Below are positions 1-64,000 of a DNA stretch of 64,000 nucleotides, one piece after another. The translations under genes were made by a program, and so were the position numbers. The DNA is taken from assembly GCA_965246965.1 (NCBI GenBank), contig CBDFGD010000002.1, positions 1,899,968 through 1,963,967 of the forward strand, written 5' to 3'. How positions within the stretch are numbered: position 1 is the first letter of the stretch; each line of letters opens with the position of its first letter. Source of the DNA: Vicinamibacteria bacterium (lineage in GTDB: Bacteria; Acidobacteriota; Vicinamibacteria; Fen-336; CBDFGD01). Under the pieces are notes generated by a model, which made no database searches, was not told where the DNA came from, and was given only the letters and a program-made list of their open reading frames with translations.

Positions 1-464
1 CCGACAAAACCAGGCGCCTCAATCCGCAGGCGCCGAAACTCACCGTATATGACGGAGACACGGAACATGCCGTTGTCGTCGGATTGAACTTTCTCAGCAC
101 CACGTGTGGCGGTGTCGACGTAGATCGTCGCGTCTTTGATGGGGGCGCCCAGCTGTGGAGCCCTTTGCTTCAACTGCCCGACGATCTCGAATGTCTCGAC
201 GTCGATGGTCCCGTGTCTGGGTGTGCGCGTCGAGCTTGGAGCGATGAGCGGCGTGTCGGGCTTCTCGAAGTCTCCCGCCTTCACGGTCTCGGAGGCGTCT
301 CTTGCCTCGAGCCGGGTCGCGTCAGTCGCTTCGGCCCCTTGTCCTGCCGTCTCGGCACGTTCTGTGTCCGCTGTCTCGCTGCGGGCCGTCTCCGAGTCGC
401 ATCCGATCGCCAGGGCAACGGCCACGATGGCGACTAATGCAGCGCGGGCCAAGGGTGAGTTCAT
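1..464 (-). CDS. Putative lipoprotein, partial (5' end of gene at 464; runs off window start)
   Basis: Hand translation of reverse strand from ATG at 462-464: MNSPLARAALVAIVAVALAIGCDSET... has a signal peptide with LAIGC lipobox; open to position 1; not in supplied ORF table because no stop inside window. Confidence 0.4.
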   Translation of the reverse strand, partial: MNSPLARAALVAIVAVALAIGCDSETARSETADTERAETAGQGAEATDATRLEARDASETVKAGDFEKPDTPLIAPSSTRTPRHGTIDVETFEIVGQLKQRAPQLGAPIKDATIYVDTATRGAEKVQSDDNGMFRVSVIYGEFRRLRIEAPGFV

Positions 465-569
465 GTTTCCATCCACAGTGCGTGAGGGAACGTGCTGTTT
501 ACTATCCGCCATACACGTGACCACGCCGACGCGGGCCAGATGAGGCGGCGGACCACGAGGGCCCCTGCC

Positions 570-636
570 CCCCCTCCCACGCCGATCTGGGCGGTGACTT
601 CGTACGGGCCGAGGCGGGTTCTGGCGGCGAGAGGCA
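570..636 (-). pseudogene. Ghost copy of Ser/Thr kinase N-terminus ([22 protein letters not shown]...) immediately 3' of the kinase stop; reading frame collapses after ~22 codons
   Basis: rc of 571-636 is about 90% identical at nt level to rc of 3265-3330 (true kinase start [27 protein letters not shown]); ATG at 634-636 abuts kinase stop at 637-639. Confidence 0.45.
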
Positions 637-3330
637 TCAGTTCGTCGGCACCAGCCGCTTCAGCTCCTCGACCCAGTTCTGCACGACGACGATCTGTGTG
701 CCCCCGGCCTGCGACCCGACGGGCTCCAGCATCAGGAATCGCTGTCCGTCTGGACTGACGTCGTACCAGGGGAAGCTGGCATCAGTCGGCTGGTACGGTC
801 CTGCAAAGAGCATTCGAGGCGTTCCCGCTGCAAAGCCATCGTCCGTCTCCACGGCCACCGCCATGATCCGATTCCCGCTGCGGTAAAACAGCTCACCGCC
901 TTGCGGGTTCCACACCGGTTCCTGGCCTCCGTCGCTCGAAATCTGCCACTTGCCGCCTGGCCCTGGATACGGCTGCACGTAAACCTCCCTCCGGCCCGAC
1001 TCGGTCGAGGTGTAGACCATCCAGTTGCCGTCAGGGGAAAACTTCGGTGCCGTTTCCTCATAGCCGCTCTGTAGGAACGTCTCCACCTCGCGACCCTCGA
1101 GACGCATCACCCTGATTGCGCGCCCGGCCTCCGGGTGGTCTTCGATGAACGCCAGCAGTTGCCCGTCCGGAGAGAACGATGCCGGCGAAGTCTGATAGTC
1201 AGACGTCGTCAACCTCTCCAAGCCACCGCCGCCATCGGCCAGCTGCCAGAAGATGCTCAATGGTGGACCTTCGCGAGTTGAAACGAAGGCGAACCGCTTC
1301 CCGTCGTGCGACCACTGGGGAACGGTATTGTTTCCTGGCCCAAAGGTCTGGCGGGTGAGCCGCGTGCGGAGGATCTCGTACACCCAGACATGGGTCTCAT
1401 CCTCGGCAATTCCGGCGGCTACCCACTGGCCGTCGGGCGACACCCGGGGAAACTCGTAGCTCCGAGGGGGAGCGGACAAGGGCTCAGCCACACCCTGGCG
1501 GTCCACCCAGACGAGTCGGCTCATCGATTCCTCAGCGGAACCCGCGATGTAGGCCAGGGTCCCCGTTCGGGAGATGGCAAAGTGCCCTGCGCGAAGGGCA
1601 TCAGAGGGGGAGCGAACGCCTTCCACGACCGGCACCGGAGAACCAGAGACCTCCAGCCGATCGAGATCGAGTGGAACGGCCATCACGGTTCCAGCCTGGT
1701 TGTAGACCAGATGCCCCGTGGAAGCGTAACGGGGGGTGGAGCCGCCCTGCATCAGGACCTTCCGCTCGCCCGTATCGAGCCGCTGGGCCACGATCGCCAC
1801 GTCGCTGTCGGACCCGGTAGCGGTCGCGAACAGCACCTCCTGGCCCCCGGGCAGAATCTCCGGCCAACCCTGCCAGACGCCTTGCGAGCCAGCATCCCGC
1901 GACGTGAGGGGCTCGGGCGTCCCGCCCTCTGCCGACACCCGCAGGAGTCCGGACCCGCCGACCGAGCCGAAGATGATGTGGTCATCGGGTCCCCAGCGCG
2001 CCCCCATGCCGCGGTCAGCCGTGCTGCAGATGGTCAGCGCGGTACCGCCCGTGATCGGGACCTTCTTCAGTTCCCTTCCCGCAAAGAAGCCCAGCCACTG
2101 TCCGTCGGGAGAAAGGAATGGGCTGTCCGCCCCGTCGGTTCCTGAGAGTGCCGTGTGCTCCAGGCTATCCATGCGCCGAAGATAAAGACGCACCGGATCG
2201 TTTCCCACTTGCGCGGCATAGACCATCAGGGAGCCATCCGGAGACAAGGTCAGTGGCCCGAGTGCGTTGGGCAGAATCGTTTCGTCGGCCTGCAAGGCCA
2301 CGACCGTGCGTGACACCGGGAGAGCTGGCTGCGGGGGCGTTGGTTTGAGGTTCCAGACCGCGATGCCGCTGGTCACGGCCACTAACGCCGGCAGCGCCCA
2401 CGATCTCGTCCGTCGCCACGGAGTTTCTTCCGCCCCAACGGATTCCACCGCCTGCGGGCTCGTAACGTCGAACGCGCCCTCGAGAGCTAGCCTCATGTTC
2501 CGGATGTCACCCAGGCGTTGCTTCGGGTCCTTGTGCAGGCAACGGAGCAAGTACACACGCAGCGTGGGCGACAATGCCGCGGGCAGGGCGTCCCACGATG
2601 GCTCGCTCCTGACGACCGCCGCCAGCGTGTCCGTCATGTCCTCGCCAGGAAACGCGCGTCCGCCCGTGAGCATCTCGTAGAGCTCGACGCCGAATGCCCA
2701 CACGTCGGCGCGACGGTCGACAACCTTGCCCCGGGCCTGCTCCGGGCTCATGTACGCCGCGGTCCCGAGGATGATCCCGGCCTGCGACATCGCGGGCGAC
2801 GCCAGCGTCGGGGATTGGGACAAATCCGGCGATGAGGATGTGCCGGCCGGTTCGAGTGCCTTCGCCAGGCCGAAGTCCAGCACCTTCACCGTCCCGTCTT
2901 CGCGGACCTTGACGTTCGCCGGCTTCAGGTCGCGGTGGATGATGCCGTGCTCGTGAGCCTCTTCGAGGGCCTCGGCGATCTGCTTCGCGATGGCGATGGC
3001 TTCGTCGACGGGAATCGCGCCGCGCGTCAGGCGCTCGGCGAGATCTTCACCCTCGACCAGCTCCATCACGAGCGCCTTCGCGCCACCGGCGTCCTCGAGG
3101 CCGTAGATCGCCGCGATGTGGGGGTGATTCAGGGACGCCAGCACTTCGGCTTCGCGCTGGAACCGCGCCAGGCGATCCGTATCGGCGGCGACGGCTTCAG
3201 GCAGCACCTTGATGGCGACCAGGCGCTTCAGCTTCGTGTCGGTCGCTTGATACACCTCGCCCATGCCGCCCACGCCAATCTGGGCGGTGACTTCGTACGG
3301 GCCGAGCCGGGTTCCGGCGGCGAGGGACAT
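637..3330 (-). CDS. Serine/threonine protein kinase with C-terminal TolB/WD40-like beta-propeller repeats
   Basis: 897 aa ORF; N-terminal Hanks kinase motifs ([32 protein letters not shown]); C-terminal half rich in SPDG/WxxP repeats typical of TolB-like propellers. Confidence 0.85.
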
Positions 3331-3669
3331 TGGTTTGTCCTAGCGAATGCCGGGATTCTACCCGTCAGATGGGGACGGGGGCTTTGTCTTCAATCTCGCC
3401 TGGTAGGCGGTCCATGTCCTTTCGAGTGCCATTGATGACGAGGAGCTGGCGGATCCTTCGGTCGCGCTCCTGACTGCACTCCCTCAGGATGACGCTTCCA
3501 TGAGCGTCCAACCTACCGGGCGGTAAGTCGGAGTAAACTTGGCAGATAGCATCCCGCTGTCTGGGGCCGCTAGTGGGTGAGGGTCGCTTTCGAGAGGGGG
3601 GCAGCGATTCGTCATCCTAAGTAGCTTGTTTTGTTGTTGTTAGAAGAGATCACCTCACAACGCTCAGCG

Positions 3670-4758
3670 ATGCCAGCCAAGCAACACTACTCCGTGATCG
3701 TCGGGAGCGGCTGCTACATCCCGACCCGAAGAGTGCCGAACGACGAGTTCCTCGAGCACCGGTTCTTCGACGCCGAAGGCGCACCGATCGATCACACGCA
3801 GAACGAGAAGACGGTTTGGAAGTTCGGCGAGATCACCGAGATCACGGAGCGACGCTACGTCACCGATGATCTGGTGGCTTCGGACATGGCTCTCGCCGCG
3901 GCGCGTGCGGCGCTCGAAGCTTGGGGCGGCGACCAGGAGCTGCTCGACTACGTCATCGTCGCCCACAACTTCGGTGACGTTCTCGCCGACAATCGCCGCT
4001 CAGACATGGTCCCGACGCTCGCCGCCCGCGTCAAGGAGCGGCTCGAGGTCAACAACCCTGCGTGCGTTGCCTACGACCTGCCCTTCGGCTGTCCCGGCTG
4101 GCTGCAGGCCGTGATCCAGGCGAACTACTACCTTCGCTCTGGGGACGCGCAGCGCGCCCTCGTGATCGGCGCGGAGACGTTGTCGCGCGTCTGTGATCCG
4201 CACGACCGGGACAGCATGATCTACGCGGACGGCGCCGGGGCCATCGTGCTGGAGGCGCGGGAGTCGGAGCGACCCGTCGGCGTCCTGACCCACGCAACGC
4301 GGTCGGACACTCTCGAGCACGCGCGCTTGTTGAAGATGGACCGGACGTACGACCCCGCTTGCCGCAGCGAAGCGCTGTATCTCAAGATGCGCGGCCGAAA
4401 GCTCTACGAGTACGCGCTGACGAACGTCCCCGGCGTGATGGTCGACAGCCTCGAGAAGGCGGGGCTCGAGCTCGGGGCCATCGACAAGATTCTGATTCAC
4501 CAGGCCAACGGAAAGATGGACCGGGCGATCGCGAAGCGGCTGGCTCGTCACTGCGGAACGACCCTGGAGACGGACCGGCTGGTGCCGATGACGGTCTCCT
4601 GGCTGGGCAACAGCTCCGTCGCCACGCTGCCGACGTTGCTCGATCTGATTCTGCGCGGGAAGCTCGAAGACCACACCCTCCACGATGGAGACAACGTCAT
4701 CTTCGCGTCGGTGGGAGCGGGGATGAACATCAACTCCCTCGTCTATCGCTGCGCTTGA
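3670..4758 (+). CDS. 3-oxoacyl-ACP synthase III (FabH-like KAS III) family protein
   Basis: ORF 3631..4758; likely start MPAKQHYSVIVGSGCYIP at 3670; motifs HNFGDV, AYDLPFGCPGW (active-site Cys), IHQANGKM, GAGMN. Confidence 0.8.
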   Translation: MPAKQHYSVIVGSGCYIPTRRVPNDEFLEHRFFDAEGAPIDHTQNEKTVWKFGEITEITERRYVTDDLVASDMALAAARAALEAWGGDQELLDYVIVAHNFGDVLADNRRSDMVPTLAARVKERLEVNNPACVAYDLPFGCPGWLQAVIQANYYLRSGDAQRALVIGAETLSRVCDPHDRDSMIYADGAGAIVLEARESERPVGVLTHATRSDTLEHARLLKMDRTYDPACRSEALYLKMRGRKLYEYALTNVPGVMVDSLEKAGLELGAIDKILIHQANGKMDRAIAKRLARHCGTTLETDRLVPMTVSWLGNSSVATLPTLLDLILRGKLEDHTLHDGDNVIFASVGAGMNINSLVYRCA

Positions 4759-4795
4759 GCCCGCCCGCCGGAAAGGCTTTCGCGAGGCGAGCATC

Positions 4796-5579
4796 ACGCG
4801 GCGGAGACCCCAGGAGCTGCTCGATTTCAGCGGGCGGGTCTGCGTCGTGACCGGAGCCGGGACGGGCATCGGAGCCGGCGTGGCGCGCCGCTTCGCCGCC
4901 GCCGGAGCGGAGCGTGGTCGTCCATTTCCGGAGCAGCGAGGAGAGTGCCGGGCGGATCGCCGACGGGATCCGAGGGGCGGGCGGGCGCAGCATGACCGTC
5001 CAGGCGGATCTCACCAACACCTCGGGCGTGACGCGTCTGGTCGAGCGTTGCGTCGGCGAGTTGGGGCCGCCCGACGTCTGGGTCAACAACGCCGGCATCT
5101 ACCCGCTCCACGATCTGCTCGAGATGAGCGAGGCCGAATGGGAGCAGGTCGTCGACGCCAACCTCAAGAGCGTGCACCTGTGCACGCAGGCCGCCGCGAA
5201 GGCGATGATCGCGGCGGAACGCCGAGGCGCCATCGTCAACGTCGCGTCGATCGAAGCCAGCAACCCGGCTCCGATGCACAGCCACTACGCTGCCGCGAAG
5301 GCCGGGGTGCTCATGCACACGCGCGCGGCGGCCCTGGAGCTGGGCCCTCGGGGAATCCGCGTCAACGCCGTCTCGCCAGGCCTGATCTGGCGCGAGGGCC
5401 TCGAGGAAGACTGGCCGGACGGCGTCGAGAGGTACGGAAAGGCGGCGCCGCTCGGGCGGCTGGGGCGCGCCGAGGACGTCGCCGACGCGTGCCTGTTCCT
5501 CGCCTCTCCCGCCGCGAGCTGGGTCACGGGCGCCGAGCTGATCGTCGACGGTGGCGTAATGTGTCACCAGATCTACTGA
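4796..5579 (+). CDS. Short-chain dehydrogenase/reductase (SDR), interrupted by an apparent +1 frameshift near 4912-4920; start uncertain
   Basis: Rossmann motif VVTGAGTGIGAGVARRFAAAGAER in frame of ORF 4847..5593; remainder (VVHFRSS...VWVNNAGI...YAAAKAG...) in frame of ORF 4914..5579; junction AER|VVHF needs one base removed. Confidence 0.6.
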
Positions 5580-5580
5580 C

Positions 5581-6098
5581 GTGCCGAGGCTGACGGCCGA
5601 GTCAATCGCCGAGGCGCTCGGGCTGCGACCGCTACCCGGCGAAGGCGGCTTGTACCGGCAGACGTTCGAAGCCGACGAGAGCCTGGCCCCCAGCGCGTTG
5701 CCGCCCCGCTACGGGAGAGAGAAGCGGCTCTCGACGGCGATCTACTACCTGCTGTCGGACGACCCGAACTCCTTCTCGGCATTGCATCGCCTCCCGACCG
5801 ACGAGGTGTACCACTTCTATCTGGGAGACGCCGTCGAGCTCCTCCAACTCCACGCCGACGGCTCGAGCGAGACCCTCGTCCTTGGACACGATCTGGCAAG
5901 GGGGCAGCGCGTGCAGCACGTCGTCGCGCGCGGCGTCTGGGTTCGCGACTGGTCGAGGGCGGACGCTTCGCGCTGATGGGGACGACGATGGCTCCCGGCT
6001 ACGACGACCTCGACTACGAAGCCGGTGTGCGCGAGGAGCTGATCGCGAGCCACCCCGAGCGGGCCGACCTGATCCGTCGACTGACCCGCGTCCGCTGA
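5581..6098 (+). CDS. Cupin-fold DUF985 family protein, interrupted by apparent frameshift near 5940-5950
   Basis: ORF 5581..5976 (GGLYRQTFE...TAIYYLL...HRL..DEVYHFYLGD) continues in +2 frame as RLVEGGRFALMGTTMAPGYDDLDYE... to TGA at 6096-6098, matching DUF985 C-terminus. Confidence 0.6.
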
Positions 6099-6133
6099 CA
6101 TTTCGGCAACGGCGGCGGGCGCCCCGCGGGCTG

Positions 6134-6337
6134 CTAAGGCTTCGTCGTCAAGAGCGGCGGCTTCGCGAAGATGGTCTTCTCGCCTTGTAGCAGGTTGAGT
6201 ATCGCGATGAACTCCATGCCGTCCGAGGTCTGAAAGCGGGTCCGCTTGCCTCCGGCGAACTTCAACGAGAACGAGCCCCGGTTGTCCTTCGCATCCCACT
6301 CGGCGTCGTAGTCGACGACCGCTTGCGCTTCCGCCAT
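6134..6337 (-). CDS. Small hypothetical protein (67 aa) downstream of amidase
   Basis: ORF with strong RBS (aaaggagag 7 nt upstream of ATG at 6337); same strand, 60 bp after amidase stop. Confidence 0.5.
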   Translation of the reverse strand: MAEAQAVVDYDAEWDAKDNRGSFSLKFAGGKRTRFQTSDGMEFIAILNLLQGEKTIFAKPPLLTTKP

Positions 6338-6396
6338 AGCCTTCTCTCCTTTCCGTTCGTTTCTGGAGCCGAGGCGAAGTCCGCTGCTGCCATCGC

Positions 6397-7395
6397 CTAC
6401 TTCGAACCCCGGCGTTTCGCCTCGGCGATCAGATCCATGTTCCGCTCGTACGAGAGCTCGCCGGGGACCATGAGATCGGGTGGATAGGCCCGCTGCCCAT
6501 AAACCGGATACGCGCTCGTTCGCAGGTGCGCGAGCATGTGGTGACCGGACCGCGATTCGCGCTCGTGCCGAAGCGCCCCGATGTCGATCGGCGCCACGAC
6601 GATCCGCTCGCCGGGCCCGGGCGATGCCTCTGCCAACAAGCGACCGTCGAAGTCCACGACCTGACTACCGCCCGGCCAGGAGTACGGCGGGTAGTGCTTG
6701 AGGCTGGCCCCCTGGTTGGCGGCGACGACGTAGGTCATGTTCTCGAGCGCCCGGCAGCGGTTGACGACCGTCCACCAGTCCATCGGTGGCGTGGCCCCCC
6801 AGGGGTCCATGTACGCCGAGACGCGGACCAACACCTCGGCGCCGTTCGCCGCCAGCTGGCGCAGCGCCTCGGGGAACAGCCAGTCGTAGCAGATCGCGCA
6901 GCCGAGGCGGCCGATCGGCGTGTCGGCGACGGGAAACAACGGCTCCGAGTAGCCCTCGATGTCGTGGGGGCTCGTGTGCACCTCGTACGGAATCCACGTG
7001 TTGACCTTGCGGTATTTGTAGAGGATTCCCTCGGGGCCAATCAGGCACGTCGTGTTGAAGACGGCGCCGTCGTACTGGGCATCGACCTCGAGCATCGAGC
7101 CGCTCTGAATGTAGATGTCGTGCTCCTTCGCCTTCGCGTGCAGCTTCTCGGTGTGCTCGTTAGGGATCGCGACCGCGAGCTTCTCGCGCAGCTCGGCCAC
7201 GGTCTCGAAGACCGGCGCCGCGTGGGCGAACTCGGGAAAGACGACGAGGCGCACGGGCAGGAACGGGGCCGCGCCAACGACCGCCGAATCGATCATCTGC
7301 AGCATGCGGTCGGTGTTGCGGCGCATCTGGCCGCGCTCGACCGGGTTCTCGAGATCGGTCTGGCAGGCGGCGGCCGCGTATCGGAGCGTCGTCAA
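6397..7395 (-). CDS. Carbon-nitrogen hydrolase, aliphatic amidase/formamidase-like (nitrilase superfamily)
   Basis: 332 aa; catalytic triad context VVFPEFAHA (Glu), YRKVNTW (Lys), GCAICYD (Cys); overall similarity pattern to AmiE/AmiF. Confidence 0.8.
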   Translation of the reverse strand: MTTLRYAAAACQTDLENPVERGQMRRNTDRMLQMIDSAVVGAAPFLPVRLVVFPEFAHAAPVFETVAELREKLAVAIPNEHTEKLHAKAKEHDIYIQSGSMLEVDAQYDGAVFNTTCLIGPEGILYKYRKVNTWIPYEVHTSPHDIEGYSEPLFPVADTPIGRLGCAICYDWLFPEALRQLAANGAEVLVRVSAYMDPWGATPPMDWWTVVNRCRALENMTYVVAANQGASLKHYPPYSWPGGSQVVDFDGRLLAEASPGPGERIVVAPIDIGALRHERESRSGHHMLAHLRTSAYPVYGQRAYPPDLMVPGELSYERNMDLIAEAKRRGSK

Positions 7396-7396
7396 G

Positions 7397-10300
7397 TCAA
7401 TAGCCTGCGTCGATCCGGGCGCGCCGCCAGGCCGCGAGGATCGCCCAATCGATGGAGGGGATCTCGTCCCCCACGATCCGGGTGTTGTAGCGCTCCATCG
7501 TCTCGGCGAGCTCGGCCGTCAGCGGGAAGCTCTCCTCGGGACCGTAGGGGTAGCGTGTCATGCCGTGGAAAGGCAGCGGATGCAGCCTGTCGGGCGTCGC
7601 GGAGTTGATGTCCATCTCCTTGCTGAAGCCATCGGTGTAGAGCAGGAACGTGCGCTTCCACCCCTGCGGCAACGGCTCGAGGAAGCGGGCGTCGAAACGG
7701 AGCGCGATCTCGTCGCCGGGGCGCGAGAACACGAAGAGATCGTCCCCGGGGTGAAGCAGCGGAGCGACGTCACCGAGGCGCGTGTAGCGGCCGGGAAAGG
7801 CTTTCCACGGAGCCGCCCACGTCACGCTGTCGTAGTCGAAGCGCGTCGGCGCCACACCCTTGGACGCCAGCTCCTCCGAGAAGCCACGAAAGCGCAGCTC
7901 CGCGGCCTGGGGCGAGAGAACCTCGGTGCGCGTCTCGACGTTCTCGCCGGCACTTCCGATCAGCGCCTGATCCCAGTAGATGCGCATGTTCGTGACGATG
8001 CGCACCTCGCGCTCGGGCCCGAGCCAACGGCCCGTCAGGTCCACGACCACCGTCTGCGGCCGCCCCACGGGCACGCCGACCTCGGCTACGGCCGTCTTCC
8101 ACTGACCATCCCCGTCGCGCACTTCGAGTCGCGGCGGCTGGAGACCGAGGCCGCGCTGCGAGGCGGCGAGGTTGTCGCTCGAGAACGCGTAGTCCGTCCA
8201 GCCGTTGAGGAACAGGACGGCGTCGTCGGCCAGGTCACCCAGATCCAGGACGAGCGCGTGCTGCTTCGCGTAGCCGCGAATCGGCTCGAGGGCAAAGCCC
8301 GTCACGTACTTGCCGTCGATCGCGCGCAACGCGGCAAGGACGTCCTTGCCGGCTTCGTCGTGAGCGCGCTCCGGGGCGCGCCGAGCGCGCGTCGTGTAGA
8401 GCTTGAACGGGTGCGGCACACCGACCATCCCCTCGAGAGGGTAGATCTCGGCGTCACCCGGGTGAGCCACGACGTGGAGTCGGACTCCATCGAAGAACAA
8501 CGCCTCCTCGAGCTCGTTGGTCACACGCAGCTCGTAGCTCCCGCCGCGCTCGACGAGCTGGCGTTCGCTCAGGCGCACGTACTCGATCGGGTCCGGATGG
8601 TTGCGGATTCCGGGCGCCGCCCAGTAGCCCATCTCTCCGCCGCCCATGAAGTCGCTCACGAAGACGAACTTCTCCCCGTTCCAGGTGAATAAATAAGGAC
8701 AGGAAGACGGCTTGCGGTCCAGCTCCTGGATGTCGAGGCGAGCCGGGAGCAGGCCCCCCGCTTCGTCGATCGCGGTTTGGAGGATCCCGGCCGGCCACAA
8801 GACGCGGACGGCATCGGCGCCCCGGCGCACACCGAGACCGAAGAGCAGGTCCGCGGGTGCCGGGGCGGGCGATGCCGCGTACAGCTCGAGCTTCTGGTGC
8901 AGGCTGCCGGCCCGAACATCCAGCTTGGCGCCGATGCCGTCGCGATTGCTCACGCGGCCGGCGAGCGTCGCCAGGACCGCGGCGTTCCGGTTGCCCCCGT
9001 CGTTGCGAAGCAGACTCAGGTCGCCACCCGACCCGGACACGACGAGGTCGACGTCGCCGTCGCCGTCGAGGTCGCCGCTCGCCATCTGCGAGGCGGCGTC
9101 CGCCTCGAACGACGAAAGCCCAGCCGTGGCCTGGGGAACAGGGGCCCAGGAGCCACCCAGGTTGCGCGTCACGGCGAGCCCGTCCGGCCCCAGCGCGACG
9201 AGGTCGAGCAGCCCGTCGTTGTCGTAGTCGAGCACCTGCGCGGCGCTCGCACCGCGCGCCCGCTCGGGGCCCGGTAGCAGCTCGAAGCTCCCCTGGCCGT
9301 CACTCGAAGCGAACCAGCTCGCCTGCTCCGTCGCGAAGAAGAAATCGACGAACGAGTCCTTGTTGACGTCCCCCGCCGCGACCGCCGAAACGGCGCCCTG
9401 CAAGGCGAGCCCGACTGAAGTGGCGACATCGCCAAAGGTCTCGTCGCGCAGATTGCGCATCAAACGCGGTGCGGCGCCGTCGCTGACGAGAAGCAGGTCG
9501 GCATCCCGGCGGTTGTCGTAGTCGGTCGGGACGACCGCCACTCCCCTCCCGACGCCTCCTCCCACGCCGGCCGCGGTCGAGCCGTTCGAAAAGACGCCGG
9601 TGCCGTCGTTGCGCCACAGCTCGAACGGCGCGCCGACGACGAGATCGAGGTCACCGTCGTGATCGGCGTCGACCAGAGCCGCCACCGATGCCTTCGGCGT
9701 CACGGCAGAGAGCCCCGAGGCTTCGGTCGCGTCGACGAAGGCGACTCCGTCGCTGCGTTTGTAGAGCGCGCTCCCACCGCGGCCCCCACTCAAGAAGAAG
9801 ATGTCGGTGCGACCATCGTTGTCGACGTCGGCCGCCAGCGCCGCGGCGGCCCCCGAGGAAGCGTCGACGCCAAAGGCCCGGGTGGCATCCGAGAAACGGC
9901 CGCTCGAGTTGACCAGAACCGATCGCCCCGACTGCCCGGCGACCAACAGGTCCAGGTCGCCATCGTCGTCTACGTCGAACAACGTGGGACGACCCGTGCC
10001 GCCCAGCTCCTTCAGCCCGGCGGCCTCGGTGCCATCCGTGAAGCGAACCGCCGGAACCGCGCGATCGACGAGATCGGCCTCGCCGCCGGTCGATGCGATC
10101 GCCTCGGCGTAGCGCCCCTGCTCGAGATAGCTCTGGCCGAGCAGCGTGGCGTAGCCCGACCCCCGCAACACCTGGAAACGCTCGATCATCTCGCGGCCGG
10201 CGGCTCGATCACCGCCGCGAGTCAGCGCCATTCCCAGGTTGTAGACGGCCGTCGCGTTGTAGGGCTCGGACTCGACGGCGCTGCTGAGGGCCTCGATCGC

Positions 10301-10744
10301 CGCCTCGTACTCGCGCTGCTGAAGAAGCAGCTGACCGAGATTCACCCGAGCGCCCACGTCACCCGGGTCCATCTCGATGACGCGACGAAACGCTGCGAGC
10401 GCCGCATCGCTGCGGTTCTGCACCTTGGCGATCAGGCCGATCATGTACTGAGGCTGTGGTGCATCGGGCAGAAGCCGCGCCGCGACCGTCGTCTCCTGGA
10501 GAGAGGCCTCGATGTCCGGAAGATGGTAGAGGGCCAGCGCGAGGTTGAAGCGGGCCATCCCGAGCTGGGGGTTGGCCGCGACGGCCTCGCGGAAGGAGTC
10601 GACCGCCTGCTTGTACTGGAACTGCTCGAGCCACGCGACCCCGCGGTTGTTCGCCCGGTAGGCCAGCTCGCCCGCGGGCGGGGTCTGCTGCGCGGCGGCG
10701 GCGGTGAGTGCGACGGCGGCCGCAAGAATCGTCCTGGTCGTCAT
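7397..10744 (-). CDS. Secreted TPR + FG-GAP/VCBS repeat + ASPIC/UnbV (CRTAC1-like) protein with uncharacterised ~480 aa C-terminal domain
   Basis: ORF 7397..10804; probable start MTTRTILAAAVALTAAAAQQ (signal peptide) at 10744; TPR-like N-terminus, multiple DxDGDGxxDL FG-GAP repeats, UnbV_ASPIC-like block (GIGAKLDVRAGS...VLWPAG), then long C-terminal region (SCPYLFTWNGEKFVF...). Confidence 0.8.
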   Translation of the reverse strand: MTTRTILAAAVALTAAAAQQTPPAGELAYRANNRGVAWLEQFQYKQAVDSFREAVAANPQLGMARFNLALALYHLPDIEASLQETTVAARLLPDAPQPQYMIGLIAKVQNRSDAALAAFRRVIEMDPGDVGARVNLGQLLLQQREYEAAIEALSSAVESEPYNATAVYNLGMALTRGGDRAAGREMIERFQVLRGSGYATLLGQSYLEQGRYAEAIASTGGEADLVDRAVPAVRFTDGTEAAGLKELGGTGRPTLFDVDDDGDLDLLVAGQSGRSVLVNSSGRFSDATRAFGVDASSGAAAALAADVDNDGRTDIFFLSGGRGGSALYKRSDGVAFVDATEASGLSAVTPKASVAALVDADHDGDLDLVVGAPFELWRNDGTGVFSNGSTAAGVGGGVGRGVAVVPTDYDNRRDADLLLVSDGAAPRLMRNLRDETFGDVATSVGLALQGAVSAVAAGDVNKDSFVDFFFATEQASWFASSDGQGSFELLPGPERARGASAAQVLDYDNDGLLDLVALGPDGLAVTRNLGGSWAPVPQATAGLSSFEADAASQMASGDLDGDGDVDLVVSGSGGDLSLLRNDGGNRNAAVLATLAGRVSNRDGIGAKLDVRAGSLHQKLELYAASPAPAPADLLFGLGVRRGADAVRVLWPAGILQTAIDEAGGLLPARLDIQELDRKPSSCPYLFTWNGEKFVFVSDFMGGGEMGYWAAPGIRNHPDPIEYVRLSERQLVERGGSYELRVTNELEEALFFDGVRLHVVAHPGDAEIYPLEGMVGVPHPFKLYTTRARRAPERAHDEAGKDVLAALRAIDGKYVTGFALEPIRGYAKQHALVLDLGDLADDAVLFLNGWTDYAFSSDNLAASQRGLGLQPPRLEVRDGDGQWKTAVAEVGVPVGRPQTVVVDLTGRWLGPEREVRIVTNMRIYWDQALIGSAGENVETRTEVLSPQAAELRFRGFSEELASKGVAPTRFDYDSVTWAAPWKAFPGRYTRLGDVAPLLHPGDDLFVFSRPGDEIALRFDARFLEPLPQGWKRTFLLYTDGFSKEMDINSATPDRLHPLPFHGMTRYPYGPEESFPLTAELAETMERYNTRIVGDEIPSIDWAILAAWRRARIDAGY

Positions 10745-10864
10745 GACATCGATCCTCGCACGAGGAAAGCCGCGACGATAGCGAGGCCGCCGGGGAAGCG
10801 TCAATCGCCACCCAGAACGTGGATGCGAAGCGAGCGGCTCGCGACGCTGTGCTAGCTTGACGAG

Positions 10865-13687
10865 ATGGTCATGGCTCTCAGCGGGCTCGCGTCCGGTGTG
10901 GTGCTCGCGCTCGCTGCGGCCAGCGCGACCTCCGCTGGCGGCGTCGGACAGGCAGCCCGCGGTCCTGATCCTGGGCGCCTGGAGATCGTCGAGGATCTCT
11001 CCGAGTCGCTGGCCAACGACCTGCTCGATCTGTCCGTTTCGACGCGCGATCTCGACCGGGCCCGGATCCGCCAGTTCTTCGGGGGCCAGCTGAGCGCGAA
11101 GCCGTTCCCCTCCGAACCCGGCGCGCTGCGTCCCGAGATCAAGTGGATCAGCAAGCGTGACTGGACCGCGCCGAACGGCTCAGCGGAGACCACGCCCTCT
11201 GGATACCTGGCTGGCTTCTTCCTCTTCCTCGAGCACTTCGCCGAGATCGACGACGCGCGCTTCAAGGTCGTGTTGTCGACGTTCGAGGACTCCGCCAGCG
11301 TGGTGCCGGATGCATCGGAGCCGACCGCGGCGCCCGGCTCACGCGGCGAGGCGACGCTGAAGTTCTTCGTACAGGGCCGAAACGGCGACGGCCAGCGCGA
11401 GTGGGCGCGAGGCGTGGCGGCCGCGCGCTTCGAGCGGGGCGCCGAGCTGTGGCAGTTCACCGCTCTCGAGATCGAATCGCTCCACTCCATGGTGGCGACG
11501 ACGGATCTGTTCTCCGAGGTCGCGCTTCCGGCGGGCGTCGAGGTCTCGCGCCCGGCCTTCGGCCAGCCCGGCAACTCCGGCTTCGTCTGGCACGGCGCCG
11601 CCGCGGGCGACGTCGACGGCGATGGCTGGATCGACCTGTTCGTCACCGGAGCGACGCGCAATTTTCTGTATCTCAACTCGGGCGACGGAACGTTCCGGGA
11701 TGCGTCCGAAGCCGCGGGCGTGGACCTGCTCGTCAGCGGCGTCGCGCCGCTCCTGATCGATCACGACAACGACGGCGACGAAGATGTCTTCATCACCGCC
11801 GTGGGCGATCAGATCCTGCTCGAGAATCGCCTCGTGCCCGATGGCGAGCTGCTCTTCTGGGACGTGTCCCAGGAAACCCGGGTCGCCCAGCCAGCGGTCG
11901 GGTTCAGCGCGACGGCCGCCGACATCAACGCCGACGGCAGGCCGGACATCTACGTCGCGTCGTACAACCACTACGGGCGCATCACACCCGACTCCTGGTT
12001 CCGTGCCACCAACGGGCGCCCCAACCTGCTGTTCGTGTCGCAGCCCGACGGCGGCTATCTCGAGCAGGCCGCGGCCTGGCAGGTGGCCGACTCGCGCTGG
12101 AGCTACGCGGCCGCCTTCGCCGACGTCGACGAGGACGGCCGACCCGATCTCTACGTCGCCAACGACTTCGGTGAGAACGCCCTCTACGTCCACGCCGGAG
12201 ACGCCTTCGTCGACGAGGGAGCCCAGCGCGGCGTGCTCGATCCCGGCAACGGAATGGGGATCTCCTTCGGCGACTACGACAACGACGGGCGGCTCGACCT
12301 GCACGTGACGAACATGTCGTCGACGGCGGGCAACCGGATCCTCAGCCGCCTGTTCCCGGACGCCCAGCCCGACGAGAACGTCCTCGTCAAGCTGGCCTCC
12401 GGAAACAACCTCTACAAGAACGAAGGCGGCGGCGAGTATCGCGACGTCACTGCCGAGGCCGGCGGCTTCTCGTCCGGCTGGGCCTGGGGCGGCGGCTTCG
12501 TCGACTTCGACAACGACGGCTGGGAGGACATCTACACGCCGAACGGCTTCATCTCCGGCAAGTCGATGAAGGACACCTGAAGCCAGTTCTGGCGCCAGGT
12601 CGTGGCGTCCGTGAACGACGAGAAGGAGACGGGCACGCTTCGCGAGGATCAGTCCCAGCTGATGTTCGAGGAGGGCTTCTCGTTCAGCGGTTACGAGAGA
12701 AACCCGCTCCAGCTCAACCTGGGGACCGGCCGCTTCCTAGAGATCTCCGGTGTCTCCGGCATCGACTCGATCGGAGATGGCCGCGGCAGCGTCTTCGCCG
12801 ACTTCGACAACGACGGCGATCTGGACGTCTTCGTCACGGCGCTTCAGGGGCAGGCGCACCTGCTGTTCCGCAACAACGTGGGTCAGGACGGAGGCCACGT
12901 CAGGGTGCTGCTCCAGGGCGACGAGGCGCTGGGACGGGACGTCTTCGGTGCCGTCGTACGACTCGTTACCGCGCGCGGCACGCAGACCAAGATCAAGTCG
13001 GGCGGGTCGGGCTACCTGTCCCAGCACGATCCGCGGCTCCTGTTCGGGATCGGGCGCGGAAAGTCGATCGACGCCATCGAGGTCACCTGGCCCGACGGCG
13101 GGCAGGAGCGCTTCGACGGTCCGGTCAAGAGCGGAGATACGGTTCGCCTGACGCGCGGCTCGGGACGCACGGAGCGGGTCGCGCTGCAGGTCGCGAGGTT
13201 GCCCGACCCGATCGCGCGCAGCGAGCGATTCGCCCTGGCCCTGCATCTCGAGGTCGGGAAGAAACTGCCCGCCATCGAGCTTGCGCGAGACGACGGCACC
13301 ACGATCGAGCTGGTCGATCTGATCCAGCCCGGACGGCGGCTGCTCGTCAACGTCTGGGCGACGTGGTGCCTTCCCTGCGCCCAGGAGATGCCGGAGCTGA
13401 ACGCGTTGCGGCCGGGATTGGCCGCCAACGGCATCGATCTCGTCGGCCTGAACGTCGACACGGACGAAGGAATCGACGTGGTCGGGTTCGCCGGCCGGCT
13501 CGGCGCGACCTACCCGGTCTACGCGGGCGGCATTCCCGCCGTGGAGAAGCTCTACGCCACCGACGAGCTGACGGTGCCGATGTCGTTCATCCTCGACGAC
13601 ACGGGGACCGTGACCGAGCTGATCCCCGGTTGGTCCGAGAAAACGCGGCGGCGCTTCGCGCAGCTGGTCGCGGCGCGCGCGAGGTAG
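10865..13687 (+). CDS. FG-GAP/ASPIC-UnbV (CRTAC1-like) protein fused to C-terminal TlpA-like thioredoxin domain; single in-frame TGA at 12578-12580
   Basis: ORFs 10865..12580 and 12602..13687 are in the same frame separated only by TGA (…SGKSMKDT*SQFWRQVVAS…); FG-GAP repeats (DVDGDGWIDLFV, DHDNDGDEDVFI...), UnbV_ASPIC block (VRLVTARGTQTKIKSGGSGYLSQHDPRLLFGIG...VTWPDG), then redoxin motif WATWCLPC. Confidence 0.75.
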
Positions 13688-13700
13688 CGAAGCGAGGGCC

Positions 13701-14575
13701 ATGGAATCGACCGGTTCGATGCTTCGCGACCTGCTCGACGGCGGCTCGCTCGAGCGTTCCGAGAAGGCGCTCATCAAGAAGGTCGCCGAGAGCCCGGATG
13801 ACATCAGACTACTGCACCGCCTCGCCGACGTGCTGCGTCAGCGCGGCAAGCTGCGCGAGGCGGGCACCGTCTACGCCCGGATCCGGAAGCTCGAGCCCGC
13901 GGACCCGTCAGCCGGCGCTCTCGGGGCGTTGCTGCGCGGCCGACGCGTGCCCGACGCGCCGCCTCTCCCGACCAAGTTTTTGATCGAGAGTGATTTCCTC
14001 GAGGATGAGCGGATCGAGGAGATCCGGAGATTGGTCCTCGACCAGCGAGACGAATTCGCTCCGACGGAGGTCCTCGATGCCTCGGGCGAACAGGAGATGG
14101 ATACCGACACACGGTGCTCGGAGAGCCTCACCAACCTGAAGGGTGTGGTGGATTGGTTTCCGGATCGGGTGGCGACGCTCGTGCCCGAGCTGCGCAAGCG
14201 CCTCCGTGTTCCCCGCTTCCGGGCCGGCCTGCACTCGATCAAGATCTCCGCATACCACCACGGCCACTTCTTCGGCCTCCACCACGACGACAACGCCGGC
14301 GCGGCGGATTCATCTACTACTTCGAGTTCCCTCCCAAGCGCTTCAGCGGCGGCGAGCTGATTCTGTTCGACCGGGATCCCGATTCCCTGCTCCCGACGGC
14401 GTCGTTCACGAACCTTGCGCCGGACCACAACACCCTCGTCATCATTCCGGCGAACACCTGGCACGAAGTGCTGCCGATCCACTGCCCTTCGGAAGACTGG
14501 TTTGCGGGTCGCTTCACGCTGAGTGGATGGATCCACGACGACGACATGTTCGCCGCTCATCAGCGGACCTCGTGA
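13701..14575 (+). CDS. 2OG-Fe(II) oxygenase, prolyl 4-hydroxylase-like, with apparent frameshift near 14300-14310
   Basis: ORF 13701.. (…SAYHHGHFFGLHHDDNAGA) continues in frame of ORF 14114..14575 (GGFIYYFEFPPKRFSGGELILFD…NTWHEVLPI…RFTLSGWI): HxD…H Fe site and Arg of P4H-type oxygenases. Confidence 0.65.
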
Positions 14576-14728
14576 GGGTTCGTTCCCCGGACCAGGGCCA
14601 TTCCTTCGATGCGTCCATGCTGGATCAATCCAGCGGCTTGCGGAATTCGCTCCAAGATCGCGCCGCATGATCTGCTCAGACTCCAGAACGGGCGTGTAGA
14701 ATCTCGCGGTTCTTCCGCCGAGGATTTC

Positions 14729-16036
14729 ATGAACATCAAAGCACTTTTTCAGGCTCACGTGACCGCGCGCCGTGGCGCGCTCGACTCCGATCTGGAGGCC
14801 ACCGGACGCGACACCGTCGTCATCTCGAGCGGCGCGCCCATGACCTACTTCGCCGACGACAACGACGCTCCTTTCTTTCCGACGCCGCACTTCACGCACT
14901 GGTGTCCGATGCATGGGCCTCACCACCTCCTGCTTCTCCGCGCCGGGCACGAGCCGCGTCTGATCCGCTACATCCCCGAGGACTACTGGTACGAGCAGGC
15001 CCCGCTCGGCGATCCGTTCTGGGTGGAGGGTTTCGACGTCGTCGAGGTCGGGACTGTCGACGCGGCGTGGGCCGCCCTGGGCTCGGTTCCGAACGCCGCG
15101 TACATAGGCAATGAGACCGCCCGCGCCGAAGCGGCGGGCCTCGAGTGCAACCCCGAGCGCCTGACGTCCCGGCTGAATTGGGGCCGCAGCTACAAGACCG
15201 ACTACGAGCTGCACTGCCTCGAGCAGGCGACCCGCATCGCGGCCCGGGGGCACATCGCCGCGAAGCGCGCGTTCGAAGCGGGCGGGTCGGAAATGGAGAT
15301 CCACCACGCGTTCGTCACGGCTGCGGGCGTCACCGACGACCAGCTCCCGTACCCCTCGATCATCGCGATGAACGAGAAGGGCGCGACGCTGCACTACCAC
15401 GGCAAGCGTGGCGTCCGCGACGGGAAGGTGCTGCTGATCGACGTCGGCGCGCGGCACAACGGCTACGCTTCCGACATCACGCGCACCTACGGGCGCCATG
15501 GCGACGCGGCTGCTTTCTCCAAGGTCGTCGACGGACTCAATGACATCCAGCTCGGACTCTGCAAAGCCGTGAAGCCCGGCGTGCCGTTCGGCGACCTTCA
15601 CCACCAGGCCCATCTGGAGATCGCGGGGCTGCTGAACGAGATCGGCGTGATCCGTGCCGATCCCGAGGAGTCCGTGCGCGAGGGGTGGAGTCGCGCGTTC
15701 TTCCCGCACGGCCTGGGACACCATCTCGGCATTCAGGTGCACGACGTGGCGGGCCATCAAAAGAACGCCGACGGCGCACCGGCGCCTCCTCCTGAGCAGC
15801 ACCCCTATCTGCGCAACACCCGCACGCTCGAAGAACGGCACTGCTTCACGATCGAGCCGGGCATCTATTTCATCGAGATGCTGCTGCGACCGCTGCGCGA
15901 GGGGGAGCATTCGGAACGCTTCGACTGGAAGCTGATCGACGAGCTCAGCCCGTCGGGCGGTGTGAGGATCGAAGACAACGTCGTGGTGACGGACACGGGC
16001 CACCGCAACCTGACCACGGAGCATCTCCCTCACTAG
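14729..16036 (+). CDS. pepQ: Xaa-Pro dipeptidase (prolidase, M24B)
   Basis: Strong colinear similarity to E. coli PepQ from MNIKALFQAH through HGLGHHLGIQVHDV…TIEPGIYFIE…GGVRIEDNVVVT; start taken at internal Met of ORF 14609..16036. Confidence 0.85.
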   Translation: MNIKALFQAHVTARRGALDSDLEATGRDTVVISSGAPMTYFADDNDAPFFPTPHFTHWCPMHGPHHLLLLRAGHEPRLIRYIPEDYWYEQAPLGDPFWVEGFDVVEVGTVDAAWAALGSVPNAAYIGNETARAEAAGLECNPERLTSRLNWGRSYKTDYELHCLEQATRIAARGHIAAKRAFEAGGSEMEIHHAFVTAAGVTDDQLPYPSIIAMNEKGATLHYHGKRGVRDGKVLLIDVGARHNGYASDITRTYGRHGDAAAFSKVVDGLNDIQLGLCKAVKPGVPFGDLHHQAHLEIAGLLNEIGVIRADPEESVREGWSRAFFPHGLGHHLGIQVHDVAGHQKNADGAPAPPPEQHPYLRNTRTLEERHCFTIEPGIYFIEMLLRPLREGEHSERFDWKLIDELSPSGGVRIEDNVVVTDTGHRNLTTEHLPH

Positions 16037-16039
16037 CTC

Positions 16040-16582
16040 GTTCACGAATCGTGGTCCGCCTTCCCGCGAGCTAGCCTCACGATCAACGGCGGCCACGGAG
16101 GCACGGAGACACGGAGAACGGACTGCTCCGATCGTTCGCTATTCTTCGAATCAGAGAATCCGCCCCTCCGTCATCCTGAGGAAGCTCAGCGAATGAACGC
16201 GACGAAGGATCCGCCAGCTCCTCTACGTTTGAAACAGCTGACGATCGAGTGAAGAGGAGCAGACGGATTCTTCGCTCCAAGCGGAGACGAGCGGTTTCTC
16301 AGAATGACGAGGGGACGACTTTCGATCCGGCCAACGGCGATTGACGGATCGTCTCCTCGTCATCCTGAGCGAGTGCGGCTAGAGACGCGAGTCGAAGGAG
16401 CCAGCGAGGTGAGATGGCTTCTCTGGCCATCCTCCGCGCCCATCACCTCACCACGCGCCGGGCTCCCTCGATTCGAATTCTCCGCTGAACTCACTCGGGA
16501 TGACGAAAGTTGTTTGCCTTCGTGGCCGCCGTCGAGATCAGCAAGCGGGGACGAGCGGTTACTCAGAATGACGGATCGGCGG
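16040..16582. repeat. Repeat-dense intergenic region (multiple copies/orientations of CGTCATCCTGAG-type motif, tandem GGCACGGAGA mini-repeats, hairpins)
   Basis: Motif instances at ~16170, 16298 (rc), 16355, 16565 (rc); gaggcacggagacacggagaacgg at ~16095 matches 23790 region. Confidence 0.5.
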
Positions 16583-17059
16583 TCAGGCGTCGGCCTGGAT
16601 CACCGTGAGCTGAAGGGCCCCCGGCCGCTTCGGCACCGCGACCTCATCTTCGTGGCAGAGGATGTCCTGCAGTGTGAGCTGACCGAGCACCTCATCGACG
16701 GCGCCCTGGACCATTCTCCAGACGGATCGCACCGTGCAATCGGTGAGATTGGTGCAGCTCTCCTCGCTTCCGGAGTGGCGATCACAGAAGCTGGGATCGT
16801 AGAGGCGGCCGCCGAGCGCGGCCATCGCCTCGCCGATGTTGACGTCGCCAGGGGCCTGGGCGAGGCGGTAGCCGCCCTGCTGGCCGCGCGTGCTGTCGAC
16901 GAAGCCGTGGGTGCGCAGGACGCGCATCACCTTGGCGACGTTCGCCGAGGAGATGCCCTCGACGCGTGAAAGATCGGCGATCGTCACGCTGCTCTCCGCC
17001 TGGCGCCCCATCTGCACGAGACAGCGCAGGCCGAGCTCTTCGAGCGAGCTGAGCTTCAT
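16583..17059 (-). CDS. Rrf2 family transcriptional regulator (IscR/SufR-like, 3-Cys cluster ligands)
   Basis: 158 aa; Rrf2 wHTH (ADLSRVEGISSANVAKVMRVLRTHGFVDSTRGQQGGYRL) and CDRHSGSEESCTNLTDC Cys motif; last gene of suf operon. Confidence 0.85.
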   Translation of the reverse strand: MKLSSLEELGLRCLVQMGRQAESSVTIADLSRVEGISSANVAKVMRVLRTHGFVDSTRGQQGGYRLAQAPGDVNIGEAMAALGGRLYDPSFCDRHSGSEESCTNLTDCTVRSVWRMVQGAVDEVLGQLTLQDILCHEDEVAVPKRPGALQLTVIQADA

Positions 17060-17066
17060 GCACCCC

Positions 17067-17606
17067 TCACATCAGCCCCAGCTGCAGCCGGGCTGCTTCG
17101 CTCATCATCGACTGGCTCCAAACGGGCTCGAAGGCGATCACCACGCTCGTCTCCCGCACGTCCGGTAGCTCGCGGACCTTCGCCTCGATGTCGTTCTTCA
17201 AGACGTCCCCCATCCCGCAGCCGGGCGCCGTGAGCGTGAAGCTGACCGAGACGCGTTGCCCCCCCTCGCCGCGCTGCTCGACCTCACACGAGTACACCAA
17301 CCCGAGATCGACGATGTTGACCGGGATCTCGGGATCGTAGCAGGTCTTGAGCTGGTCCCAGACCAGATCCTTCAGGCTCTTCCCGGCCTGCTCCTCTTCC
17401 GTGGGACCCTTGTGGCCCTCCTCGCCGATAGCGTCTGCGTCGACACCCTCGATCCGGACCATGTAGCCCATGTCGGTCACGACCGTGTACGTACCGCCGA
17501 GCGACTGCGTCAGGAAGACGGTCGTCCCTGTCTTGAGCGGCACCTTCTCCCCGTACGGGATGGCGGTTGCGACCACCTCCCGAGAGAGCGTTCTGGCTTC
17601 CCTCAT
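17067..17606 (-). CDS. sufT: SufT-like Fe-S assembly protein (DUF59/MIP18 domain)
   Basis: 179 aa; C-terminal DUF59 motif LKTCYDPEIPVNIVDLGLVY; position after sufU. Confidence 0.7.
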   Translation of the reverse strand: MREARTLSREVVATAIPYGEKVPLKTGTTVFLTQSLGGTYTVVTDMGYMVRIEGVDADAIGEEGHKGPTEEEQAGKSLKDLVWDQLKTCYDPEIPVNIVDLGLVYSCEVEQRGEGGQRVSVSFTLTAPGCGMGDVLKNDIEAKVRELPDVRETSVVIAFEPVWSQSMMSEAARLQLGLM

Positions 17607-17640
17607 CGACTCCCCTCCACTTCCGCTTCACTCCGCGGCA

Positions 17641-18099
17641 TCATTCCGTAGAAACCGCTTGCGCTTTCCCCTCGAGCGCCGACTTGAGCGTGTGCCAGGG
17701 CAGCGACGCGCACTTCACCCGAACCGGGAACTCCGACACACCGGCGAACACGGCGAGCTTGCCGAGTGTCTCCGCCGGAGGCTCACTCGCGGCGTCCGGC
17801 GAGCGAGTGATCAGCTCGTGAAAGCTCTCGAACATCGTGTCGGCCTCGGCTCGCGTCTTGCCCCGCAGCACCTCCGTCATCATCGAGGCGGAGGCGGTCG
17901 AGATCGAGCAGCCCCGGCCTTCGAAGCTGACGTCGGAGATCTTGTCCCCGTCGAGCTTCAAGAAGATCGTGGCGCGGTCGCCGCACAGCGGATTGAAGCC
18001 TTCCGCCGATTTGTCCGCCTCCTCGATCGGGCGTTTGTTGCGCGGGTTCCGGGTGTGGTCGAGGATGACTTCCTGGTACAGCTCGCGGAGCTCCGACAT
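17641..18099 (-). CDS. sufU: SUF system NifU-family sulfur acceptor/scaffold SufU
   Basis: 152 aa; NPLCGD…GRGCSIS…CASL Cys motifs of SufU/IscU family. Confidence 0.85.
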   Translation of the reverse strand: MSELRELYQEVILDHTRNPRNKRPIEEADKSAEGFNPLCGDRATIFLKLDGDKISDVSFEGRGCSISTASASMMTEVLRGKTRAEADTMFESFHELITRSPDAASEPPAETLGKLAVFAGVSEFPVRVKCASLPWHTLKSALEGKAQAVSTE

Positions 18100-19349
18100 C
18101 AGGCGAACGTCTCCTTCACCTTCTGGAGACCGGCGACGAGACGATCGATGTCTTCGCGCGTGCTGTAGAGGCCCAGCGACGCCCGCGCGGTCGCAGCGAC
18201 ACCGAAGCGCTCCATCACTGGCTGAGCGCAGTGGTGCCCGGTGCGGATCGCGACACCCTCGTAGTCGAGGATCGTGCCGACGTCGTGCGGGTGAATCTCG
18301 CCCAGCAGAAAGGAGATGACCCCCGCCTTGTTCTCCGCGGTGCCGATCAGCTCTACTCCCTCGACCGCCGAGATGGCGTCCGTCGCGTAGCCCAGCAGGT
18401 CGCGCTCGTAGCTGTCGATCGCCTCGAGGCCCACGCCCATGAGGTATTCGGCCGCTGCGCCCAGGGCTATGTTGCCCGCGATGTTCGGTGTTCCCGCCTC
18501 GAATTTGTTCGGCAGATCGTTGTAGATCGTCTTGCCGAAGGTGACCGAGAGAATCATGTCGCCGCCGCCCTGGTACGGCGGCATCTTCTCGAGCAGCTCG
18601 CGCTTGCCGTAGAGGGCGCCCGCTCCCGACGGGCCGTAGGCCTTGTGGCCGGAGTAGGCGTAGAAGTCGGCATCAAGCGCCCGGACGTCGACAGGCACGC
18701 GCGGCACGGCCTGGGCGCCGTCGACGAGCACGGGCACTCCCCACCCGTGTGCCAGCTTCGTGATGCGCTCGATGGGATTGATCGTGCCGAGGGCGTTCGA
18801 GATGTGACCGACGGCGACGATCCTCGTGTGAGAGCCGAGCAGCCGCTCGAACTCCTCCATGACGATCTGTCCCTTGTCGTCGATCGGTGCGACGCGGAGT
18901 GTGGCGCGCTTCTCCTCGCAGAGCAGCTGCCACGGGACGATGTTCGAGTGGTGCTCCATGCCGGAGATGAGCACCTCGTCACCGGCCGCCACGTGGCGTC
19001 GGCCGTAGCTCGACGCCACGAGATTGATCGACTCTGTCGTGCCGCGCGTGAAGATGATCTCCTTGGTCGATGTAGCGCCCAGCAGCTTTCGGACCGACTC
19101 GCGGGCCTGCTCGTACGCCTCGGTCGAGCGGATCGACAGCTCGTACACGCCGCGGTGGATGTTCGCGTAGTACTCCTCGTAGACCCGGCGCTCCGTGTCG
19201 ATGACGACCTGCGGCTTCTGGCTCGACGCCGCGCTGTCGAGGAACGCGAGCGGCTTGTCGTGCATGGTGCGCCGGAGGATTGGGAAGTCGCGCCGCAGCC
19301 GCTCGACGTCGAACGGCAGCGTCGCGACGGGACTCGTGGCGCTCGTCAC
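18099..19349 (-). CDS. sufS: Cysteine desulfurase SufS
   Basis: Class V aminotransferase; PLP Lys motif SGHKAYGP, RTGHHCAQP active-site Cys loop; GTG start at 19347-19349 overlaps sufD TGA (GTGA coupling); supplied ORF 18099..19745 has spurious N-extension. Confidence 0.9.
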   Translation of the reverse strand: MTSATSPVATLPFDVERLRRDFPILRRTMHDKPLAFLDSAASSQKPQVVIDTERRVYEEYYANIHRGVYELSIRSTEAYEQARESVRKLLGATSTKEIIFTRGTTESINLVASSYGRRHVAAGDEVLISGMEHHSNIVPWQLLCEEKRATLRVAPIDDKGQIVMEEFERLLGSHTRIVAVGHISNALGTINPIERITKLAHGWGVPVLVDGAQAVPRVPVDVRALDADFYAYSGHKAYGPSGAGALYGKRELLEKMPPYQGGGDMILSVTFGKTIYNDLPNKFEAGTPNIAGNIALGAAAEYLMGVGLEAIDSYERDLLGYATDAISAVEGVELIGTAENKAGVISFLLGEIHPHDVGTILDYEGVAIRTGHHCAQPVMERFGVAATARASLGLYSTREDIDRLVAGLQKVKETFA

Positions 19350-20649
19350 GACTCCACCACCGACGCATCCGGGAGCCGCTCGCCGAGCATCTCCCGAACC
19401 ACCGTCGCGATCTCGGGAACGCCCACCAGGGCCAGCAGCTCGCTCGCGAAGCCGTAGGTCAACATGCTGCGCGAGGCTCGCTCGGAAAGGCCCCGCGAGC
19501 GCAGGTAGAACAGCGCGTTCTCGTCGAGCTGCCCGGTCGTCGCCCCGTGCCGGCACTTGACGTCGTCCGCGAAGATCTCGAGCTGCGGTGTCGAGTTGAC
19601 GAGTGCCCGGCGCGTCAGCAAGAGGTTGCGGTTCGACTGCTCGGCATCGGTCTTCTGTGCATCGGGACGGACCACGACGGCCCCGTGAAAGACGCCACGC
19701 GACGCCTCGTCGAGGACGCCTTTGTACAGCTGGCGGCTCGAGCAATGCGGCGCGACGTGATCGACGCGGCTATGCGTGTCCATCAGCTGCTCACCGCGTC
19801 CCATGAAGAGGCCGTAGAGAGCGCACTCGGCACCCGGGCCCGAGAGCCTCACGTCGATGTCGCTGCGGGCGATCTGGCCGCCGAAGCACATCGACTGGTC
19901 GACGAAGCGACTGTCCCGGGCCTGGCGAACGGCGAGCGTGGCGACGTGGAATGCGGCCTCGCTCTCGCGCTGCAGCTTGGTGTGCTCGAGGATCGCGCCG
20001 TCCTCGAGGACGACCTCGGTGACGACGTTCGTCAGGTAGCGCGCCCCCGGCTCGCCGAGGAAACTCTCCACGACCTGTGCCTGACTCGCTCGCGCCGCGA
20101 CGATCAGAGTCCGTGGGTTGGCGGCGACCGGGTCCTCGCCGGGTCGCGCCGTCTGAATGTACGCGATGTGAATCGGCGCCTCGATGATGCCGCCGATCCG
20201 GATCACGACTCCCTGGCTCGCAAACGCCGTGTTGAGTGCCGTGAACGGGTTCTCGCGATCGGTGGCGACGCTCCCGAGCAGGCCTTCGAGGCTCGCGGGC
20301 TCGTCGTGAAGCCGCTCGTCGAGACTGGCCACCTCGAGAGAAGGCTCGGCGGCCAGCCTCGACAGCTCCGGGCTGTAGCGCCCGTCCACGATCGCGATGA
20401 TGGCACCCTGCTGCTGGAAGCCCGGCGTCAGCGTCACGGCCCCAGCGGGCGGAGGCGACGCAAAGCCCTGCCGGGCGATGGTCGCTACGTTCGTGTATTT
20501 CCAGGCCTCCCAGCGAGTCGTCGGCAAGCCGGCGGAGGAGAAACGTTCGAAGGCATCACGCCGGGCGTCGCGCCAGAACGCCGGGTCGCCCGGGCGCTCG
20601 GCGTCGAACGCCTCTTGGAGGAGGGCGGGCGCGACGGCCGTCTCGATCA

Positions 20650-20650
<1 letters not shown>
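19346..20650 (-). CDS. sufD: Fe-S cluster assembly protein SufD
   Basis: SufB/D family; start taken at MIETAVAP (ATG 20648-20650) sharing 1 nt with sufC TGA. Confidence 0.85.
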
Positions 20651-21411
<761 letters not shown>

Positions 21412-21541
21412 CGACTTTCCCACCGCGAGCGAGGGGGCCGCGTAGGGCGCGCCTCTTTGATGAATGCGATACCGATCGTGCAGGCTATCGGGCTGCACGA
21501 TCGGTCAGCGTGAAGCGACCGGAGCGGTCCCCGAGCGATCC

Positions 21542-22999
<1,458 letters not shown>

Positions 23000-23070
23000 T
23001 GCTATTGAATCTGTATAGATATGTCAAGTTAGATTCGAGGTCGCGCCGAAGCTGCTGAGAGAATCCGCGC

Positions 23071-23765
23071 GTGCGGCATATCTACATAGGCGATATTCAG
23101 GGCTGCCGCAAGGAGCTCGAGCTTCTACTCGACAAAGTTCGCTTCGATCCGAGCTCCGACTGCCTGGAGCCCGTCGGTGACGCCGTCAACCGCGGCCCCG
23201 ATTCACTCGGCGCCCTGCGCCTGCTCCGCTCGCTGGGCGCCGGCGGCGTGCTCGGCAACCACGACGTTCACCTGCTCCGCGTCGCGGCTGGACGAAGGCA
23301 GACCCGTAGCGAAGACACGCTCGACGAGCTGCTCGGCGCACCCGACAGAGACGACCTGCTCGGATGGCTGCGTGATCGTCCGTTCTGCAAGGAGCTACCG
23401 GGAGTGCTGCTCGTCCACGCCGGCCTCCATCCGCGCTGGGAGGATCCCGTGCGCGAGCTGCGGGGCATCGACCCTCACGAACGTCATGCGAGCGCGCGCT
23501 TCGCCACGAGCGTCAGGTGTTGTGCCGAAGATGGCACGCTGGCCGCCGAGGAAGCGCCGGCTTCCCCCCGTGGTTCGAGCACTGGCGGGGACGTGACGAA
23601 CGGACGATCGTGTTCGGCCATTGGGCCCGCCGCGGACTCGTCGCTCAACCCGGTTTCCGCGGGCTGGACACAGGCTGCGTGTGGGGCGGTCGACTCACCG
23701 CGTGGATCGCCGAAGAGGATCGCTTCGTGCACGTCCCGGCCGAGCGTGCGTACGCCACGTCCTGA
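23071..23765 (+). CDS. apaH: Bis(5'-nucleosyl)-tetraphosphatase (symmetrical) ApaH-like metallophosphoesterase, frameshift in C6 run near 23563-23570
   Basis: IYIGDIQGC…GNHD N-terminus; C-terminus PWFEHW…IVFGHWA…LDTGCVWGG in frame of ORF 23517..23765; shift lies in cccccc homopolymer. Confidence 0.7.
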
Positions 23766-24002
23766 CGATCTGATTGCCACAGAGGCACAGAGGCACGGAG
23801 AACGGCTGGCTCCGAGCCTCGCTCAGCCAGATCGGCGGCTCGGAGTACGTCAGCCTGAGCGAGATCGGCCGGGGAGATGAGAGCGAGGGAGCCCGGCGCG
23901 TGACGCGTTGAACTCTCGCGGAGGATCCCCGAGGAGTCATCTCACCTCGCTGGCTCCTTCGCTCCGGTTTCCACGCGGATCATGCTCAGGATGACGATCC
24001 TT
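23766..24002. repeat. Repeat-dense intergenic region (tandem gaggcacagaggcacggagaacgg, CTCAGGATGACG motif)
   Basis: Matches motifs in 16040-16580 region. Confidence 0.45.
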
Positions 24003-24177
24003 GGCTAAGTACTCGGATCCGCAATTACGGTTGCATTCGAACGCCGATGCATCCCGCCTGGCTGCGTCGCTCATCGGTCAAATACTCCCGGTATTTTCCC
24101 TCTTCGGCTCCTTGCCATCCGGGCGCCTCGGCGTTCTCGGTTGCGACACCGTACTTACGGATCAGAGTACTAAGGCG
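24003..24177 (+). repeat. Repeat family copy A: 92-nt conserved core (24045-24132) flanked by ~45-nt mutually complementary arms
   Basis: Core about 95% identical to copies at 26626-26793 (rc) and 61836-62001; arms ggctaagtactcggatccgcaattacggttgcattcgaacgccg / cggcgttctcggttgcgacaccgtacttacggatcagagtactaaggcg are inverted complements. Confidence 0.75.
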
Positions 24178-24278
24178 TTCCTTTCGCCTTCGTCATCCCG
24201 ACCGAGAGGTACCGCGCAGAGTGGGCCTCTTTGGTGAACGTGATACCAGGGGCGCCGGTCGAAGGCCGGCGGCCCTGG

Positions 24279-25603
24279 TCAGCGTGGCCCGGCTCGGAGC
24301 GGTGCCCGAGCGACCCCGTCCGGCTGCTTGAAGACCTTCCCGTCCTTCATCACGAACGCGATCGTCTCCATCACACCGATCTCCGTCAGCGGATCGCCGG
24401 GTACGGCGATCACGTCCGCGATCTTGCCGACCTCGATCGTGCCGAGCCGGTCGTCGATCTTCAGCAACCGGGCCGCCGTCGAGGTGGCTGACCGGATCGC
24501 CTCGAGCGGCGGCATGCCGCCCTCGACCATGTAGGCGAACTCCTGACCGTTCCTGCCGTGCGGCGACACGCCGGTGTCCGTGCCGAAGGCGATGGTCACG
24601 CCGGCCTGGTAGGCCTTCGCGAACGTCTCGTCGATCACCGCCCGATCGCCCTCGCTTTCGGTCGCACGATCTCGGGGAGGAATCCCGGCTCCTCGGCTTT
24701 CATGGCGACGTAGCGACCCGCGCTGATCGTCGGCACCCAGAAGGTCCCCTTTTCCTTCATCAGCGCCATGATCTCGTCGGTCATGTAGGTGCCGTGCTCG
24801 ATCGAGTCGATGCCCGCCAGCACCGCGCGCTTCATCCCCTCGGCGCCGTGGGCGTGAACCGCGACGGGCATGCCGTACTCGCGAGCGGTCTCGACGATCG
24901 CCGCGAGCTCGTCCGGCTTGAACTGCGGGTTGTCGCCGCTCTTCGCGAGACTGAGAACGCCGCCGGTCGCGGTGAGCTTGATCAGATCGGAACCGTCCTT
25001 GTAGCGCTGCCGTACCGCCTTGCGCGCCTCGATGGGACCGTTCACGACCCCCTCATTGGGACCGGGATCGCCACGGAAGCGAAAGGCGATTCCGTTGGTC
25101 GGGTCGGCGTGGCCGCCGGTCGTCGCGAGCGACTTGCCCGCAGCGAAGACGCGTGGGCCGACGATCCAGCCCTTGTCGATCGCGTTCCGCAACGACAGCG
25201 TGACCCTGTCGCGCCCGCCGAGGTCGCGCACCGTCGTGAAGCCCGCCAGCAGGGTCCGCTCCGCGTAGAGGGTGGCGCGGAGCGCGACGTCGGTCGGGTT
25301 GAGGAAGTAGCGCTCGCTGTAGCCTTGCGGAGACAGCTCTCCGAAAAGGTGAACGTGCGCGTCCATCAGGCCCGGCATGACGGTGTGCTGCTTCAGGTCG
25401 ATCACGGTGTCGCCGTCCCCCGCGGCGACATAGCCGTCGGCGACCTTCGTGATGCGATCCTTCCCGATCACGACCGACATCTCGCTACGCGGGTCGCCGC
25501 CGCCGCCATCGATGAGGCGGCCGGCATGGATGATCACGGCCGCGTCGATCTGCGTCGCCAGCAACAGCGCCAAGGCCGTGAAGCTCGGGCGTAGTCTCAT
25601 CAT
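24279..25603 (-). CDS. Secreted metal-dependent amidohydrolase family protein, apparent frameshift near 24635-24650
   Basis: ORF 24635..25603 (signal peptide; HVH metal site, AVHAHG) continues as ORF 24279..24638 ([22 protein letters not shown]…) at junction …IVRPKA|IDETF…. Confidence 0.7.
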
Positions 25604-25640
25604 CGATTCCTCCGGTACGAGAGCTCGACCGGGATCCCGG

Positions 25641-26570
25641 TCAATTCGCGCCGCGGGCGCGACGCTCGAGCGGCAGCAGCGCCGCGTACAGAAAATCGTG
25701 TACCGGAGTCGCGACTCCGGCGCGCTGCCCCCGCCGCGACACCGAGCCGCTTTGTGACTCCAGCTCCGAGGGTCGCCCCTCGGCGATGTCGCGCTGCATC
25801 GACGTGGTGCTCACCGGTGCGAGCGCATCCACGAAGGCGAGGGTCTTGGCCACGACTTTTTCCGGCAGTTGGACACCCTCGGCCCGGGCCACGGCGGCGG
25901 TCTCCTCGAGAGCCTTCGTCAGCAGCCGGCGCGACTGCGGGACGTCTCGGTAGCCGCCCACCGGCAGGCGCGTCACGGCTCCGAGACCCGAGATGGCGGC
26001 AATGAAGAGGAACTTCTCCCACAGAACCGCCGCGATGTCTGGCGCTATTTCACACTTGACGCCCGATCGATCGAAGCGGGCTCGAAGTCCCTCCACGCGC
26101 GTCGAGGCCGAACCGTCGCGCTCCCCGAAGACGACCCGCGGCTCCACGGCGGCGTGGCGGATGTGTCCGGGCGCCTCGATGAACGACATGATCCAGGTCG
26201 CCCCCTCCACGATCCTATCCACGCCGGCAACGGCTCTGATCTGATCGCCTGCATCCACACCGTTCTGCAACGTGAGCACCGCCGTCCCGGCGCCTAGCAG
26301 CGGGCGCATCACCGTCACCGCCTCCGGCACCTGCCAGGCCTTCACCGCGCATATCACCCAGTCGACGGGACCCAGCTCGTTCGGGTCTCGAATGACTTTT
26401 GCGGGATCGACGTGGATGTCACCGTTGATCGAGCTGACGCGCAGTCCCTTCGCCAGGATCGCCTCCAGGTGGGCTCCCCGCGCCACGAAGGTGACGTCCT
26501 CACCGGCCGCCGCGAGCCGCGCACCGTAGTAGCCCCCGACTCCGCCAGAACCGAAGATCGCGAATCTCAT
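25641..26570 (-). CDS. panE: 2-dehydropantoate 2-reductase
   Basis: [33 protein letters not shown]-terminal Rossmann; ApbA/PanE family features. Confidence 0.8.
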
Positions 26571-26625
26571 TTCGCCGACTCGACTCCTCCTGAAAACCGC
26601 AGTCTATGTCGGGATCGCGATGGGG

Positions 26626-26793
26626 CTAGTGGCCCGTAACAGGGAGGTCGATGCCAGCGAGACCGTCGAGGCGCCCGGATGGCAAGGAGCCGAAGAGGGA
26701 GAATACCGGGAGTATTTGACCGATGAGCGACGCAGCCAAGCGGGATGCATCGGCGGTCGCAACGGTATCGAATCCCCTGTTACAGGCCACTAG
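26626..26793 (-). repeat. Repeat family copy B (inverted relative to A and C)
   Basis: Core 26663-26756 is rc of copy A core; arms gctagtggcccgtaacagggaggtcgatgcc / ggtatcgaatcccctgttacaggccactag are inverted complements but differ in sequence from arms of A and C. Confidence 0.75.
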
Positions 26794-28688
26794 AGAGCAT
26801 TGTGGAGCTGAGCGGCGAACGCTCGCCATTGGATGAGCACACCCCAGGCCACGACGTAGGAGAACGCCACCGTCGCGAGCAGCCACTCAGGACGACTTCG
26901 ATGCGCCAGAGCCCGAAGTGACGCGCCGGCCATCAGGCACACCAGCGGCGTGACGAAAGTGGTCTCGTGGCCGTGCAGAAAGATGTCGGGGAGCTTCGCC
27001 CGCCCGAGCAATAGAAGAAGGTAGGCAAGCCCCCAGCCGACCAGCAGAACCGTGTGATGCCTGGCTCGTCGCAAGGTCACGAAAAGCCCGGCCAGCGCGA
27101 GTAGCGGCAGCAGACCGTCGAAGAAATCACGGGTGCGCGCGCAGGCGACGGCCAGGAACGACTGCGCCTCGTAGCGTCCCGCGGAAGCCGCAGCACCCAC
27201 GTCCAGGCGCGAGAGGATCGCGACGACGATGTCCAGAAAGCGTCCGTAGTAGAGGATCAGCGATGTCGCGGCCCCGGCGACGCCGACAGCGGCGAGCACC
27301 GCGGCCTGGCGGGGTCGCTTCGTCGCCAGCAGCAGAAGCGAGACGGACAGCACCAGCGCTCCGCTGTTGAGCAGGCCCGAAACGTACGCGAGCTGGCTCG
27401 CGGCAACGACGGCCACACCGAGCACGAACGCCGCGCGTCGCTCGATTCGCGGAAGGTTGTACGCCAGCCACAGCAGCAGCACGAGATCGAAGACGTGACC
27501 CAAAAGCGACGGCAGGAAGGCGAAGCTGAGGCGCGTGCCGTAGGTCGGCACGACGACCATCAGCAGAGCCGGCATCAGAGGCGTCACGCCGAGCCGAAGT
27601 GCAAGCGCCCAGACCAGTGCGATCGGAATCACCGAGAGAGCGACGCCCGCGAGCTTCATCGCGGTGATCAGCTCGTCGTACTCGAGCGGAGAGAGGACGA
27701 ACGGAAGATGGAACGCAGGGCTGTACGGGAAGGCGTACGAGCGATCGACGACCTCCAGCTTCCACACGCCGTGCTCGAGGATGGTCGCGGCCGGATCGGA
27801 CGAGAACCCGAGACCCGCCTCGCGAATCTCCTCGGCGAAGCGAGCGTGGGTGTGCAGATCCGGGTAGTAGAAGTCGGGATGGTTGACCGCCGCCGCGCGC
27901 GCCAAAAGCGCCACGCCGACGATCGTGGCGAGGGCTCGCAGCGTCGGGGGCGAGCAGCGAAGCCGCCACCCGACCGCGAGACCCAGCCCGGCGACGACGG
28001 CGAGCAGAAGCGGGACGCCTGTCAGCATCCGGTGGGCCAGCCAAGGATCCGTCACGAGACCCGCGATCACGAAAGCCGCAACGACGCCGGCCTGAGCGGT
28101 GGCCCAGCGCCGCCGCCAACCGGCCAGGCGCAAGACGAGGAAGCAGATGGCGACGAGCGCCGCCGACCCGAGACGGGCGCGAGGGGCCAGTCGGACCCGC
28201 GCGCGCTCGCCCAGCTCGAAGACCACCCGGTCGAGCCTCAGGCCCAACCGCTGACGGTCGTGGGAGTCGACCCGGAAGCGCAGGGAGAGGGGCGTCTCGG
28301 GCAGCGCGGCGAGATCCACGCGCCGTTCCTCGACTCGCCCGCCGCGACACGTGAACCGGTCGATGTCCGCGCCGGCGAGCGAGACGTCGACGACCGCGGT
28401 CTCGGGCAACACCCGCGCAAACCGGTACGACACGGCAATCGGCCCGCCCTCCACGAGGAGCGGCAACGCGACCGTCGCGTCGTAGCCGGTCCAGTGGGTC
28501 CCGACCCGGTCCCGGACCTCGAAGCGAGGCGTGAACCCGGTCGTCAACGCCGAGTCGCCGGGACCGAGGTTCCCGACGATCGTCGAGGGGCCTCGCGCAC
28601 CGTGTGACGCCGCGGCGATCGTCAGCGCGACGAGCACCGCTCCCGGCCAGGCTTCGGCCAGCGCGCGGCGAGCCCGAGGGGAACTCAT
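26790..28688 (-). CDS. Polytopic integral membrane protein (N-terminal periplasmic domain + ~12 TM; glycosyltransferase-C-like?), downstream of sat/cysC
   Basis: 632 aa ORF, highly hydrophobic C-terminal two-thirds; no confident family assignment from sequence alone. Confidence 0.5.
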   Translation of the reverse strand: MSSPRARRALAEAWPGAVLVALTIAAASHGARGPSTIVGNLGPGDSALTTGFTPRFEVRDRVGTHWTGYDATVALPLLVEGGPIAVSYRFARVLPETAVVDVSLAGADIDRFTCRGGRVEERRVDLAALPETPLSLRFRVDSHDRQRLGLRLDRVVFELGERARVRLAPRARLGSAALVAICFLVLRLAGWRRRWATAQAGVVAAFVIAGLVTDPWLAHRMLTGVPLLLAVVAGLGLAVGWRLRCSPPTLRALATIVGVALLARAAAVNHPDFYYPDLHTHARFAEEIREAGLGFSSDPAATILEHGVWKLEVVDRSYAFPYSPAFHLPFVLSPLEYDELITAMKLAGVALSVIPIALVWALALRLGVTPLMPALLMVVVPTYGTRLSFAFLPSLLGHVFDLVLLLWLAYNLPRIERRAAFVLGVAVVAASQLAYVSGLLNSGALVLSVSLLLLATKRPRQAAVLAAVGVAGAATSLILYYGRFLDIVVAILSRLDVGAAASAGRYEAQSFLAVACARTRDFFDGLLPLLALAGLFVTLRRARHHTVLLVGWGLAYLLLLLGRAKLPDIFLHGHETTFVTPLVCLMAGASLRALAHRSRPEWLLATVAFSYVVAWGVLIQWRAFAAQLHNAL

Positions 28689-28769
28689 CGTGTGGGCATT
28701 CTCAGGGATCGAGCGCTCGGGCGACAGCCCACCGGGCTCGCCTCGAGATCCCCGGGGGACGGGGAGCCG

Positions 28770-30479
28770 TCAGTCGCTCAGAATCAGGCCGCGCTCGCGC
28801 AACAGCTCGACGATGCGTCGCGCGTTGTCTTCCGGCGAGGCCTCGACGGTCTCGATGGCCAGCTCTGGATTGAGCGGCGCCTCGTAGGGATCGTCGATGC
28901 CCGTGAAGCCCTTCAGCTCCCCACGACGGGCCTTGGCGTAGAGGCCCTTGACGTCGCGGCTCTCGCACACGTCGATCGGAGTGTCGACGAACACCTCGAA
29001 GAAGTGATCCGCGCCGACCATGCTGCGGCATTCGTTGCGCGTCGAGCGGTAGGGGCTCACCGCCGCGCAGAGCACCACGCCGCCGTGACGGACCAGCTCG
29101 GCCGCGACGAAGCCGATCCGACGAATGTTGGTGTCCCGATCCTCGGCGCTGAATCCGAGCCCCTTCGAGAGGTGAGTCCGAACCACGTCGCCGTCCAGGA
29201 TCGTCACCTGGCGACCGCGCTCGAGAAGGAGCGACGTCAGCGCTTCCGAGGTGGCCGACTTCCCGGCTCCGGAAAGCCCTGTGAACCAGACACAGAACCC
29301 CCAGCGATGTCGCGGCGGGTGACGCTCGGCGAGAATGGCCGCGGTCTCGGGACGCGTGAACCACTCGGGGAGCGTCTTGCCCTTGCTCAGGTAGTCGTCC
29401 CTCACCTGGGTGCCGGAGATCACGGCAACCCTGACCCCTTCGGGGATCTTGCCACGCTCTTCGTACCGATCATCGTCCGGCAGGTAGACCATTTCCTTGA
29501 AAGCGACCATCTGCATCCCGATCTCATCGGCGTGCTTCGCCACCAGTTCCTGTGCCTCGTACGGCCCGAAGAACGGCCGCCCGGTGGAGTCGTTGCCGGG
29601 TCCCGCGTGGGCGCGTCCAACGATGAAGTGGCTGGCGCCGTAGTTGCGCCGAACGATCGCGTGCCAGACCGCCTCGCGCGGACCGGCCATCCGCATCGCG
29701 AGGGGCAACAAGCTGAGCACGGTCCGGTCCTTGTCGTAGTGGTTCTCGACCAGGACCTTGTAGGTGCGCACCCGGGTGTAGTGATCCACGTCGCCGGGCT
29801 TCGTCATCCCGACGACCGGGTGCACCAAGAGCGTCCCGTCCACCTCGGCCGCCGCCCGCTTGGTCAGCTCCTCGTGGCTGCGGTGGAGCGGGTTTCTGGT
29901 CTGAAAGGCGACCACCTGTGCGCGGCCCGCGGCCTGAAGCCGCTCGCGGACCTGCGCCGGGGTAAGGCGCAGCGGAGCGAAGTCCGAGTAGCGCGGCAGG
30001 TTGATGACTTTGAGCGGACCGGAGATACACACCGGACCCCAGCCCGCCATCTCCGCCACCAGCGAGTGCCGTGGGTCGTTGCGGCCCAGCAGGAAGCGCG
30101 CTTCTCGCTCTGCATCCCAAGAGAACGCCTCGTCGATCGTCGCGACCGCGATCAACTCGTTCTTCGAGTTACGCAACGCGACATCGTGCCCGACCCGAAT
30201 CTGGTCGCCCTGGGGAACCGGCAGCGTGATCGGCATCGGCCACAGCGTCCCGTCGGCCAGCCTCATCTCCTCCAGCACGCGATCGTGATCCGTCTTGCCC
30301 ATGAACTGGCGCAGCGGCGAGAATGCGCCGACGGCAAGCAGCTCGAGGTCGTTCAGGGAACGGTCGCTGATCTGGACCGATGGGAGGGTCGAGGCGTGGG
30401 CGATCAGACGCTCGCGCTCTTCGCCGGCCACGAGCAGATCGACGAGCTCGCCGCCGTAGGGTGTGTTCAGCTCAGTCAC
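28770..30479 (-). CDS. sat/cysC: Bifunctional sulfate adenylyltransferase / adenylylsulfate kinase (PAPS synthase)
   Basis: ATP-sulfurylase motifs (QTRNPLHRSHE, GRAHAGPG) and C-terminal APS kinase (GLSGAGKST Walker A); GTG start at 30477-30479 preceded by GGAAGG RBS. Confidence 0.9.
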   Translation of the reverse strand: MTELNTPYGGELVDLLVAGEERERLIAHASTLPSVQISDRSLNDLELLAVGAFSPLRQFMGKTDHDRVLEEMRLADGTLWPMPITLPVPQGDQIRVGHDVALRNSKNELIAVATIDEAFSWDAEREARFLLGRNDPRHSLVAEMAGWGPVCISGPLKVINLPRYSDFAPLRLTPAQVRERLQAAGRAQVVAFQTRNPLHRSHEELTKRAAAEVDGTLLVHPVVGMTKPGDVDHYTRVRTYKVLVENHYDKDRTVLSLLPLAMRMAGPREAVWHAIVRRNYGASHFIVGRAHAGPGNDSTGRPFFGPYEAQELVAKHADEIGMQMVAFKEMVYLPDDDRYEERGKIPEGVRVAVISGTQVRDDYLSKGKTLPEWFTRPETAAILAERHPPRHRWGFCVWFTGLSGAGKSATSEALTSLLLERGRQVTILDGDVVRTHLSKGLGFSAEDRDTNIRRIGFVAAELVRHGGVVLCAAVSPYRSTRNECRSMVGADHFFEVFVDTPIDVCESRDVKGLYAKARRGELKGFTGIDDPYEAPLNPELAIETVEASPEDNARRIVELLRERGLILSD

Positions 30480-30703
30480 AGATAACCTTCCTCGCGCCCT
30501 TGGAGACGCATCACATTCAGTCTTGGCTCGAGAGTTGCGATGCCCGCACGGCGCGCTCACGTCATCGGTAAGCGCTTCTGCCTTAGCGAGATACGGTCAC
30601 CCTCCGGAGTGCCGAGGCACTGCGGGGCTCCCGTGAAACTGCGGGCCCGCGGAACCACGGAGCTTACTGACGCGTCACCCGATGGTCAACGCGCGGCAGC
30701 GGG

Positions 30704-31240
30704 TTAGAGAAGCACCATCCCAACCCAGGCGGCCAGACGCACGGGGATGATCAGCGCGAGATAGATCACGAAGCCGACGGCACACACGAGCACGGCGCGT
30801 CCCGTGCTGCGGTAGTCGAGGGCCTGCCTGACGGCGACGACCATCGCCATCAGCATCCAGATTTCTATGGCGAAGCTGAGCGCGGCCCCCACCCACGGGA
30901 GCAGGCCGACGACGCGAAGGAAACCCGGCGCAGCCGAGAAGCCGATCGTGCGCAGGAGTTGGCCGAGGTCGGCTTCCGTCTCGCTTTCGGGCAGCAGTTT
31001 GGCGCCCACCAGATAGGTGATCCCGGCCCAGATGAACCAGGCGATCAACGCCACGACGGCGCCCAACAGCAGGCCGACGATCCCCGAACGGGCCAGCTCA
31101 CCGACACCGGCTGCGACGCTGGCAAGAAGCACGACGGCCATCGCCTGCGACGTGGCGGTCTCGTCCGCTTCGACCTCCTCGTAGATCTCGGCGTCGAGGA
31201 GAGCCGCGCGTCGCAAACGGTCGGTGAAGGTCGACGCCAC
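30704..31240 (-). CDS. Yip1 family membrane protein
   Basis: 178 aa, 5 TM, Yip1-domain pattern. Confidence 0.65.
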   Translation of the reverse strand: MASTFTDRLRRAALLDAEIYEEVEADETATSQAMAVVLLASVAAGVGELARSGIVGLLLGAVVALIAWFIWAGITYLVGAKLLPESETEADLGQLLRTIGFSAAPGFLRVVGLLPWVGAALSFAIEIWMLMAMVVAVRQALDYRSTGRAVLVCAVGFVIYLALIIPVRLAAWVGMVLL

Positions 31241-31248
31241 TGATTTTC

Positions 31249-32112
31249 CTAGAGATCGAAGACCAGAGAGACGTTGAAGAAGGAATCGAGCTTCCGCGCC
31301 GGCACGGACACGGAGAACCCGGCGTCCTCACCGGTCCCGGTCACGACGCCGATCTCGATGAGCGCCGGCTGGCTGGCGTACTGCAGCTGAATGCTCACCT
31401 TGAGGGCGAGGCGGTCGCTCATCCGCACAGCGAAGGCGTTCGTCGTATCGAGCCGCGTGTCGTCGAAATCGCTGAGGTTTTGCTCGATGCCGAAGACACT
31501 GGTGAAGGTCGTCGAGCTGCTGAGCCCCAGCCGGTAGTCCCAGCCCAGCCGGCCGGCCAGGAAGGTCTCGTCGCGATCGGGAACCGGCACGACGTCTCTC
31601 TGGGTCGTCACGGCGAGGCCGTATGAGGTCTGCAGCCGGGTTCTCTCCCGATCGAACCAGGTGTGACCCAGGCTCCCCACGCCCGACCACCGGTAGTCGA
31701 TGCCAGAGATCCTGTTCCGCAGGACGTCCGACCCGGCCCTCCAGAAGACCTTCTTGCCGAAGTTGCGCTCGAAGCTCGCGCTGCTTTGATAGTTCTCGGC
31801 GGTCACCTCCGTGGTCTTCTTCTCGGTCACCTCGATCTCGTCGGGCGGACGCATGATGGCGATCTGCGTCAGCGTCGTCGTCTCGACGCGGACCGCCGAG
31901 AGCGCCCACTTGAAGGACGATTCCTGCCAAACGCGGTCGAGCCTGTTCTTCAGGCCGAGCGTCGCCGACTGGGAGTTGCCGCCGGTGATCACGAACGAGA
32001 CCTCTGCAGCGTCGAACCATCCCGTCTTGCGCCCCTCTTCTTCCTCCTGAGCAACGACGGGCACAGAGAGGGAGGTTGCCACGATTGCCAGGTGCCATGG
32101 GCGTCTTGCCAT
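31249..32112 (-). CDS. DUF481-like outer-membrane beta-barrel protein (signal peptide)
   Basis: Start [22 protein letters not shown] inside ORF 31249..32484; alternating beta-strand pattern, C-terminal aromatic. Confidence 0.55.
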
Positions 32113-32148
32113 TCGGGCGATGCTAGCATCGCCTTCCTGAGCCAGCAG

Positions 32149-34537
32149 ATGAAGCTCCCCGCCTACGAGAAACTCGGCGCGTTCTATCTCGGGAGACTCT
32201 TCGACGCCGACCGGGATCGAGTCACCGACGAGGAATATCTCTACGACTCGATGGACCTGACGACTCACGCCGTGTGCCTGGGGATGACCGGCAGCGGCAA
32301 GACCGGGCTCTGCGTGACGCTGCTGGAAGAGGCTGCCATCGACGGCGTGCCGGCGATCGTGCTCGACCCGAAGGGCGATCTCGGCAACCTGTTGCTCACG
32401 TTTCCGAAACTCGAAGCCGCCGATTTTCGCCCCTGGGTCGATCCGGCGGTCGCGGCACGCGAGGGCGAGTCTGTCGACGAGCACGCCGCGTCGACCGCCG
32501 CACGCTGGCGCAAGGGACTCACCGATTGGGACCAGGACGGGGCGCGGATCGAGCGGCTGCGAAACGCCGCCGAGTGTGCCATCTACACGCCGGGCAGCTC
32601 GGCCGGGCTGGGCCTCGCAGTCCTTTCTTCATTCGCCGCGCCCCCGCCAGGCCAGCGCGAGGATTCGGACGAGCTGCGGGAGCGCGTGAGCGCGGCGGCC
32701 TCGAGCCTGCTGGCGCTGCTCGGCATCGGGGCCGACCCGATTCAGGCTCGCGAGCACATCCTGCTCTCCAACATCTTCAAACATCGTTGGCAAGCGGGTG
32801 AGGACCTGGACCTCGAGACCCTGATCAGAGGGGTCCAGTCCCCTCCCTTCGAGAAGGTGGGCTTCCTCGATCTCGAGGCCTTCTTCCCGGCCAAGGATCG
32901 CTTCCAGCTCGCGATGGCGCTGAACAGCCTCGTGGCCTCGCCCGGATTCGCCGCCTGGTTCGAGGGTGAGCCACTCGAGATCGAGCGACTGCTCTGGACC
33001 CGGGACGGGCGACCGCGGATCGCCATTCTGTCGATCGCCCATCTGAGCGATGTCGAGCGCATGTTTTTCGTGACGCTGCTGCTGAACGAGATGGTGACCT
33101 GGATGCGCGCTCAGCCCGGGACCGGGAGTCTCAGAGCGCTGCTTTATATGGACGAGGTGTTCGGCTACTTGCCGCCGACGGCGAATCCGCCATCCAAAAC
33201 CCCTCTGCTGACGTTGCTCAAGCAGGCCCGCGCCTGTGGCATCGGCGTCGTTCTCGCCACGCAGAACCCGGTCGACCTCGACTACAAGAGCCTCTCCAAC
33301 TCGGGGACCTGGTTGATCGGACGACTCCAGACCGAGCGCGACCAGGCGCGTGTCCTCGACGGTCTCGCGGGATCGGGGCTGGCCCTCGACCGTTCGCAAG
33401 TCGAGGGCATGCTCGCCCGTCTGAAGAAGCGCGTGTTCCTGGTCAACAACGTGCACGACGAGGAACCGACGCTGATCCACAGCCGCTGGGCGATGTCCTA
33501 CCTGCGGGGGCCGCTGACGCGCTCCCAAATCGAGACATTGATGCGGGGCCGCGGCGACGAAGACCGAACGCCGGCGCCGACAACCGACTCGATCTGACTC
33601 GAGCGCGCTCCGACGGACACCGGGGCCGAGCGTCCCGTTCTCCCGGCCGCTCGGTGAAGACGAGCGGCTCGTCTACCGTCCCGCGCTTCTCGCGACGGCG
33701 CGTGTCCACTTCGTGCGCCGCCGGCCCGAGATCGACGCGTGGGTCGAGACCAAGCTGCTGTCCGGACTCGACCCCGACTCTGTCGATGAAGCCTGGGAGG
33801 GGGCCGAGCGACTGAAGGCCGAGCCGGAGCTGCGCGGCGAAGGCGAGCAGGGCGCGGCCTTCGCCGAGCTCCCTGCTGCGGCGGCCCGATCGAAGAGCTA
33901 CGCTGGCTGGACCCGCGAGCTGAAGTCCTTCCTCCACCGGACGGAAAGGCTGCCGATTCTGACTTGCTCCGACCCGAAGGCGAGCTCCGATCCCGGCGAG
34001 GACCGGGCGGACTTCGAGCGTCGCCTTCGCCAGCTGGCTCGCGAAGCGCGCGACGTGAAGCTGGCCAGGCTGGAAAAGAGCTACGCGCCGAAACTGGATC
34101 GCATCCGCGACAAGATCCGACGCGCGGAGGAGCGCGTGGTACGCGAGACGGACCAGTACGAACACCAGAAACGCCAGAGCACGATATCGGTGGGCGCCAC
34201 GATGCTGGGCGCGTTGCTCGGCAGGAAAAAGCTGAGCCTCGGCACGGTCGGGCGCGCCACGACCGCGGTTCGTGGCATCGCGCGAATCGACCGCGAGGAG
34301 GGCGACATCGCCCGGGCCGAGATCGTTCTCGAGGAAGAGCAGGCCAAGCTCGCCGAGCTGGAGGAGGAGTTTCAAGGCGAGCTCGACAAGATTCGCGACT
34401 CGAACGTCGCGGGTGCCTTCGTTCTGGACGAGCTTTCGGTGAAGCCGCGTAAGGCGGACATCGGCGTGAGCAACCTCTGCCTCGCCTGGGCGCCCTGGAG
34501 AGTCGACCCTCAGGGAATCGCCGAGCCCGCCTTCTAG
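32149..34537 (+). CDS. HerA/DUF853-like P-loop ATPase with long C-terminal coiled-coil extension (frameshift near 33590-33600) or two genes
   Basis: ATG 32149; GMTGSGKTG Walker [17 protein letters not shown]; frame-2 coding continues without start codon from 33542 into ORF 33713..34537 (charged coiled-coil). Confidence 0.55.
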
Positions 34538-34890
34538 TCCCTCAGGCGCAGCGCGTCCCACACGGACGCGAGCCAGAGCGCTGCGAGCACTGCGAACCAG
34601 CCCCACAGCGATACGACGACCCGTCCCTGAATCTCGTGAGCGAGCTGGAAGATCTCAGCAACACCCAGCAGGCTCGGATCTGGAGGCAGGCTCCTGAGGA
34701 CCTCGCTGAACAAACGGCGAAGCAGGGCAAGCAGGGCCACTCCGGAGCCGATCGCAAAGGCCAGCCCGCGAGCTCGCCGGCCGTAGGCGAGCTGCCCCGC
34801 ACCCGGGAAGACGAGCCCCGAGAGCAGCGCGGCCCGCAGACGCGGATCGCGCGTCCACGGGCTGGCTTTGGCTGGCTCTTCAATGTTCAT
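34534..34890 (-). CDS. Small membrane protein, hypothetical
   Basis: Start MNIEEPAKASPW within ORF 34534..34932; two TM segments. Confidence 0.4.
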   Translation of the reverse strand: MNIEEPAKASPWTRDPRLRAALLSGLVFPGAGQLAYGRRARGLAFAIGSGVALLALLRRLFSEVLRSLPPDPSLLGVAEIFQLAHEIQGRVVVSLWGWFAVLAALWLASVWDALRLRD

Positions 34891-34979
34891 CTGGACCGCT
34901 GGACAACTTCCACCGCCTGGACGAAGATGCACGCTACCTCAGCGCCCTCAGGACCCCCAAAAGACGACTCGAGGCGGAG

Positions 34980-37900
34980 ATGGCCGACCCGACCCCCAAC
35001 CTGCTGGCGGCCGAGAACCTGGCCGTCGCCGAACAGATCTACGAGTCGTACGCCCGCGACCCGACGTCGGTCGCGCCCGAGTGGCGAAGCTATTTCGATG
35101 CGCTGGCCGACGATGGGCCGTCGAGTGCTGTGGCGGGCGCCCGGGACCCGAGGCCCGCCGCAAGCGCCCCGCCGCCGGTGCCGCCGCCAGTGCCGCCGGC
35201 GGCCACAGCGCTGCCCAACCGGGTCGGCACGGAAGCCCCTCCAGAGTTTCTCTCTCGAATCGCCCTGTTCCGTGACCTGGGCCCCGGGGATCAGGCGCTT
35301 CTGGCCGGGATCATTCGCGAGGTCCGCCTCGCCCCGGGCGACGTGCTGTTCCGCGCGGGGGATCCGGGCGACGCGCTCTTCGCTGTGATCTCTGGGTCGC
35401 TGCGCGTCGAGCGCGAGGGGCGGGTGCTGGCGACGCTCGGAGAGGGCCAGGTCACAGGCGAGATGGCGGTGATCGACAAGAAGCCGCGCTCCGCGGACGT
35501 CATCGCCCACACCGAAACGGTGCTGCTCGAGCTGCCGGCGGCGGATTTCGACAACCTCCTCGATAACCACGGCAAGGTCGCACGCGGAATGCTGCTGGTC
35601 ATGGCGGAGCGACTTCGCCTCTCGAACGCGCAGCAGGAAAAGGTGGATGCGTTGGTACGAGCGTATCGCACGCGCGGCCATCGAATCGCTCGGCTCGATC
35701 CGCTCGGCCGCGGCGCTACGAGCCATCGCGGGCTCGAGCTCGACTATCACGGTTTGATCTCCGCAGACCTGGACCTGCCGTTTTCGATCTCATCCGGCAA
35801 CGGCAGCCAAACGATTCCGTTGCGCGACATCATCGAGCGCCTTCGCAATACCTATTGCCGGTCGATCGGCGTCCAGTACATGCACATCGACAGCCAACGC
35901 GTTCGAGACTGGCTGCAGGCGCGTATGGAGTCCAGCCAGAATCACCTCCAGCTCGAGCGTGACGAGCAGCTGCGGATCTTCACCAAGCTGACGGACGCCG
36001 AGTTCTTCGAGACTTTCGTCCACAAGAAGTTCCTCGGCGCCAAGCGCTTCTCGCTCGAGGGTGCCGAGAGCGTGATTCCGTTGCTCGACCTCGCGATCGA
36101 GTCGGCCGCCGGGCACGGCGTCGCGGACATGGTGATCGGCATGGCGCACCGCGGCCGCCTCAACGTTCTCGCCAACGTCATGGGCAAGAGCCCGCGCCGC
36201 ATCTTCGAGGAGTTCAAGGACGCGGACGCCGAGCGGCACTTCGGCGGCGGCGGCGACGTCAAGTACCACCTCGGCTACAGCGCCGACCGCGAGTGTGCGA
36301 ACGGGCGCGGCATCCACCTGTCACTCTGCTTCAACCCGAGCCACCTCGAGTTCGTCGGACCGGTCGTGCTCGGTCGGGTGCGCGCCAAGCAGCACGAGCG
36401 GGGCGACGAGGAACGCCGCCAGGTGCTGGCACTGATCATTCATGGCGACGCGGCGTTCGCGGGCCAGGGTGTCGTGCAGGAGATGCTCAACATGAGCGAT
36501 CTGCCCGGCTACGACACCGGCGGGACCGTTCACGTGATCATCAACAACCAGGTCGGGTTCACGACACCACCCGAGCAGTCGCGCTCCAGCCAGTACGCGA
36601 CCGACATCGCCCGCACCCTCGACACGCCGATATTCCACGTCAACGGCGAGGATCCGGAGGGCGTCGCGCAGGCGATCGCGCTCGCGATGGACTTTCGCGC
36701 GGAGTTCAAGCGCGACATCGTCCTCGACATGTACTGCTACCGCCGTCACGGGCACAACGAGGGCGACGAGCCGACCTTCACTCAGCCGGTCATGTACCGC
36801 TGGATCAAGCAGCAGCCACCCGTTCGCAACGGCTATCTCGAGAACCTCCTCAAGCTCGGCGAGGTCAGTCGCGAAGATGCCGAGGCGATCGCCCGGGCGA
36901 GCCAGGAGCGGCTGGAGAAGGCGCTCGAACAGGTCGGCAGCGGCGGCGAAGAGGAGGAGCTGGAGGTCTCGCGCTCCATCTGGCAGGGCTACGTAGGGGG
37001 TGAGGACGCAGCAGTCGCCGACACGGAGACCGGCGTGGAAGCCTCCAAGCTCAGCCGCCTGCTCGAGCGGCTGACGCGCGTGCCCGAAGAGTTCCACGTC
37101 CACCCGAAGAGCGCGCGCATGCTCGACCAGCGGCGCGAGATGGCCGCCGGCAAGCGACCCCTCGACTGGAGCGCGGGCGAGGCACTCGCCTTCGCCAGCC
37201 TGTTGGCGGAGGGAGCCCACGTCCGCCTGAGCGGCCAGGACAGCGGGCGCGGCACCTTCAGCCACCGCCACGCCGAGCTGCACGACAATGAGGACGGTCA
37301 CGTCTACACGCCCTTGCAGCACGTCGAAGCTGGCCAGGCCCCCTTCTCCGTATACAACAGCCCGCTCTCCGAGATCGCCGTGCTGGGCTTCGACTGGGGC
37401 TACAGCCTGGATACACCTGGCGCCCTGGTCATCTGGGAGGCTCAGTTCGGCGATTTCGCCAACGTCGCCCAGGTGATCGTGGACCAGTTCATCTCGAGCG
37501 CCGAGCAGAAGTGGAGCCGGCTCAGCGGCCTCGTCCTGCTGCTGCCCCACGGCTTCGAGGGGCAGGGCCCCGAGCACTCGAGCGCGCGCCTGGAACGCTT
37601 CCTCGGGATGGCCTCGCAAGACAACATCCAGGTGATCACGCCCACGACGCCTGCGCAGATCTTCCACGCGCTGCGTCGCCAGATCCGGAGACCGCTGCGC
37701 AAGCCGCTCGTCGTGATGGCACCGAAGAGCATGTTGCGTCACCCGCTGGCAACCTCCCGGCTCGAGGAGCTGGCCAGCGGACGTTTCCAGCGCGTGATCG
37801 ACGATCCGGCCGCGCCGCCGCCGGCGGCCACCCGGAGCATCGTGATGTGCGGGGGCAAGCTCTACTACGACCTGGCGCAGGCGAGAGAGCGGCTGGGTGT

Positions 37901-38195
37901 GAGCGACGTCGCGCTGATCCGCATCGAGCAGCTGTACCCCTTCCCGAGCCAGCGGATCACCGAGCTGCTGGAGCCCTACCCGACGTCGACAGAGGTGATC
38001 TGGACCCAGGAGGAGCCGATCAACATGGGGGCGTGGGCCTTCATTCGGCTCGCCGTCCCACCGGCGATCTGGGGGGGCCGCGACATCGGCTGCGTGGCGC
38101 GCTCCGACGCGGCGAGCCCGGCATCGGGCTCCTCCGCGAGCCACAAACGCGAGCAGCAGCTTCTCGTAGAGCAGGCGCTCAAGCCCGGCAACTGA
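34980..38195 (+). CDS. sucA: 2-oxoglutarate dehydrogenase E1 component with inserted cyclic-nucleotide-binding domain (~aa 88-215)
   Basis: Colinear with E. coli SucA from YRTRGHRIARLDPLG to C-terminus (MAHRGRLNVLANV, GDAAFAGQGVV, HGHNEGDEP, LLPHGFEGQGPEHSSARLERFL); inserted segment has cNMP phosphate-binding cassette GEMAVIDKKPRSADVIA. Confidence 0.9.
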   Translation: MADPTPNLLAAENLAVAEQIYESYARDPTSVAPEWRSYFDALADDGPSSAVAGARDPRPAASAPPPVPPPVPPAATALPNRVGTEAPPEFLSRIALFRDLGPGDQALLAGIIREVRLAPGDVLFRAGDPGDALFAVISGSLRVEREGRVLATLGEGQVTGEMAVIDKKPRSADVIAHTETVLLELPAADFDNLLDNHGKVARGMLLVMAERLRLSNAQQEKVDALVRAYRTRGHRIARLDPLGRGATSHRGLELDYHGLISADLDLPFSISSGNGSQTIPLRDIIERLRNTYCRSIGVQYMHIDSQRVRDWLQARMESSQNHLQLERDEQLRIFTKLTDAEFFETFVHKKFLGAKRFSLEGAESVIPLLDLAIESAAGHGVADMVIGMAHRGRLNVLANVMGKSPRRIFEEFKDADAERHFGGGGDVKYHLGYSADRECANGRGIHLSLCFNPSHLEFVGPVVLGRVRAKQHERGDEERRQVLALIIHGDAAFAGQGVVQEMLNMSDLPGYDTGGTVHVIINNQVGFTTPPEQSRSSQYATDIARTLDTPIFHVNGEDPEGVAQAIALAMDFRAEFKRDIVLDMYCYRRHGHNEGDEPTFTQPVMYRWIKQQPPVRNGYLENLLKLGEVSREDAEAIARASQERLEKALEQVGSGGEEEELEVSRSIWQGYVGGEDAAVADTETGVEASKLSRLLERLTRVPEEFHVHPKSARMLDQRREMAAGKRPLDWSAGEALAFASLLAEGAHVRLSGQDSGRGTFSHRHAELHDNEDGHVYTPLQHVEAGQAPFSVYNSPLSEIAVLGFDWGYSLDTPGALVIWEAQFGDFANVAQVIVDQFISSAEQKWSRLSGLVLLLPHGFEGQGPEHSSARLERFLGMASQDNIQVITPTTPAQIFHALRRQIRRPLRKPLVVMAPKSMLRHPLATSRLEELASGRFQRVIDDPAAPPPAATRSIVMCGGKLYYDLAQARERLGVSDVALIRIEQLYPFPSQRITELLEPYPTSTEVIWTQEEPINMGAWAFIRLAVPPAIWGGRDIGCVARSDAASPASGSSASHKREQQLLVEQALKPGN
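35240..35630 (+). other. cNMP-binding (CAP effector) domain embedded in SucA
   Basis: FRDL…GDVLFRAGDPGDALFAVISGSLRV…LGEGQVTGEMAVIDKKPRSADVIAHTETVLLELPAADFDNLL. Confidence 0.75.
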
Positions 38196-38207
38196 GGAGA
38201 GCGATCG

Positions 38208-39347
38208 ATGGCTATTGGAATCAAGGTCCCGAGCGTCGGCGAGTCGATCACGGAGGTCACGGTCGCCGAGTGGCTCAAGAAGGTGGGCGACTCGGTGGCC
38301 GAGGACGAGCCCGTCGTGACGCTGGAGACCGACAAGGCCAACGTAGACGTGCCCGCTCCAGCGGCCGGTCGTCTGGCGCGGATTCTCAAAGACGTCAATG
38401 ACACGGCACAGGTGGGCGAGGCTCTCGCGGAACTCAAGCCTCTCGGTGCCGGAGCGACTCCGGAGCTACCGAAGACCGCTCCGCCGCCTGCGGCGCCAGC
38501 GTCGCCCACCGCAGTGGCGCCGACACCGCCGCCCGCTCCGGTCCAGGCCGCGCCACCGCCGCCGCCGCCGCCCGCGACCTTGCCACCGGTCGCTCAGAAG
38601 CCGAAGCAGCCGGCACGGCCGACCCCTGCGGCTCCCGCTCCCGGTTCCCGCGAGGTGCGGCGCGTCGCGATGACGCCGATCCGGCGCCGCATCGCCGAGC
38701 GCCTGGTCCAGGCGCAACAGAACGCGGCGATGCTCACCACCTTCAACGAGATCGACATGTCCGCGGTGATGGCGCTGCGCAGAGAGCACAAGGAGGGGTT
38801 CCTGCGAAAGCACGGGATCAAGCTCGGCTTCATGTCGTTCTTCATCAAGGCGGCCATCGCGGGGTTGCGTGAGGTGCCCGAGGTCAACGCAGAGATCCGC
38901 GACCGGGACATCGTCTATCGCGACTACTACGACGTCTGTGTCGCCGTCGATACCGGGCGCGGCCTCGTGGTACCCGTGATCCGCAACGCCGAGACGATGA
39001 GCTTTGCCGAGCTCGAGTACTCGATCGTCGACTTCTCGACCCGCGCGAAGGAGAACCGCCTCAAGCCCGACGAGCTGCAGGGCGGGACGTTCACGATCAG
39101 CAACGGCGGCGTGTTCGGCTCGCTGCTCTCGACTCCGATCCTCAACCCGCCGCAGAGCGGCATCCTGGGAATGCACTCCATCCAGAGCCGGGGTGTCGAC
39201 GTAGCGGGGCAGCTCGAGCTGCGCCCCATGATGTACGTGGCGATGAGCTACGACCACCGCGTCGTGGACGGCCGCGGCGCCGTCACGTGCCTGCGGCGCA
39301 TCAAGGAATGCATCGAAGAGCCGGCCCGGCTGCTGGTGGACGTCTAG
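38208..39347 (+). CDS. sucB: Dihydrolipoyllysine-residue succinyltransferase (E2)
   Basis: Lipoyl domain (VTLETDKANVDVPA), Pro/Ala linker, catalytic DHRVVDG motif. Confidence 0.9.
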   Translation: MAIGIKVPSVGESITEVTVAEWLKKVGDSVAEDEPVVTLETDKANVDVPAPAAGRLARILKDVNDTAQVGEALAELKPLGAGATPELPKTAPPPAAPASPTAVAPTPPPAPVQAAPPPPPPPATLPPVAQKPKQPARPTPAAPAPGSREVRRVAMTPIRRRIAERLVQAQQNAAMLTTFNEIDMSAVMALRREHKEGFLRKHGIKLGFMSFFIKAAIAGLREVPEVNAEIRDRDIVYRDYYDVCVAVDTGRGLVVPVIRNAETMSFAELEYSIVDFSTRAKENRLKPDELQGGTFTISNGGVFGSLLSTPILNPPQSGILGMHSIQSRGVDVAGQLELRPMMYVAMSYDHRVVDGRGAVTCLRRIKECIEEPARLLVDV

Positions 39348-40541
39348 TCTGGCTGGCGCGAGGGGCTCGGCTTCGGGCGACCGATCAGGTAGCCCTGGAG
39401 TAGATCGCAGCCCAGTTCGGCGAGCGCGTCTCGCTCGGCGGCCGTCTCGACGCCCTCGGCGACGACCTGGATCCCCAGCTCCCTGCACAATCCGGTCATC
39501 GAGGCGACGAGCCTTTGCTTTATCGGATCCGCATCGACTCCGCGCACGAGCTGCATGTCGATCTTCACGACCTCAGGATCGAGAGCCGCGAAGCTCGTGA
39601 GGCCCGCGTACCCGGCGCCCAGATCGTCGAGCGCGATGCGGTAGCCGCGCCGCCGCAGAGCCGCGATGCGCGACTCCAGATCATCGATCCCCTCGAGCGA
39701 GCTGCGCTCGGTGATCTCCAGGACGATCGATTTCGCCCACACCTCGATCGGGACGATCGACTCGCCGAGCCCTGGATCCGCCAGGTCGAGGGGGTGGAGG
39801 TTGAGGAACAGGATCACATTGCGTGCGGCCGGAGGCGAGGCGGCGACGCGTTCGCGGACCAGCCGCCCGAGACGGTCCACGGCGTCGAGTCGCTCGGCTG
39901 CGTCGAACAGAGCGGCCGGGCCGGGCAGGGCATCACCCGTGGTCCGCGTCAGCGCCTCGTAGCCGTAGAGGCTTGCCGTCCGATGCGTAAACGACCGGCT
40001 GATAGGCGATCCAGACGCTCTCGACCGCCTTCTCGAAGGCGTGCTCCAGTGAAGCTCGATCCACGATGGGAGTGTTGCCGAAGCCCAGGTAGCCGGCCGC
40101 CTCGCGCTTCCACTTCGCCAGGCGATGGACTCGGATCGCGGCCTCGACGGCGTCGCGGAGTCGCTCCGGGGAGACCGGCTTGACGAGATAGCGGAGCGCC
40201 CCCAGCTCGACGGCTTCGATGACCGTCTCTCGCGCGGGGCCACCCGTCATCAGGAGCACCGGAACGTCCTGTTCGCGCTCACGCAGCGTACGCAGCAACT
40301 CGATCCCGTTCAGGTCGGGCATCGTGATCTCGCTCACCACGACGTCCACGTCCCGATCGGCGACGAGCGCCAGAGCCGAGTGCCCGTCTTCTGCTTCGAT
40401 GACCTCGTAGCCGGCGTCCCGGAGCAGCTCGGAAACCAGGGAGCGGACGGCCTGGTCGTCGTCGACGACCAGGACTTTGCCCTTCAGGCCGATCGATCTC
40501 GAGTCGTGAGGCGGCATGTCGGCTGTTGTTTTCGAGGCCAT
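39344..40541 (-). CDS. Response regulator receiver + EAL domain protein (c-di-GMP phosphodiesterase), frameshift near 39975-39990
   Basis: ORF 39933..40541 REC domain (VLVVDDD…SEITMPDLNG…LMTG…KP) ending …YQPVVYASDG; EAL continues in ORF 39344..40243 frame (SLYGYEALTR…EITE…DDLGAGY…VAEGVET). Confidence 0.75.
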
Positions 40542-40622
40542 CGTTGACGGGGCGGGGACTGCCCGGCGCGTTCTCGGGCGTCAGGCTAACACCGTGCTAG
40601 CCTCCGCTCCATCGGAGGGGTC

Positions 40623-42046
40623 ATGCACATCGCCCGCGTCGTCGTCATCACCTTCGGAATCGCGGCCCACGCCACGGCAACGCTCGCGCAGACCGAGATG
40701 GGCGCCTTCATCGACGCCAATGCCGATGTTTTCGCGAGAGCCGCGCGGGCCATATGGGACTGGGCGGAGGTCGGGTACCAGGAAGAGCGGAGCACGCGAT
40801 TGCTCCAGGAGACGCTGGCCGAAGCCGGGTTCCGGGTCGAGCCTGGCGTCGCCGGAATGCCCACGGCGTTCGTCGCCGAGTACGGAGAGAGGGGGGCGGT
40901 GGTGGCCCTGCTCGCTGAGTTCGACGCCCTGCCCGGCATCAACCAGAGTGACGCGCCGGAACGCAGCGAGATTCCCGGCAAGACGGCGGGGCACGCCTGT
41001 GGCCATCATCTTTTCGGCGTCGGATCCATGGCGGCCGCCATGGCGGTTCGCGACTGGCTGGCCAGCGACGGAAGGCCCGGGCGTGTTCGCGTCTACGGAA
41101 CGCCCGCCGAGGAAGGGGGAGCCGGCAAGGTCTACATGGTCCGGGCCGGGATCTTCGACGACGTCGACGCGGTGCTCACCTGGCATCCGTCGAGCGTCAA
41201 CGACGCCGCCCGAGCGGCTCGCTCGCGAACAAATCGGCCAAGTTCCGCTTCAAAGGGCTCTCCGCCCACGCGGCGGCGGCGCCGGAGCGCGGCCGCTCTG
41301 CTCTCGACGGCGTCGAGGCGATGAACGTCATGGTCAACATGATGCGCGAGCACGTTCCCCAGCAGACGCGCATCCACTACGTGATCACGCGGGGCGGCTC
41401 GGCACCGAACGTCATCCCCGATTTCGCCGAGGTCTACTACTACGTCCGCCACCCGGAGCCCACGCAGGTAAAGGAACTGTTCGAGCGAGTCGTCAAAGCC
41501 GCCGAAGGTGCTGCGCTCGGGACAGGCACTTCCGTGAGCTACGAGGTGATTCACGGGATCTACAACAAGCTGCGGAACGACACCCTGGCGATGCGCATGG
41601 ACGCCAATCTCCGCAGCGTCGGCGGGGTGCACTACGATGCCGCCGAGATCGCGTTCGCCATCAAGCTACGCGCCAGCCTTCCCGCCGACGCGCCGCCGCT
41701 CGAGAGCGCCGCACAGATCCACGCCTTCGAGTACCGGCCGGGCTCGGGCTCCACGGACGTCGGAGACATCAGCTGGATGACGCCGACGACGAGCCTCGCC
41801 ACCGCCACCTGGGTCCCCGGCACCTCCTCCCACTCGTGGCAGCCGGTCGCGGCGGGAGGGACGGGCATCGGTTTGAAGGGGATGCTGGTGGCCGCGAAGA
41901 CACTCGCGCTCACGGCGCGCGACCTGCTGAGCGATCCGGATCTGCTCGCGAGGGCGCGCGCGGACTTCGAGAAACGTCGGGGTGACGACTTCGTCTACGA
42001 CCCGTTGCTGGGTGATCGAGCGCCGCCCCTCGACTACCGGCGCTGA
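40623..42046 (+). CDS. M20 family metallopeptidase/amidohydrolase (AbgB-like), signal peptide, frameshift near 41205-41225
   Basis: ORF 40623..41324 (HACGHHLFGVGSM, GTPAEEGG) joins ORF 41321..42046 frame, which extends upstream as SLANKSAKFRFKGLSAHAAAAPERGRSALDGVEAMNV. Confidence 0.7.
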
Positions 42047-42087
42047 CAAGAGACGCGCCCCCTACGCTTCAACTCGGCGCCGGCCTT

Positions 42088-42822
42088 CTAAGGAATCGTC
42101 GAGAAGGCCCGGATCTCGAGCGGTGAGTGCGGGTCGTGGCGGATTCCCACCGCTACCGCGTAGTCCGGCCCACGCTCGACGAGTGAAAACTGCCAGGCCG
42201 TGGGATCGTCGCCCCACTGCGGCGCGAACGAAATCGAAATCGGCTCGCGGTCTGGATCGGCGAACCAGAACTGGTCGAGCGGAATCGCGAGACCCAGGCC
42301 GCATGCCTTGATGTAGCTCTCCTTGAGCGTCCAGAGCTCGAAGAAGCGCTGCCGCTGGCGCGACCCGGACAGGGCCCGCAACGCCTCGACCTCCGGGGGC
42401 GCGAAGAAGCGATCGGCAATCCGGAGCGGCTCGCTGACTCGCGAGAGGTGCTCGACGTCGACACCGACGTCGCGATCCCGCGTGACGGCACACACCGCGC
42501 GTCCCTGGGTGTGAGAGAGGTTGAAGCGCAGGCCCGTGTTTAGTGGGCTTGAGATCTCGGGGCGCCCACGGACGCCAGACTCGAACTCCCAATCATGCGG
42601 CGCCACCGGAGCGTAGCGAGACAGAGTCGTGCGCACGAGCGCGTGCGAAACGAGAAAGAGATGGCGGTCCTGCGGCCTCAGGAAACGACGCTGGCGGCTC
42701 GTCTCTCGTGGCAAGAGCAGGCGCGCGTAGCCGGAGAGCAGGGCCTCACTGGTCGCCGCCCCCACGTCCACCTGCCAAAGGTGGACCGAACCGGTCTCGA
42801 GCTCGTCCGTCGCCTGAGCCAC
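42088..42822 (-). CDS. 4'-phosphopantetheinyl transferase (Sfp-type)
   Basis: FNLSHT…GVDVEHL…WTLKESYIKACGLG motifs. Confidence 0.8.
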   Translation of the reverse strand: MAQATDELETGSVHLWQVDVGAATSEALLSGYARLLLPRETSRQRRFLRPQDRHLFLVSHALVRTTLSRYAPVAPHDWEFESGVRGRPEISSPLNTGLRFNLSHTQGRAVCAVTRDRDVGVDVEHLSRVSEPLRIADRFFAPPEVEALRALSGSRQRQRFFELWTLKESYIKACGLGLAIPLDQFWFADPDREPISISFAPQWGDDPTAWQFSLVERGPDYAVAVGIRHDPHSPLEIRAFSTIP

Positions 42823-42866
42823 GTCGTCAATCTAAACGAGAGGCAGCACACCGCAGCCACACCGCG

Positions 42867-44249
42867 TCACCCCTCCTTGATGGCGGCGACCAACTCCATC
42901 AGGGCCTTCTTGCCGTCACCGAACAGCATCAGCGTGTTCGATCCGGCAAAGAGGGGGTTCGGAATCCCGGCGAAGCCAGGGCTGAGCGACCGCTTCACGA
43001 CCACCACGGTGCGCGCCTTGTCGACGTCGATGATCGGCATCCCTGCGATCGGGCTGTCGGGGTTCGTCCGGGCGTCCGGGTTCACGACGTCGTTGGCCCC
43101 GATCACCATGGCGATGTCGACCTGCGCCATGGAGGGATTGACCTCTTCCATCTCGATCAGCTTGTCGTACGGAACGTCAGCCTCAGCCAGGAGAACGTTC
43201 ATGTGGCCCGGCATGCGGCCCGCCACGGGATGAATGCCGAACTCCACGGTCGTCCCCGCGGCCTCGAGCAGGTTCATCAAGTCACGCACGACGTGCTGAG
43301 CCTGCGCGACGGCCATCCCGTAGCCCGGCACGATCACGACGCGTTGCGCCCCGTCGAAGAGCATCGCCACCTCGTCTGCAGATGTGGCCTTGATCTTGCC
43401 TTCGTATACCGAGTCCGCGTCGAGCCCACCGCCTTCGGCCATGACGCCGAACAGCACGTTGGTCATCGAGCGGTTCATCGCCTTGCACATGACCTTGGTG
43501 AGGATGAGACCCGACGCGCCAACGAGCGAGCCCGAGATGATGAGGCCGTTGTTGCCCAGCGCGAACCCCGTCGCCGAGGCGGCGAGCCCCGAGTACGAGT
43601 TCAGCAGGCAGATGACGACCGGCATGTCGGCGCCCCCGATCGGCAGGACGACGAGCACACCGAGCATCGCCGCTGCGCCGACGACGCCCCAGTACCACAT
43701 CACCGCTTCCGGGTCCATGACGATCGGGACGGCACAACCGATCGCGATCATCAGCAGGATCGCATTGATGACCTGCTGGCCGCCGAAGCGGAGATCCTTG
43801 ACCCAGCCGATGCCCTGGAGCTTGGCAAAGGCGACGAGGCTGCCGAAGAACGTCACCGAGCCGATCAGGCCGGAAACAACGGTCGAGACGGCGAGCTGAA
43901 GCGGTGAGGTATCGCTCAGAGCGCCCGAATCGAGCAGCGCCGCGCCCGCGACGAACACGGAGGCCCCGCCACCGAAGCCGTTGAGCAGCGCGACGAGCTG
44001 CGGCATCCCGGTCATCTCGACCTTGAGGGCGAGCAGCGCCCCGATCGCCCCGCCGAGCACCAGGCCCGCAAGAATGGCTTCCCAGCTGAGGATCCTGGCG
44101 TAGCGGAGCGTCGTCAGCACGGCGACCAGCATTCCGAGGCTGCCGAGCAGGTTGCCGCGCACGGCGGTGCGCGGGTGTCCGAGCCCCTTGAAAGCAAGGA
44201 TGAAGAGAATGGCCGAGGCGAGGTACGCGAGGTTGGCAATCGGCGGCAT
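42867..44249 (-). CDS. pntB: NAD(P) transhydrogenase subunit beta
   Basis: 460 aa; full-length PntB similarity incl. NADP-binding C-terminal domain. Confidence 0.9.
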   Translation of the reverse strand: MPPIANLAYLASAILFILAFKGLGHPRTAVRGNLLGSLGMLVAVLTTLRYARILSWEAILAGLVLGGAIGALLALKVEMTGMPQLVALLNGFGGGASVFVAGAALLDSGALSDTSPLQLAVSTVVSGLIGSVTFFGSLVAFAKLQGIGWVKDLRFGGQQVINAILLMIAIGCAVPIVMDPEAVMWYWGVVGAAAMLGVLVVLPIGGADMPVVICLLNSYSGLAASATGFALGNNGLIISGSLVGASGLILTKVMCKAMNRSMTNVLFGVMAEGGGLDADSVYEGKIKATSADEVAMLFDGAQRVVIVPGYGMAVAQAQHVVRDLMNLLEAAGTTVEFGIHPVAGRMPGHMNVLLAEADVPYDKLIEMEEVNPSMAQVDIAMVIGANDVVNPDARTNPDSPIAGMPIIDVDKARTVVVVKRSLSPGFAGIPNPLFAGSNTLMLFGDGKKALMELVAAIKEG

Positions 44250-44258
44250 GCGGGTCGG

Positions 44259-44537
44259 CTACTCCTTGCGCTTGAACATCTGCAGCATCCGGTTCGTGAC
44301 CAGGAAGCCACCGACCACGTTGATCGTCGCGAAAACGATGGCGATGAACCCGAGGATGGTCATGGCACGGCTCTCGGTTCCGGCGGCCACGAGGGCGCCG
44401 ACGATGGTGATTCCCGAAATGGCGTTCGAGCCCGAGGTGAGCGGCGTGTGCAGCGTCGGCGGCACCTTCTGGATGACTTCGAAGCCCACGAAGATCGCCA
44501 GAACGAAAACCGTCAGCGCGGCGACGAGTCCTTCCAT
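44259..44537 (-). CDS. pntAB: NAD(P) transhydrogenase subunit alpha part 2
   Basis: 92 aa, 3 TM, canonical. Confidence 0.85.
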   Translation of the reverse strand: MEGLVAALTVFVLAIFVGFEVIQKVPPTLHTPLTSGSNAISGITIVGALVAAGTESRAMTILGFIAIVFATINVVGGFLVTNRMLQMFKRKE

Positions 44538-44564
44538 GGCCCCTCCCTTTCTTCCCGGTTTGCG

Positions 44565-45716
44565 CTATTCGCCCGCGGGCGCCTCGACGCCGAGAGCTTT
44601 CCGGACGGGTTCGTTGACGACTCGACCCGATCGAACCACCAGCGCGCCCGCGACGATCTCGTCCTCGAGGTCTATCGACAGCTCGCCGTCCTTCACGATC
44701 AGCCTGAGGAAGTTCTCCAGGTTCTTCGAAAACATCTGGCTCGCGTGGCCGGCCACGGCCGAGGCCGGGTTGACGAGGCCGATGACGCGCGCCCCGCCGC
44801 AAAGGACGGTCTCGCCGGGCTTCGTCGCCTCGCAGTTGCCCCCCTGCTCGGCGGCGACGTCGACGAGCACCGAGCCGGGTCGCATCTTCTCGACCATCTC
44901 GGTCGTCACGAGGATCGGTGCTTTCTTGCCCGGCACGGCTGCCGTCGTGATCACGACGTCGTTCTCGGCGACCGCCTCCGCCATCAGCTCGCGCTGCCGT
45001 CGGTAGAAGCTCTCATCCTGGGCCTGCGCGTACCCACCCTTGTCCTGAGCCGATTCCGTCTCGATCGGCAGCTCGACGAAACGGGCGCCGAGGCTCTCGA
45101 CCTGCTCCTTCACGGCCGGGCGGACGTCGTAGGCTGAGACGACCGCGCCGAGGCGACGGGCCGTGGCGATCGCCTGAAGGCCGGCGACCCCGACTCCGAT
45201 GATGAAGACCTTCGAAGGGGCCAGTGTGCCTCCCGCCGTCATCAGCATCGGGAACAGGCGAGGCACGCTGGTCGCCGCGACGAGCACGGCGTGGTAGCCG
45301 ACCACGGTCGCCGTCGACGAGAGGACGTCCATGGCCTGGGCCCGCGTGATGCGGGGAACCAGCTCCAGCGCGAACCCGGTGGCGCGGCGCTCGGCCAGGA
45401 CGCCGATGCCCTGCGGCGCCGCCAGCGCATCCATGAGGCCGACGACGACCTGTTCGGCCGCTACGTCCTGGAGATCGGCCGCCGGCTTTCCCCCGGGCGC
45501 GGCGAGGCTACGGACGTTCAGAACGAGCTGGGAGCGTTCGAAGACGTTGGCGCGCGAGCCGGCGATTTTCGCGCCCTTGGCCCGGTACTCTTCGTCCAGG
45601 AAGCCGGCGGCAGCTCCCGCTCCCGACTCGACGAGCACTTCGAGGCCAAGCTTCGTCAGCGCCGGAACCGTGGCGGGGATGATCGCAACCCGCCGCTCGC
45701 CGGCGTAGCTCTCCCC
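44565..45716 (-). CDS. pntAA: NAD(P) transhydrogenase subunit alpha part 1; start codon unresolved (no in-frame ATG/GTG before conserved IIGESYAGERRVAIIP)
   Basis: ORF 44565..45638 extends in-frame upstream as …HIIAGIIGESYAGERRVAIIPATVPALTKLGLEVLVESGAGAAAGF matching PntAA N-terminus. Confidence 0.8.
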   Translation of the reverse strand, partial: GESYAGERRVAIIPATVPALTKLGLEVLVESGAGAAAGFLDEEYRAKGAKIAGSRANVFERSQLVLNVRSLAAPGGKPAADLQDVAAEQVVVGLMDALAAPQGIGVLAERRATGFALELVPRITRAQAMDVLSSTATVVGYHAVLVAATSVPRLFPMLMTAGGTLAPSKVFIIGVGVAGLQAIATARRLGAVVSAYDVRPAVKEQVESLGARFVELPIETESAQDKGGYAQAQDESFYRRQRELMAEAVAENDVVITTAAVPGKKAPILVTTEMVEKMRPGSVLVDVAAEQGGNCEATKPGETVLCGGARVIGLVNPASAVAGHASQMFSKNLENFLRLIVKDGELSIDLEDEIVAGALVVRSGRVVNEPVRKALGVEAPAGE

Positions 45717-46187
45717 GATGATTCCCGCGATTATGTGTCTCTCCCGAACCCCGCATGGTCATTCCGATCGAGCCAGGGTCCAGCGACGGAGCGAAGCCTC
45801 TCAAAGCGCATTGAGATCCTTCGCTCGCGGCTCTTGATGAACTTCCTCGGGATGACGGTGTCTTCCTTGGCGCGTGCGGTAGGTCAGCCTTGCTCCAGTG
45901 AACCGGCCGGCGGCGTATTTACTCAGAAAACCTCGCTCGTGTCACTTCCGGTCGTTCGCCGTGGGTCGGCGCGGCCCCCTTGAATCGCCCGAGGAGCCGA
46001 TCGGAGGACGACCGGTGAGACCAGCAACATCCGTGCCCGCGGCAATCCTCGTGGCGTCGTTCCTCACTGTGAGCGCTTCTGGGCACGCTGACGCCCTCGC
46101 CGAACATCCGCCTGTTTCGGATTCGACCTGCAGACCTTGCGGCACGAGATCCCTATCGAGATCCTTATCCAAGACGCCCGAGCGGTT

Positions 46188-47603
<1,416 letters not shown>

Positions 47604-47626
47604 CGAATAGCTCTCTTCCTTGACTC

Positions 47627-49276
47627 CTACGTCCTCGTCCAGCTGAAGCGAGGCCGCTCGGGCTTGCCGTAGACCGTCAGGGCGCCCGCCTCGCCGACGG
47701 AGTTCGGTCGTTGAAAGATCCAGTTCTGCCAGGCCGACAAGCGGCCGAAGATCTTGGTCTCCATGGTTTCCGGCCCGGCGAAGCGGAGGTTTGCCTCCAT
47801 ACCCGTCAGGGCGTCGGGCGAGATGCTGGCGCGCTCCTCGATGGCGAGACGGACCTCGTCTTCCCAGTCGATGTCGTCCGGTGCGTACGTCACCAGGGCG
47901 GCGTCGAGCGCCGCTTGCGAGTCGAAGCGCTCGCCCGGCTGGAGGTCGGCAGCCTGCGGATCGCCAAGGAAGCGCGTCTCGAGGCGCGAGAGCCCGTTGG
48001 CCATCGGCAGCACACCGGGCCGATTGAGCTCGGAGATCGCGATCTCCGGGCCATCGTCGACGTCGAGCATGTAGGAGCGATCGGCCCCGAGCGCCAGCTC
48101 GAAGAGCGAGCCCGCGAAGCAGGAGCCCTGGTCGACGGTGGCGATGAAGCTGCGCGCCGTCACGTCCATCCGTTTCAAGACGCGCTTCATGAAGTGGACG
48201 ATCTCGCTCGCATACCAATCGTCGTTCGCGAGCTTCGACAGCGCAGCATCCCAGGCGAGCACGCGGCCGACGTCGCCTTCGGTACGGACGACGATGATGC
48301 CGATCTCGGGGCGATTGAAACGCAGCTCGAGCAGCACGTCGTCCAGCTCTCGAAAGGCCCGCAGCGCCCAGGCTTCCGAACCGCGCTCGCGAAGCTCGGT
48401 GGCAGTGGTCGGCGGATCGACATCGGGACCGCGCAGCGTCAGCGTCCCGACCCGCTCGGAGTTGTCCAGCTGGAGCGTGACGTGACGGTGCTCGACACCC
48501 GTATCTGTGTAGCTCCCGTCGAGAGCTGCCAGCTCGACGCCGGGGCCCGAGCGCTCGCCGGCCTGCCCGGCAAGGACGCGGGCGCGTTCGGGCACCCGCT
48601 CGGCGAATCGCGAGAGCGGAACGGTTTCGTCGACGAGCTTCCAGCGCACCGCACGCTTCCCCTTGACGCCTTCGCCGAGGCTCGAGAACACGTCCGCCAG
48701 ATCGCGCCGAACTCTGCGCTTGTCGACGACACGAGTCAGCCCGCCGGTGCCGGGCAGCACACCGAGCAGCGAGACCTCGGGAAGGCTGACCGCCGCCGAC
48801 GCGTCATCGACCAGCAGGATCTCGTCGCAGGCGAGGGCGAGCTCGTAGCCGCCGCCGGCGCACGGTCCGTTGACCGCCGCGAGGGACTTGAGTCCGGAGT
48901 GCTCGGACGCGTCCTCGAGAGAGAGGCGCGTCTCGTTGGTGAACTTGCAGAAGTTGACCTTGAACGCGTGGGTGGATGATCCGAGCATGTAGATGTTGGC
49001 ACCGGAGCAGAAGATGCGATCCCTGGCGCTCGTCACGACGACCGCGCGTACCTCGGGATGCTCGAAGCGCAGCCTCTGAATCGCGTCGGCCAGCTCGATG
49101 TCCACGCCGAGGTCGTAGCTGTTGGTCTTGAGGGTGTACCCCTCGCGCAGCGGCCGCTCTTCCTGGACGTCCATCGCGAGGGTCGCGATCGGAGCGTCGA
49201 TCTCGAGCTTCCAGTGGACGTAGCGGGAGGGATGTGTCTCCTGACGAACGGGGTCGGCTTGCGTTTCACCAGCCAT
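47627..49276 (-). CDS. boxC: 2,3-epoxybenzoyl-CoA dihydrolase (benzoyl-CoA-dihydrodiol lyase)
   Basis: 549 aa crotonase-fold; matches BoxC (YDLGVDIELADAIQRLRFEHPEVRAVVVTS, CSGANIYMLG, AAVNGPCAGGGYELALACDEI, LPEVSLLGVLPGTGGLTRV). Confidence 0.9.
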   Translation of the reverse strand: MAGETQADPVRQETHPSRYVHWKLEIDAPIATLAMDVQEERPLREGYTLKTNSYDLGVDIELADAIQRLRFEHPEVRAVVVTSARDRIFCSGANIYMLGSSTHAFKVNFCKFTNETRLSLEDASEHSGLKSLAAVNGPCAGGGYELALACDEILLVDDASAAVSLPEVSLLGVLPGTGGLTRVVDKRRVRRDLADVFSSLGEGVKGKRAVRWKLVDETVPLSRFAERVPERARVLAGQAGERSGPGVELAALDGSYTDTGVEHRHVTLQLDNSERVGTLTLRGPDVDPPTTATELRERGSEAWALRAFRELDDVLLELRFNRPEIGIIVVRTEGDVGRVLAWDAALSKLANDDWYASEIVHFMKRVLKRMDVTARSFIATVDQGSCFAGSLFELALGADRSYMLDVDDGPEIAISELNRPGVLPMANGLSRLETRFLGDPQAADLQPGERFDSQAALDAALVTYAPDDIDWEDEVRLAIEERASISPDALTGMEANLRFAGPETMETKIFGRLSAWQNWIFQRPNSVGEAGALTVYGKPERPRFSWTRT

Positions 49277-49365
49277 GGAACGCGCAGCTTACGATTCCGA
49301 CGCAATCGAGTCAAGAAATATAGTACCTAAATAGCCTTCTTGATGGTGTAAGATAGTTCCACATC
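49277..49365. promoter_or_regulatory. AT-rich divergent promoter/operator region between boxC and boxR
   Basis: Local AT-rich island in 68% GC genome; inverted repeat caagaa-N19-ttcttg. Confidence 0.4.
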
Positions 49366-50130
49366 ATGGATTCGGGCATCTTGTTGACGACGATGGGCGC
49401 GCGGATCCGGGCTCTTCGTGCCGAGCGCAGCTGGACGCTCAAGGAGCTGGCTGGCCGCGCCGGCCTGTCGCCCCGCTTCCTCGTGCAGGTCGAATCAGGC
49501 CGCGGCAACATCTCGGTCCGCAACCTGTGCGCCATCGCAGACGTGCTCGGAACGGATGTCGCCCGGCTGCTCCGCGAACGCGAGGAGCCCACTCCCGCGG
49601 TCGCGCTGCTCGGCCTGAGAGGCGCGGGCAAGACGACCGTCGGTCGCCGGCTCGCGAGCGCCCTCGCGGTGCGATTCGTCGAGCTGGACGAGCTGGTGGA
49701 AAAAGCGGCGGATCTATCGCTGGCCGAGCTCTTCGCCCTTCACGGCGAGCCCTACTACCGACGTCTCGAGCGCGAGTGCCTGGAGCGTCTCCTGGAGGAA
49801 CGCCAGCCCCTCGTTCTTGCCACGGGAGGCGGCATCGTCACCTCGGAAGAGACCTTTTCGCTGCTGCGGCGGCTGGCGGTAACCATCTGGCTGCGCGCTC
49901 GTCCCGAGGACCATTGGAATCGCGTCCTGCTCCAGGGCGACAAGCGTCCCACGGCTGACCACCCGCAGGCGATGAAGGAGCTCCGGCGACTTCTCCGGGA
50001 GCGCGCCCATCTCTACGCAAAAGCCTCGTATAATGTAAACACTTCAGGCCGGGCCATAGACAGCATCGTCGAGAAGGCAGTGGCGGCAGTACGCCCCGGC
50101 GCCCGGACCCGGAACCCAAAATCCCGCTGA
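49366..50130 (+). CDS. boxR: BoxR/BzdR-type regulator: XRE HTH + shikimate-kinase-like domain
   Basis: N-terminal HTH (LRAERSWTLKELAGRAGLSPRFLVQVESGRGN), then P-loop LLGLRGAGKTTVGRRLA; divergent from boxCB. Confidence 0.85.
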   Translation: MDSGILLTTMGARIRALRAERSWTLKELAGRAGLSPRFLVQVESGRGNISVRNLCAIADVLGTDVARLLREREEPTPAVALLGLRGAGKTTVGRRLASALAVRFVELDELVEKAADLSLAELFALHGEPYYRRLERECLERLLEERQPLVLATGGGIVTSEETFSLLRRLAVTIWLRARPEDHWNRVLLQGDKRPTADHPQAMKELRRLLRERAHLYAKASYNVNTSGRAIDSIVEKAVAAVRPGARTRNPKSR

Positions 50131-50140
50131 AGAGGAATTC

Positions 50141-50851
50141 ATGCAAGTTGCCGAAGTACTGAGCCGTCTGCGAGCGCTGTCCGACCCCAAGACCCAAGCA
50201 TCCATCATGCGCTCGGCCCACCCACCGCGCACGGCGCTCGGTGTAGGTAATGCGAAGTTGCGCACCCTCGCCGACGAGATCGGGGTCGACCGCCTCATTG
50301 CTCAGCAGCTCTGGGCATCGGGAATCCACGAAGCGCGGCTGCTGGCCAGCCTGATCGACGACCCCAAGCGCGTGACCTCAAAGCAGATGGAACGCTGGGT
50401 TCGCGACTTCGACACGCCGGACCTGTGCGACGCCTGCTGCCTCAACCTGTTCGTTCTCACGCCGTTTGCGTTCGGCAAGGTCGCCACCTGGAGCACGCGG
50501 CGGGAGGAGCTCGTCAAGCGCGCTAGCTTCGTATTGCTGGGCTGCCTCGCCGAGGCGAACAAGGTTCGCGACTCGGAGTTCAACCGCTTCTTCGCCGTGA
50601 TCGAAAGGGAAGCGATCGAGGAGCGGCCCCTCGTCAGGCGCGCGATCGCTCAGTCGCTCAGCCTCGTAGCGCGGCGCAGCCCGGCCCTTTACAAAAACGC
50701 CATCGGCGCGACCGACAACATCGCTCGTCAGGATTCCAAGAACGCCCAGTGGATCGCCAACGAGGCGCGCAAGGCGATCGCCAACGCGCCGGCGCCGAAG
50801 CCGGCCATCAAGAAGACTGCCAAGAAGAAGGCCGCCACGCTCAAGAAGTAG
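50141..50851 (+). CDS. DNA alkylation repair enzyme (AlkD-like HEAT-repeat protein)
   Basis: 236 aa; COG4912-like pattern, Lys-rich C-tail. Confidence 0.65.
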   Translation: MQVAEVLSRLRALSDPKTQASIMRSAHPPRTALGVGNAKLRTLADEIGVDRLIAQQLWASGIHEARLLASLIDDPKRVTSKQMERWVRDFDTPDLCDACCLNLFVLTPFAFGKVATWSTRREELVKRASFVLLGCLAEANKVRDSEFNRFFAVIEREAIEERPLVRRAIAQSLSLVARRSPALYKNAIGATDNIARQDSKNAQWIANEARKAIANAPAPKPAIKKTAKKKAATLKK

Positions 50852-51914
50852 AAAGCACTCGGATCGAGTGGCTCTTGACCGCGAGCCACACATCACACCC
50901 CTCGGACAGCTCCAGCGCGAGCGAGGCCGACGGCGTGATCCGGACGAGCCACTCCGCCCGCCCTTCACGCAAGTGGCAGCACAGCGTGATCTCCGGACCC
51001 GTGCGTACCAGACGAGCGACCGAGGCGGGATAGACGTTTCGTGCCGACAAGCCGCTCACTTCGGCCCGAGACACCAGCACATCCTCGGCGCTGATCGCGA
51101 GCGTCACGTCGCTGCCCACTGAGTGACGCGAAGCCATGGCCACGGAAACCCGCGGACCGTCCGCCAGGTCGACCCGGGTGATGCCGCCCTCCTCGTCGTG
51201 TGAAGCGACGGTTCCGCGAAGCAGGTTCTCGAGCCCCTCCTCGGCCTCGCTCAGCTCCGGCGCCGCCAGCAGCTCGAGCGGCGAACCCAGCGCTTCGACT
51301 GCGCCGTCGCGCAACAGCAACACCTCTTCGGCCAGGAGCAGCGCTTCGCCGGGATTGTGAGTCACGTAGATCATCGGGAGCTTCTTCAGTTCGCGGATCT
51401 GGAGCAGGTACGGCAACACCCGTTCTCGCAGTCCGATGTCCAAAGCGGCGAGAGGCTCGTCCAGAAGCAGCAGTTGCGGCTCGGTCGCAAGGGCCCGCGC
51501 CAGCGCCACGCGCTGACGCTCGCCGCCCGAGAGAGTGCCCGGAGACCGATCCAGCAAGGCGCCGATCTCGAGCAGGTCGATCGCCTCGTCGATCAGCTCC
51601 GACCGGCCGCGCGCGCCGAATCTGACGTTCTCGATCGCGGTCAAGTGAGGGAACAGCCCCGCGTCCTGTGGCACGTACCCGACACGGCGCTTTTCGGGGA
51701 ACATGCGCTGACGCTTCGAATCGTCCTGGAACACGTGGCCCCCCACCTCGACGCGGCCGCGAGCGGCTCTACGCAGTCCAGCGATGGCTTCGAGGAGCGA
51801 CGTCTTTCCCGACCCCGACGCTCCCATCACGACCGTCACCGTATCGGGGAGCCTGGCGCGAACACGGAGCTCGAACGGCGCGAGCCGCAGCGAGAGATCG
51901 AGATCGATCAAGAC
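50841..51914 (-). CDS. modC: Molybdate ABC transporter ATP-binding protein
   Basis: GASGSGKTS Walker A, LSGGERQRVALARAL, C-terminal MOP/TOBE; start approximated at GTG ~51914 overlapping modB. Confidence 0.8.
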   Translation of the reverse strand, partial: VLIDLDLSLRLAPFELRVRARLPDTVTVVMGASGSGKTSLLEAIAGLRRAARGRVEVGGHVFQDDSKRQRMFPEKRRVGYVPQDAGLFPHLTAIENVRFGARGRSELIDEAIDLLEIGALLDRSPGTLSGGERQRVALARALATEPQLLLLDEPLAALDIGLRERVLPYLLQIRELKKLPMIYVTHNPGEALLLAEEVLLLRDGAVEALGSPLELLAAPELSEAEEGLENLLRGTVASHDEEGGITRVDLADGPRVSVAMASRHSVGSDVTLAISAEDVLVSRAEVSGLSARNVYPASVARLVRTGPEITLCCHLREGRAEWLVRITPSASLALELSEGCDVWLAVKSHSIRVLSTS

Positions 51915-52585
51915 AGCCGCCGGTCGCGATGGCGCACCAGCGCCTCGGTTCCCCACAGGGCGAGGAACGCAAACGCGACCGTGATGGCCGCGAGCAGTGC
52001 CGCTCGCTCATCGTGCCCGGTCTGGCTCTCATGGAAGATCGCGAGCGAAAGCGTCCGGGTGCGGCCGGGGATGTTACCCGCGATCATCACCGTCGCACCG
52101 AACTCGCCGAGGGCGCGGCTGAATGCGAGGACGGTACCGGCGAGGACACCGCGCCACGCGAGCGGAAGCGTGACGCGAAAGAAGGCGGAGGCGCGGCTGC
52201 AGCCCAGCGTCCGGGCGAGTCCAACGAGACGCGGATCGACCTCCTCGAACGCCGTCCGGGCCGACCGGACCAGCAGCGGGAACGACATCACCGCCGCGGC
52301 GAGGACGGCGGCGCGCCAGGTGAAGACGATATCCAGGCCGAGGAGGCCGAGCCCTCTCCCGAGCGGGCTGTTTCGCGAGAGCAGCTCGAGCAGTGCGAAA
52401 CCCAGCGCGGTCGGCGGCAGCACGAGCGGCAACGAAAGCAGGGTTTCCAGCGCCCCTTTGCCGGGCCCTCGGTAGCGAGCCAGCAAGAGCCCGGCGCCGA
52501 GGCCGAAGGGAAAGATGACCAGCGTGGCCAGGAACGCCGTACGCAAGGTGAACCAGATGACTCGGACGTCCTCGGCTTCGAGCAC
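51908..52585 (-). CDS. modB: Molybdate ABC transporter permease
   Basis: 225 aa; EAA-loop permease, operon position. Confidence 0.85.
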   Translation of the reverse strand: MLEAEDVRVIWFTLRTAFLATLVIFPFGLGAGLLLARYRGPGKGALETLLSLPLVLPPTALGFALLELLSRNSPLGRGLGLLGLDIVFTWRAAVLAAAVMSFPLLVRSARTAFEEVDPRLVGLARTLGCSRASAFFRVTLPLAWRGVLAGTVLAFSRALGEFGATVMIAGNIPGRTRTLSLAIFHESQTGHDERAALLAAITVAFAFLALWGTEALVRHRDRRLS

Positions 52586-53340
52586 TATTTGTGCTCGAGC
52601 CGCAGGAAGCCGTGCCGCTCGTACACGGCCAGGGCGATCTCCGTCGCGAGGAAACGGGCCAGCTCCGTCGCCCTGGGCGAGGCACCTTCGATCGGTGCGA
52701 CGGAATAGCGGATCGGCGGGAGACCGGCCTGCTTGAGCGCGAACGCCACTCGAACGCGATCGTCGTGGGCCACGTCCGTGCTGTAGACGATGGCGGCCGG
52801 CGCGTGTCCGCCGGCCACCGCCGAAAGCGCCGCGCGGACGTCGCGCAAGGGCACGATTGTGGGGAGCAGGCTCGCCCAGATCCCCACCGATTGGAGATAG
52901 CGGCGGGCGTATTGCCCGGCCGGAACGGTGTCCGGATCACCGAGCGCCAACCGCCCGAGACCAGGGAGATCTGCGGCGCTCCGTGGCGGGTCGCCGGCTT
53001 CACGCGGGACGACCACCACAAGGCGGTTGCCAATCGGGTCGCGGCGCCCCGCGGCGTTCACGAGACCGGAGGCGATCAGCTCGTCCATCAGGCCCGGGTC
53101 GGCCGAGAAGAAGACGTCGGCGGGCGCCCCGGCGCGAATCTGGCGCGCCAGGCTTCCCGAGGCGGCGAAGTGGAACGAGACGTGGTGGTCGGGTTCCGCC
53201 TCGTATCGCCGACCCAACTCTTCCAGCGCGTCCGTGAGGCTGGCCGCCGCGAACACGAGCACGTCTTCGGCGCGGGCCGATAGCGCCGCGATCGTCGCGA
53301 GGGCGACCAGGGTCGGGGTCAGGTAGCTGGGTCGGGGCAC
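52585..53340 (-). CDS. modA: Molybdate-binding periplasmic protein
   Basis: 251 aa; signal peptide, SBP fold; operon context. Confidence 0.8.
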   Translation of the reverse strand: MPRPSYLTPTLVALATIAALSARAEDVLVFAAASLTDALEELGRRYEAEPDHHVSFHFAASGSLARQIRAGAPADVFFSADPGLMDELIASGLVNAAGRRDPIGNRLVVVVPREAGDPPRSAADLPGLGRLALGDPDTVPAGQYARRYLQSVGIWASLLPTIVPLRDVRAALSAVAGGHAPAAIVYSTDVAHDDRVRVAFALKQAGLPPIRYSVAPIEGASPRATELARFLATEIALAVYERHGFLRLEHK

Positions 53341-53424
53341 GATAGGTGCGCCGATAATAGCCGAGCGCCGGGACCCCGAAACCTGAACCCGGCGGCCATC
53401 CCGGTCGTTTCTACGAGCGAGAGC

Positions 53425-53631
53425 ATGCCGCGAAAGAAGATGTACCGGTCTCGTGACGAGCGGATCATCGGAGGCGTGTGCGGCGGCCTGGCGCTGCGCC
53501 TGAAATGGAGCCCGGCTGCGGTCCGAGCCATCTTCGTCGTGGGCACGCTCTTCCCACTGATACCAGGCCCGCTCGTCTACCTGCTGCTCTGGATCCTGAT
53601 CCCGCTGGAGTCGGGGCGCCGTGCCCCCTAG
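53425..53631 (+). CDS. PspC-domain small membrane protein
   Basis: YRSRDERIIGGVCGGLA motif + TM. Confidence 0.7.
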   Translation: MPRKKMYRSRDERIIGGVCGGLALRLKWSPAAVRAIFVVGTLFPLIPGPLVYLLLWILIPLESGRRAP

Positions 53632-53632
53632 C

Positions 53633-55090
53633 AGTCCGTGGTGAAAGTGCCCTTTGAGCGGGCCTTACGTGACAAGTGCATGTCTTAGTGTTCGTGCATG
53701 GCGATGGGCAAACATAAGAAACGTCAAGAGGCGTTGTGGGTGCCGACGAGCGATCTGCCGCGGAGCCCTGGGCATCCTTTCTATTCGCGTTTGAATAGAG
53801 CGCTGGAGTCCGAGGGCTTCGACAGATTCGTGGAATCGCGATGCCGCCGGTTCTATGCGGCGGTTCTGGGGCGTCCGAGCCTGGCCCCTGGACGCTACTT
53901 TCGGCTCTTGCTGGTGGGGTACTTCGAGGGCCTGGACTCCGAGCGTGGGATGGCGTGGCGTGCAGCGGACTCGCTTGGGGTGCGGAGCTTCCTGGGGCTT
54001 GGGTTGGAGGAGCGGGCCCCGGAACATTCGACGATCTCGCGGACCCGGCGGCTGATCGACTTGGAAACCCACCGTGACGTGTTCACCTGGATCCAAGAGC
54101 GCCTGGCGCAGACGGGTCTTCTGAGCGGAAAGACGATTGCGATCGACGCGACGACGCTGGAAGCGAACGCGGCGATGCGGAGCATCGTGCGTCGGGATAC
54201 CGGAGAGACCTACCAGGAGTTCTTGAAGCGTCTGGCGAAGGCGTCTGGCATTCGCACGCCCTCTCGGCAAGCGCTGGCGCGGCTGGATCGGCGGCGCAAG
54301 AAGAAAGGCTCGAACGAGGAATGGAAGAGTCCGGCGGATCCGGACGCGAAGATCGCCAAAATGAAGGATGGTCGTACCCATCTGGCCCACAAAACCGAGC
54401 AGGCCGTGGACCTGACGACGGGGGCGATCGTGTCGGTGACGGTCCAGGGCGCGAACCAGGGCGACACGAGCACGCTGGGCAAGACGCTCAAGGACGCCGA
54501 GACTCAGATCGAGCGCGTTCAGAAGCGGACCCGTGCTTGCCATCCCGGAGGCCTGCAGGAAGTGGTTGGCGACAAGGGTTACCACTCCACTGCGGTTCTC
54601 CAGGAGTTGGACGCTGCGGGGCTGCGTGCGTACATATCCGAACCCGACCGTGGTCGTCGGCGATGGCGGGGCGACACCGAGAGCCGTGGCCTGGTGTACG
54701 CGAACCGTCGGCGAAGCGGCGGGGCACGAGGTCAGCGTCTGCACCGCCTCCGAGGAGAACGGGTGGAGCGACCCTTCGCTCATCTCTACCGAACCGGCCG
54801 CATGAGACGCACGCACCTTCGCGGTCACGAGAACATCCTCAAACGGGTGCTGGTCCACAGCGGTGCCTTCAATCTCGGGCTGCTGATGCGCCAGATCGTC
54901 GGAGTCGGGACGCCGAGGGGCCTGCAGGGCCGGCTCCATGACCTTCTGGCACAGCTCCTTCACCTCTGGAACCGCCTGACGGCCATCACAACGGCTCCTA
55001 CCAACCACGAACAGCTCTCGCACAATGCCCGCCACTCAGCTCCGTCGCCCTCCATCGCCGCCTCGGAAGGGCTTTAACCACGGACTGCTA
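53633..55090 (+). mobile_element. IS element, IS5/IS1182-type, with ~25-bp imperfect terminal inverted repeats and 4-bp CTAG target duplication
   Basis: Left end cagtccgtggtgaaagtgccc (53633-), right end …ccacggactg (55081-55090); flanked by CTAG at 53629-53632 and 55091-55094; contains single DDE transposase ORF. Confidence 0.8.
53698..55077 (+). CDS. DDE transposase (InsH-N/DUF772 + DDE_Tnp_1 type)
   Basis: 459 aa; IAIDATTLEANAAMRS, VVGDKGYHS DDE motifs. Confidence 0.85.
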   Translation: MAMGKHKKRQEALWVPTSDLPRSPGHPFYSRLNRALESEGFDRFVESRCRRFYAAVLGRPSLAPGRYFRLLLVGYFEGLDSERGMAWRAADSLGVRSFLGLGLEERAPEHSTISRTRRLIDLETHRDVFTWIQERLAQTGLLSGKTIAIDATTLEANAAMRSIVRRDTGETYQEFLKRLAKASGIRTPSRQALARLDRRRKKKGSNEEWKSPADPDAKIAKMKDGRTHLAHKTEQAVDLTTGAIVSVTVQGANQGDTSTLGKTLKDAETQIERVQKRTRACHPGGLQEVVGDKGYHSTAVLQELDAAGLRAYISEPDRGRRRWRGDTESRGLVYANRRRSGGARGQRLHRLRGERVERPFAHLYRTGRMRRTHLRGHENILKRVLVHSGAFNLGLLMRQIVGVGTPRGLQGRLHDLLAQLLHLWNRLTAITTAPTNHEQLSHNARHSAPSPSIAASEGL

Positions 55091-55297
55091 GACTCCCGAC
55101 CTGAAATCGTCGCCAGACAGGAGCCGACACATCAAGCACGGCTTCACGAACCCGGACGCGGACAAGATGGGAATGGACGCGCTCGCCTACGACGCGGATG
55201 CCGACGTTTATTCGTGGCTTCGATTTCTCGAGGCTCTGGAGGAGGTCGTTCTAAACTAGCCGCCCTCCCCTGGAAACGCCAGCCGCCGCGAGCCGGG

Positions 55298-55870
55298 TTA
55301 GCGACGCTTCGCAGCCGCTTCCAGACCGACGCCGTAGCCGACGAAGATGAAGCTACCGGCGTCCTCGTACGGCCCGATCTGAACCGTGGCCGCCACGCGA
55401 CCCGTCAGCCCGTCGCGCAGTACGAGCTGATAGCTGTGCCCCTCGGACGTCGACCAGTCGACGACGAACAGCGCCGCGTTCCTGTCGAGCGGCAGGCGGA
55501 CGGGTCCCCCGGTCTCCGTCAGCTCCGTCTCGGCAACGACTGGAGTACCGTCGTGCTCCACGCGCCGCAGCTTCAAGAACACGATGTCGTGGTGAGCGGG
55601 CGAGTCCACGGCGAGCTCGGGCGCGAAGACCGGGACCCGCGCCACGCCCACCAGGTTGGAAGACGGAGGCGGGCTGGCGAGGAAAGGGACGGTCAGAGGC
55701 GACAGCTCGCCGAGTCCCTCGCGAAGCGCGCCCAGCCCGTTTTCGAAAGCCGCCATGCGCTCCTGGAGCATCGCCTCGAGCGCCCCGAGTCGCCCTTCGA
55801 GGCGCGCGACCTGGAGCTGGCTCTCGGGTGTCTGAATCGCCAGAACAGCGACGAGTACGAACCCGTTCAT
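55298..55870 (-). CDS. Hypothetical membrane-anchored protein
   Basis: Start MNGFVLVAVLAIQ within ORF 55298..55993; no family assignment. Confidence 0.4.
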   Translation of the reverse strand: MNGFVLVAVLAIQTPESQLQVARLEGRLGALEAMLQERMAAFENGLGALREGLGELSPLTVPFLASPPPSSNLVGVARVPVFAPELAVDSPAHHDIVFLKLRRVEHDGTPVVAETELTETGGPVRLPLDRNAALFVVDWSTSEGHSYQLVLRDGLTGRVAATVQIGPYEDAGSFIFVGYGVGLEAAAKRR

Positions 55871-56002
55871 CTGGAACCTCTCTCTCGTGCCTCCGAGTCG
55901 AAGCAACGGGTCTCGACGGGCAGAGCGCGACTGAGCCGAGCATGCCTCACGCCGGCGGGCTGCCGCAAGCCCAACGTCGATGCGGCCCGCCACCAGGAGG
56001 CC

Positions 56003-57037
56003 TTAATGAGTGATCGGCGGCGGTGGTGGCGGTGGCGGTGATCCCGGTTGGGATGGCGACGCCGGCCCCGCGGGAGCTGCTGGGGCGCCTGAAGCTGGCT
56101 CGGTCCTGAGCACGTCGTAGCCCAGCCGCTGCAGCATATGGAGCGACCAGGCGCGCTCGAAGTAGAACGCGGGCTGGAGCAGCGTCTGGCCGACGACGGG
56201 CAGCAGCGCCAGGCAGCAGGTGAGACAGCCAACGAACATCCACACGACCGCCAGGCCGACCTGGTAGGCGATCTTGAGGATCACGTAGAGGATGAAAAGA
56301 AACAGGTTCGCCTTCAGCAGCACGGCGAACTCCCGGAGCGCCACACCGCACGAGACTTTTCGCATGAGCTGCAAGGGTGCGACGAAGTCCCGCAGCACGA
56401 GGGACAGCAGCGCGGCAACGAACACGAGCAGTAGGAAACCCGGGAGCAGCAGCAGCAACGCCACGCCGAGGCCGACGCCGCTCTCGATCCCCCCTTTTTG
56501 TACGGAATAGATCAGCAGCACGCCGAGCAGGACCAGCGTCAGCAGCGAGACGAGAGTCGCGGCCGCCAACCCGAAGCGCCAGGCAAACAGCGACCCGGCC
56601 AGCTCCGCGTGCTCGCGCCACGGCCGCGACACGTCGGAGCGTCCCGTTGCCACGTTGTCGACGTACATGAAGATGCCGCGGCTGTTGATCCAGAGGACGA
56701 GGGCCGTTAGCGCCAGAATCAGCGTCAGGGCACCCACGGTCCCCGCGACGACGAGCGACAAGTTGCCGCTCAGCCACTCGAGAACGCCGGCGATCTCCGG
56801 CAGCGAGTCGCTCCCATCGCCGCCTTGTCCCCCGCCACCCGTGCCAGACGGGAAGGGGTTCCCGAAGCCGCCGCCGCGGCCGCACTGATCGAGGAACGCC
56901 ACGAAGCCGAGGGCGACCCAGCGCTCGAACTGGAACGGAAACAGGTGACGCTTGGTGTGATCGATGGCGGCCTGCGCCGCATCGATGGCCGAAGGCTCGC
57001 GTCCCGGCGGGGTCATCGGGATCACGGGCGTCGTCAT
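56003..57037 (-). CDS. Hypothetical polytopic membrane protein with Gly-rich loop and Pro-rich C-terminus
   Basis: 344 aa ORF; start overlaps hom stop (ATGA). Confidence 0.5.
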   Translation of the reverse strand: MTTPVIPMTPPGREPSAIDAAQAAIDHTKRHLFPFQFERWVALGFVAFLDQCGRGGGFGNPFPSGTGGGGQGGDGSDSLPEIAGVLEWLSGNLSLVVAGTVGALTLILALTALVLWINSRGIFMYVDNVATGRSDVSRPWREHAELAGSLFAWRFGLAAATLVSLLTLVLLGVLLIYSVQKGGIESGVGLGVALLLLLPGFLLLVFVAALLSLVLRDFVAPLQLMRKVSCGVALREFAVLLKANLFLFILYVILKIAYQVGLAVVWMFVGCLTCCLALLPVVGQTLLQPAFYFERAWSLHMLQRLGYDVLRTEPASGAPAAPAGPASPSQPGSPPPPPPPPITH

Positions 57038-58092
57038 CGTGGCTCCTCGACCAGCCGGAGCAGATCCGACAGCACTCCGAAGGCCGTCTGGTCGACGCCT
57101 CCCCCACCCTCGAAAATGCCGATCTCTCCGAGCAACTCGGTCTCGAGGACGAGGACGGCGTCGGCACCGGCGACGGTCAGTATATCGTCGAGTGCGAGCT
57201 CCTCAGGGGCGACGGAGACGCGAACGCCGCGACCGGCAACGCCGCCTCGGGTCACGAGCCGGATCCGTCGCCCCTCGTCCAGCGCCCGGCGGACGTCTGC
57301 CTGGGTGACGTTGCCGATGCCGCGCCGGCGCACCTCGGTCGGCCGGATGTAGCGTTCCAGGATGGCGTTCGAGAGAACGCTCCCCTTGACCGCGGCGTCC
57401 CAACCGTCGAGGTCGTAGCGGGGATCCGCTTCGGCGATTCCCAGGGCTTGCGCCTCCGCCACCGCTTCGTCGCGGCTCGCCCCCTGCTGCATGCGCGAGA
57501 GGACGTGGGTCGTGGTCGAGTTGAGGACTCCTCGAAAACCCGTGACCGGCGTGCCGCGGAGGCTGAGGTCCTTGAGGCTGAACACGGGAGCGCCGTCCAT
57601 CACCGTCGATTCGTGGAGCAGGCGCGCGCCACTGCGCTCCGCGATTCGACGCAGGGCGGGCAGCGCGTGGGCGATCGGGCCCTTGTTGGCCGTGATGACG
57701 TCGATGCCGCGACGCAGGGCTCGTCGGATGTGATCGAGGGCGGGTTGGCCCGTCAGCGGCTCGAGCGGCGTCAACTCGACGAGCACGTCGGCCCGCACGC
57801 GGTCGATCATCTCGGCCACGTCCTTGGGAGGCTTTCCGCGACAGAGGCTCTCGAGCGAGGCCACGCGGCTCACCCGCTGCAGCGCTCGGGCCAGCGAGAT
57901 GCCGCTGGGGTCGAGGGCCATGCCGTGACGCGCCGTAGCGATCCCGGTCACGCGCGGCTCGGCGCCGGCGCGACGAAGCGCGCGCAGGTACGGGCCCCGC
58001 AATCGTTCGGCGAAGCAGCGTCCCACGCTGCCGAAGCCGACGAGCGCAATCCGCAGCGGACGCTTGCCGGTCGGGCGTCGTCGGGCTCTCAC
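57034..58092 (-). CDS. hom: Homoserine dehydrogenase (short form, no ACT domain)
   Basis: LVGFGSVG NAD-binding N-terminus, catalytic motif EADPRYDLDGWDAAVKGSVLSNA. Confidence 0.75.
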   Translation of the reverse strand: MRARRRPTGKRPLRIALVGFGSVGRCFAERLRGPYLRALRRAGAEPRVTGIATARHGMALDPSGISLARALQRVSRVASLESLCRGKPPKDVAEMIDRVRADVLVELTPLEPLTGQPALDHIRRALRRGIDVITANKGPIAHALPALRRIAERSGARLLHESTVMDGAPVFSLKDLSLRGTPVTGFRGVLNSTTTHVLSRMQQGASRDEAVAEAQALGIAEADPRYDLDGWDAAVKGSVLSNAILERYIRPTEVRRRGIGNVTQADVRRALDEGRRIRLVTRGGVAGRGVRVSVAPEELALDDILTVAGADAVLVLETELLGEIGIFEGGGGVDQTAFGVLSDLLRLVEEPR

Positions 58093-58238
58093 TTCGAGGT
58101 CCCCGAGTGGCCCGGGGCGTGTCGCGGCCGAGCGTCCGTGAGTTCTCGGTTCACGATGACGACCCCCGCCACGAAAATGTGGTGGAGGCGCTCGCTCAAG
58201 CGGTGGGAGTCGTCAACGGTCGGCATCGTTGTGCGATT

Positions 58239-58990
58239 CTAGTGGCTCCAGGGCGATCTGACGGCCGACGCGCCAGCTTTACCCATACCGAGAGCGTCGT
58301 GCACACGCCGCATCTCCATACCCAGGGGTGCTCGAACGTCCAGCCTCTCGCCCGATCCAGGGTGCTTCAAACGAATCGCGTGGCTGTGTAGCAGCAGACG
58401 CCGGGAATCGAGATGGCGGCGAAAGAAGCGGTTGTGGGCGCTGTCGCCGTGAGCGACGTCTCCTACGATCGGGTGTCGAAGGTGAGCCATGTGTCATCGC
58501 AGCTGATGCAAGCGGCCCGTCAACGGGCGCAGCTCCAGCAGGGAGTAGCGGGCCGTGGCGTAACGGCCTACGCGTTCCGGCAACTCCGCTTCGGCCACGC
58601 GCTGGAACAGCGTGCGACATGCGGCACGAGGTTTCCCCTCGTCGGGCGGCAACGCGTAGTCGACCTCGCCGTCGCGCTCCAGCCAGCCGCGCACGACAGC
58701 GATGTATGTCTTCTCGACGTTGCCGTCGGCCCAGGCCGAACCGAGCGCCCGGGCCGACTCCGAGCTCAGCCCGAAGACGAGAACGCCGGAGGTGCCGCGA
58801 TCGAGCCGGTGGACCGGATAGACGCGTCGCCCGAGCTGGTCGCGACGCAGGGTCAGGCAGTTGACGCTGTCCGAGGCCCGAGCCGAGCGGTGGACGACGA
58901 GACCGCTCGGCTTGTCGACGACGACGATCTGGTCGTCGGCATAGAGGACCGGTAGATGTGAGCTCGCGCCCGGCGTGGTAGCCGGCGGGC
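58239..58990 (-). CDS. RluA-family pseudouridine synthase, frameshift near 58485-58500
   Basis: VHRLDRGTSGVLVF catalytic Asp motif in ORF 58494..59513 frame; C-terminal LHQLR|AHLRHPIVGD continues in ORF 58239..58490. Confidence 0.7.
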
Positions 58991-58999
58991 TGACGCCGG

Positions 59000-60676
59000 C
59001 TACTCGGCGCTCCCGGCGGAGATGTCCGTTGGCAGCCGGTAGCAGGCCGCCTCGGTCTCGCTGCGAACGATCAGCAGGTCGCCGGCGAGGGCCATCGTGG
59101 CCCAGGTCATGCCTTCGACGGCCTGGAATCGCCCCAGCTCGATGTGGCGCTCGGGGCGGGGCTCGACCAGGACGACTTCGCCGCGCTCGGATTGAACGAG
59201 GAGCAGGTCGTCGACCAGCAGAATCTGCCCGTGTCCGTAGCGGCCACGCTTCCAGCGCCGCTCGCCGTCTTGCAGGTCGAGGCTGACGAGAATGCCGTCG
59301 TCGAGGCCGTACATGAAGCCGTCCTTGTGCACGACCTGAGTGAACTTGGCCTTGAGCCGCCGCGACTCCCAGATCAGCTTCACGGCGAGCCCGCCCGCGT
59401 CGTCTGCTTCGATCTCGAGCAGCTTGCTGCCGATTCCGTATCCGCTCGAGACGAACAGGCGATCGCCGGGCAGCACTACGGGCTGGGCGACGCGTTCGGT
59501 GCCGCGGGGCCAAGCGAACTGCCAGAGGACCTTCCCGTCCGAGGCGCCCTGACCCGCGACGTGGTTCTGGTTGAAGACGACGATCTGCTCGAGACCGGCG
59601 AGGGTGGTCAGGAAGGGCGAGCTGTAGGCGGCGGGGTCATCGCCACCGGACCACCGCCGCTCACCCGAAATCCGGTCGTAGGCCACGAGAGAGGCGCCCT
59701 TTTCGCCGCCAGCCAGCACGACGACTAGATCTTCGAGCAGCAGCGGCGAGGCTGCGACTCCGTAGCTCGGAGGCCTGCCGCCTGAATCCTCCAGGATGTT
59801 GCGCCGGAAGATCGGCTCGCCGGTCTCGAGCTCGAGCGCCGTCAGCGTGCCGCGAGCGCCCACCACGAACACGCGACCCGCACCGATCGCGGGAGTGCTG
59901 CGCGGCCCGTGTCCGGTCATCGCGCTCTCGAAGCCGCCGTCGTTGTTCTGGCTCCAAAGCACCTGGCCGGTCTGGAGTGCGTACGCCACGATGAGCTCCT
60001 CGCCCTGTCGCTGCTCGAGGGTTACGGCAATGTCGGAGGCGACCGCGAACCCCGACCATCCGAGCCCGATCGGTTGGCGCCACAGCTCCGCGGGCGCCGT
60101 GGCGTCCCAGTCCCTCGAGAGCGAGACGTGCTCGACCGTCGCGTCGCGATTGGGCCCCAGAAACTGAGCGAAGTCTCGCAGCGGATGGGCGGGGGCGGGA
60201 TCCGCAGCTCCCGCAGCGACCGGCGCCCCGACGGCTTCGGGTTCCGGCTCGGAGGGCGCCACTGCGGCGCCGGGCTCGGTGACCTCGGCCGGCTCGACCG
60301 GCTCCGGAACCCTCGGCTGCCCGGGCGCGCGACGTGGCGGCATCGGCAACGCGTCCTCGCCGCGCCACGCGACGCGAGGCACCAGATCGCCGCTCACCCC
60401 ACGGATCTCGAAGAGCAACACGCTCACACCGAAGACGGAGGCGAGCCCGAGCAGGCCGAGCAAGCGCAGCCGCCCCGGTGCGTGCGAGAAGCTCAGCCAC
60501 CAGAGCAGCAGAGCGATCCCCGAGACAACGATCGTTGCCGCCGTCCGTATCACCAGAAGCTGTCGGAACGGGGCATCCGATGGCAGCCAGATCCATACGA
60601 GCGCGACGGCGGCGACCGCCGCGACCGCGTAGACGGGCCAGATTCTCAGGGCTGACTTCGGCTTCCCATGGGCCAT
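59000..60676 (-). CDS. Membrane-anchored PQQ-like beta-propeller repeat protein (BamB-like fold)
   Basis: N-terminal TM helices, Pro/Ala linker, repeated G-x-V-x-A-x-D…G…W motifs. Confidence 0.65.
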   Translation of the reverse strand: MAHGKPKSALRIWPVYAVAAVAAVALVWIWLPSDAPFRQLLVIRTAATIVVSGIALLLWWLSFSHAPGRLRLLGLLGLASVFGVSVLLFEIRGVSGDLVPRVAWRGEDALPMPPRRAPGQPRVPEPVEPAEVTEPGAAVAPSEPEPEAVGAPVAAGAADPAPAHPLRDFAQFLGPNRDATVEHVSLSRDWDATAPAELWRQPIGLGWSGFAVASDIAVTLEQRQGEELIVAYALQTGQVLWSQNNDGGFESAMTGHGPRSTPAIGAGRVFVVGARGTLTALELETGEPIFRRNILEDSGGRPPSYGVAASPLLLEDLVVVLAGGEKGASLVAYDRISGERRWSGGDDPAAYSSPFLTTLAGLEQIVVFNQNHVAGQGASDGKVLWQFAWPRGTERVAQPVVLPGDRLFVSSGYGIGSKLLEIEADDAGGLAVKLIWESRRLKAKFTQVVHKDGFMYGLDDGILVSLDLQDGERRWKRGRYGHGQILLVDDLLLVQSERGEVVLVEPRPERHIELGRFQAVEGMTWATMALAGDLLIVRSETEAACYRLPTDISAGSAE

Positions 60677-60771
60677 TCAGGGGTCCTCGGCGGCGATCAT
60701 AGCGCCCAGGGCCGGAGCGTCGTGCTAGGCTTGGTTCTTCTCTACTCCGCCGCCGAAAAGAGTCCCTGATC

Positions 60772-61839
60772 GTGGGCGTCAATCTCGAAAAGTACCGCGA
60801 GACGCTGCTGAAGGCGGACTTCCTCGCGCACATCCCAGAGGCGACGCTTCGTGACTTCGTCGCCGCCGGGCGGGAGATCACGCTCCGTTCGGGCCAGCTC
60901 ATTTTCGAGGCCGGCGACTCGGGCGACTGCATGTACATCGTCATCGAGGGCCAGCTGCTGATCTACCGGGACGAGACCGAGCTCTCCTTCGTCGTGCCCG
61001 GCGGTTATTTCGGCGAGATGGCGATGCTGGAGGGCCAGGTCCGATCGGCCAGCGTCAAGGCACTCGAGCGGGCCCGCCTGATGGAGGTGAGCCAGGACAC
61101 CTTCACGCGCTTCATCTCACCGCATCCCGACGCACTGATCGTCCTGCTCAAGACCCTGTCCACCCACGCCCGGCTCGACCTGGACGCCTTGTCGCGGAAC
61201 TACCAGCGTCTCCGCGAGTACTCGACCCGTGTCGAGGCCACCAACCGAGAGCTCTACAAGATGAGGTCCGATCTCGTCGAGAGCAATCGGGAGCTGGAGC
61301 GCTTGTCGAGCCTGGATGCGTTGACCGGGATCTCGAACCGCAGACGCTTCGACTACGTGCTCTCCGAGGAGTGGCGCCGCGCCGCTCGTGCGAAGTCCCC
61401 GATGGCGCTCATCATGCTGGACATCGACCACTTCAAGTCCTACAACGACGCTCACGGTCACGTCGCCGGGGATCACGTACTGACGCGCGTCGGCGAGATC
61501 ATGGAGAGCGCTCCCCGGCGCGCCGGCGACCTCGTCGCCCGTTACGGCGGGGAGGAGTTCGCGTTCGTGCTGGCCGAGACGGGCCCCGAAGGCGCGACTC
61601 AGGTCGCCGAGGCCGTGCGCGAGGAGGTTCTCCAGCTCAAGATCGCACACGGCGGCTCTTCGGTCCACGAGTACCTCACGATCAGCGCAGGAGTGGCGTC
61701 GGTCGTGCCGAAGCCGAGTGACGATCCCACCGAGCTGATCCAACTAGCCGATCAGGCCCTGTACCTCGCCAAGCAGCGCGGGCGGAATCGCGTCGAGGTC
61801 AGCGGCCCCGAGAGCGCCGAGCACTCTCAGGTGAGCTAG
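60772..61839 (+). CDS. cNMP-binding domain + GGDEF diguanylate cyclase
   Basis: PBC GEMAMLEGQVRSASVKA; GGDEF core RYGGEEFAFVL with DxxNDxxGH upstream. Confidence 0.85.
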   Translation: MGVNLEKYRETLLKADFLAHIPEATLRDFVAAGREITLRSGQLIFEAGDSGDCMYIVIEGQLLIYRDETELSFVVPGGYFGEMAMLEGQVRSASVKALERARLMEVSQDTFTRFISPHPDALIVLLKTLSTHARLDLDALSRNYQRLREYSTRVEATNRELYKMRSDLVESNRELERLSSLDALTGISNRRRFDYVLSEEWRRAARAKSPMALIMLDIDHFKSYNDAHGHVAGDHVLTRVGEIMESAPRRAGDLVARYGGEEFAFVLAETGPEGATQVAEAVREEVLQLKIAHGGSSVHEYLTISAGVASVVPKPSDDPTELIQLADQALYLAKQRGRNRVEVSGPESAEHSQVS

Positions 61840-62001
61840 TGTCATGCGCCAGAGATTTGTCGGCATTCGAGCGCCGATGCATCCCGCCTGACTGCGTCGC
61901 TCATTGGTCAAATACTCCCGGTATTCTCCCTCTTCGACTCCTTGCCAGCCGGGCGCCTCGACGCCCTCGGTGCGCAACAACTTCTGGCGCAGGCCACTAG
62001 T
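61836..62001 (+). repeat. Repeat family copy C
   Basis: Core 61873-61964 matches copies A/B; arms gctagtgtcatgcgccagagatttgtcggcattcgagcgccg / cgacgccctcggtgcgcaacaacttctggcgcaggccactag are inverted complements; overlaps GGDEF stop TAG (61837-61839) and putative start of next gene. Confidence 0.75.
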
Positions 62002-62593
62002 GCCCTTCATTCGGCAGGTTCCCATTGGCGAGGCCACGGGAATCCTGGAACGCCAGTTCGATGCGGCGCTCAGGCGGGCCGGGCGGGTCTGGCACATCCT
62101 CCACGTCATGAGCATCAACCCGCTCGTCTTGCGGGACAGCATGCTGTTCTATCGGACGATCATGTTCGGCGAGTCACCGCTGACACGAGTACAGCGCGAG
62201 ATGCTCGCCACCGTGACGTCGGGCGAGCAGCAGTGCCACTATTGAACGCAGGCTCACGCCCACGACCTCCGGGAAGAGGTCGCCCACGAGATCCCAGACG
62301 CTGCGGCGGCCGACGCGTACGTCCACGCCGTGGCGCGGGACTGGCGTGGCGCCCCGCTCAGTGACGCGGACCAGGCGCTGTGCCGCTTCGCATCCAAGCT
62401 CACGCATCACGCCAGCGAGGTGAGCGCGGAGGACATCGAAACGCTCCGCGCTCGCGGCTTCGACGACCGGGCCGTTCACGACGCCGTTCAGGTGATCGGC
62501 TATTTCAACTACGTCACCCGTGTCGCGGACGGGCTCGGCATCGAGGCCGAGGACTTCATCCGCCACTGGGGACGACCAGAGATGGAGGCCTGA
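62000..62593 (+). CDS. Carboxymuconolactone decarboxylase/AhpD-like peroxidase-related protein with in-frame UGA at CHY-U (probable selenocysteine)
   Basis: ORFs 61904..62245 and 62330..62593 share one frame; TGA 62243-62245 replaces 2nd Cys of conserved CxxC…H redox motif (…EQQCHY*TQAH…); downstream region matches family C-terminus; hairpin cgacctc-cgggaa-gaggtcg at 62263-62282; start GTG 62000 uncertain. Confidence 0.6.
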
Positions 62594-63136
62594 GTGACTC
62601 ATCGACGCCGCGCTACGGTAGTGGGCCTGCTGGCCTCGCTCCTCTTCGGACTCGGCACCGCGTTTGGCGGCGAGGCCGCAGCGGACGACGAGTGGGTGAT
62701 CTGGCTCGTGCGTCACGCCGAGAAAGTCGACGAGTCCGCCGATCCCCCGCTGGACGAGGCCGGCCACGCCCGGGCGCTCGCGCTCGCGGCGCTGCTCGCC
62801 GACGCCGGCATCGACCGGATCTTGAGCACCGACTACCTCCGCACCCTCGACACCGCCGCACCGTTGGCCCGCCGGCTCGGCCTCGAGACGGAGAAGTACG
62901 ACTCGCGCGACCTCCCCGCTCTCGCCGCCCGCATCGCCGAGACACCGGGCCGCTACCTCGTCGTCGGCCACAGCAACACGACCCCCGCGCTCGCCGAGCT
63001 CCTCGGCGGCGATGCGGGGGGCCCGATCGCCCACGAAGAGTACGACCGCCTCTACATCCTCACCCGCCGCGGCGCAAAGACCACGACGATCGTTCTCCGC
63101 TACGGAACCGGCGGGGCCGTGTCTGTTACTATGTGA
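62594..63136 (+). CDS. Histidine phosphatase (phosphoglycerate mutase-like, SixA-type) with signal peptide
   Basis: WLVRHAEK (RHG-type motif), GHSNT second His; GTG start directly after previous stop. Confidence 0.65.
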   Translation: MTHRRRATVVGLLASLLFGLGTAFGGEAAADDEWVIWLVRHAEKVDESADPPLDEAGHARALALAALLADAGIDRILSTDYLRTLDTAAPLARRLGLETEKYDSRDLPALAARIAETPGRYLVVGHSNTTPALAELLGGDAGGPIAHEEYDRLYILTRRGAKTTTIVLRYGTGGAVSVTM

Positions 63137-63145
63137 CTATCAGCG

Positions 63146-64000
63146 CTACTTCTGCGCGGCGTAGAGGTAGTCGACCAGAAGGTTCGCCATCGCACGCATC
63201 CCGATGGCCACGGAGTCGTCGTCCGCCCGGAACGTAGGCGAGTGATGCGGTCCCGACGTCGTCCCCTGCTTCAACGTCCCGAGCCGGAAGAAGAAACCCG
63301 GCACCTCGTTCGCGAAGTAAGCGAAGTCCTCGCCTCCCATCGTGGGAGGCAGCGTCACCAGGCCCTGTCGCGGCAGGACGGCCTGAAGCGTCGGTGTCAT
63401 CTTGACGGCCAGCTCGGGGTTGTTGATCGTCGCCGGCGTGCCGCGGTCGTAGTCGAGGCTGTAATCGCCTCCCCCGGCACTGGTGATCCCCTCGAGGATC
63501 TCCCCGACGCGCCGCTCGATCGTGTCCCGCACCTCGGCCGAGTAGCTGCGCACCGTGCCTTCGAGCTTCACCTCGGCCGGGATGATGTTGTAGCGCTCGC
63601 CCCCGTGCACCATGCCGACGGTGACGACGGCGGGCTCGATCGGATCGATGGTCCGCGACGGAATCGTCTGCAGCCCGAGGATGGCCTGGGCCGCCATCAC
63701 GATCGGGTCGACGCCCTGATGCGGCGCCGCACCGTGAGTCTGAACCCCGCGAATCCGCACCTTGAAGTGGTCGACGGCGGCCAGCGCGGGACCGCTCGTG
63801 AAGCCGACCCGTCCCACCGGCAGCGAGGCGAGCGTATGAAGTCCGAAGACCGCTTCCGGCGCCGGCTCGCCGAGCACGCCCTCCTGGACCATCAGCTGGG
63901 CGCCCCCCTCCTCCCCGGGCGGGGGTCCTTCCTCCGCGGGTTGGAAGAGGAACACCACCGTGCCGGGCAGCTCGTCGCGAAGCTCGGCCAGGATTGACGC
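63146..64000 (-). CDS. M20D family amidohydrolase (aminoacylase/hippurate hydrolase-like), partial, continues beyond window end
   Basis: ORF 63146..63958 open in-frame to 64000; M20D pattern (FLFQPAEEG, metal-binding His/Glu context). Confidence 0.75.
   Translation of the reverse strand, partial: ASILAELRDELPGTVVFLFQPAEEGPPPGEEGGAQLMVQEGVLGEPAPEAVFGLHTLASLPVGRVGFTSGPALAAVDHFKVRIRGVQTHGAAPHQGVDPIVMAAQAILGLQTIPSRTIDPIEPAVVTVGMVHGGERYNIIPAEVKLEGTVRSYSAEVRDTIERRVGEILEGITSAGGGDYSLDYDRGTPATINNPELAVKMTPTLQAVLPRQGLVTLPPTMGGEDFAYFANEVPGFFFRLGTLKQGTTSGPHHSPTFRADDDSVAIGMRAMANLLVDYLYAAQK

Follow-up and report, generated by a model that had tools for sequence, protein, structure and literature searches.

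With a probability of about 85%, three related hairpin sequences in the window (the whole 64,000-nt stretch of DNA analysed here) are members of a large family, common among soil Acidobacteria, of type II MITEs, which are non-autonomous cut-and-paste DNA transposons. The family of these copies A, B and C is new, and the MITE is a known kind of element. Each copy is built of two terminal inverted repeats of ~24 nt around a non-coding core of ~112 nt that is itself an imperfect hairpin. The elements are small and non-coding, carry terminal inverted repeats and target-site duplications, lie dispersed in the genome and are present or absent at orthologous loci.

The original prediction had left the choice between a structured non-coding RNA and a MITE. 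The MITE side stands by the target-site duplications, the CTAG targeting, the empty sites, the hundreds of copies and the cognate insertion sequences (ISs), and the side of a free-standing RNA gene does not stand.

Window copies and their target sites

The three copies and their parts are as follows.

24009-24170, + strand: MITE copy A, 162 nt, from the sequence and a covariance-model match of 160.2 bits; its arms, read from the sequence, are GTACTCGGATCCGCAATTACGGTT / ...CACCGTACTTACGGATCAGAGTAC on either side of the conserved core
24006-24008: TAA, left unit of copy A's 3-bp target-site duplication in the target C-TAA-G, read directly
24171-24173: TAA, right unit of the target-site duplication of copy A, read directly
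24044-24132, + strand: conserved core of copy A, CCGATGCATCCCG ... GGGCGCCTCGG, from the alignments and the metagenome set anchored on both edges
24080-24096, + strand: apical mini-hairpin of copy A, AAATAC-TCCCG-GTATTT, which caps the long hairpin, from the folds
26629-26790, - strand: MITE copy B, 162 nt, from the sequence and the covariance model
26791-26792 and 26627-26628: TA and TA flanking copy B, read from the sequence
61839-61997, + strand: MITE copy C, 159 nt, from the sequence and the covariance model
61837-61838 and 61998-61999: TA and TA flanking copy C, read from the sequence

The core 19-mer GTCAAATACTCCCGGTATT occurs three times in the window with none expected, and a search of the 64 kb for a fourth copy with nhmmer and the covariance model found only A, B and C. 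Among the three, pairwise identity is 94–98% in the cores and 26–51% in the arms, and each copy folds into one long hairpin of −77.7 (A), −85.5 (B) or −68.8 kcal/mol (C), with z scores against shuffles of −5.5, −8.2 and −2.5. Thus the ~95% identical core between differing, self-complementary arms is borne out as originally described. In the alignments and the edge-anchored metagenome set, the core is the only part common to all arm types. The elements have a GC content of 0.59–0.63 against 0.669 window-wide. The flanks of copy A (23985-24005 and 24175-24200) are partly inverted to each other, GGATGACGA ... TCGTCATCC, so an older, small palindrome between the convergent genes may enclose this copy.

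TA or TAA direct repeats border every window copy within C-T(N)A-G. The C-TAA-G target of copy A lies between convergent genes and involves no stop codon. Copies B and C each lie on a TAG stop codon within CTAG, so the earlier remark on CTAG-targeting elements was right for these two and the overlap with a TAG stop holds at both. The first G of copy B (26790) completes the TAG stop of the gene at 26790..28688(-). Copy C lies in a CTAG where the TAG stop of a GGDEF gene (60772..61839) overlapped the start of its neighbour, an 81-aa gene with its GTG start at 62000. This insertion separated the two overlapping genes by 161 nt, with the stop and start codons both kept.

Empty sites were located only via orthologues of the flanking proteins; there are none among the fetched MITE loci themselves. 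The orthologue of the GGDEF gene upstream of copy C, 81% identical, is on a relative's contig (L092), and this locus has a clean empty site, ...GTCG-CTAG-TGCC..., where the filled site in the window reads ...GAG-C-TA-[159 nt]-TA-G-TGCC.... At the site of copy B, the relatives' contigs L093-L095 hold a 41-nt spacer, ...GCTCTGTAGCCCGATCCCGAC..., in place of the MITE. The empty site reads ...CTCTGTAGCCC... in L093 and L095, and the filled one ...GCTCT-C-TA-[162 nt]-TA-G-CCCC.... At each empty site there is just one CTAG or GTAG. They have neither arms nor core, therefore the arms and the core arrived together. The check for mobility proposed with the original prediction, by target-site duplications and empty sites in relatives, hence gives TA or TAA duplications at A, B and C and empty sites for B and C.

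Another orthologue of the copy C site, on contig L091 (~4066-4090), reads CTAGTG-GCCGGGCG-CTAGTG with 14 extra nt including a second CTAG. Its GCCGGGCGC is also present in the MITE core. An excision footprint is one candidate origin of the extra 14 nt, a deletion remnant the other.

Among the flanks of 49 parsed copies, C-TA...TA-G is the commonest (20) and other outer bases also occur. Since the outer bases vary around it, TA is what is duplicated. Within any one copy of the TNA arm classes, the left and right middle bases agree, and they vary from copy to copy. With G as its first base and C as its last, the element restores CTAG at both junctions. Because insertion rebuilds CTAG on both sides, MITEs and ISs form end-to-end arrays.

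CTAG is ~7-fold depleted in the window, where 27 are observed against 196 expected from the base composition, and the junctions of the three MITEs and the IS described below account for 6 of the 27. Among the matches listed, 22 of 70 full-length copies adjoin a predicted stop codon. The location at gene 3′ ends would reflect that CTAG is scarce in a 67% GC genome and that stop codons supply much of the remainder. Elsewhere in the window, at 16033-16074, a 36-nt stretch with 5-nt inverted ends, GCTCGTTCACGAATCGTGGTCCGCCTTCCCGCGAGC, lies between two CTAGs; a CTAG-targeting element may have left it as a remnant or footprint.

Family members, arm types and partner insertion sequences

An exact-match scan of one genome per species, which yielded an apex-selected set (set 1), finds the family at ≥90 genome loci, i.e. 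at least that many. The hosts among the matches listed are nearly all Vicinamibacterales or other Acidobacteriota MAGs, with dozens of copies per genome. A metagenome scan anchored on both core edges, and so not selected on the interior (set 2), gives at least 120 loci. The count of three therefore holds for the window, by the exact 19-mer, nhmmer and the covariance model alike, and fails as a family size. The proposed search for the core in related genomes is answered by hundreds of copies in Vicinamibacterales MAGs and metagenomes.

At least nine arm groups occur in the metagenome set, and its duplications are of two classes, TA and TNA. Copies are 157–173 nt long, and most arm types ~160 nt. 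No match was found in plasmid, phage and IMG/VR collections. Rfam 15 gives no match in the whole window at gathering scores and a single chance-level match for copy A at E up to 10. As to coding capacity, no frame is open throughout 65 anchored copies and the lengths differ by non-multiples of 3, which agrees with the earlier judgement that the short ORF through the core is probably non-coding.

An A-type copy occurs in the relatives at another locus (L095 3747-3971), on the TAG stop of an ATP-sulfurylase gene. It is ~95% identical to copy A outside a 63-nt insertion, compared with ~80% for the host genes. Longer variants of 172, 184 and 225 nt have extra paired segments or the 63-nt insertion inside the core (L001, L005, L009, L018, L033, L036, L040, L044, L056, L073 and L095 3747-3971). 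In four loci (L042, L074, L077, L083), a tiny second palindromic repeat, GGGGTCCCCAACGCGGCWGCCGCGTTGGGG, is inserted within MITE copies and may represent another mobile hairpin family.

MAGs labelled Solirubrobacterales carry a hairpin element of 158–160 nt with TAA/TTA duplications and ends GGGCTCACGACTGAATTA (L004, L015, L021, L030, L049, L061, L062, L069, L070). It has only the apical ~20 nt in common with the acidobacterial family (CGTCAAATACTCCCGGTATT), folded at the tip. Transfer, recombination and mis-binning are candidate causes of this apex in those MAGs.

By sequence comparison, the arms are terminal inverted repeats of ~24 nt with tips that match the ends of real ISs; these links between arm type and IS rest on 9–21 nt of terminal identity. 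The commonest arm type in most MAGs is GCAGCCCGTGGTGAAAGTCC, of which the window has no copy. Outside MITEs, this arm sequence occurs in the window as one pair 1.46 kb apart, at the ends of an IS.

53631-55088, + strand: intact IS of 1458 bp with ends GCAGTCCGTGGTGAAAGTGC / GGGCTTTAACCACGGACTGC, in C-TA-G...C-TA-G, from a terminal-repeat search and the sequence
53698-55077, + strand: gene of that IS for a 459-aa DDE transposase (Pfam DUF772, 3.4e-16; DDE_Tnp_1, 1.9e-06)

The best NCBIfam match of the 459-aa transposase is IS1182 at 169 bits, below the cut-off of 270, and the next is IS5 at 100 bits. The IS and the main-type MITE have only the terminal 18–21 nt in common, at 90–94% identity. 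Judged from these ends, the IS is the putative autonomous partner of the commonest arm type. A related 459-aa gene is on the relative's contig L091 (6739 onward).

The relatives also have an IS630-family element of 1116 bp with a 321-aa DDE_3 product and tips GTGGCCTGTAA... / ...CGGGCCAC. Copy B has the same tips over 11 and 9 nt, including the same T/C asymmetry at position 7. The IS630 family duplicates 2 bp (TA) in CTAG (PMC2577343, Table 1). At one CTAG, which was made by a MITE end, this element is absent from L095, present once in L093 (2862-3821) and twice in tandem in L094 (1741-3821). The three contigs come from three ENA assemblies and encode an identical ApbA protein sequence. Because the copy number at the same CTAG is 0, 1 or 2, these contigs are direct sequence evidence that the IS630-family element was recently active in this lineage.

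Copy C matches the IS630-family tips on the right (GTGGCCTG, 8 nt) and has two mismatches on the left, and its arm is probably of the IS630-family type. Other IS630-like elements have ends resembling further arm types. No partner IS was found for the arm of copy A or the left tip of copy C; the window and the first 90 loci listed contain none for the arms of A, B and C, and the 64-kb window has no IS630 element. Queries with 15-mers of the other arm types returned chance-level matches only.

Two further elements were seen in these loci. An IS701-family element (L017 2715-4128 and many CBDAOD01 loci) has a 434-aa ORF scoring 300 bits and ends GTACTACTTTGTTAGATC..., lies in CTAG and often adjoins a MITE end to end. 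It has GTACT...GATCCGCAATT in common with the arm of copy A, which makes it a lead, and only that, to the partner of this arm. In L024 (5999-8000), the transposase gene of an IS630-like element is broken by a reverse-transcriptase ORF on the minus strand (6550..7500), assigned by eye to the group II intron type from sequence motifs only.

These observations suggest a scheme for the mobility of the family. DDE transposases of resident ISs, supplied in trans, would insert the element into the T(N)A of C-T(N)A-G. The insertion duplicates TA or TNA and rebuilds CTAG, and a TAG stop and an overlapping GTG start survive it. The arms would be the ends recognized by the transposases, each arm type answering to its own kind of IS: the IS630 family in B and probably in C, an IS1182/IS5-like element for the commonest type and an enzyme making TNA duplications for A. 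Since transposon ends are inverted repeats, the arms are self-complementary. The sequences themselves show the limits of the element, its duplications and empty sites, the size of the family, the match of arm tips to IS ends and the covariation and asymmetry of the core; the pairing of transposases with arm types, the manner of arm exchange and the part played by the core are inferred.

The core and its two strands

The hairpin is maintained by compensatory change. In the alignment of 70 copies, 94.5% of the cells are paired, compared with 38–47% with slid partners, and changes on both sides occur in 33 of 42 pairs, which answers the proposed covariation check. Helix 1 has compensatory change at each of its 19 pairs. 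The covariation score is 0.341 against 0.109 shuffled and 0.03–0.07 slid, and in the arms such covariation is also expected from terminal repeats alone. Thus the long RNA stem that had been proposed divides in two: the self-complementarity of the arms by itself needs no RNA stem, whereas in the core the helices covary and positions outside Watson-Crick pairing persist.

We judged the core interior on the edge-anchored set 2, as set 1 had been selected on the apex. In set 2, the core pairs 17-47, 20-44, 21-43, 25-39, 28-36 and 29-35 covary. Four oppositions are fixed in the 65 copies: T15·C49 (65/65), C16·T48 (64/65), T18·C46 (59/65) and C19·T45 (60/65). The pairs between them switch among G-C, C-G and A-T. 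On the opposite strand, the fixed T·C/C·T oppositions are tandem G·A/A·G, as 5′-GA N GA-3′ over 3′-AG N′ AG-5′. Conserved sequence forms a left-hand block, GCGTTGCTCNTCG, and a right-hand block, CTCN′TCGCGCCTTGC, and the distance from the tip to the core, at GATGCATCCCG, is 37 nt in nearly all arm types.

In copies not selected on it, the apex forms a hairpin whose stem covaries and whose loop differs in sequence. An invariant 19-nt apex across phyla was considered and is largely an ascertainment effect of the first scan; the exact 19-mer occurs in 4 of 98 edge-anchored copies. As candidates for the apex, an IHF site and a CsrA-type GGA loop were rejected, since the motifs fit poorly or lack conservation. 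Identity in the core is uncorrelated with identity in the arms (r = 0.06). MAG CBDAOD01 gives no support to a general homogenization of cores within a genome, as its minor arm types have clearly diverged cores.

The strand opposite to the one on which the original prediction wrote the core, called minus here, folds better in 163 of 168 copies, so the strand as originally written is the weaker one. The advantage is 10–13 kcal/mol with RNA parameters and 6–7 kcal/mol with DNA parameters. For copies A, B and C, the minus strand has −81.0, −90.3 and −78.8 kcal/mol against −71.6, −79.5 and −57.5 for the opposite strand. A·C is more frequent than G·T in both sets, with counts of 70:38 (set 1) and 78:36 (set 2).

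Between co-directional genes, the better-folding strand is the mRNA sense by a weak bias, in 28:16 and 25:15 cases, 53:31 combined (p = 0.02); the gene calls for these orientation counts come from a home-made GC3 method and are approximate, and the copies share descent, so that neither counts nor p values represent independent events. Copies adjoining stop codons show no orientation preference (12:9 and 18:25), and window copies B and C have the weaker-folding strand in the mRNA sense. The two strands of the core are therefore not equivalent. For a plain DDE-mobilized MITE, no need of a strand-specific hairpin is known; the strand stability, the A·C excess and the orientation bias together point to a role as RNA or single-stranded DNA, beyond the simple MITE model. 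Selection maintains the core as a strand-specific hairpin whose length is fixed.

What the core is kept for can be read in several ways. We propose that it serves the element, perhaps by bringing both ends together at the base of the hairpin or by binding a host factor. Alternatively, it would act on the transcripts reading through it. The presence of one core with different ends would come from re-arming of a resident core or from gene conversion of cores.

Alternative readings and known systems

An extension of the MITE model is that the core functions as a strand-specific structured module, RNA or single-stranded DNA, read from the minus strand, with tandem sheared G·A pairs that a protein could bind; the transposon ends would be merely its vehicle and several ISs would carry the cassette. 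We hold this tentatively, at somewhat below even odds. It is favoured by the pyrimidine-pyrimidine oppositions conserved between covarying Watson-Crick pairs, the more stable minus strand, the ~2:1 excess of A·C over G·T in two independently collected sets and the bias between co-directional genes. It gains also from the lack of correlation between core and arm identities, the nearly identical window cores on three different arm pairs and the closeness of copy A to its relative's copy, beyond that of the host genes. Against it, a search of copy A and its flanks (23900-24300) for promoter- or terminator-like sites gave none and Rfam has no matching family. Moreover, the stop-codon-adjoining copies and copies B and C do not follow the orientation, some conserved oppositions favour the strand other than minus (e.g. 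T12·G52 in 62/65) and the asymmetry could stem from one ancestor plus DNA-level constraint. Slightly more doubtful still is the full form of this idea, that the ~90-nt core is a portable strand-specific hairpin module with its own function, spread by the IS ends fitted to it. Such a module would be a hairpin of RNA or single-stranded DNA in which G·A pairs stand in tandem and the geometry is fixed, serving protein binding, transcript processing or stabilization or assistance to transposition, and would take its ends from any active CTAG/TNA-targeting IS (IS630, IS1182/IS5-like and others).

The other readings dispense with a DDE-type MITE and are much less likely. Single-strand "peel and paste" elements of the IS200/IS605 or REP/REPIN-RAYT kind, with T(N)A as the cleavage motif, would explain the strand-specific hairpin stability and the insertion beside a short fixed motif, and REPIN-like long hairpins are known; this is improbable, because the TNA middle base, which agrees left and right of a copy and varies between copies, is what the duplication of a staggered cut would give, the inverted-repeat ends match DDE-type ISs and the relation of conserved arms to variable loop is here reversed. 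In a non-systematic look at the surroundings of the copies, no Y1/HUH transposase gene was noticed beside any of them. Very improbable is a non-mobile family of free-standing structured RNA genes with the arms as a long closing stem under compensatory substitution. The covariation over the whole hairpin is strong and unpaired positions are conserved, but the target-site duplications and clean empty sites contradict this reading. So do the dozens of copies per genome at non-orthologous places, the arm tips equal to IS ends, the occurrence of both orientations relative to genes and the failure to find a promoter or terminator at copy A or an Rfam match. It is just as hard to maintain the original alternative of a core element inserting into the loops of pre-existing palindromes, or of a core MITE nested in short MITEs. 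The same core does lie between unrelated arm pairs, and CTAG-seeking elements here are often arranged end to end or nested. However, the arms are terminal inverted repeats with IS-like tips, and the arm/core junctions have no TA, CTAG or duplication in any arm type. The arms are a constant ~24 nt in a total of ~160 nt that is not additive, the empty sites for B and C lack arms and core alike and a search for palindromes of arms only found none. The preferred reading thus remains the type II MITE with a conserved core and exchangeable ends.

MITEs are usually seen as decayed ISs, with conserved ends and a drifting interior. This family reverses the pattern by a conserved, structured, strand-asymmetric interior and ends exchanged between transposase families. 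Should the core have a function, it would be a clear example, in bacteria, of a structured module hitch-hiking on several transposon systems, and a handle on gene-end biology in the Vicinamibacterales, an abundant soil group rarely cultured. The family marks stop codons and operon junctions and, at copy C, split an overlapping TAGTG stop/start. As the rebuilt CTAG hot spots attract further ISs, the family should be masked or annotated in these genomes.

With the type II MITEs, defined as MITEs that have only the terminal repeats in common with an IS (PMC10969869), the family shares a size of ~160 bp, the non-coding interior, the multiple copies, the terminal inverted repeats and the target-site duplication. 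The IS identity is likewise confined to the ends and the empty sites show mobility. Unlike them, it combines one core with at least nine terminal-repeat types and the ends of at least two IS families, makes two lengths of duplication (TA and TNA) in this one family and has a core of fixed length with conserved non-Watson-Crick positions and strand asymmetry.

The Correia elements of Neisseria (CREE/NEMIS, ~100–155 bp) are similar in the TA duplication, the long inverted ends and the transcript hairpins. The centre of the Correia element holds a functional site for a host factor, IHF (PMC10969869). This centre is an analogue for a useful core, although no IHF site or promoter is shown here. The Correia elements differ by the absence of sequence similarity, the other host phylum and the ends as their conserved part.

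The IS630 and IS5/IS1182 elements resemble the family in the terminal sequences of particular arm types and, for IS630, also in the target of TA in CTAG. Unlike these ISs, the MITE lacks a transposase gene, and nothing in it resembles their interiors. In terms of enzyme superfamilies, IS630 corresponds to Tc1/mariner and IS5 to PIF/Harbinger.

In plants, the Stowaway MITEs (Tc1/mariner) duplicate TA and the Tourist MITEs (PIF/Harbinger) TAA/TTA, and both lie near genes and fold into hairpins. The present family has both duplication classes, TA and T(A/T)A. The interiors of plant Stowaway and Tourist are unrelated, whereas here both duplication classes have the same core.

The REP/REPIN elements are mobilized by RAYT, an HUH (Y1) enzyme, and have conserved arms and a variable loop without target duplication. 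The family is like them in the long, imperfect and strand-specific hairpins, the extragenic location, the abundance and the pairing kept by compensatory change. Unlike them, its arms vary and its core is conserved, TA or TNA is duplicated and the ends match DDE-type ISs.

Follow-up and report, generated by a model that had tools for sequence, protein, structure and literature searches.

A probable non-autonomous transposon with IS630-type ends and a conserved folded core beside panE in a Vicinamibacteria genome

Introduction

Type II MITEs are defined by a similarity to insertion sequences (IS) that is confined to their ends (PMC10969869). Elements of the IS630 family insert at TA, duplicate this dinucleotide and prefer CTAG (PMC2170065 and the papers of Tenzen and Ohtsubo cited there). 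The known elements most like the one studied here, copy B, are RUP (IS630-Spn1), Correia and ERIC/YPAL. RUP has been proposed to be mobilised by IS630-Spn1, and it shows IS630-like ends, a TA duplication, about a hundred copies, a stable hairpin transcript and a frequent location beside or inside ISs (PMC2229807). The Correia/NEMIS elements of Neisseria are MITEs of 107-155 nt with a TA duplication, whose long-hairpin transcripts are cut by RNase III and whose length variants are distinguished by internal modules (PMC2229807). ERIC sequences are co-transcribed with neighbouring genes and exert an orientation-dependent, RNA-level effect on mRNA stability (PMC2229807; PMC2759123).

We analysed a window of 64,000 nucleotides, the whole stretch of DNA under study, from contig CBDFGD010000002.1 of a Vicinamibacteria bacterium. 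A sequence-only reading had described copy B in this window as an inverted counterpart of a copy A with complementary arms of its own, and had concluded that the pairing of the arms, not their sequence, is conserved. Our analysis indicates that copy B is probably one insertion of a non-autonomous DNA transposon (type II MITE) with IS630-type ends and a conserved, strand-specific folded core module.

Results

Three copies of the element in the window

BLAST, alignment and covariance-model searches agreed on exactly three copies in the window, A, B and C, and a 32-mer from the core occurred three times against zero expected. The copies and their neighbours are as follows.

24006-24173, minus strand: copy A, same core, class-2 arms (GTACTCTGATCCGTAAGTACGG...), direct TTA...TTA duplication at the flanks
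25641-26570, minus strand: panE, with ApbA and ApbA_C domains
26626-26793, plus strand: copy B, 168-nt imperfect palindrome running from C-TA-G to C-TA-G, covariance-model score 148 bits
26627-26628 and 26791-26792: duplicated target TA of copy B, within CTAG
26629-26790, plus strand: copy B, element proper, 162 nt (166 with the TA duplication)
26629-26657, plus strand: left arm of copy B, similar to an inverted repeat of the IS630 family in its outer ~14 nt (GTGGCCCGTAACAG)
26658-26759, plus strand: conserved core of copy B, common to all arm classes, predicted hairpin with bulges and conserved G.U pairs
26689-26733, plus strand: central module of copy B, GC-CGA-A-GAG, apical stem-loop, then C-CGA-U-GAG-CGAC
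26701-26717: apical stem-loop of copy B, GAAUAC CGGGA GUAUUU
26760-26790, plus strand: right arm of copy B, with the reverse complement GTGGCCTGTAACAGGGGATTCGATACC
26790-28688, minus strand: 632-aa membrane-protein ORF, downstream of sat/cysC by synteny, with its TAG stop codon at 26790-26792 in plus-strand coordinates
60772-61839, plus strand: ORF that stops in the terminal CTAG of copy C
61836-62000, minus strand: copy C, same core, third arm pair (GTGGCCTGCGCCAGAAG...), CTAG at both ends

As had been read from the sequence, copy B lies in the opposite orientation to copy A and has complementary arms unlike those of A; copy C has the orientation of A. The cores of the three copies are 91-94% identical over about 100 nt, and the outer ~30 nt on each side pair within each copy although they are unalignable between copies. 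Copy B begins CTAGTGGCCCGTAACAGGGAGGTCGATGCC and ends GGTATCGAATCCCCTGTTACAGGCCACTAG, just as quoted before. A repeat finder gave its arms as 26626-26672 and 26747-26793, 47 nt each with 77% complementarity and 74 nt between them, and the 30-mers quoted in the sequence-only reading are the outer parts of these arms. The inner left arm is specific to the B subfamily and pairs with the right arm.

The copy B region (172 nt) was predicted to fold as RNA into a single hairpin of -97.1 kcal/mol, compared with a mean of -57.3 +/- 3.8 for shuffled sequences (z -10.5; none of 200 shuffles equalled it). The opposite strand was predicted to fold at -85.5 kcal/mol, and copy B as single-stranded DNA at -43.5 kcal/mol (z -5.8). 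The predicted structures of A, B and C agree with each other, and the inconsistency between copies that had been named in advance as a refutation did not appear.

No reading frame is conserved among the three copies: A and C are interrupted in every frame, and the one open frame of B is not kept. Two mechanical ORFs of 57 and 86 aa traverse copy B (26620-26793, plus strand, and 26626-26886, minus strand); they have no conservation in A or C and therefore should not be annotated as genes. A consensus scan of the element for a sigma-70-like promoter of its own and for an intrinsic terminator found neither. Rfam 15 gave nothing at gathering score across the window and nothing at E<=10 around copy B, and a plasmid database searched with copy B gave no match. 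Weak covariance-model matches at 38258, 31856 and 19285 of the window were rejected as GC-rich coding sequence.

Insertion at a stop codon and polymorphism between related genomes

Copy B does lie between the start of panE and the 3' end of the membrane-protein gene downstream of sat/cysC, as had been stated, but its position is not free spacer: its terminal CTAG supplies the TAG stop codon of the ORF at 26790-28688, so that the element abuts the gene. At the corresponding loci of a sister genome (L082-L084) the site is empty, reading ..CTCTG TAG CC CGATCCC.. (CGATCCCGAC), and the filled site of the window reads ..CTCTC-TA-GTGGCC...GGCCAC-TA-GCCCC...CGATCCCGAC, with TA duplicated. PanE of the sister genome is 83% identical to that of the window, and the orthologue of the 632-aa ORF (L084, 4052-5959) ends at the unoccupied TAG, 41 nt before panE. 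The reverse situation is seen at sat/cysC, whose stop codon is occupied by an A-type copy in the sister genome, whereas the window shows no more than an 81-nt spacer there.

This A-type copy on the sat/cysC stop codon (L084:3745-3975) contains an internal insertion of ~60 nt, and two related assemblies have one or two IS630-family ISs at its terminal CTAG (L082:2862-3978; L083:1741-2857 and 2856-3972); the window has neither the A-type copy nor those inserted ISs. CTAG is about 7-fold depleted in the window: base composition predicts ~196 sites and 27 are present, 6 of which belong to the termini of the three MITE copies or of the full-length IS at 53629-55090.

The element family and its target sites

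An exact 20-mer from the core was found at no fewer than 81 loci of the genome collection, all of them in Vicinamibacterales or other Acidobacteriota MAGs and often many per genome, and viral contigs searched with the same 20-mer gave 0 matches. With a covariance model built from 36 diverse copies (alignment A2), 94 distinct copies were detected in 711 kb, mainly intergenic and dispersed; by rough extrapolation, a Vicinamibacterales genome may hold about a hundred copies. The copies measure ~162-168 nt and have CTAG at both ends in 43 of ~93 cases. The end variants TTAG...CTAA and ATAG...CTAA were also seen, which indicates that the duplication comprises the central TA alone, the C and G beside it being a target preference. 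A TAG stop codon directly adjoins about 24 of the 94 copies, which may lie in either orientation, and copy C is likewise placed. The genome has 67% G+C, and its rare CTAG sites frequently fall on TAG stop codons. The copies showed no significant bias in orientation, whether measured against genes or against GC skew.

The family has the properties of a type II MITE: it lies within the size range of 50-500 bp and is non-coding, is bounded by inverted repeats and a target duplication, occurs in many copies, and combines IS-like ends with an unrelated interior. The TA target, the TA duplication and the preference for CTAG are the traits of IS630/Tc1-mariner-type insertion. In open-access papers searched by topic and end sequence, we found no description of this family.

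Two other kinds of palindrome were considered and rejected. Integron attC sites (RYYYAAC / GTTRRRY) do not agree with the ends TA-G...C-TA or with single copies beside unrelated genes outside any array. REP/REPIN or IS200/IS605-derived palindromes (20-40 nt, GTAG/CGTC heads, no inverted repeats with duplication, RAYT/TnpA partner) do not agree with 162 nt, inverted repeats, a TA or 3-bp duplication and DDE partners. Inside some class-2 copies, a GC-rich palindrome of ~35-45 nt (GGGGYCCCCAACGCG...CGCGTTGGGG) lies at the same core position (L032:~4700-4750, L064:~2000-2045, L033:~1290), and it may be a second, tinier mobile hairpin.

Arms of the element and ends of insertion sequences

The arm ends of copy B, TA followed by GTGGCCYGTAAC (B-type arms GTGGCCYGTAACAGGG), match the termini of ISs from the same lineage that belong to the IS630 family (DDE_3), namely L082:2862-3978 (ends CTAGTGGCCTGTAAGCG / CTAGCGGCCCGTTAATA) and L089:11764-12951 (end CTAGTGTCCTGTAAC); the nearest known IS630 ends agree with the B arms at only ~13-14 of the outermost 15 positions. 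No IS630-family gene was found within the window. The same arms were found at a second locus (L090:15396-15563), so that the B-type is a multi-copy subfamily. At that locus a truncated B-type copy (L090:15300-15391) lies directly upstream of the complete one.

Similar relations hold for other arm types. The first 11 nt of copy C are identical to the L082 IS630 end, the ends of the IS630-family element L017:41-1124 match the arms of L012:7182, L052:421 and L059:1623, and those of L014:981-2121, also of the IS630 family, match the arms of L049:2723. Class-1 arms (CAGCCCGTGGTGAAAGTCC...) agree without mismatch, over 22-25 nt, with the termini of ISs of 1.46 kb, one at L048:713-2174 and one in the window.

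53629-55090, plus strand: full-length IS, 1,462 bp, CTAG-flanked inverted repeats (CAGTCCGTGGTGAAAGTGCCC), class-1 arm type
53698-55077: transposase of this IS, 459 aa, DUF772/DDE_Tnp_1

For the transposases of ISs with class-1 ends, the best NCBIfam models were IS1182 and IS5, the IS1182 score being below its cut-off. The window transposase was found as an identical protein on 119 contigs, so that this IS is probably active, and it is likely the partner of the class-1 elements and not of copy B. In all, the partner ISs (IS630-family and IS5/IS1182-like) have 14-25 nt of their ends in common with the matching arm class, without any relation in the interior. In class 2, to which copy A belongs, most of the copies that could be read on both sides have 3-bp direct flanks (TTA...TTA, TAA...TAA, CTA...CTA); the 3-bp duplication of copy A is IS5-like behaviour, unlike the TA classes.

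The outer arms are complementary because they are terminal inverted repeats, that is, complementary by construction. On the simplest reading, therefore, the arms of B and A differ because the two have different transposase partners and not because an RNA stem has covaried freely. The claim that pairing rather than sequence is conserved thus carries less weight for the outer arms, which are transposon inverted repeats, but it stands for the inner arms and the core, where compensatory changes keep the structure.

Another IS is found beside some MITE termini. An IS701-family IS (DDE_5) of 1.42 kb with ends CTAG followed by TACTACTTTGTTAGATC occurs at L013:3618-4966, L010:5363-6781 and ~15 other loci of genome CBDAOD. 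Among 31 IS701-family ends examined, the majority abut a MITE end with CTAG common to both, which suggests that this IS targets MITE termini or the CTAG that they regenerate.

Re-assortment of ends and cores

The A-, B- and C-type copies of the window lineage share core changes (GGAGCCGA in place of GGCGCGA), and the cores of A, B and C are mutual best matches despite their unrelated arms. In another genome, the cores of different arm classes are more divergent (0.80-0.85 identical). In a chimeric copy (L071:1079-1186), a left arm of class 1 is followed by part of the core, within which the sequence passes to a right arm of the TGTCC type. We infer that ends and cores are re-assorted most probably by recombination or gene conversion across the core that they have in common. 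An IS701-like IS follows immediately after the chimeric copy.

Covariation in the core

The consensus fold of alignment A2 (RNAalifold and pair counts) is one long hairpin in which 96.6% of the cells are paired. In this alignment, 32 of 53 pairs are changed on both sides; none of 500 shuffles was as good and no slid register came near. Eleven compensated pairs are in the inner helices and core, outside any IS end. The core thus shows compensatory changes that support a specific fold, as is generally expected of structured RNA. The pairing of the arms is mostly a property of transposon ends, and no such end explains the pairing of the core.

The motif of the module is CGA-N-GAG and CGA-N'-GAG around an apical hairpin, N pairing with N'. 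These two heptamers are direct and not inverted repeats, and are therefore not predicted by a DNA palindrome; read antiparallel, they would form two tandem G.A/A.G mismatches flanking one Watson-Crick pair. Across the aligned sequences, the N:N' pair (72/102) is A-U 13 times, G-C 13 times and C-G 7 times. The apical stem of divergent copies is wholly changed in sequence and still pairs, five of its six pairs being compensated. The G.U pairs 51/125 and 79/95 are nearly fixed, and the sense strand was predicted to be more stable than the antisense strand in 82 of 94 copies, with a mean difference of 8.8 kcal/mol that comes partly from one inherited purine-rich loop. A class-1 copy of the window's lineage (L085:19869-20034) has a strongly divergent core in which only the apical hairpin (GGAATACCGGAAGTATTCC) is recognisable.

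Rare and shared variants behave differently. Among 42 class-1 copies, singleton variants gave 18 G.U and 19 A.C pairs, and the two are about equally frequent also among variants present in at most two copies, which is the pattern of neutral decay after insertion. Pair states present in at least three of the 42 copies comprise, in small numbers, 8 G.U, 1 A.C and 11 fully compensated pairs. This excess of G.U in shared states suggests that the constraint acts on propagating lineages and on one strand.

The module outside the window's lineage

A degenerate module pattern (GCGCGA-N-GAG, 20-26 nt, GA-N-CGA-N-GAG-N-AAC) matched at least 120 metagenomic contigs of 41-73% G+C. The instances fall into a short class of 161-167-nt hairpin elements with further arm types and a long class of 269-275 nt bounded by TA-GGGCCTGTTGACA...TGTCAACAGGCCC-TA. 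The fold of the 270-nt class consists of an outer stem and two hairpin domains, and the module starts 59-61 nt from the left TA in both classes. Among 111 distinct metagenomic instances, N and N' form a Watson-Crick pair in 102, where independence of the two positions would give 50, and nearly all of the 111 apical stems differ in sequence. The 270-nt class was found on plasmids of Azotobacter chroococcum, Halomonas and Pseudomonas aeruginosa. Unannotated, TA-flanked 270-nt elements with ends GGGTCTGTTGACG lie between ordinary genes at L212:358-628 (P. aeruginosa plasmid NZ_CP017294.1) and L211:~403-672 (Azotobacter chroococcum pAcX50f).

Asymmetric metagenomic matches were also considered as 5' leaders of autonomous ISs. 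This reading was rejected: the downstream ORFs are ordinary (inositol monophosphatase, MlaD/MlaC, epimerase) and the elements close in matching inverted repeats after ~270 nt. Rfam searches of 20 metagenomic loci gave nothing at the module positions, and only noise for the Pseudomonas and Azotobacter copies. One module-bearing metagenomic contig (L168) has an Acido-Lenti-1 RNA match and a group II intron domain (2757-2802 and 7117-7186), both away from the module.

Discussion

Taking the ends and the core together, we propose the following scheme. An IS630-family DDE transposase, supplied in trans, would bind the outer ~15-25 bp of each arm of copy B, and the element would be excised by cut-and-paste and re-inserted at TA, preferably in the rare CTAG. 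Copies A and C would be elements of the same kind with other ends, so that IS630-family transposases may mobilise B and C in trans and other DDE transposases the other classes. Mobilisation by IS630-type transposases is proposed from end similarity and target duplication. The middle ~100 nt would be a module that folds on one strand and has been placed between the ends of at least two unrelated transposase families. As our best guess, the module acts single-stranded, most probably as RNA co-transcribed with neighbouring genes. It may limit the harm of insertion or modulate the fate of the mRNA, by analogy with ERIC and Correia, and lineages that keep the fold might then spread better. An RNA role fits the G.U evidence and sits uneasily with the absence of orientation bias. 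Moreover, hairpin-templated repair or gene conversion could produce some of the compensatory changes without selection.

Several competing explanations were weighed. The strong covariation, the G.U pairs conserved on one strand and the better folding of the sense strand in 82 of 94 copies are what one would expect of a free-standing family of structured small-RNA genes with its own promoter, for which mobility would be incidental or absent. We regard such a family as very improbable, because the copies have target-site duplications and filled/empty polymorphism, the arm ends are the ends of full-length ISs, the orientation to genes is random with many copies on stop codons, and private mutations decay neutrally after insertion; the consensus scan showed neither a sigma-70-like promoter nor an intrinsic terminator, and Rfam had no match. 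It is less far-fetched, yet still unlikely, that the element is an ordinary MITE with an inert core, in which conservation reflects recent spread and gene conversion, and covariation reflects palindromic origin and template-switch repair. Many MITEs are palindromic over their whole length (PMC2229807; PMC10969869), rare variants disrupt and preserve pairs with about equal frequency, and the cores are homogenised within the window lineage. Such an origin does not explain the non-palindromic direct repeats CGA-N-GAG, whose sole variable position covaries in 102 of 111 instances and which are found in Gammaproteobacteria and Acidobacteriota, nor the apical stems that are wholly different in sequence and all pair, nor the two G.U pairs that were kept and not 'repaired', nor the constant 59-61 nt between module and left end in two architectures. 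The wide occurrence of the module is hard to reconcile with a lack of function.

The fixed distance from module to end and the involvement of several transposase families might also point to a role at the DNA level, in which strand extrusion or a cruciform joins the ends of a 166-bp element too short to loop, and the module serves as a nucleation or protein-binding site. The predicted single-stranded DNA fold is stable (-43.5 kcal/mol, z -5.8), and the constraint is seen on propagating lineages and not on individual insertions, both consistent with such a role. We give it limited credence, since transposase and double-stranded ends are described as sufficient for the transposition of IS630/Tc1-mariner elements (PMC2170065), so that such a role would be without precedent; a cruciform predicts equal frequencies of G.T and A.C, yet an asymmetry was observed, and the full-length partner ISs lack the module. 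A kinship with ERIC was also examined, the element then being a distant member of the enterobacterial ERIC/IRU (and YPAL) superfamily. Both have the build of an imperfect palindrome of ~127-168 nt that ends in a duplicated TA and forms a stable RNA hairpin (PMC2229807; PMC2759123). In ERIC, inspection by eye shows the blocks GGCAAG..GAG..[central hairpin]..GAGCGAACGCAGCC, in which purine-rich direct repeats lie on both sides of the central hairpin as they do in our element. The best local alignment pairs TAAGTGA..GATGAGC-AACGCAGCCA with ERIC TAAGTGACTGGGGTGAGCGAACGCAGCCA. However, this alignment reaches only z = 2.7, on the sense strand only, and a profile HMM (nhmmer, 36 copies) ranked ERIC, SeRU-1 and YPAL no higher than shuffled controls, so that true membership appears quite doubtful. 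Returning to the mobile MITE with a folded module, we tentatively consider, as one possibility, that the module is a functional single-stranded RNA or extruded-DNA structure promoting the spread or retention of MITEs, which was recombined onto IS630/Tc1-mariner and IS5/IS1182 ends across Acidobacteriota and Gammaproteobacteria and which may even be an ancestral form of the ERIC core.

Among described elements, RUP is taken to match copy B in its small non-coding build, IS630-like ends, TA duplication, copy number, hairpin (predicted here) and IS neighbourhood. On the other hand, RUP is 107 nt long, occurs in Firmicutes and has one set of ends, whereas the core described here also accompanies ends of the IS5/IS1182 type and is part of a class that duplicates 3 bp; the structural conservation of the core across phyla is likewise not reported for RUP. 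ERIC/IRU (RU-1) and YPAL (RU-2) are alike in being imperfect palindromes of 127-168 nt with TA termini, a TA duplication and purine-rich direct repeats flanking a central hairpin, but they differ in having no statistically supported sequence homology to our element, in occurring in other phyla and, for ERIC, in having no known partner transposase. Correia/NEMIS differs in its single type of 24-bp inverted repeat and its IHF site, and is not known to have a covarying core common to different end types.

Plant MITEs offer a further parallel. Stowaway (Tc1/mariner) and Tourist (PIF/Harbinger, related to IS5) have TA and 3-bp TWA duplications, respectively, and the ends of two transposase superfamilies, and our family is split in a similar way into TA classes and class 2 with 3 bp. 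In plants, Stowaway and Tourist are not known to share an internal sequence, whereas the TA classes and class 2 do share it here. In vertebrates, CORE-SINEs, V-SINEs and Deu-SINEs, which are retroposons mobilised by LINEs, combine a conserved central domain with varying heads and tails. The likeness, one central domain with different mobilising machineries, is an analogy of organisation only. Thus, the element is otherwise of a known MITE kind, and what is unusual is the shared covarying core together with ends from unrelated transposase families and a reach across phyla.

Finally, MITEs are usually defined by their ends, with the interior taken as filler, and here the interior is the conserved part. 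In Vicinamibacterales, the elements create spurious ORFs, regenerate stop codons and mark recent insertion polymorphisms among close genomes. If the module is functional, it would determine in cis how successful a MITE is or how well the host tolerates it, for instance through control of mRNA 3' ends, and it would provide a testable link to the long-unexplained ERIC repeats. If the single-stranded reading is true, the module would be a bacterial counterpart of the central domain of CORE-SINEs.

What the first reader, a model, noticed from the sequence alone, without database searches (positions are those of the whole stretch)
34980..38195. 2-oxoglutarate dehydrogenase E1 (SucA) carrying an inserted cyclic-nucleotide-binding domain
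Between the conserved N-terminal helix (…PEWRSYFDAL) and the YRTRGH…DPLG motif, where E. coli SucA has ~40 residues, this protein has a Pro/Ala linker plus a ~125-aa domain with a textbook cNMP phosphate-binding cassette (GEMAVIDKKPRSADVIA) and beta-roll (GDVLFRAGDPGDALFAVISGSLRV). Known OGDH regulation by domain fusion involves the actinobacterial E2-like and FHA/GarA systems. As far as I know, a built-in cAMP/cGMP sensor on E1 is unusual and would imply direct second-messenger control of the TCA cycle. A cNMP-GGDEF gene at 60772 shows cNMP signalling is used in this genome.
Basis: partly seen in the sequence, partly recalled or inferred. Interest (0 to 1): 0.6.

Follow-up and report, generated by a model that had tools for sequence, protein, structure and literature searches.

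The report
TCA-cycle enzyme with built-in cAMP sensor
This gene encodes an intact 2-oxoglutarate dehydrogenase E1 subunit with a cyclic-nucleotide-sensing domain inserted near its start; the design is widespread in uncultured soil and sediment bacteria, appears unstudied, and suggests that a second messenger acts directly on a central TCA-cycle enzyme.

Summary
ORF 34980-38195 (1071 aa) is a complete SucA/E1o. A canonical cyclic-nucleotide-binding (CNB) domain (PF00027, 77 bits, aa 115-197) sits between the N-terminal E2o-docking helix and the catalytic core, and sucB follows 12 nt downstream. It is not a rarity. Two full-length searches gave 240/240 listed hits with the same architecture: 158 distinct 90%-identity clusters, named only as Acidobacteriota, Myxococcota and Acidiferrobacterales MAGs. 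A spacing-specific DNA signature found 45 more metagenome contigs, all verified. The ligand-contacting residues are near-invariant (Arg 156/158, Gly-Glu 153/158). dN/dS of the domain (0.12) equals that of the core (0.105). The cassette-to-YRxRGH spacing is fixed at 59 residues, and AlphaFold predicts one continuous helix (198-236) joining the CNB C-helix to the first core helix; that segment shows no amino-acid changes against a relative with dS ~1.2. The upstream Pro/Ala tether is disordered and varies in length. The best reading is that cAMP/cGMP binding is passed through this rigid helix to modulate E1o activity or its engagement with E2o. Ligand, sign and effect are inferred. I found no paper describing it. 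Verdict: a real, widespread, uncharacterised variant, and a lineage feature rather than a one-off.

The parts
34980..38195 (+). sucA: complete 2-oxoglutarate dehydrogenase E1 component (1071 aa) with an inserted CNB domain
   Evidence: ORF. NCBIfam PRK09404 scores 1228 bits against a cut-off of 764. Pfam finds five domains. P0074 in the public collection is 100% identical.
35004..35114 (+). N-terminal helix (aa 9-45), homologous to the E1o peptide that docks onto E2o/E3
   Evidence: PF16078 at 39 bits. AF2 predicts helices 11-26 and 33-44. The human E1o equivalent, residues 18-40, binds E2o and E3 (PMC8146983; PMC11436768).
35115..35240 (+). Pro/Ala-rich flexible tether (aa 46-87)
   Evidence: pLDDT is below 50 for aa 45-83. 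dN/dS is 0.49. The N-helix-to-cassette distance varies from 95 to 180 aa across the family.
35241..35570 (+). Cyclic-nucleotide-binding domain (aa 88-197): N-terminal helices, beta-roll, phosphate-binding cassette and B helix
   Evidence: PF00027 at 77.2 bits for aa 115-197. pLDDT is 77-92, with seven strands and the cassette helix predicted. Best PDB sequence matches are PKG, PKA-R, Epac, MlotiK1 and CRP. dN/dS is 0.12.
35457..35507 (+). Phosphate-binding cassette GEMAVIDKKPRSADVIA (aa 160-176)
   Evidence: Across the family G, E, R and A are 120/120, S is 106/120 and D is 116/120. In fixed register, Arg is 156/158. The cassette matches the canonical bacterial consensus, not the NtcA/FNR-type ones (PMC2246266 Table 1).
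35571..35687 (+). Continuous helix (aa 198-236) joining the CNB C-helix to the first E1 core helix, which ends in YRTRGH
   Evidence: AF2 predicts a single helix, H198-236. The spacing from the cassette Arg to YRxRGH is 59 aa in 120/120 sequences. dN is 0 over 39 codons at dS 1.19.
35688..38192 (+). E1o catalytic core (ThDP-dependent decarboxylase)
   Evidence: Aligns with E. coli SucA 85-930 at 876 bits. Foldseek TM is 0.93 to SucA crystal structures. The motifs MAHRGRLN, KYHLG, GDAAFAGQG, NNQVGFTT and LPHGFEGQGPEHSS are intact. dN/dS is 0.105.
38208..39347 (+). sucB: E2o dihydrolipoyl succinyltransferase, 12 nt downstream, the operon partner
   Evidence: NCBIfam PRK05704 scores 489 bits against a cut-off of 449. 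Pfam finds Biotin_lipoyl plus 2-oxoacid_dh. sucB is adjacent in 8 of 10 related loci.
60772..61839 (+). Context only: a cNMP-binding + GGDEF protein, a second predicted cNMP receptor in the same genome
   Evidence: PF00027 at 71 bits plus GGDEF at 169.5 bits. Its cassette is canonical (GEMAMLEGQVRSASVKA) and it is 35% identical to the SucA CNB domain.

Best explanation
The gene encodes the working E1o subunit of a SucA-SucB 2-oxoglutarate dehydrogenase complex. An ancestral fusion placed a canonical cyclic-nucleotide-binding domain in the linker between the N-terminal E2o/E3-docking helix and the ThDP-dependent catalytic core. These points are shown here: the enzyme is intact; the CNB domain has every canonical ligand-contacting residue; the domain is inherited together with the core across a broad clade; it is under the same purifying selection as the core; it hangs on a floppy tether of variable length on its N-terminal side; and on its C-terminal side it is joined to the core by a helix of invariant length and near-invariant sequence. 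The rest is inferred. The domain binds cAMP or cGMP. As in other CNB proteins, ligand binding repositions the B/C helices. Because the C-helix continues into the first core helix, that movement is passed to the E1o N-terminal region and shifts the enzyme between less and more active states. Alternatively, or in addition, it changes how E1o engages the E2o core. The sign is unknown. Relief of autoinhibition, meaning activation by cNMP, is my best guess because that is the usual logic of CNB-fused enzymes.
For: - Identity: with catalytic motifs.
- Operon partner: sucB lies 12 nt downstream and is adjacent in 8 of 10 relatives.
- Canonical CNB: PF00027 at 77 bits. The closest PDB sequences are genuine cNMP binders, PKG, PKA-R, Epac, MlotiK1 and Mtb CRP, at E 4e-23 to 1e-11. 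The cassette matches canonical consensus motifs rather than NtcA/FNR/FixK types.
- Residue conservation: G, E, R and A are 120/120; Arg is 156/158 in fixed register.
- Selection: dN/dS is 0.12 for the CNB domain against 0.105 for the core. The junction helix has dN = 0 at dS 1.19, and the linker is 0.49.
- Rigid coupling: the spacing is 59 aa in 120/120, while the upstream tether varies from 95 to 180 aa. AF2 predicts a continuous helix 198-236, with pLDDT 83 overall.
- Co-inheritance: CNB and core pairwise identities correlate at r = 0.82.
- Precedent that E1o is switchable: OdhA/KGD toggle between resting and active states under acetyl-CoA and OdhI/GarA (PMC10415282). The animal Ca2+ site DADLD lies 17 residues after the equivalent YQIRGH.
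- cNMP signalling is used in this genome: a cNMP-GGDEF gene is present.
Against: - No binding or activity data exist.
- No adenylate or guanylate cyclase was found in the 64 kb window.
- The model's coordinates and PAE are not available, so whether the CNB domain docks on the core is unknown.
- AF2 modelled a monomer, whereas E1o is a dimer.
- The near-invariant Asp at cassette position 14 (Thr or Ser in many cAMP binders) leaves ligand specificity open.
- 7 of 158 family members have degenerate cassettes yet keep the domain, so part of its role may not depend on a ligand.
- dN/dS rests on a single sequence pair.
Confidence: 0.6

Rival explanations
1. The CNB-fold domain is a sensor, but for a ligand other than cAMP or cGMP. 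Candidates include AMP/ADP, a nucleoside, c-di-GMP, or a metabolite such as 2-oxoglutarate as in NtcA. OGDH would then respond to energy or carbon-nitrogen status rather than to a cyclase-made second messenger.
For: - The CNB fold has been re-used for other ligands: the NtcA, FNR, FixK and NnR families in PMC2246266, and trypanosome PKA, which uses nucleosides (abstract of PMC10959531).
- A conserved Asp (116/120) stands where most cAMP binders have Thr or Ser.
- No cyclase lies in the window.
- c-di-GMP enzymes (REC-EAL, cNMP-GGDEF) are nearby.
Against: - The families that switched ligand lost the Gly-Glu and/or Pro-Arg-Ser/Thr-Ala residues. Here these are near-invariant.
- The same PRSAD variant is the consensus of a canonical bacterial family in that table (GEMALLDGGPRSADAVA).
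- The best sequence matches are all cNMP binders.
- A 64 kb window is far too small to rule out cyclases elsewhere in the genome.
Confidence: 0.2
2. The domain is a ligand-independent structural module. It could act as a spacer, a dimerisation element or a docking element that sets E1o geometry on the E2o core or recruits another protein. Cassette conservation would then reflect fold stability rather than signalling.
For: - 7 of 158 members have cassettes lacking Glu or Arg but keep the domain in exact register.
- The C-helix resembles the long dimerising C-helix of CRP-type proteins, and E1o is an obligate dimer.
- The domain lies in the region that governs complex assembly.
Against: - Residues that matter only for contacting the ligand are conserved in more than 95% of members across lineages whose CNB domains are otherwise only 26-42% identical.
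- A pure spacer would not need dN/dS of 0.12.
- Relatives that lack the domain manage with a linker of about 45 aa.
Confidence: 0.12
3. The architecture is an artefact: an assembly chimera, or a mis-called ORF joining a CNB gene to sucA.
For: Two neighbouring genes in the window do carry frameshifts, so the assembly or the genome is not flawless.
Against: - It is a single uninterrupted ORF with a high-GC3 coding signature.
- The identical architecture, with gap-free alignment through the junction, occurs in 158 independent protein clusters and 45 metagenome contigs from many studies.
- Relatives with DNA in hand are colinear with it.
Confidence: 0.01

Closest known systems
E. coli / Vibrio SucA (E1o; PDB 2JGD, 6KM9)
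   Same: The ThDP-dependent catalytic core is the same (45-46% identity, TM 0.93 normalised to the target, window 215-1067 = E. coli 85-930). Both have an N-terminal docking helix and a sucA-sucB operon.
   Different: E. coli has only a short linker of about 38 aa between the docking helix and the core, whereas this protein has 169 aa including a CNB domain. In E. coli, cAMP reaches OGDH only through transcription (CRP activation of the sdh-suc operon; established knowledge, not tested here). Here the sensor is part of the enzyme.
Actinobacterial OdhA/KGD with OdhI/GarA and acetyl-CoA regulation
   Same: This is also an E1o with an extra domain fused at the same N-terminal junction (window aa 220 = OdhA 372 = KGD 391). 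That enzyme is shown to switch between resting and active conformations under allosteric effectors (PMC10415282).
   Different: The fused domain there is a catalytic E2o-like acyltransferase, not a sensor. Signal input comes from a separate FHA protein controlled by Ser/Thr kinases and from acetyl-CoA. The window protein has no acyltransferase domain: NF008907 aligns only over profile positions 397-1240, and SucA has no PF00198 hit.
Animal OGDH Ca2+ activation (DADLD motif in E1)
   Same: A second messenger acts directly on the E1o subunit. The site lies in the loop 17 residues after the YQIRGH motif, directly after the same first core helix that the CNB C-helix feeds into here.
   Different: It is a five-residue acidic motif, not a folded domain, and the messenger is Ca2+. 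The window has ATSHR at the equivalent position, so it has no such site.
CNB-regulated enzymes: PKA/PKG, Epac and mycobacterial cAMP-dependent acetyltransferase Pat
   Same: A canonical CNB domain is covalently coupled to an effector and controls it through movement of the B/C helices (PMC2246266). The sequences are similar, with a weak NCBIfam hit to Pat at 30.5 bits.
   Different: The effector here is a central-metabolism decarboxylase of a 2-oxoacid dehydrogenase complex. No such pairing appears among the 30 families of the 2007 survey. The Pat model's cut-off of 460 is not approached, so this protein is not a member.
CRP/FNR-family transcription factors
   Same: They have a CNB domain with a long C-helix and the same style of cassette. 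For example, the Microvirga regulators fetched here carry GEIALLDGQPRSADAVA.
   Different: In those proteins the C-helix leads into a helix-turn-helix DNA-binding domain. Here it leads into the E1o core, and there is no HTH.
Family 2B encapsulin shell proteins with an inserted CNB domain
   Same: This is another case of a CNB domain inserted into a non-signalling bacterial protein (weak hit NF041163 at 31 bits; PMC11550324 listed).
   Different: The host protein is unrelated (HK97-fold shell), and the similarity is confined to the CNB domain.

Membership tests
2-oxoglutarate dehydrogenase E1 component (SucA; NCBIfam PRK09404 / TIGR00239) | Whole-protein score above the curated equivalog cut-off | tested here: met
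   PRK09404 scores 1228 bits against 764, and TIGR00239 scores 1096 against 770.
2-oxoglutarate dehydrogenase E1 component (SucA; NCBIfam PRK09404 / TIGR00239) | ThDP-binding and active-site motifs intact (GDG-type motif, NN, and the histidines in MAHRGRLN / KYHxG / LPHG) | tested here: met
   All motifs are present at aa 388, 428, 489, 522 and 855, and they are invariant in a 54-sequence alignment. The assignment of roles to these residues comes from the literature and from memory.
2-oxoglutarate dehydrogenase E1 component (SucA; NCBIfam PRK09404 / TIGR00239) | N-terminal E2o-docking helix and genomic pairing with sucB | tested here: met
   PF16078 covers aa 9-45. sucB lies 12 nt downstream and is adjacent in 8 of 10 relatives.
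2-oxoglutarate dehydrogenase E1 component (SucA; NCBIfam PRK09404 / TIGR00239) | Catalyses 2-oxoglutarate decarboxylation and reductive succinylation of lipoyl-E2o | not testable with these tools
   This needs an enzyme assay.
Canonical cyclic-nucleotide-binding domain (Pfam PF00027) | Score above the Pfam gathering threshold | tested here: met
   77.2 bits against 27.5, E 9.5e-22, covering profile positions 2-89 of 89.
Canonical cyclic-nucleotide-binding domain (Pfam PF00027) | Phosphate-binding cassette with Gly-Glu (ribose contact) and Arg-Ser/Thr/Ala-Ala (phosphate contact) | tested here: met
   The cassette is GEMAVIDKKPRSADVIA. Across the family G, E, R and A are 120/120. It matches the canonical consensus motifs in PMC2246266 Table 1.
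Canonical cyclic-nucleotide-binding domain (Pfam PF00027) | Beta-roll followed by B/C helices | tested here: met
   The AF2 model has strands at 113-186, the cassette helix at 161-166, and helices at 187-196 and 198-236, with pLDDT 77-92.
Canonical cyclic-nucleotide-binding domain (Pfam PF00027) | Binds cAMP or cGMP | not testable with these tools
   This needs a binding assay. A cyclase as the source of ligand was looked for in the window and not found, which is inconclusive for a 64 kb sample.
Actinobacterial two-in-one OdhA/KGD (NCBIfam PRK12270) | N-terminal E2o-like succinyltransferase domain fused to E1o | tested here: not met
   PRK12270 aligns only over profile positions 397-1240 of 1241. 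SucA has no PF00198 hit. This protein is not a member.
CRP/FNR transcription factors | C-terminal helix-turn-helix DNA-binding domain after the CNB C-helix | tested here: not met
   No HTH domain is found. PRK11753 CRP scores 30 bits against a cut-off of 266, over the CNB region only.
cAMP-regulated protein acetyltransferase Pat (NCBIfam NF058543) | CNB domain fused to a GNAT acetyltransferase, with a score above the cut-off | tested here: not met
   30.5 bits against 460, over aa 95-195 only.

The most novel reading that the evidence does not exclude
In a broad clade of Acidobacteriota, Myxococcota and some Gammaproteobacteria, cAMP or cGMP binds directly to the E1o subunit and sets OGDH flux after translation. 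This would be the first nucleotide second-messenger receptor built into a 2-oxoacid dehydrogenase complex. The first core helix of E1o would then be a convergent regulatory hot-spot used three separate ways: a CNB domain here, an E2o fusion with FHA/acetyl-CoA control in Actinobacteria, and a Ca2+ site in animals.
Probability: 0.5. Interest if true: 0.7.

Novelty: new variant of a known kind. Interest (0 to 1): 0.55.

Why it matters
OGDH sits at the branch between energy generation and nitrogen assimilation, and every lineage studied controls it tightly: by transcription in E. coli, by FHA proteins and kinases in Actinobacteria, and by Ca2+/ADP in animals. A cNMP receptor hard-wired into E1o would be a fourth, mechanistically distinct solution. 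It would also give a concrete metabolic output for cAMP/cGMP signalling in Acidobacteria and Myxococcota, two abundant soil phyla whose cNMP biology is largely unknown. The hypothesis can be tested with one recombinant protein and two ligands. If confirmed, the natural sensor-enzyme junction, with its fixed-length helix, could serve as a template for engineering ligand-switchable ThDP enzymes. If cNMP has no effect, the finding reduces to an uncharacterised lineage-specific domain in an otherwise ordinary SucA.

Tried and rejected
1. Searching with only the N-terminal 330 aa returned just two fusion fragments and suggested the architecture was rare. This was misleading. The tool appears to exclude candidates much longer than the query, since even the 100%-identical P0074 was missed. 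Full-length searches reversed the impression.
2. A census with a profile of the insert plus junction against 1.84 billion representatives was swamped by proteins with 2-16 tandem CNB domains whose scores add up. The 4071 hits at E <= 1e-30 are only an upper bound.
3. The genome-contig scan failed twice for lack of a conserved stretch. The Microvirga hits that seemed to span the junction are plain CRP/FNR regulators.
4. The AlphaFold-database fold search, which would have given named organisms, was unavailable.
The nearest named relatives, at about 64% identity, are Vicinamibacteria.
6. Model coordinates and PAE are not exposed, so CNB-core docking and dimer geometry could not be examined.
7. 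An NtcA-like 2-oxoglutarate sensor was considered and rejected as the lead hypothesis, because the cassette does not resemble NtcA's.
8. Chimera or mis-assembly was rejected.
9. Rfam found nothing, and the promoter/terminator scan around the operon found nothing useful.
10. The literature searches and the 2007 CNB survey contain no CNB-OGDH fusion. The library is incomplete, so this is absence of evidence only.


Full report
**1.

The window carries a single uninterrupted ORF at 34980-38195 (+), 1071 aa. Pfam places five domains in order:
- the SucA N-terminal helix (aa 9-45);
- cNMP_binding PF00027 (aa 115-197, 77.2 bits, E 9.5e-22, against a gathering score of 27.5);
- E1_dh (348-654);
- Transket_pyr (727-920);
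- OxoGdeHyase_C (926-1067).

NCBIfam's SucA equivalog models score far above their cut-offs (1228 against 764) but align only from aa 215. Against solved structures, window aa 215-1067 equal E. coli SucA 85-930 (2JGD, 876 bits). About 169 residues therefore occupy the place of the short E. coli linker. The catalytic motifs are intact. sucB (E2o) begins 12 nt after the stop codon. The cNMP-GGDEF gene at 60772 is also real. The only slip is that the proposed test segment 35240-35630 is out of frame.

**2. It is not rare**

An N-terminal-only search suggested rarity, but that was a tool artefact: candidates much longer than the query were excluded. With the full-length protein, all 120 listed hits, from 100% down to 52% identity, carry PF00027 together with the four OGDH domains. 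Starting again from the most divergent member (P0107) gave another 120 of 120, of which 38 were new. That makes 158 distinct 90%-identity clusters, and the boundary was not reached.

The only names the sources give are '2-oxoglutarate dehydrogenase E1 component'. The organisms named are MAGs of:
- Vicinamibacteria and other Acidobacteriota, including Thermoanaerobaculia ('Ca. Multivoradales');
- Myxococcota, also labelled 'Deltaproteobacteria';
- Acidiferrobacterales (Gammaproteobacteria).

I built a DNA signature from the invariant spacing: cassette motif, a 165-nt gap, then YRxRGH. It hits the window once, all 10 fusion loci in hand, and none of 73 other CNB-protein loci. In the metagenome collection it found 45 contigs. 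All 45 are verified fusions, with GC from 0.50 to 0.73. This is a lower bound, because the pattern demands exact residues and CGN arginine codons. A profile-based census failed because multi-CNB proteins dominated it.

**3. The insert behaves like a functional sensor**

Its best sequence matches among solved structures are genuine cNMP binders: apicomplexan PKG, PKA regulatory subunits, Epac, MlotiK1 and mycobacterial CRP (E 4e-23 to 1e-11). Its cassette matches the canonical bacterial consensus motifs tabulated by Kannan et al. 2007 (e.g. GEMALLDGGPRSADAVA). It does not match the non-canonical cassettes of the families that sense other ligands, such as NtcA, FNR, FixK and NnR (PMC2246266).

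Across the family, the residues that contact the ribose and phosphate are nearly invariant:
- Gly, Glu, Arg and Ala are 120/120, Ser is 106/120 and Pro is 115/120;
- in a fixed-register extraction without alignment, Arg is 156/158 and Gly-Glu is 153/158.

The rest of the domain is only 42% identical on average, with a minimum of 26%. Seven members have degenerate cassettes (E to G/D, or R to H) yet keep the domain in register.

Against an 86%-identical relative with DNA in hand, dN/dS by region is:

| Region | dN/dS |
|---|---|
| N-helix (aa 1-45) | 0.21 |
| Pro/Ala linker (aa 46-91) | 0.49 |
| CNB domain (aa 92-197) | 0.12 |
| Junction helix (aa 198-236) | 0 (dN = 0, dS 1.19) |
| E1 core (aa 237-1071) | 0.105 |

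This rests on a single pair of sequences. CNB and core pairwise identities are correlated (r = 0.82), as expected if one ancestral fusion has been inherited with the gene.

**4. Anatomy and how it most likely works**

The N-terminal helix is homologous to the human E1o peptide (residues 18-40) that binds E2o and E3 (PMC8146983; PMC11436768). After it comes a Pro/Ala tether that AlphaFold leaves disordered (pLDDT below 50 for aa 45-83). Its length is free to vary: the N-helix-to-cassette distance ranges from 95 to 180 aa.

On the other side the geometry is fixed. The cassette arginine lies exactly 59 residues before YRxRGH in 120 of 120 sequences. The model (mean pLDDT 83, pTM 0.79, CNB domain 77-92) shows a single helix from aa 198 to 236 that is both the CNB C-helix and the first helix of the E1o core.

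In every characterised CNB protein, ligand binding at the cassette repositions the B/C helices (PMC2246266). A C-helix of fixed length that runs into the enzyme is the arrangement expected for a lever. Homologous E1o enzymes are known to switch between resting and activated conformations under acetyl-CoA and OdhI/GarA (PMC10415282).

I therefore propose that cNMP binding shifts E1o between activity states through this helix, or alters how E1o sits on the E2o core.
- Shown: the domain identity, its conservation, the rigid-versus-floppy asymmetry, and the operon context.
- Inferred: the ligand, the transmission through the helix, and the direction of the effect.

Activation by relief of autoinhibition is my guess, by analogy with PKA, PKG and Epac.

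**5. What argues for caution**

- No cyclase was found among about 40 window ORFs scanned, although 64 kb is a small sample.
- Coordinates and PAE were not available, so docking of the beta-roll on the core and the dimer arrangement are unknown.
- The conserved Asp at cassette position 14 leaves the cAMP/cGMP/other specificity open.
- The degenerate-cassette minority shows that the domain can persist without canonical ligand contacts.

**6. Comparison with what is known**

- **E. coli and Vibrio SucA.** These share the core (TM 0.93) but not the insert.
- **Actinobacterial OdhA/KGD.** A domain is fused at the very same junction (window aa 220 = OdhA 372 = KGD 391). That domain is a catalytic E2o-like module, and regulation comes from separate effectors. 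The membership test is not met.
- **Animal OGDH.** It is controlled directly by a second messenger, Ca2+, through a DADLD motif (PMC7969005). I verified that the motif lies 17 residues after the Tyr of YQIRGH in the deposited human sequence. That is the loop following the same first core helix. The window has no such motif.
- **CRP/FNR regulators.** They share the style of CNB domain and C-helix but end in an HTH domain, which is absent here.
- **The 2007 survey of 30 CNB families.** It contains no dehydrogenase fusion.
- **Literature searches.** Six full-text searches found no description of this fusion. The library is incomplete, and the Pfam architecture is already visible in precomputed annotations.

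The accurate status is therefore that the fusion is present in databases, unnamed and uncharacterised.

**7. Verdict**

Direct cNMP control of the TCA cycle is still a hypothesis. I class it as a new variant of a known kind (a CNB-regulated enzyme and an E1o with an N-terminal accessory domain). It is of moderate interest and can be tested cleanly.

Noticed in passing
window 39356-40484 (-) and 40623-42043 (+): Two adjacent genes just downstream of sucB are each split by one frameshift, whereas the 86%-identical relative L082 has intact single genes. The REC-EAL c-di-GMP phosphodiesterase changes frame near 39972 (409 aa in the relative). The M20 peptidase changes frame near 41210 (474 aa in the relative). 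These are either assembly indel errors or pseudogenes.
   Followed up: partly
window 60772-61839 (+): A cNMP-binding + GGDEF diguanylate cyclase with a canonical cassette (GEMAMLEGQVRSASVKA). This predicts cross-talk from cNMP to c-di-GMP in this organism. Its CNB domain is 35% identical to the one in SucA.
   Followed up: partly
proteins P0368, P0380, P0381, P0382, P0372, P0374, P0375 (family members, not in the window): 7 of 158 CNB-SucA homologues have degenerate phosphate-binding cassettes (GGMSF... with Glu lost, GD..., or Arg replaced by His) but keep the domain and the exact 59-residue register. They could serve as natural ligand-blind controls.
   Followed up: no
window 35115-35240 (aa 46-87) compared with the family consensus: Most family members, and the CNB-less PVC-type relatives, carry a conserved GPSFRPxSIFNPP motif between the docking helix and the CNB domain or core. 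The window protein has lost it (GPSSAVAGARDP...). The function of the motif is unknown.
   Followed up: no
window 32152-33597 (+) and 33713-34537 (+): A HerA/DUF87-like ATPase and a following 274-aa ORF with no Pfam match lie between the DUF481 gene and sucA. The syntenic relative L082 has small ORFs and a response regulator there instead, so this looks like a local insertion or replacement.
   Followed up: no
L081 16782-17294 (-) (marine TARA relative of the fusion): In this relative sucB is not adjacent to the fused sucA, and a stand-alone 170-aa CNB protein lies about 5.5 kb downstream.
   Followed up: no
window 7397-12580 and 12602-13687: A cluster of large FG-GAP/TPR repeat proteins (1135 aa and 571 aa) sits next to an FG-GAP/ASPIC-UnbV protein fused to a peroxiredoxin-like Redoxin domain. 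This is an unusual combination that I did not examine further.
   Followed up: no
window 26790-28688 (-), 55298-55993 (-), 34534-34932 (-): ORFs with high GC3 (632, 231 and 132 aa) that have no Pfam match. The 132-aa one is divergent from sucA and looks like a small membrane protein.
   Followed up: no

Follow-up and report, generated by a model that had tools for sequence, protein, structure and literature searches.

Does the TGA that interrupts the frame at 62000-62593 (+) of the 64-kb window, the window being the whole stretch of 64,000 nucleotides analysed here, end a protein, result from an error or encode selenocysteine? The frame belongs to a high-GC (67%) organism and had been described in a sequence-only reading as a single frame with one TGA at 62243-62245, which is exactly what the sequence holds: 62000-62593 is one frame of 197 codons, and its sole internal stop is this TGA, standing between TSGEQQ-C-H-Y on one side and T-Q-A-H-A-H-D-L-R-E-E-V on the other. 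Translation would begin at a GTG at position 62000, where VPFI.. aligns to the MPWI.. starts of homologues, and would end at a second TGA (62591-62593), and the coding signal spans the internal stop with a GC3 of 0.87 on both sides. The explanation that we favour, with a probability of roughly 0.92, is that 62000-62593 is a complete gene for one 197-residue AhpD-like (TIGR01926, CMD fold) thiol/selenol oxidoreductase in which the UGA at 62243-62245, codon 82, is read as selenocysteine (Sec, U82).

The read-through product, with Cys entered for U, reaches 119.6 bits (E 1.2e-34) against the NCBIfam model TIGR01926, 'peroxidase-related enzyme' (AhpD-like), for which the curated cutoff is 81.8 bits. 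Residues 10-183 align on positions 9-175 of the 178 of the profile, and the protein is a member of the family through a match that covers both sides of the TGA, as had been proposed from the letters alone. In addition, it matches the Pfam CMD family (PF02627) above threshold. Among solved structures, 2OYO (E 8.5e-26) and 6K40 (E 5.5e-23) align over residues 7-181, and their C-L/V-Y-C-A-V-S-H falls column by column on the C79-H-Y-U82-T-Q-A-H86 of the window protein, a C-x-x-U-x-x-x-H motif encoded at 62234-62257 (+). In both structures the TGA column is occupied by the second cysteine of the redox motif, C-x-x-C-x(3)-H, and Cys is likewise found there in the relative P0016, so that the catalytic position assigned to the UGA in the sequence-only reading, and the comparison with Cys homologues suggested along with it, both hold. 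C79 is invariant among the homologues, Glu67 (62198-62200, +; 12 residues N-terminal of C79) and Tyr81 are conserved in at least 90%, and H86 is conserved too. The fold was modelled on P0016, a Cys relative 50% identical to the window protein (pLDDT 91.2), and is the all-helical AhpD/CMD fold with the motif at the N-terminus of helix 80-93. This model has a TM of 0.70-0.76 to 2PFX, 3C1L, 6K40 and 2OYO, and a structure search with it also matches the thiol-dependent debrominase Bmp8, another CMD fold.

These alignments bear directly on whether the TGA truly terminates translation, in which case the locus would yield two products, an N-terminal peptide of 81 residues and a C-terminal protein with a start of its own. 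Many genomes are indeed annotated with C-terminal ORFs of about 110 residues and N-terminal ORFs of 81: in a protein search that returned 80 relatives, about 45 are proteins of some 110 residues starting at query residue 83/84, and two database relatives stop at residue 81, ending in ...C-F-Y. However, the TGA is followed by ACG in the window gene, and the first in-frame start, the GTG at 62330, lies 29 codons further on and would lose H86 and the conserved helix; in most orthologues the codon 3' of the TGA is ACN, ATH, AGA or CAY, none of which is a start. Moreover, the stop falls inside a single TIGR01926 domain and a single AhpD fold, and a split would part C79 from H86. We consider genuine termination at this codon highly improbable.

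If the locus were instead a pseudogene or carried an assembly or sequencing error, the real codon could be TGC or TGT (Cys) or TGG. TGA is one base from each of these, one relative has TGG and one TGC, and the sequence-only reading had suspected an assembly of low quality, with many frameshifts or stops, in which the TGA itself might be an error. The comparison with relatives argues strongly against this. From a scan of 440 relatives, with one genome per species, 80 loci were kept, all of them from metagenome-assembled genomes (MAGs) labelled Gemmatimonadota, Anaerolineae/Chloroflexota, Actinomycetota, Acidobacteriota or Krumholzibacteriia, at least five named phyla. In all 80 orthologous loci, each from a different species genome assembled independently, the Sec codon is TGA and in none is it TAA or TAG, with the frames intact and both sides strongly conserved. 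A motif search accounts for 78 of them; the remaining two, which lie outside the search pattern, also have TGA, as do the loci L006, L089, L090 and L093-L095. The caveat of an error at this codon is refuted by such uniformity, and the supposed abundance of frameshifts and stops finds no counterpart in a GC3-based scan of the window, which shows no excess of broken genes, while the GC3 of the gene continues past the stop. An error or a decayed gene deserves almost no credence here.

Departures from TGA at this codon are of several kinds. One close relative only, P0016 (loci L004/L005), is a genuine Cys form, with TGC. Around its gene (10001-10555) are several genes for transposases and group-II-intron reverse transcriptases, with a rhodanese gene adjacent and msrA (PMSR) near, which suggests a mobile or rearranged region. 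In P0008 (L091:1246-1887, L092:1308-1949) about 30 residues are deleted in frame, as seen in two independent assemblies, and the deletion comprises the whole C-x-Y-U...H-D-L-R-x-E-V segment, that is, the active site and the SECIS. In P0004 (57% identical; L001-L003) the codon of the Sec/Cys column is truly a TGG, for Trp (L001:10244-10246, in the gene L001:10001-10582). P0004 occurs on 10 contigs, of which three, up to 199 kb long and from ENA, JGI and Logan, were retrieved, and the gene keeps the SECIS-like hairpin (GACCUCCGUGAAGAGGUC). The TGG may have replaced a Sec codon recently; Trp at this column should put an end to the redox chemistry of CxxU, and a non-Sec residue is tolerated at the Sec column at least in P0004.

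Apart from P0004, Trp at the Sec column in database entries mostly has a more trivial origin. For the full-length homologues P0001 and P0012 (L089, L090) the apparent Trp was rejected, as the DNA reads TGA and the protein stems from a code-4 gene call on contigs of about 1 kb; in P0001 the real terminal TGA is likewise read through, giving a spurious 15-residue tail. The W-containing entries P0002-P0015, P0023, P0036 and P0047, again with the exception of P0004, are probably TGA codons mis-called under code 4. Entries that show W at the codon are what could speak for a reassignment of UGA throughout the genome, as in genetic codes 4 and 25, with Trp or Gly inserted everywhere. In the window, however, TGA closes 20 of the 36 long coding ORFs and is the commonest stop, and it also closes 62000-62593 itself; since TGA is a normal stop here, the code has not been reassigned. 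The GC3-based scan of the 64 kb found in-frame TGAs with a coding signal on both sides at two positions only, 12578 and 62243, both of which are conserved in relatives, and we regard reassignment as vanishingly improbable. A third candidate in-frame TGA, at 38193, proved to be an ordinary gene boundary.

Selenocysteine insertion in bacteria calls attention to the RNA just downstream of the UGA, where a hairpin with a 7-bp stem and a 6-nt loop had been pointed out at 62263-62282 (+), 17 nt past the UGA. The hairpin is present as described, and among relatives it is both conserved and covarying. It lies within the coding sequence, over the codons H-D-L-R-E-E-V, and consists of the arms cgacctc (62263-62269) and gaggtcg (62276-62282) around the apical loop cgggaa (62270-62275). 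The distance from the UGA is 17 nt to the stem and 24 nt to the loop, the latter falling within what we take to be the accepted range of the bSECISearch model. In an RNAalifold analysis of 73 distinct TGA-bearing sequences the 7-bp helix is the sole consensus structure, and 98.6% of the 511 pair cells are standard pairs, whereas displacing the 3' arm by 1-3 nt leaves 24-48%. Double-changed cells number 12 against 2.7 expected, a count reached by 0 of 500 shuffles, although the shuffles ignore kinship. At the fourth position of the stem, counted from its base, 57 sequences have C-G, 10 have U-A and 4 have U-G, and the change between C-G and U-A couples a synonymous Asp GAC-to-GAU with Val-to-Ile. 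The apical loop always starts with CG[G/U]G and has the form CG[G/U]GNN. Synonymous positions within the stem are frozen, with Leu encoded only by CUC, the stem Glu only by GAG and Arg only by CGG or CGU, whereas the Glu of the loop, unlike that of the stem, is often GAA. More divergent TGA members, which differ in their residues here, retain a helix as well: L095 (GACUUC/GAAGUC) and L094 (GCGACUUC/GGAGUCGC) at the same position as in the window gene, and L093 with a 7-bp stem that is shifted. In the Cys form L004, the sole Cys gene of comparable similarity and used as the negative control, the hairpin was not found; plasmid Cys homologues, at 25-34% identity, were left out of these controls as too distant.

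Folded singly, the window hairpin is no more stable than its shuffles (z = +0.96), and its significance thus rests on the comparative evidence. The nucleotides of the hairpin are dual-coded and also specify the conserved peptide H-D-L-R-x-E-V; part of the conservation is therefore at the protein level, and the covariation stems from few clades. An Rfam scan of the 64-kb window gave no match at the gathering threshold.

The 64-kb window contains no tRNA-Sec, nor a tRNA of any kind, and tblastn with E. coli SelA, SelB and SelD detected no selA, selB or selD homologue in it. An ARAGORN scan of 60 related loci for tRNAs found no tRNA-Sec, and tblastn of related loci gave SelB matches that were only weak and of the GTPase domain. 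Three Anaerolinea MAGs carry selD upstream of the selenoprotein gene, no more than about 9 kb away (L039:862-1833, L070:60-950 and L071:86-1102; 37-40% identity with the E. coli protein), a proximity that may mean that selenium activation is loosely linked with the AhpD-like selenoprotein.

Given a window free of Sec machinery genes, and given that P0004 has a genuine TGG with the hairpin kept, one could suppose that the UGA is read as a standard amino acid, for instance as Trp by a near-cognate tRNA or a suppressor, so that the protein would be made in full with only one Cys at its active site. However, the column in question is that of the nucleophilic Cys of CxxC in the solved relatives, where Trp would abolish the redox chemistry, and a strictly conserved TGA followed at the distance of a SECIS by a G-loop hairpin is what characterises Sec recoding. 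The linked selD in three genomes, the origin of most 'W' entries in code-4 mis-calls and the use of TGA as a normal stop speak in the same direction, and we judge such a reading very unlikely. Recoding to selenocysteine is also the reading with which the second conserved TGA-plus-hairpin gene of the window, at 12578, is consistent, as it would be expected of an organism that decodes UGA as Sec.

Here we propose that a ribosome arriving at the UGA would meet the hairpin 17 nt downstream, which through its apical part would recruit SelB-GTP-Sec-tRNA(Sec), and that Sec would be inserted at the UGA instead of termination. By analogy with the family, U82 would act as the nucleophile and C79 as the resolving residue in a cycle between selenol/thiol and selenenylsulfide, and the spacing of the residues suggests that H86 and E67 might form a proton relay as in AhpD. 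The product could then reduce a peroxide itself or regenerate a partner peroxidase from its oxidised form, in either case contributing to oxidative-stress defence.

The proposal in the sequence-only reading that AhpD-like proteins are a known bacterial selenoprotein family agrees with the literature. AhpD-like CxxU selenoproteins were first reported from the Sargasso Sea metagenome, with 27 sequences assigned to COG2128 (PMC1088965), and reappeared in the GOS selenoproteome as 'AhpD-like 1, COG2128, CxxU, 299 sequences', fourth in rank (PMC2398784). A 2026 review lists an 'AhpD-like protein, TIGR01926, CxxU' (PMC13188914), and AhpD-like selenoproteins are included in BSepDB (PMC13326102). The window gene shares with this family the TIGR01926 domain, Sec at the second position of the motif, a G-loop hairpin after the UGA and the existence of Cys homologues. 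It has every testable defining feature of this catalogued family, known since 2005 and with MCB9421940.1 as its published exemplar, and shows no categorical difference from it in these features.

Other relatives are less close. The selenoprotein family NF041238 (AhpD_rel_CFYUT, alkylhydroperoxidase-related; 'hypothetical protein 1' of the Sargasso Sea) has nearly the same motif, C-F/H-Y-U-T, and its AhpD-like domain at the C-terminus is homologous, but its members have a further half at the N-terminus and run to about 357 residues, against 197 residues in the window protein. The latter scores 64.5 bits, compared with a cutoff of 175 bits, over profile positions 215-338 only, and falls outside this family. 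DR1765 of Deinococcus radiodurans (6K40), together with the structural-genomics proteins 2OYO, 2PFX, 3C1L and 2PRR, has the same fold as the window protein and belongs to the same family (E 1e-14 to 1e-26); these proteins differ in having Cys rather than Sec, with no in-frame UGA or SECIS, and are about 30-39% identical. DR1765 is the closest characterised relative of the window protein, and its mutant is sensitive to H2O2, with complementation requiring the CxxC, according to a passage in PMC8945050 that cites Zhao et al. 2020.

AhpD of Mycobacterium tuberculosis (1GU9/1KNC), the archetype for the mechanism, has the CMD/AhpD helical fold, the C-x-x-C-x-x-x-H motif and a Glu 12 residues upstream, but is very distant, with a Foldseek E of about 0.02 for the P0016 model. 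The spacing of its E118/C130/C133/H137 is presumably identical to that of E67/C79/U82/H86 in the window protein. Membership in AhpD proper (TIGR00777) was rejected, at 15.8 bits against a cutoff of 191.95. M. tuberculosis AhpD is partnered with AhpC and lipoamide proteins, whereas neither an AhpC nor a lipoamide-protein partner is evident among the four genes that flank 62000-62593.

Within the AhpD-like CxxU family, the window gene and its nearest relatives differ from the catalogued sequences in their hosts, which are Gemmatimonadota, Chloroflexota, Actinomycetota and Acidobacteriota MAGs as opposed to marine plankton, and the Sec form is fixed in the 80 nearest species genomes. We speculate that this clade, from phyla of soil, sediment and wastewater, might be an obligately Sec-dependent orthologous group whose real substrate is perhaps not a peroxide. 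A substrate of another kind comes into consideration as Bmp8 and other thiol-dependent dehalogenases share the CMD fold, and as a natural Trp variant exists. Although we think this unlikely, selenium would, if it were true, be needed for a chemistry new to AhpD-like proteins.

For selenoprotein biology as such the window gene adds little, as AhpD-like CxxU proteins are among the commonest selenoproteins in metagenomes. Its practical value lies in annotation. Public gene calls of this family are wrong in three ways, namely as C-terminal fragments of about 110 residues, as N-terminal fragments of about 81 residues and as full-length code-4 proteins with 'W', and the selenoprotein is thus invisible as such in most MAG records, including that of the window itself. 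The gene probably marks its host as a selenium user and, together with the gene at 12578, points to an under-annotated use of Sec in genomes of the Gemmatimonadota, Chloroflexota and Acidobacteriota type.

The selenoprotein gene is flanked by a cNMP-binding/GGDEF gene upstream, a His_Phos_1 gene and an M20 peptidase gene. The gene of the histidine phosphatase superfamily (His_Phos_1, 62594-63136) has a GTG start that directly abuts the stop TGA of the selenoprotein gene (62591-62596), which points to translational coupling; in the 80 related loci the two genes are not kept together. More generally, the gene neighbourhood, which might have offered a clue to the redox partner, shows no conservation or synteny among the relatives.

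The other conserved in-frame TGA of the window, at 12578-12580, lies in a gene of 940 codons (10865-13687, +), in which Pfam recognises FG-GAP repeats before and after the TGA, followed by UnbV_ASPIC and then a Redoxin domain with WCLPC; a hairpin is found at about 12591-12609. The public record splits this gene in two, 10871-12580 and 12611-13687. Relatives of the N-terminal type all end at ...SGKSMKDT (116 of 116), and close metagenome relatives all have the TGA (22 of 22), followed about 11 nt downstream by a hairpin, GCG[U/C]CA-GGUCG-UG[A/G]CGC, which includes a compensatory pair. Read-through homologues have Asn or Ser at the TGA column, not Cys. No NCBIfam selenoprotein model matches the gene, and no mention of its family was found in the 2026 selenoprotein review, in the BSepDB paper or in a full-text literature search. 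The gene at 12578 is a candidate for an uncatalogued family recoded with Sec or, alternatively, for a programmed switch between a short and a long isoform.
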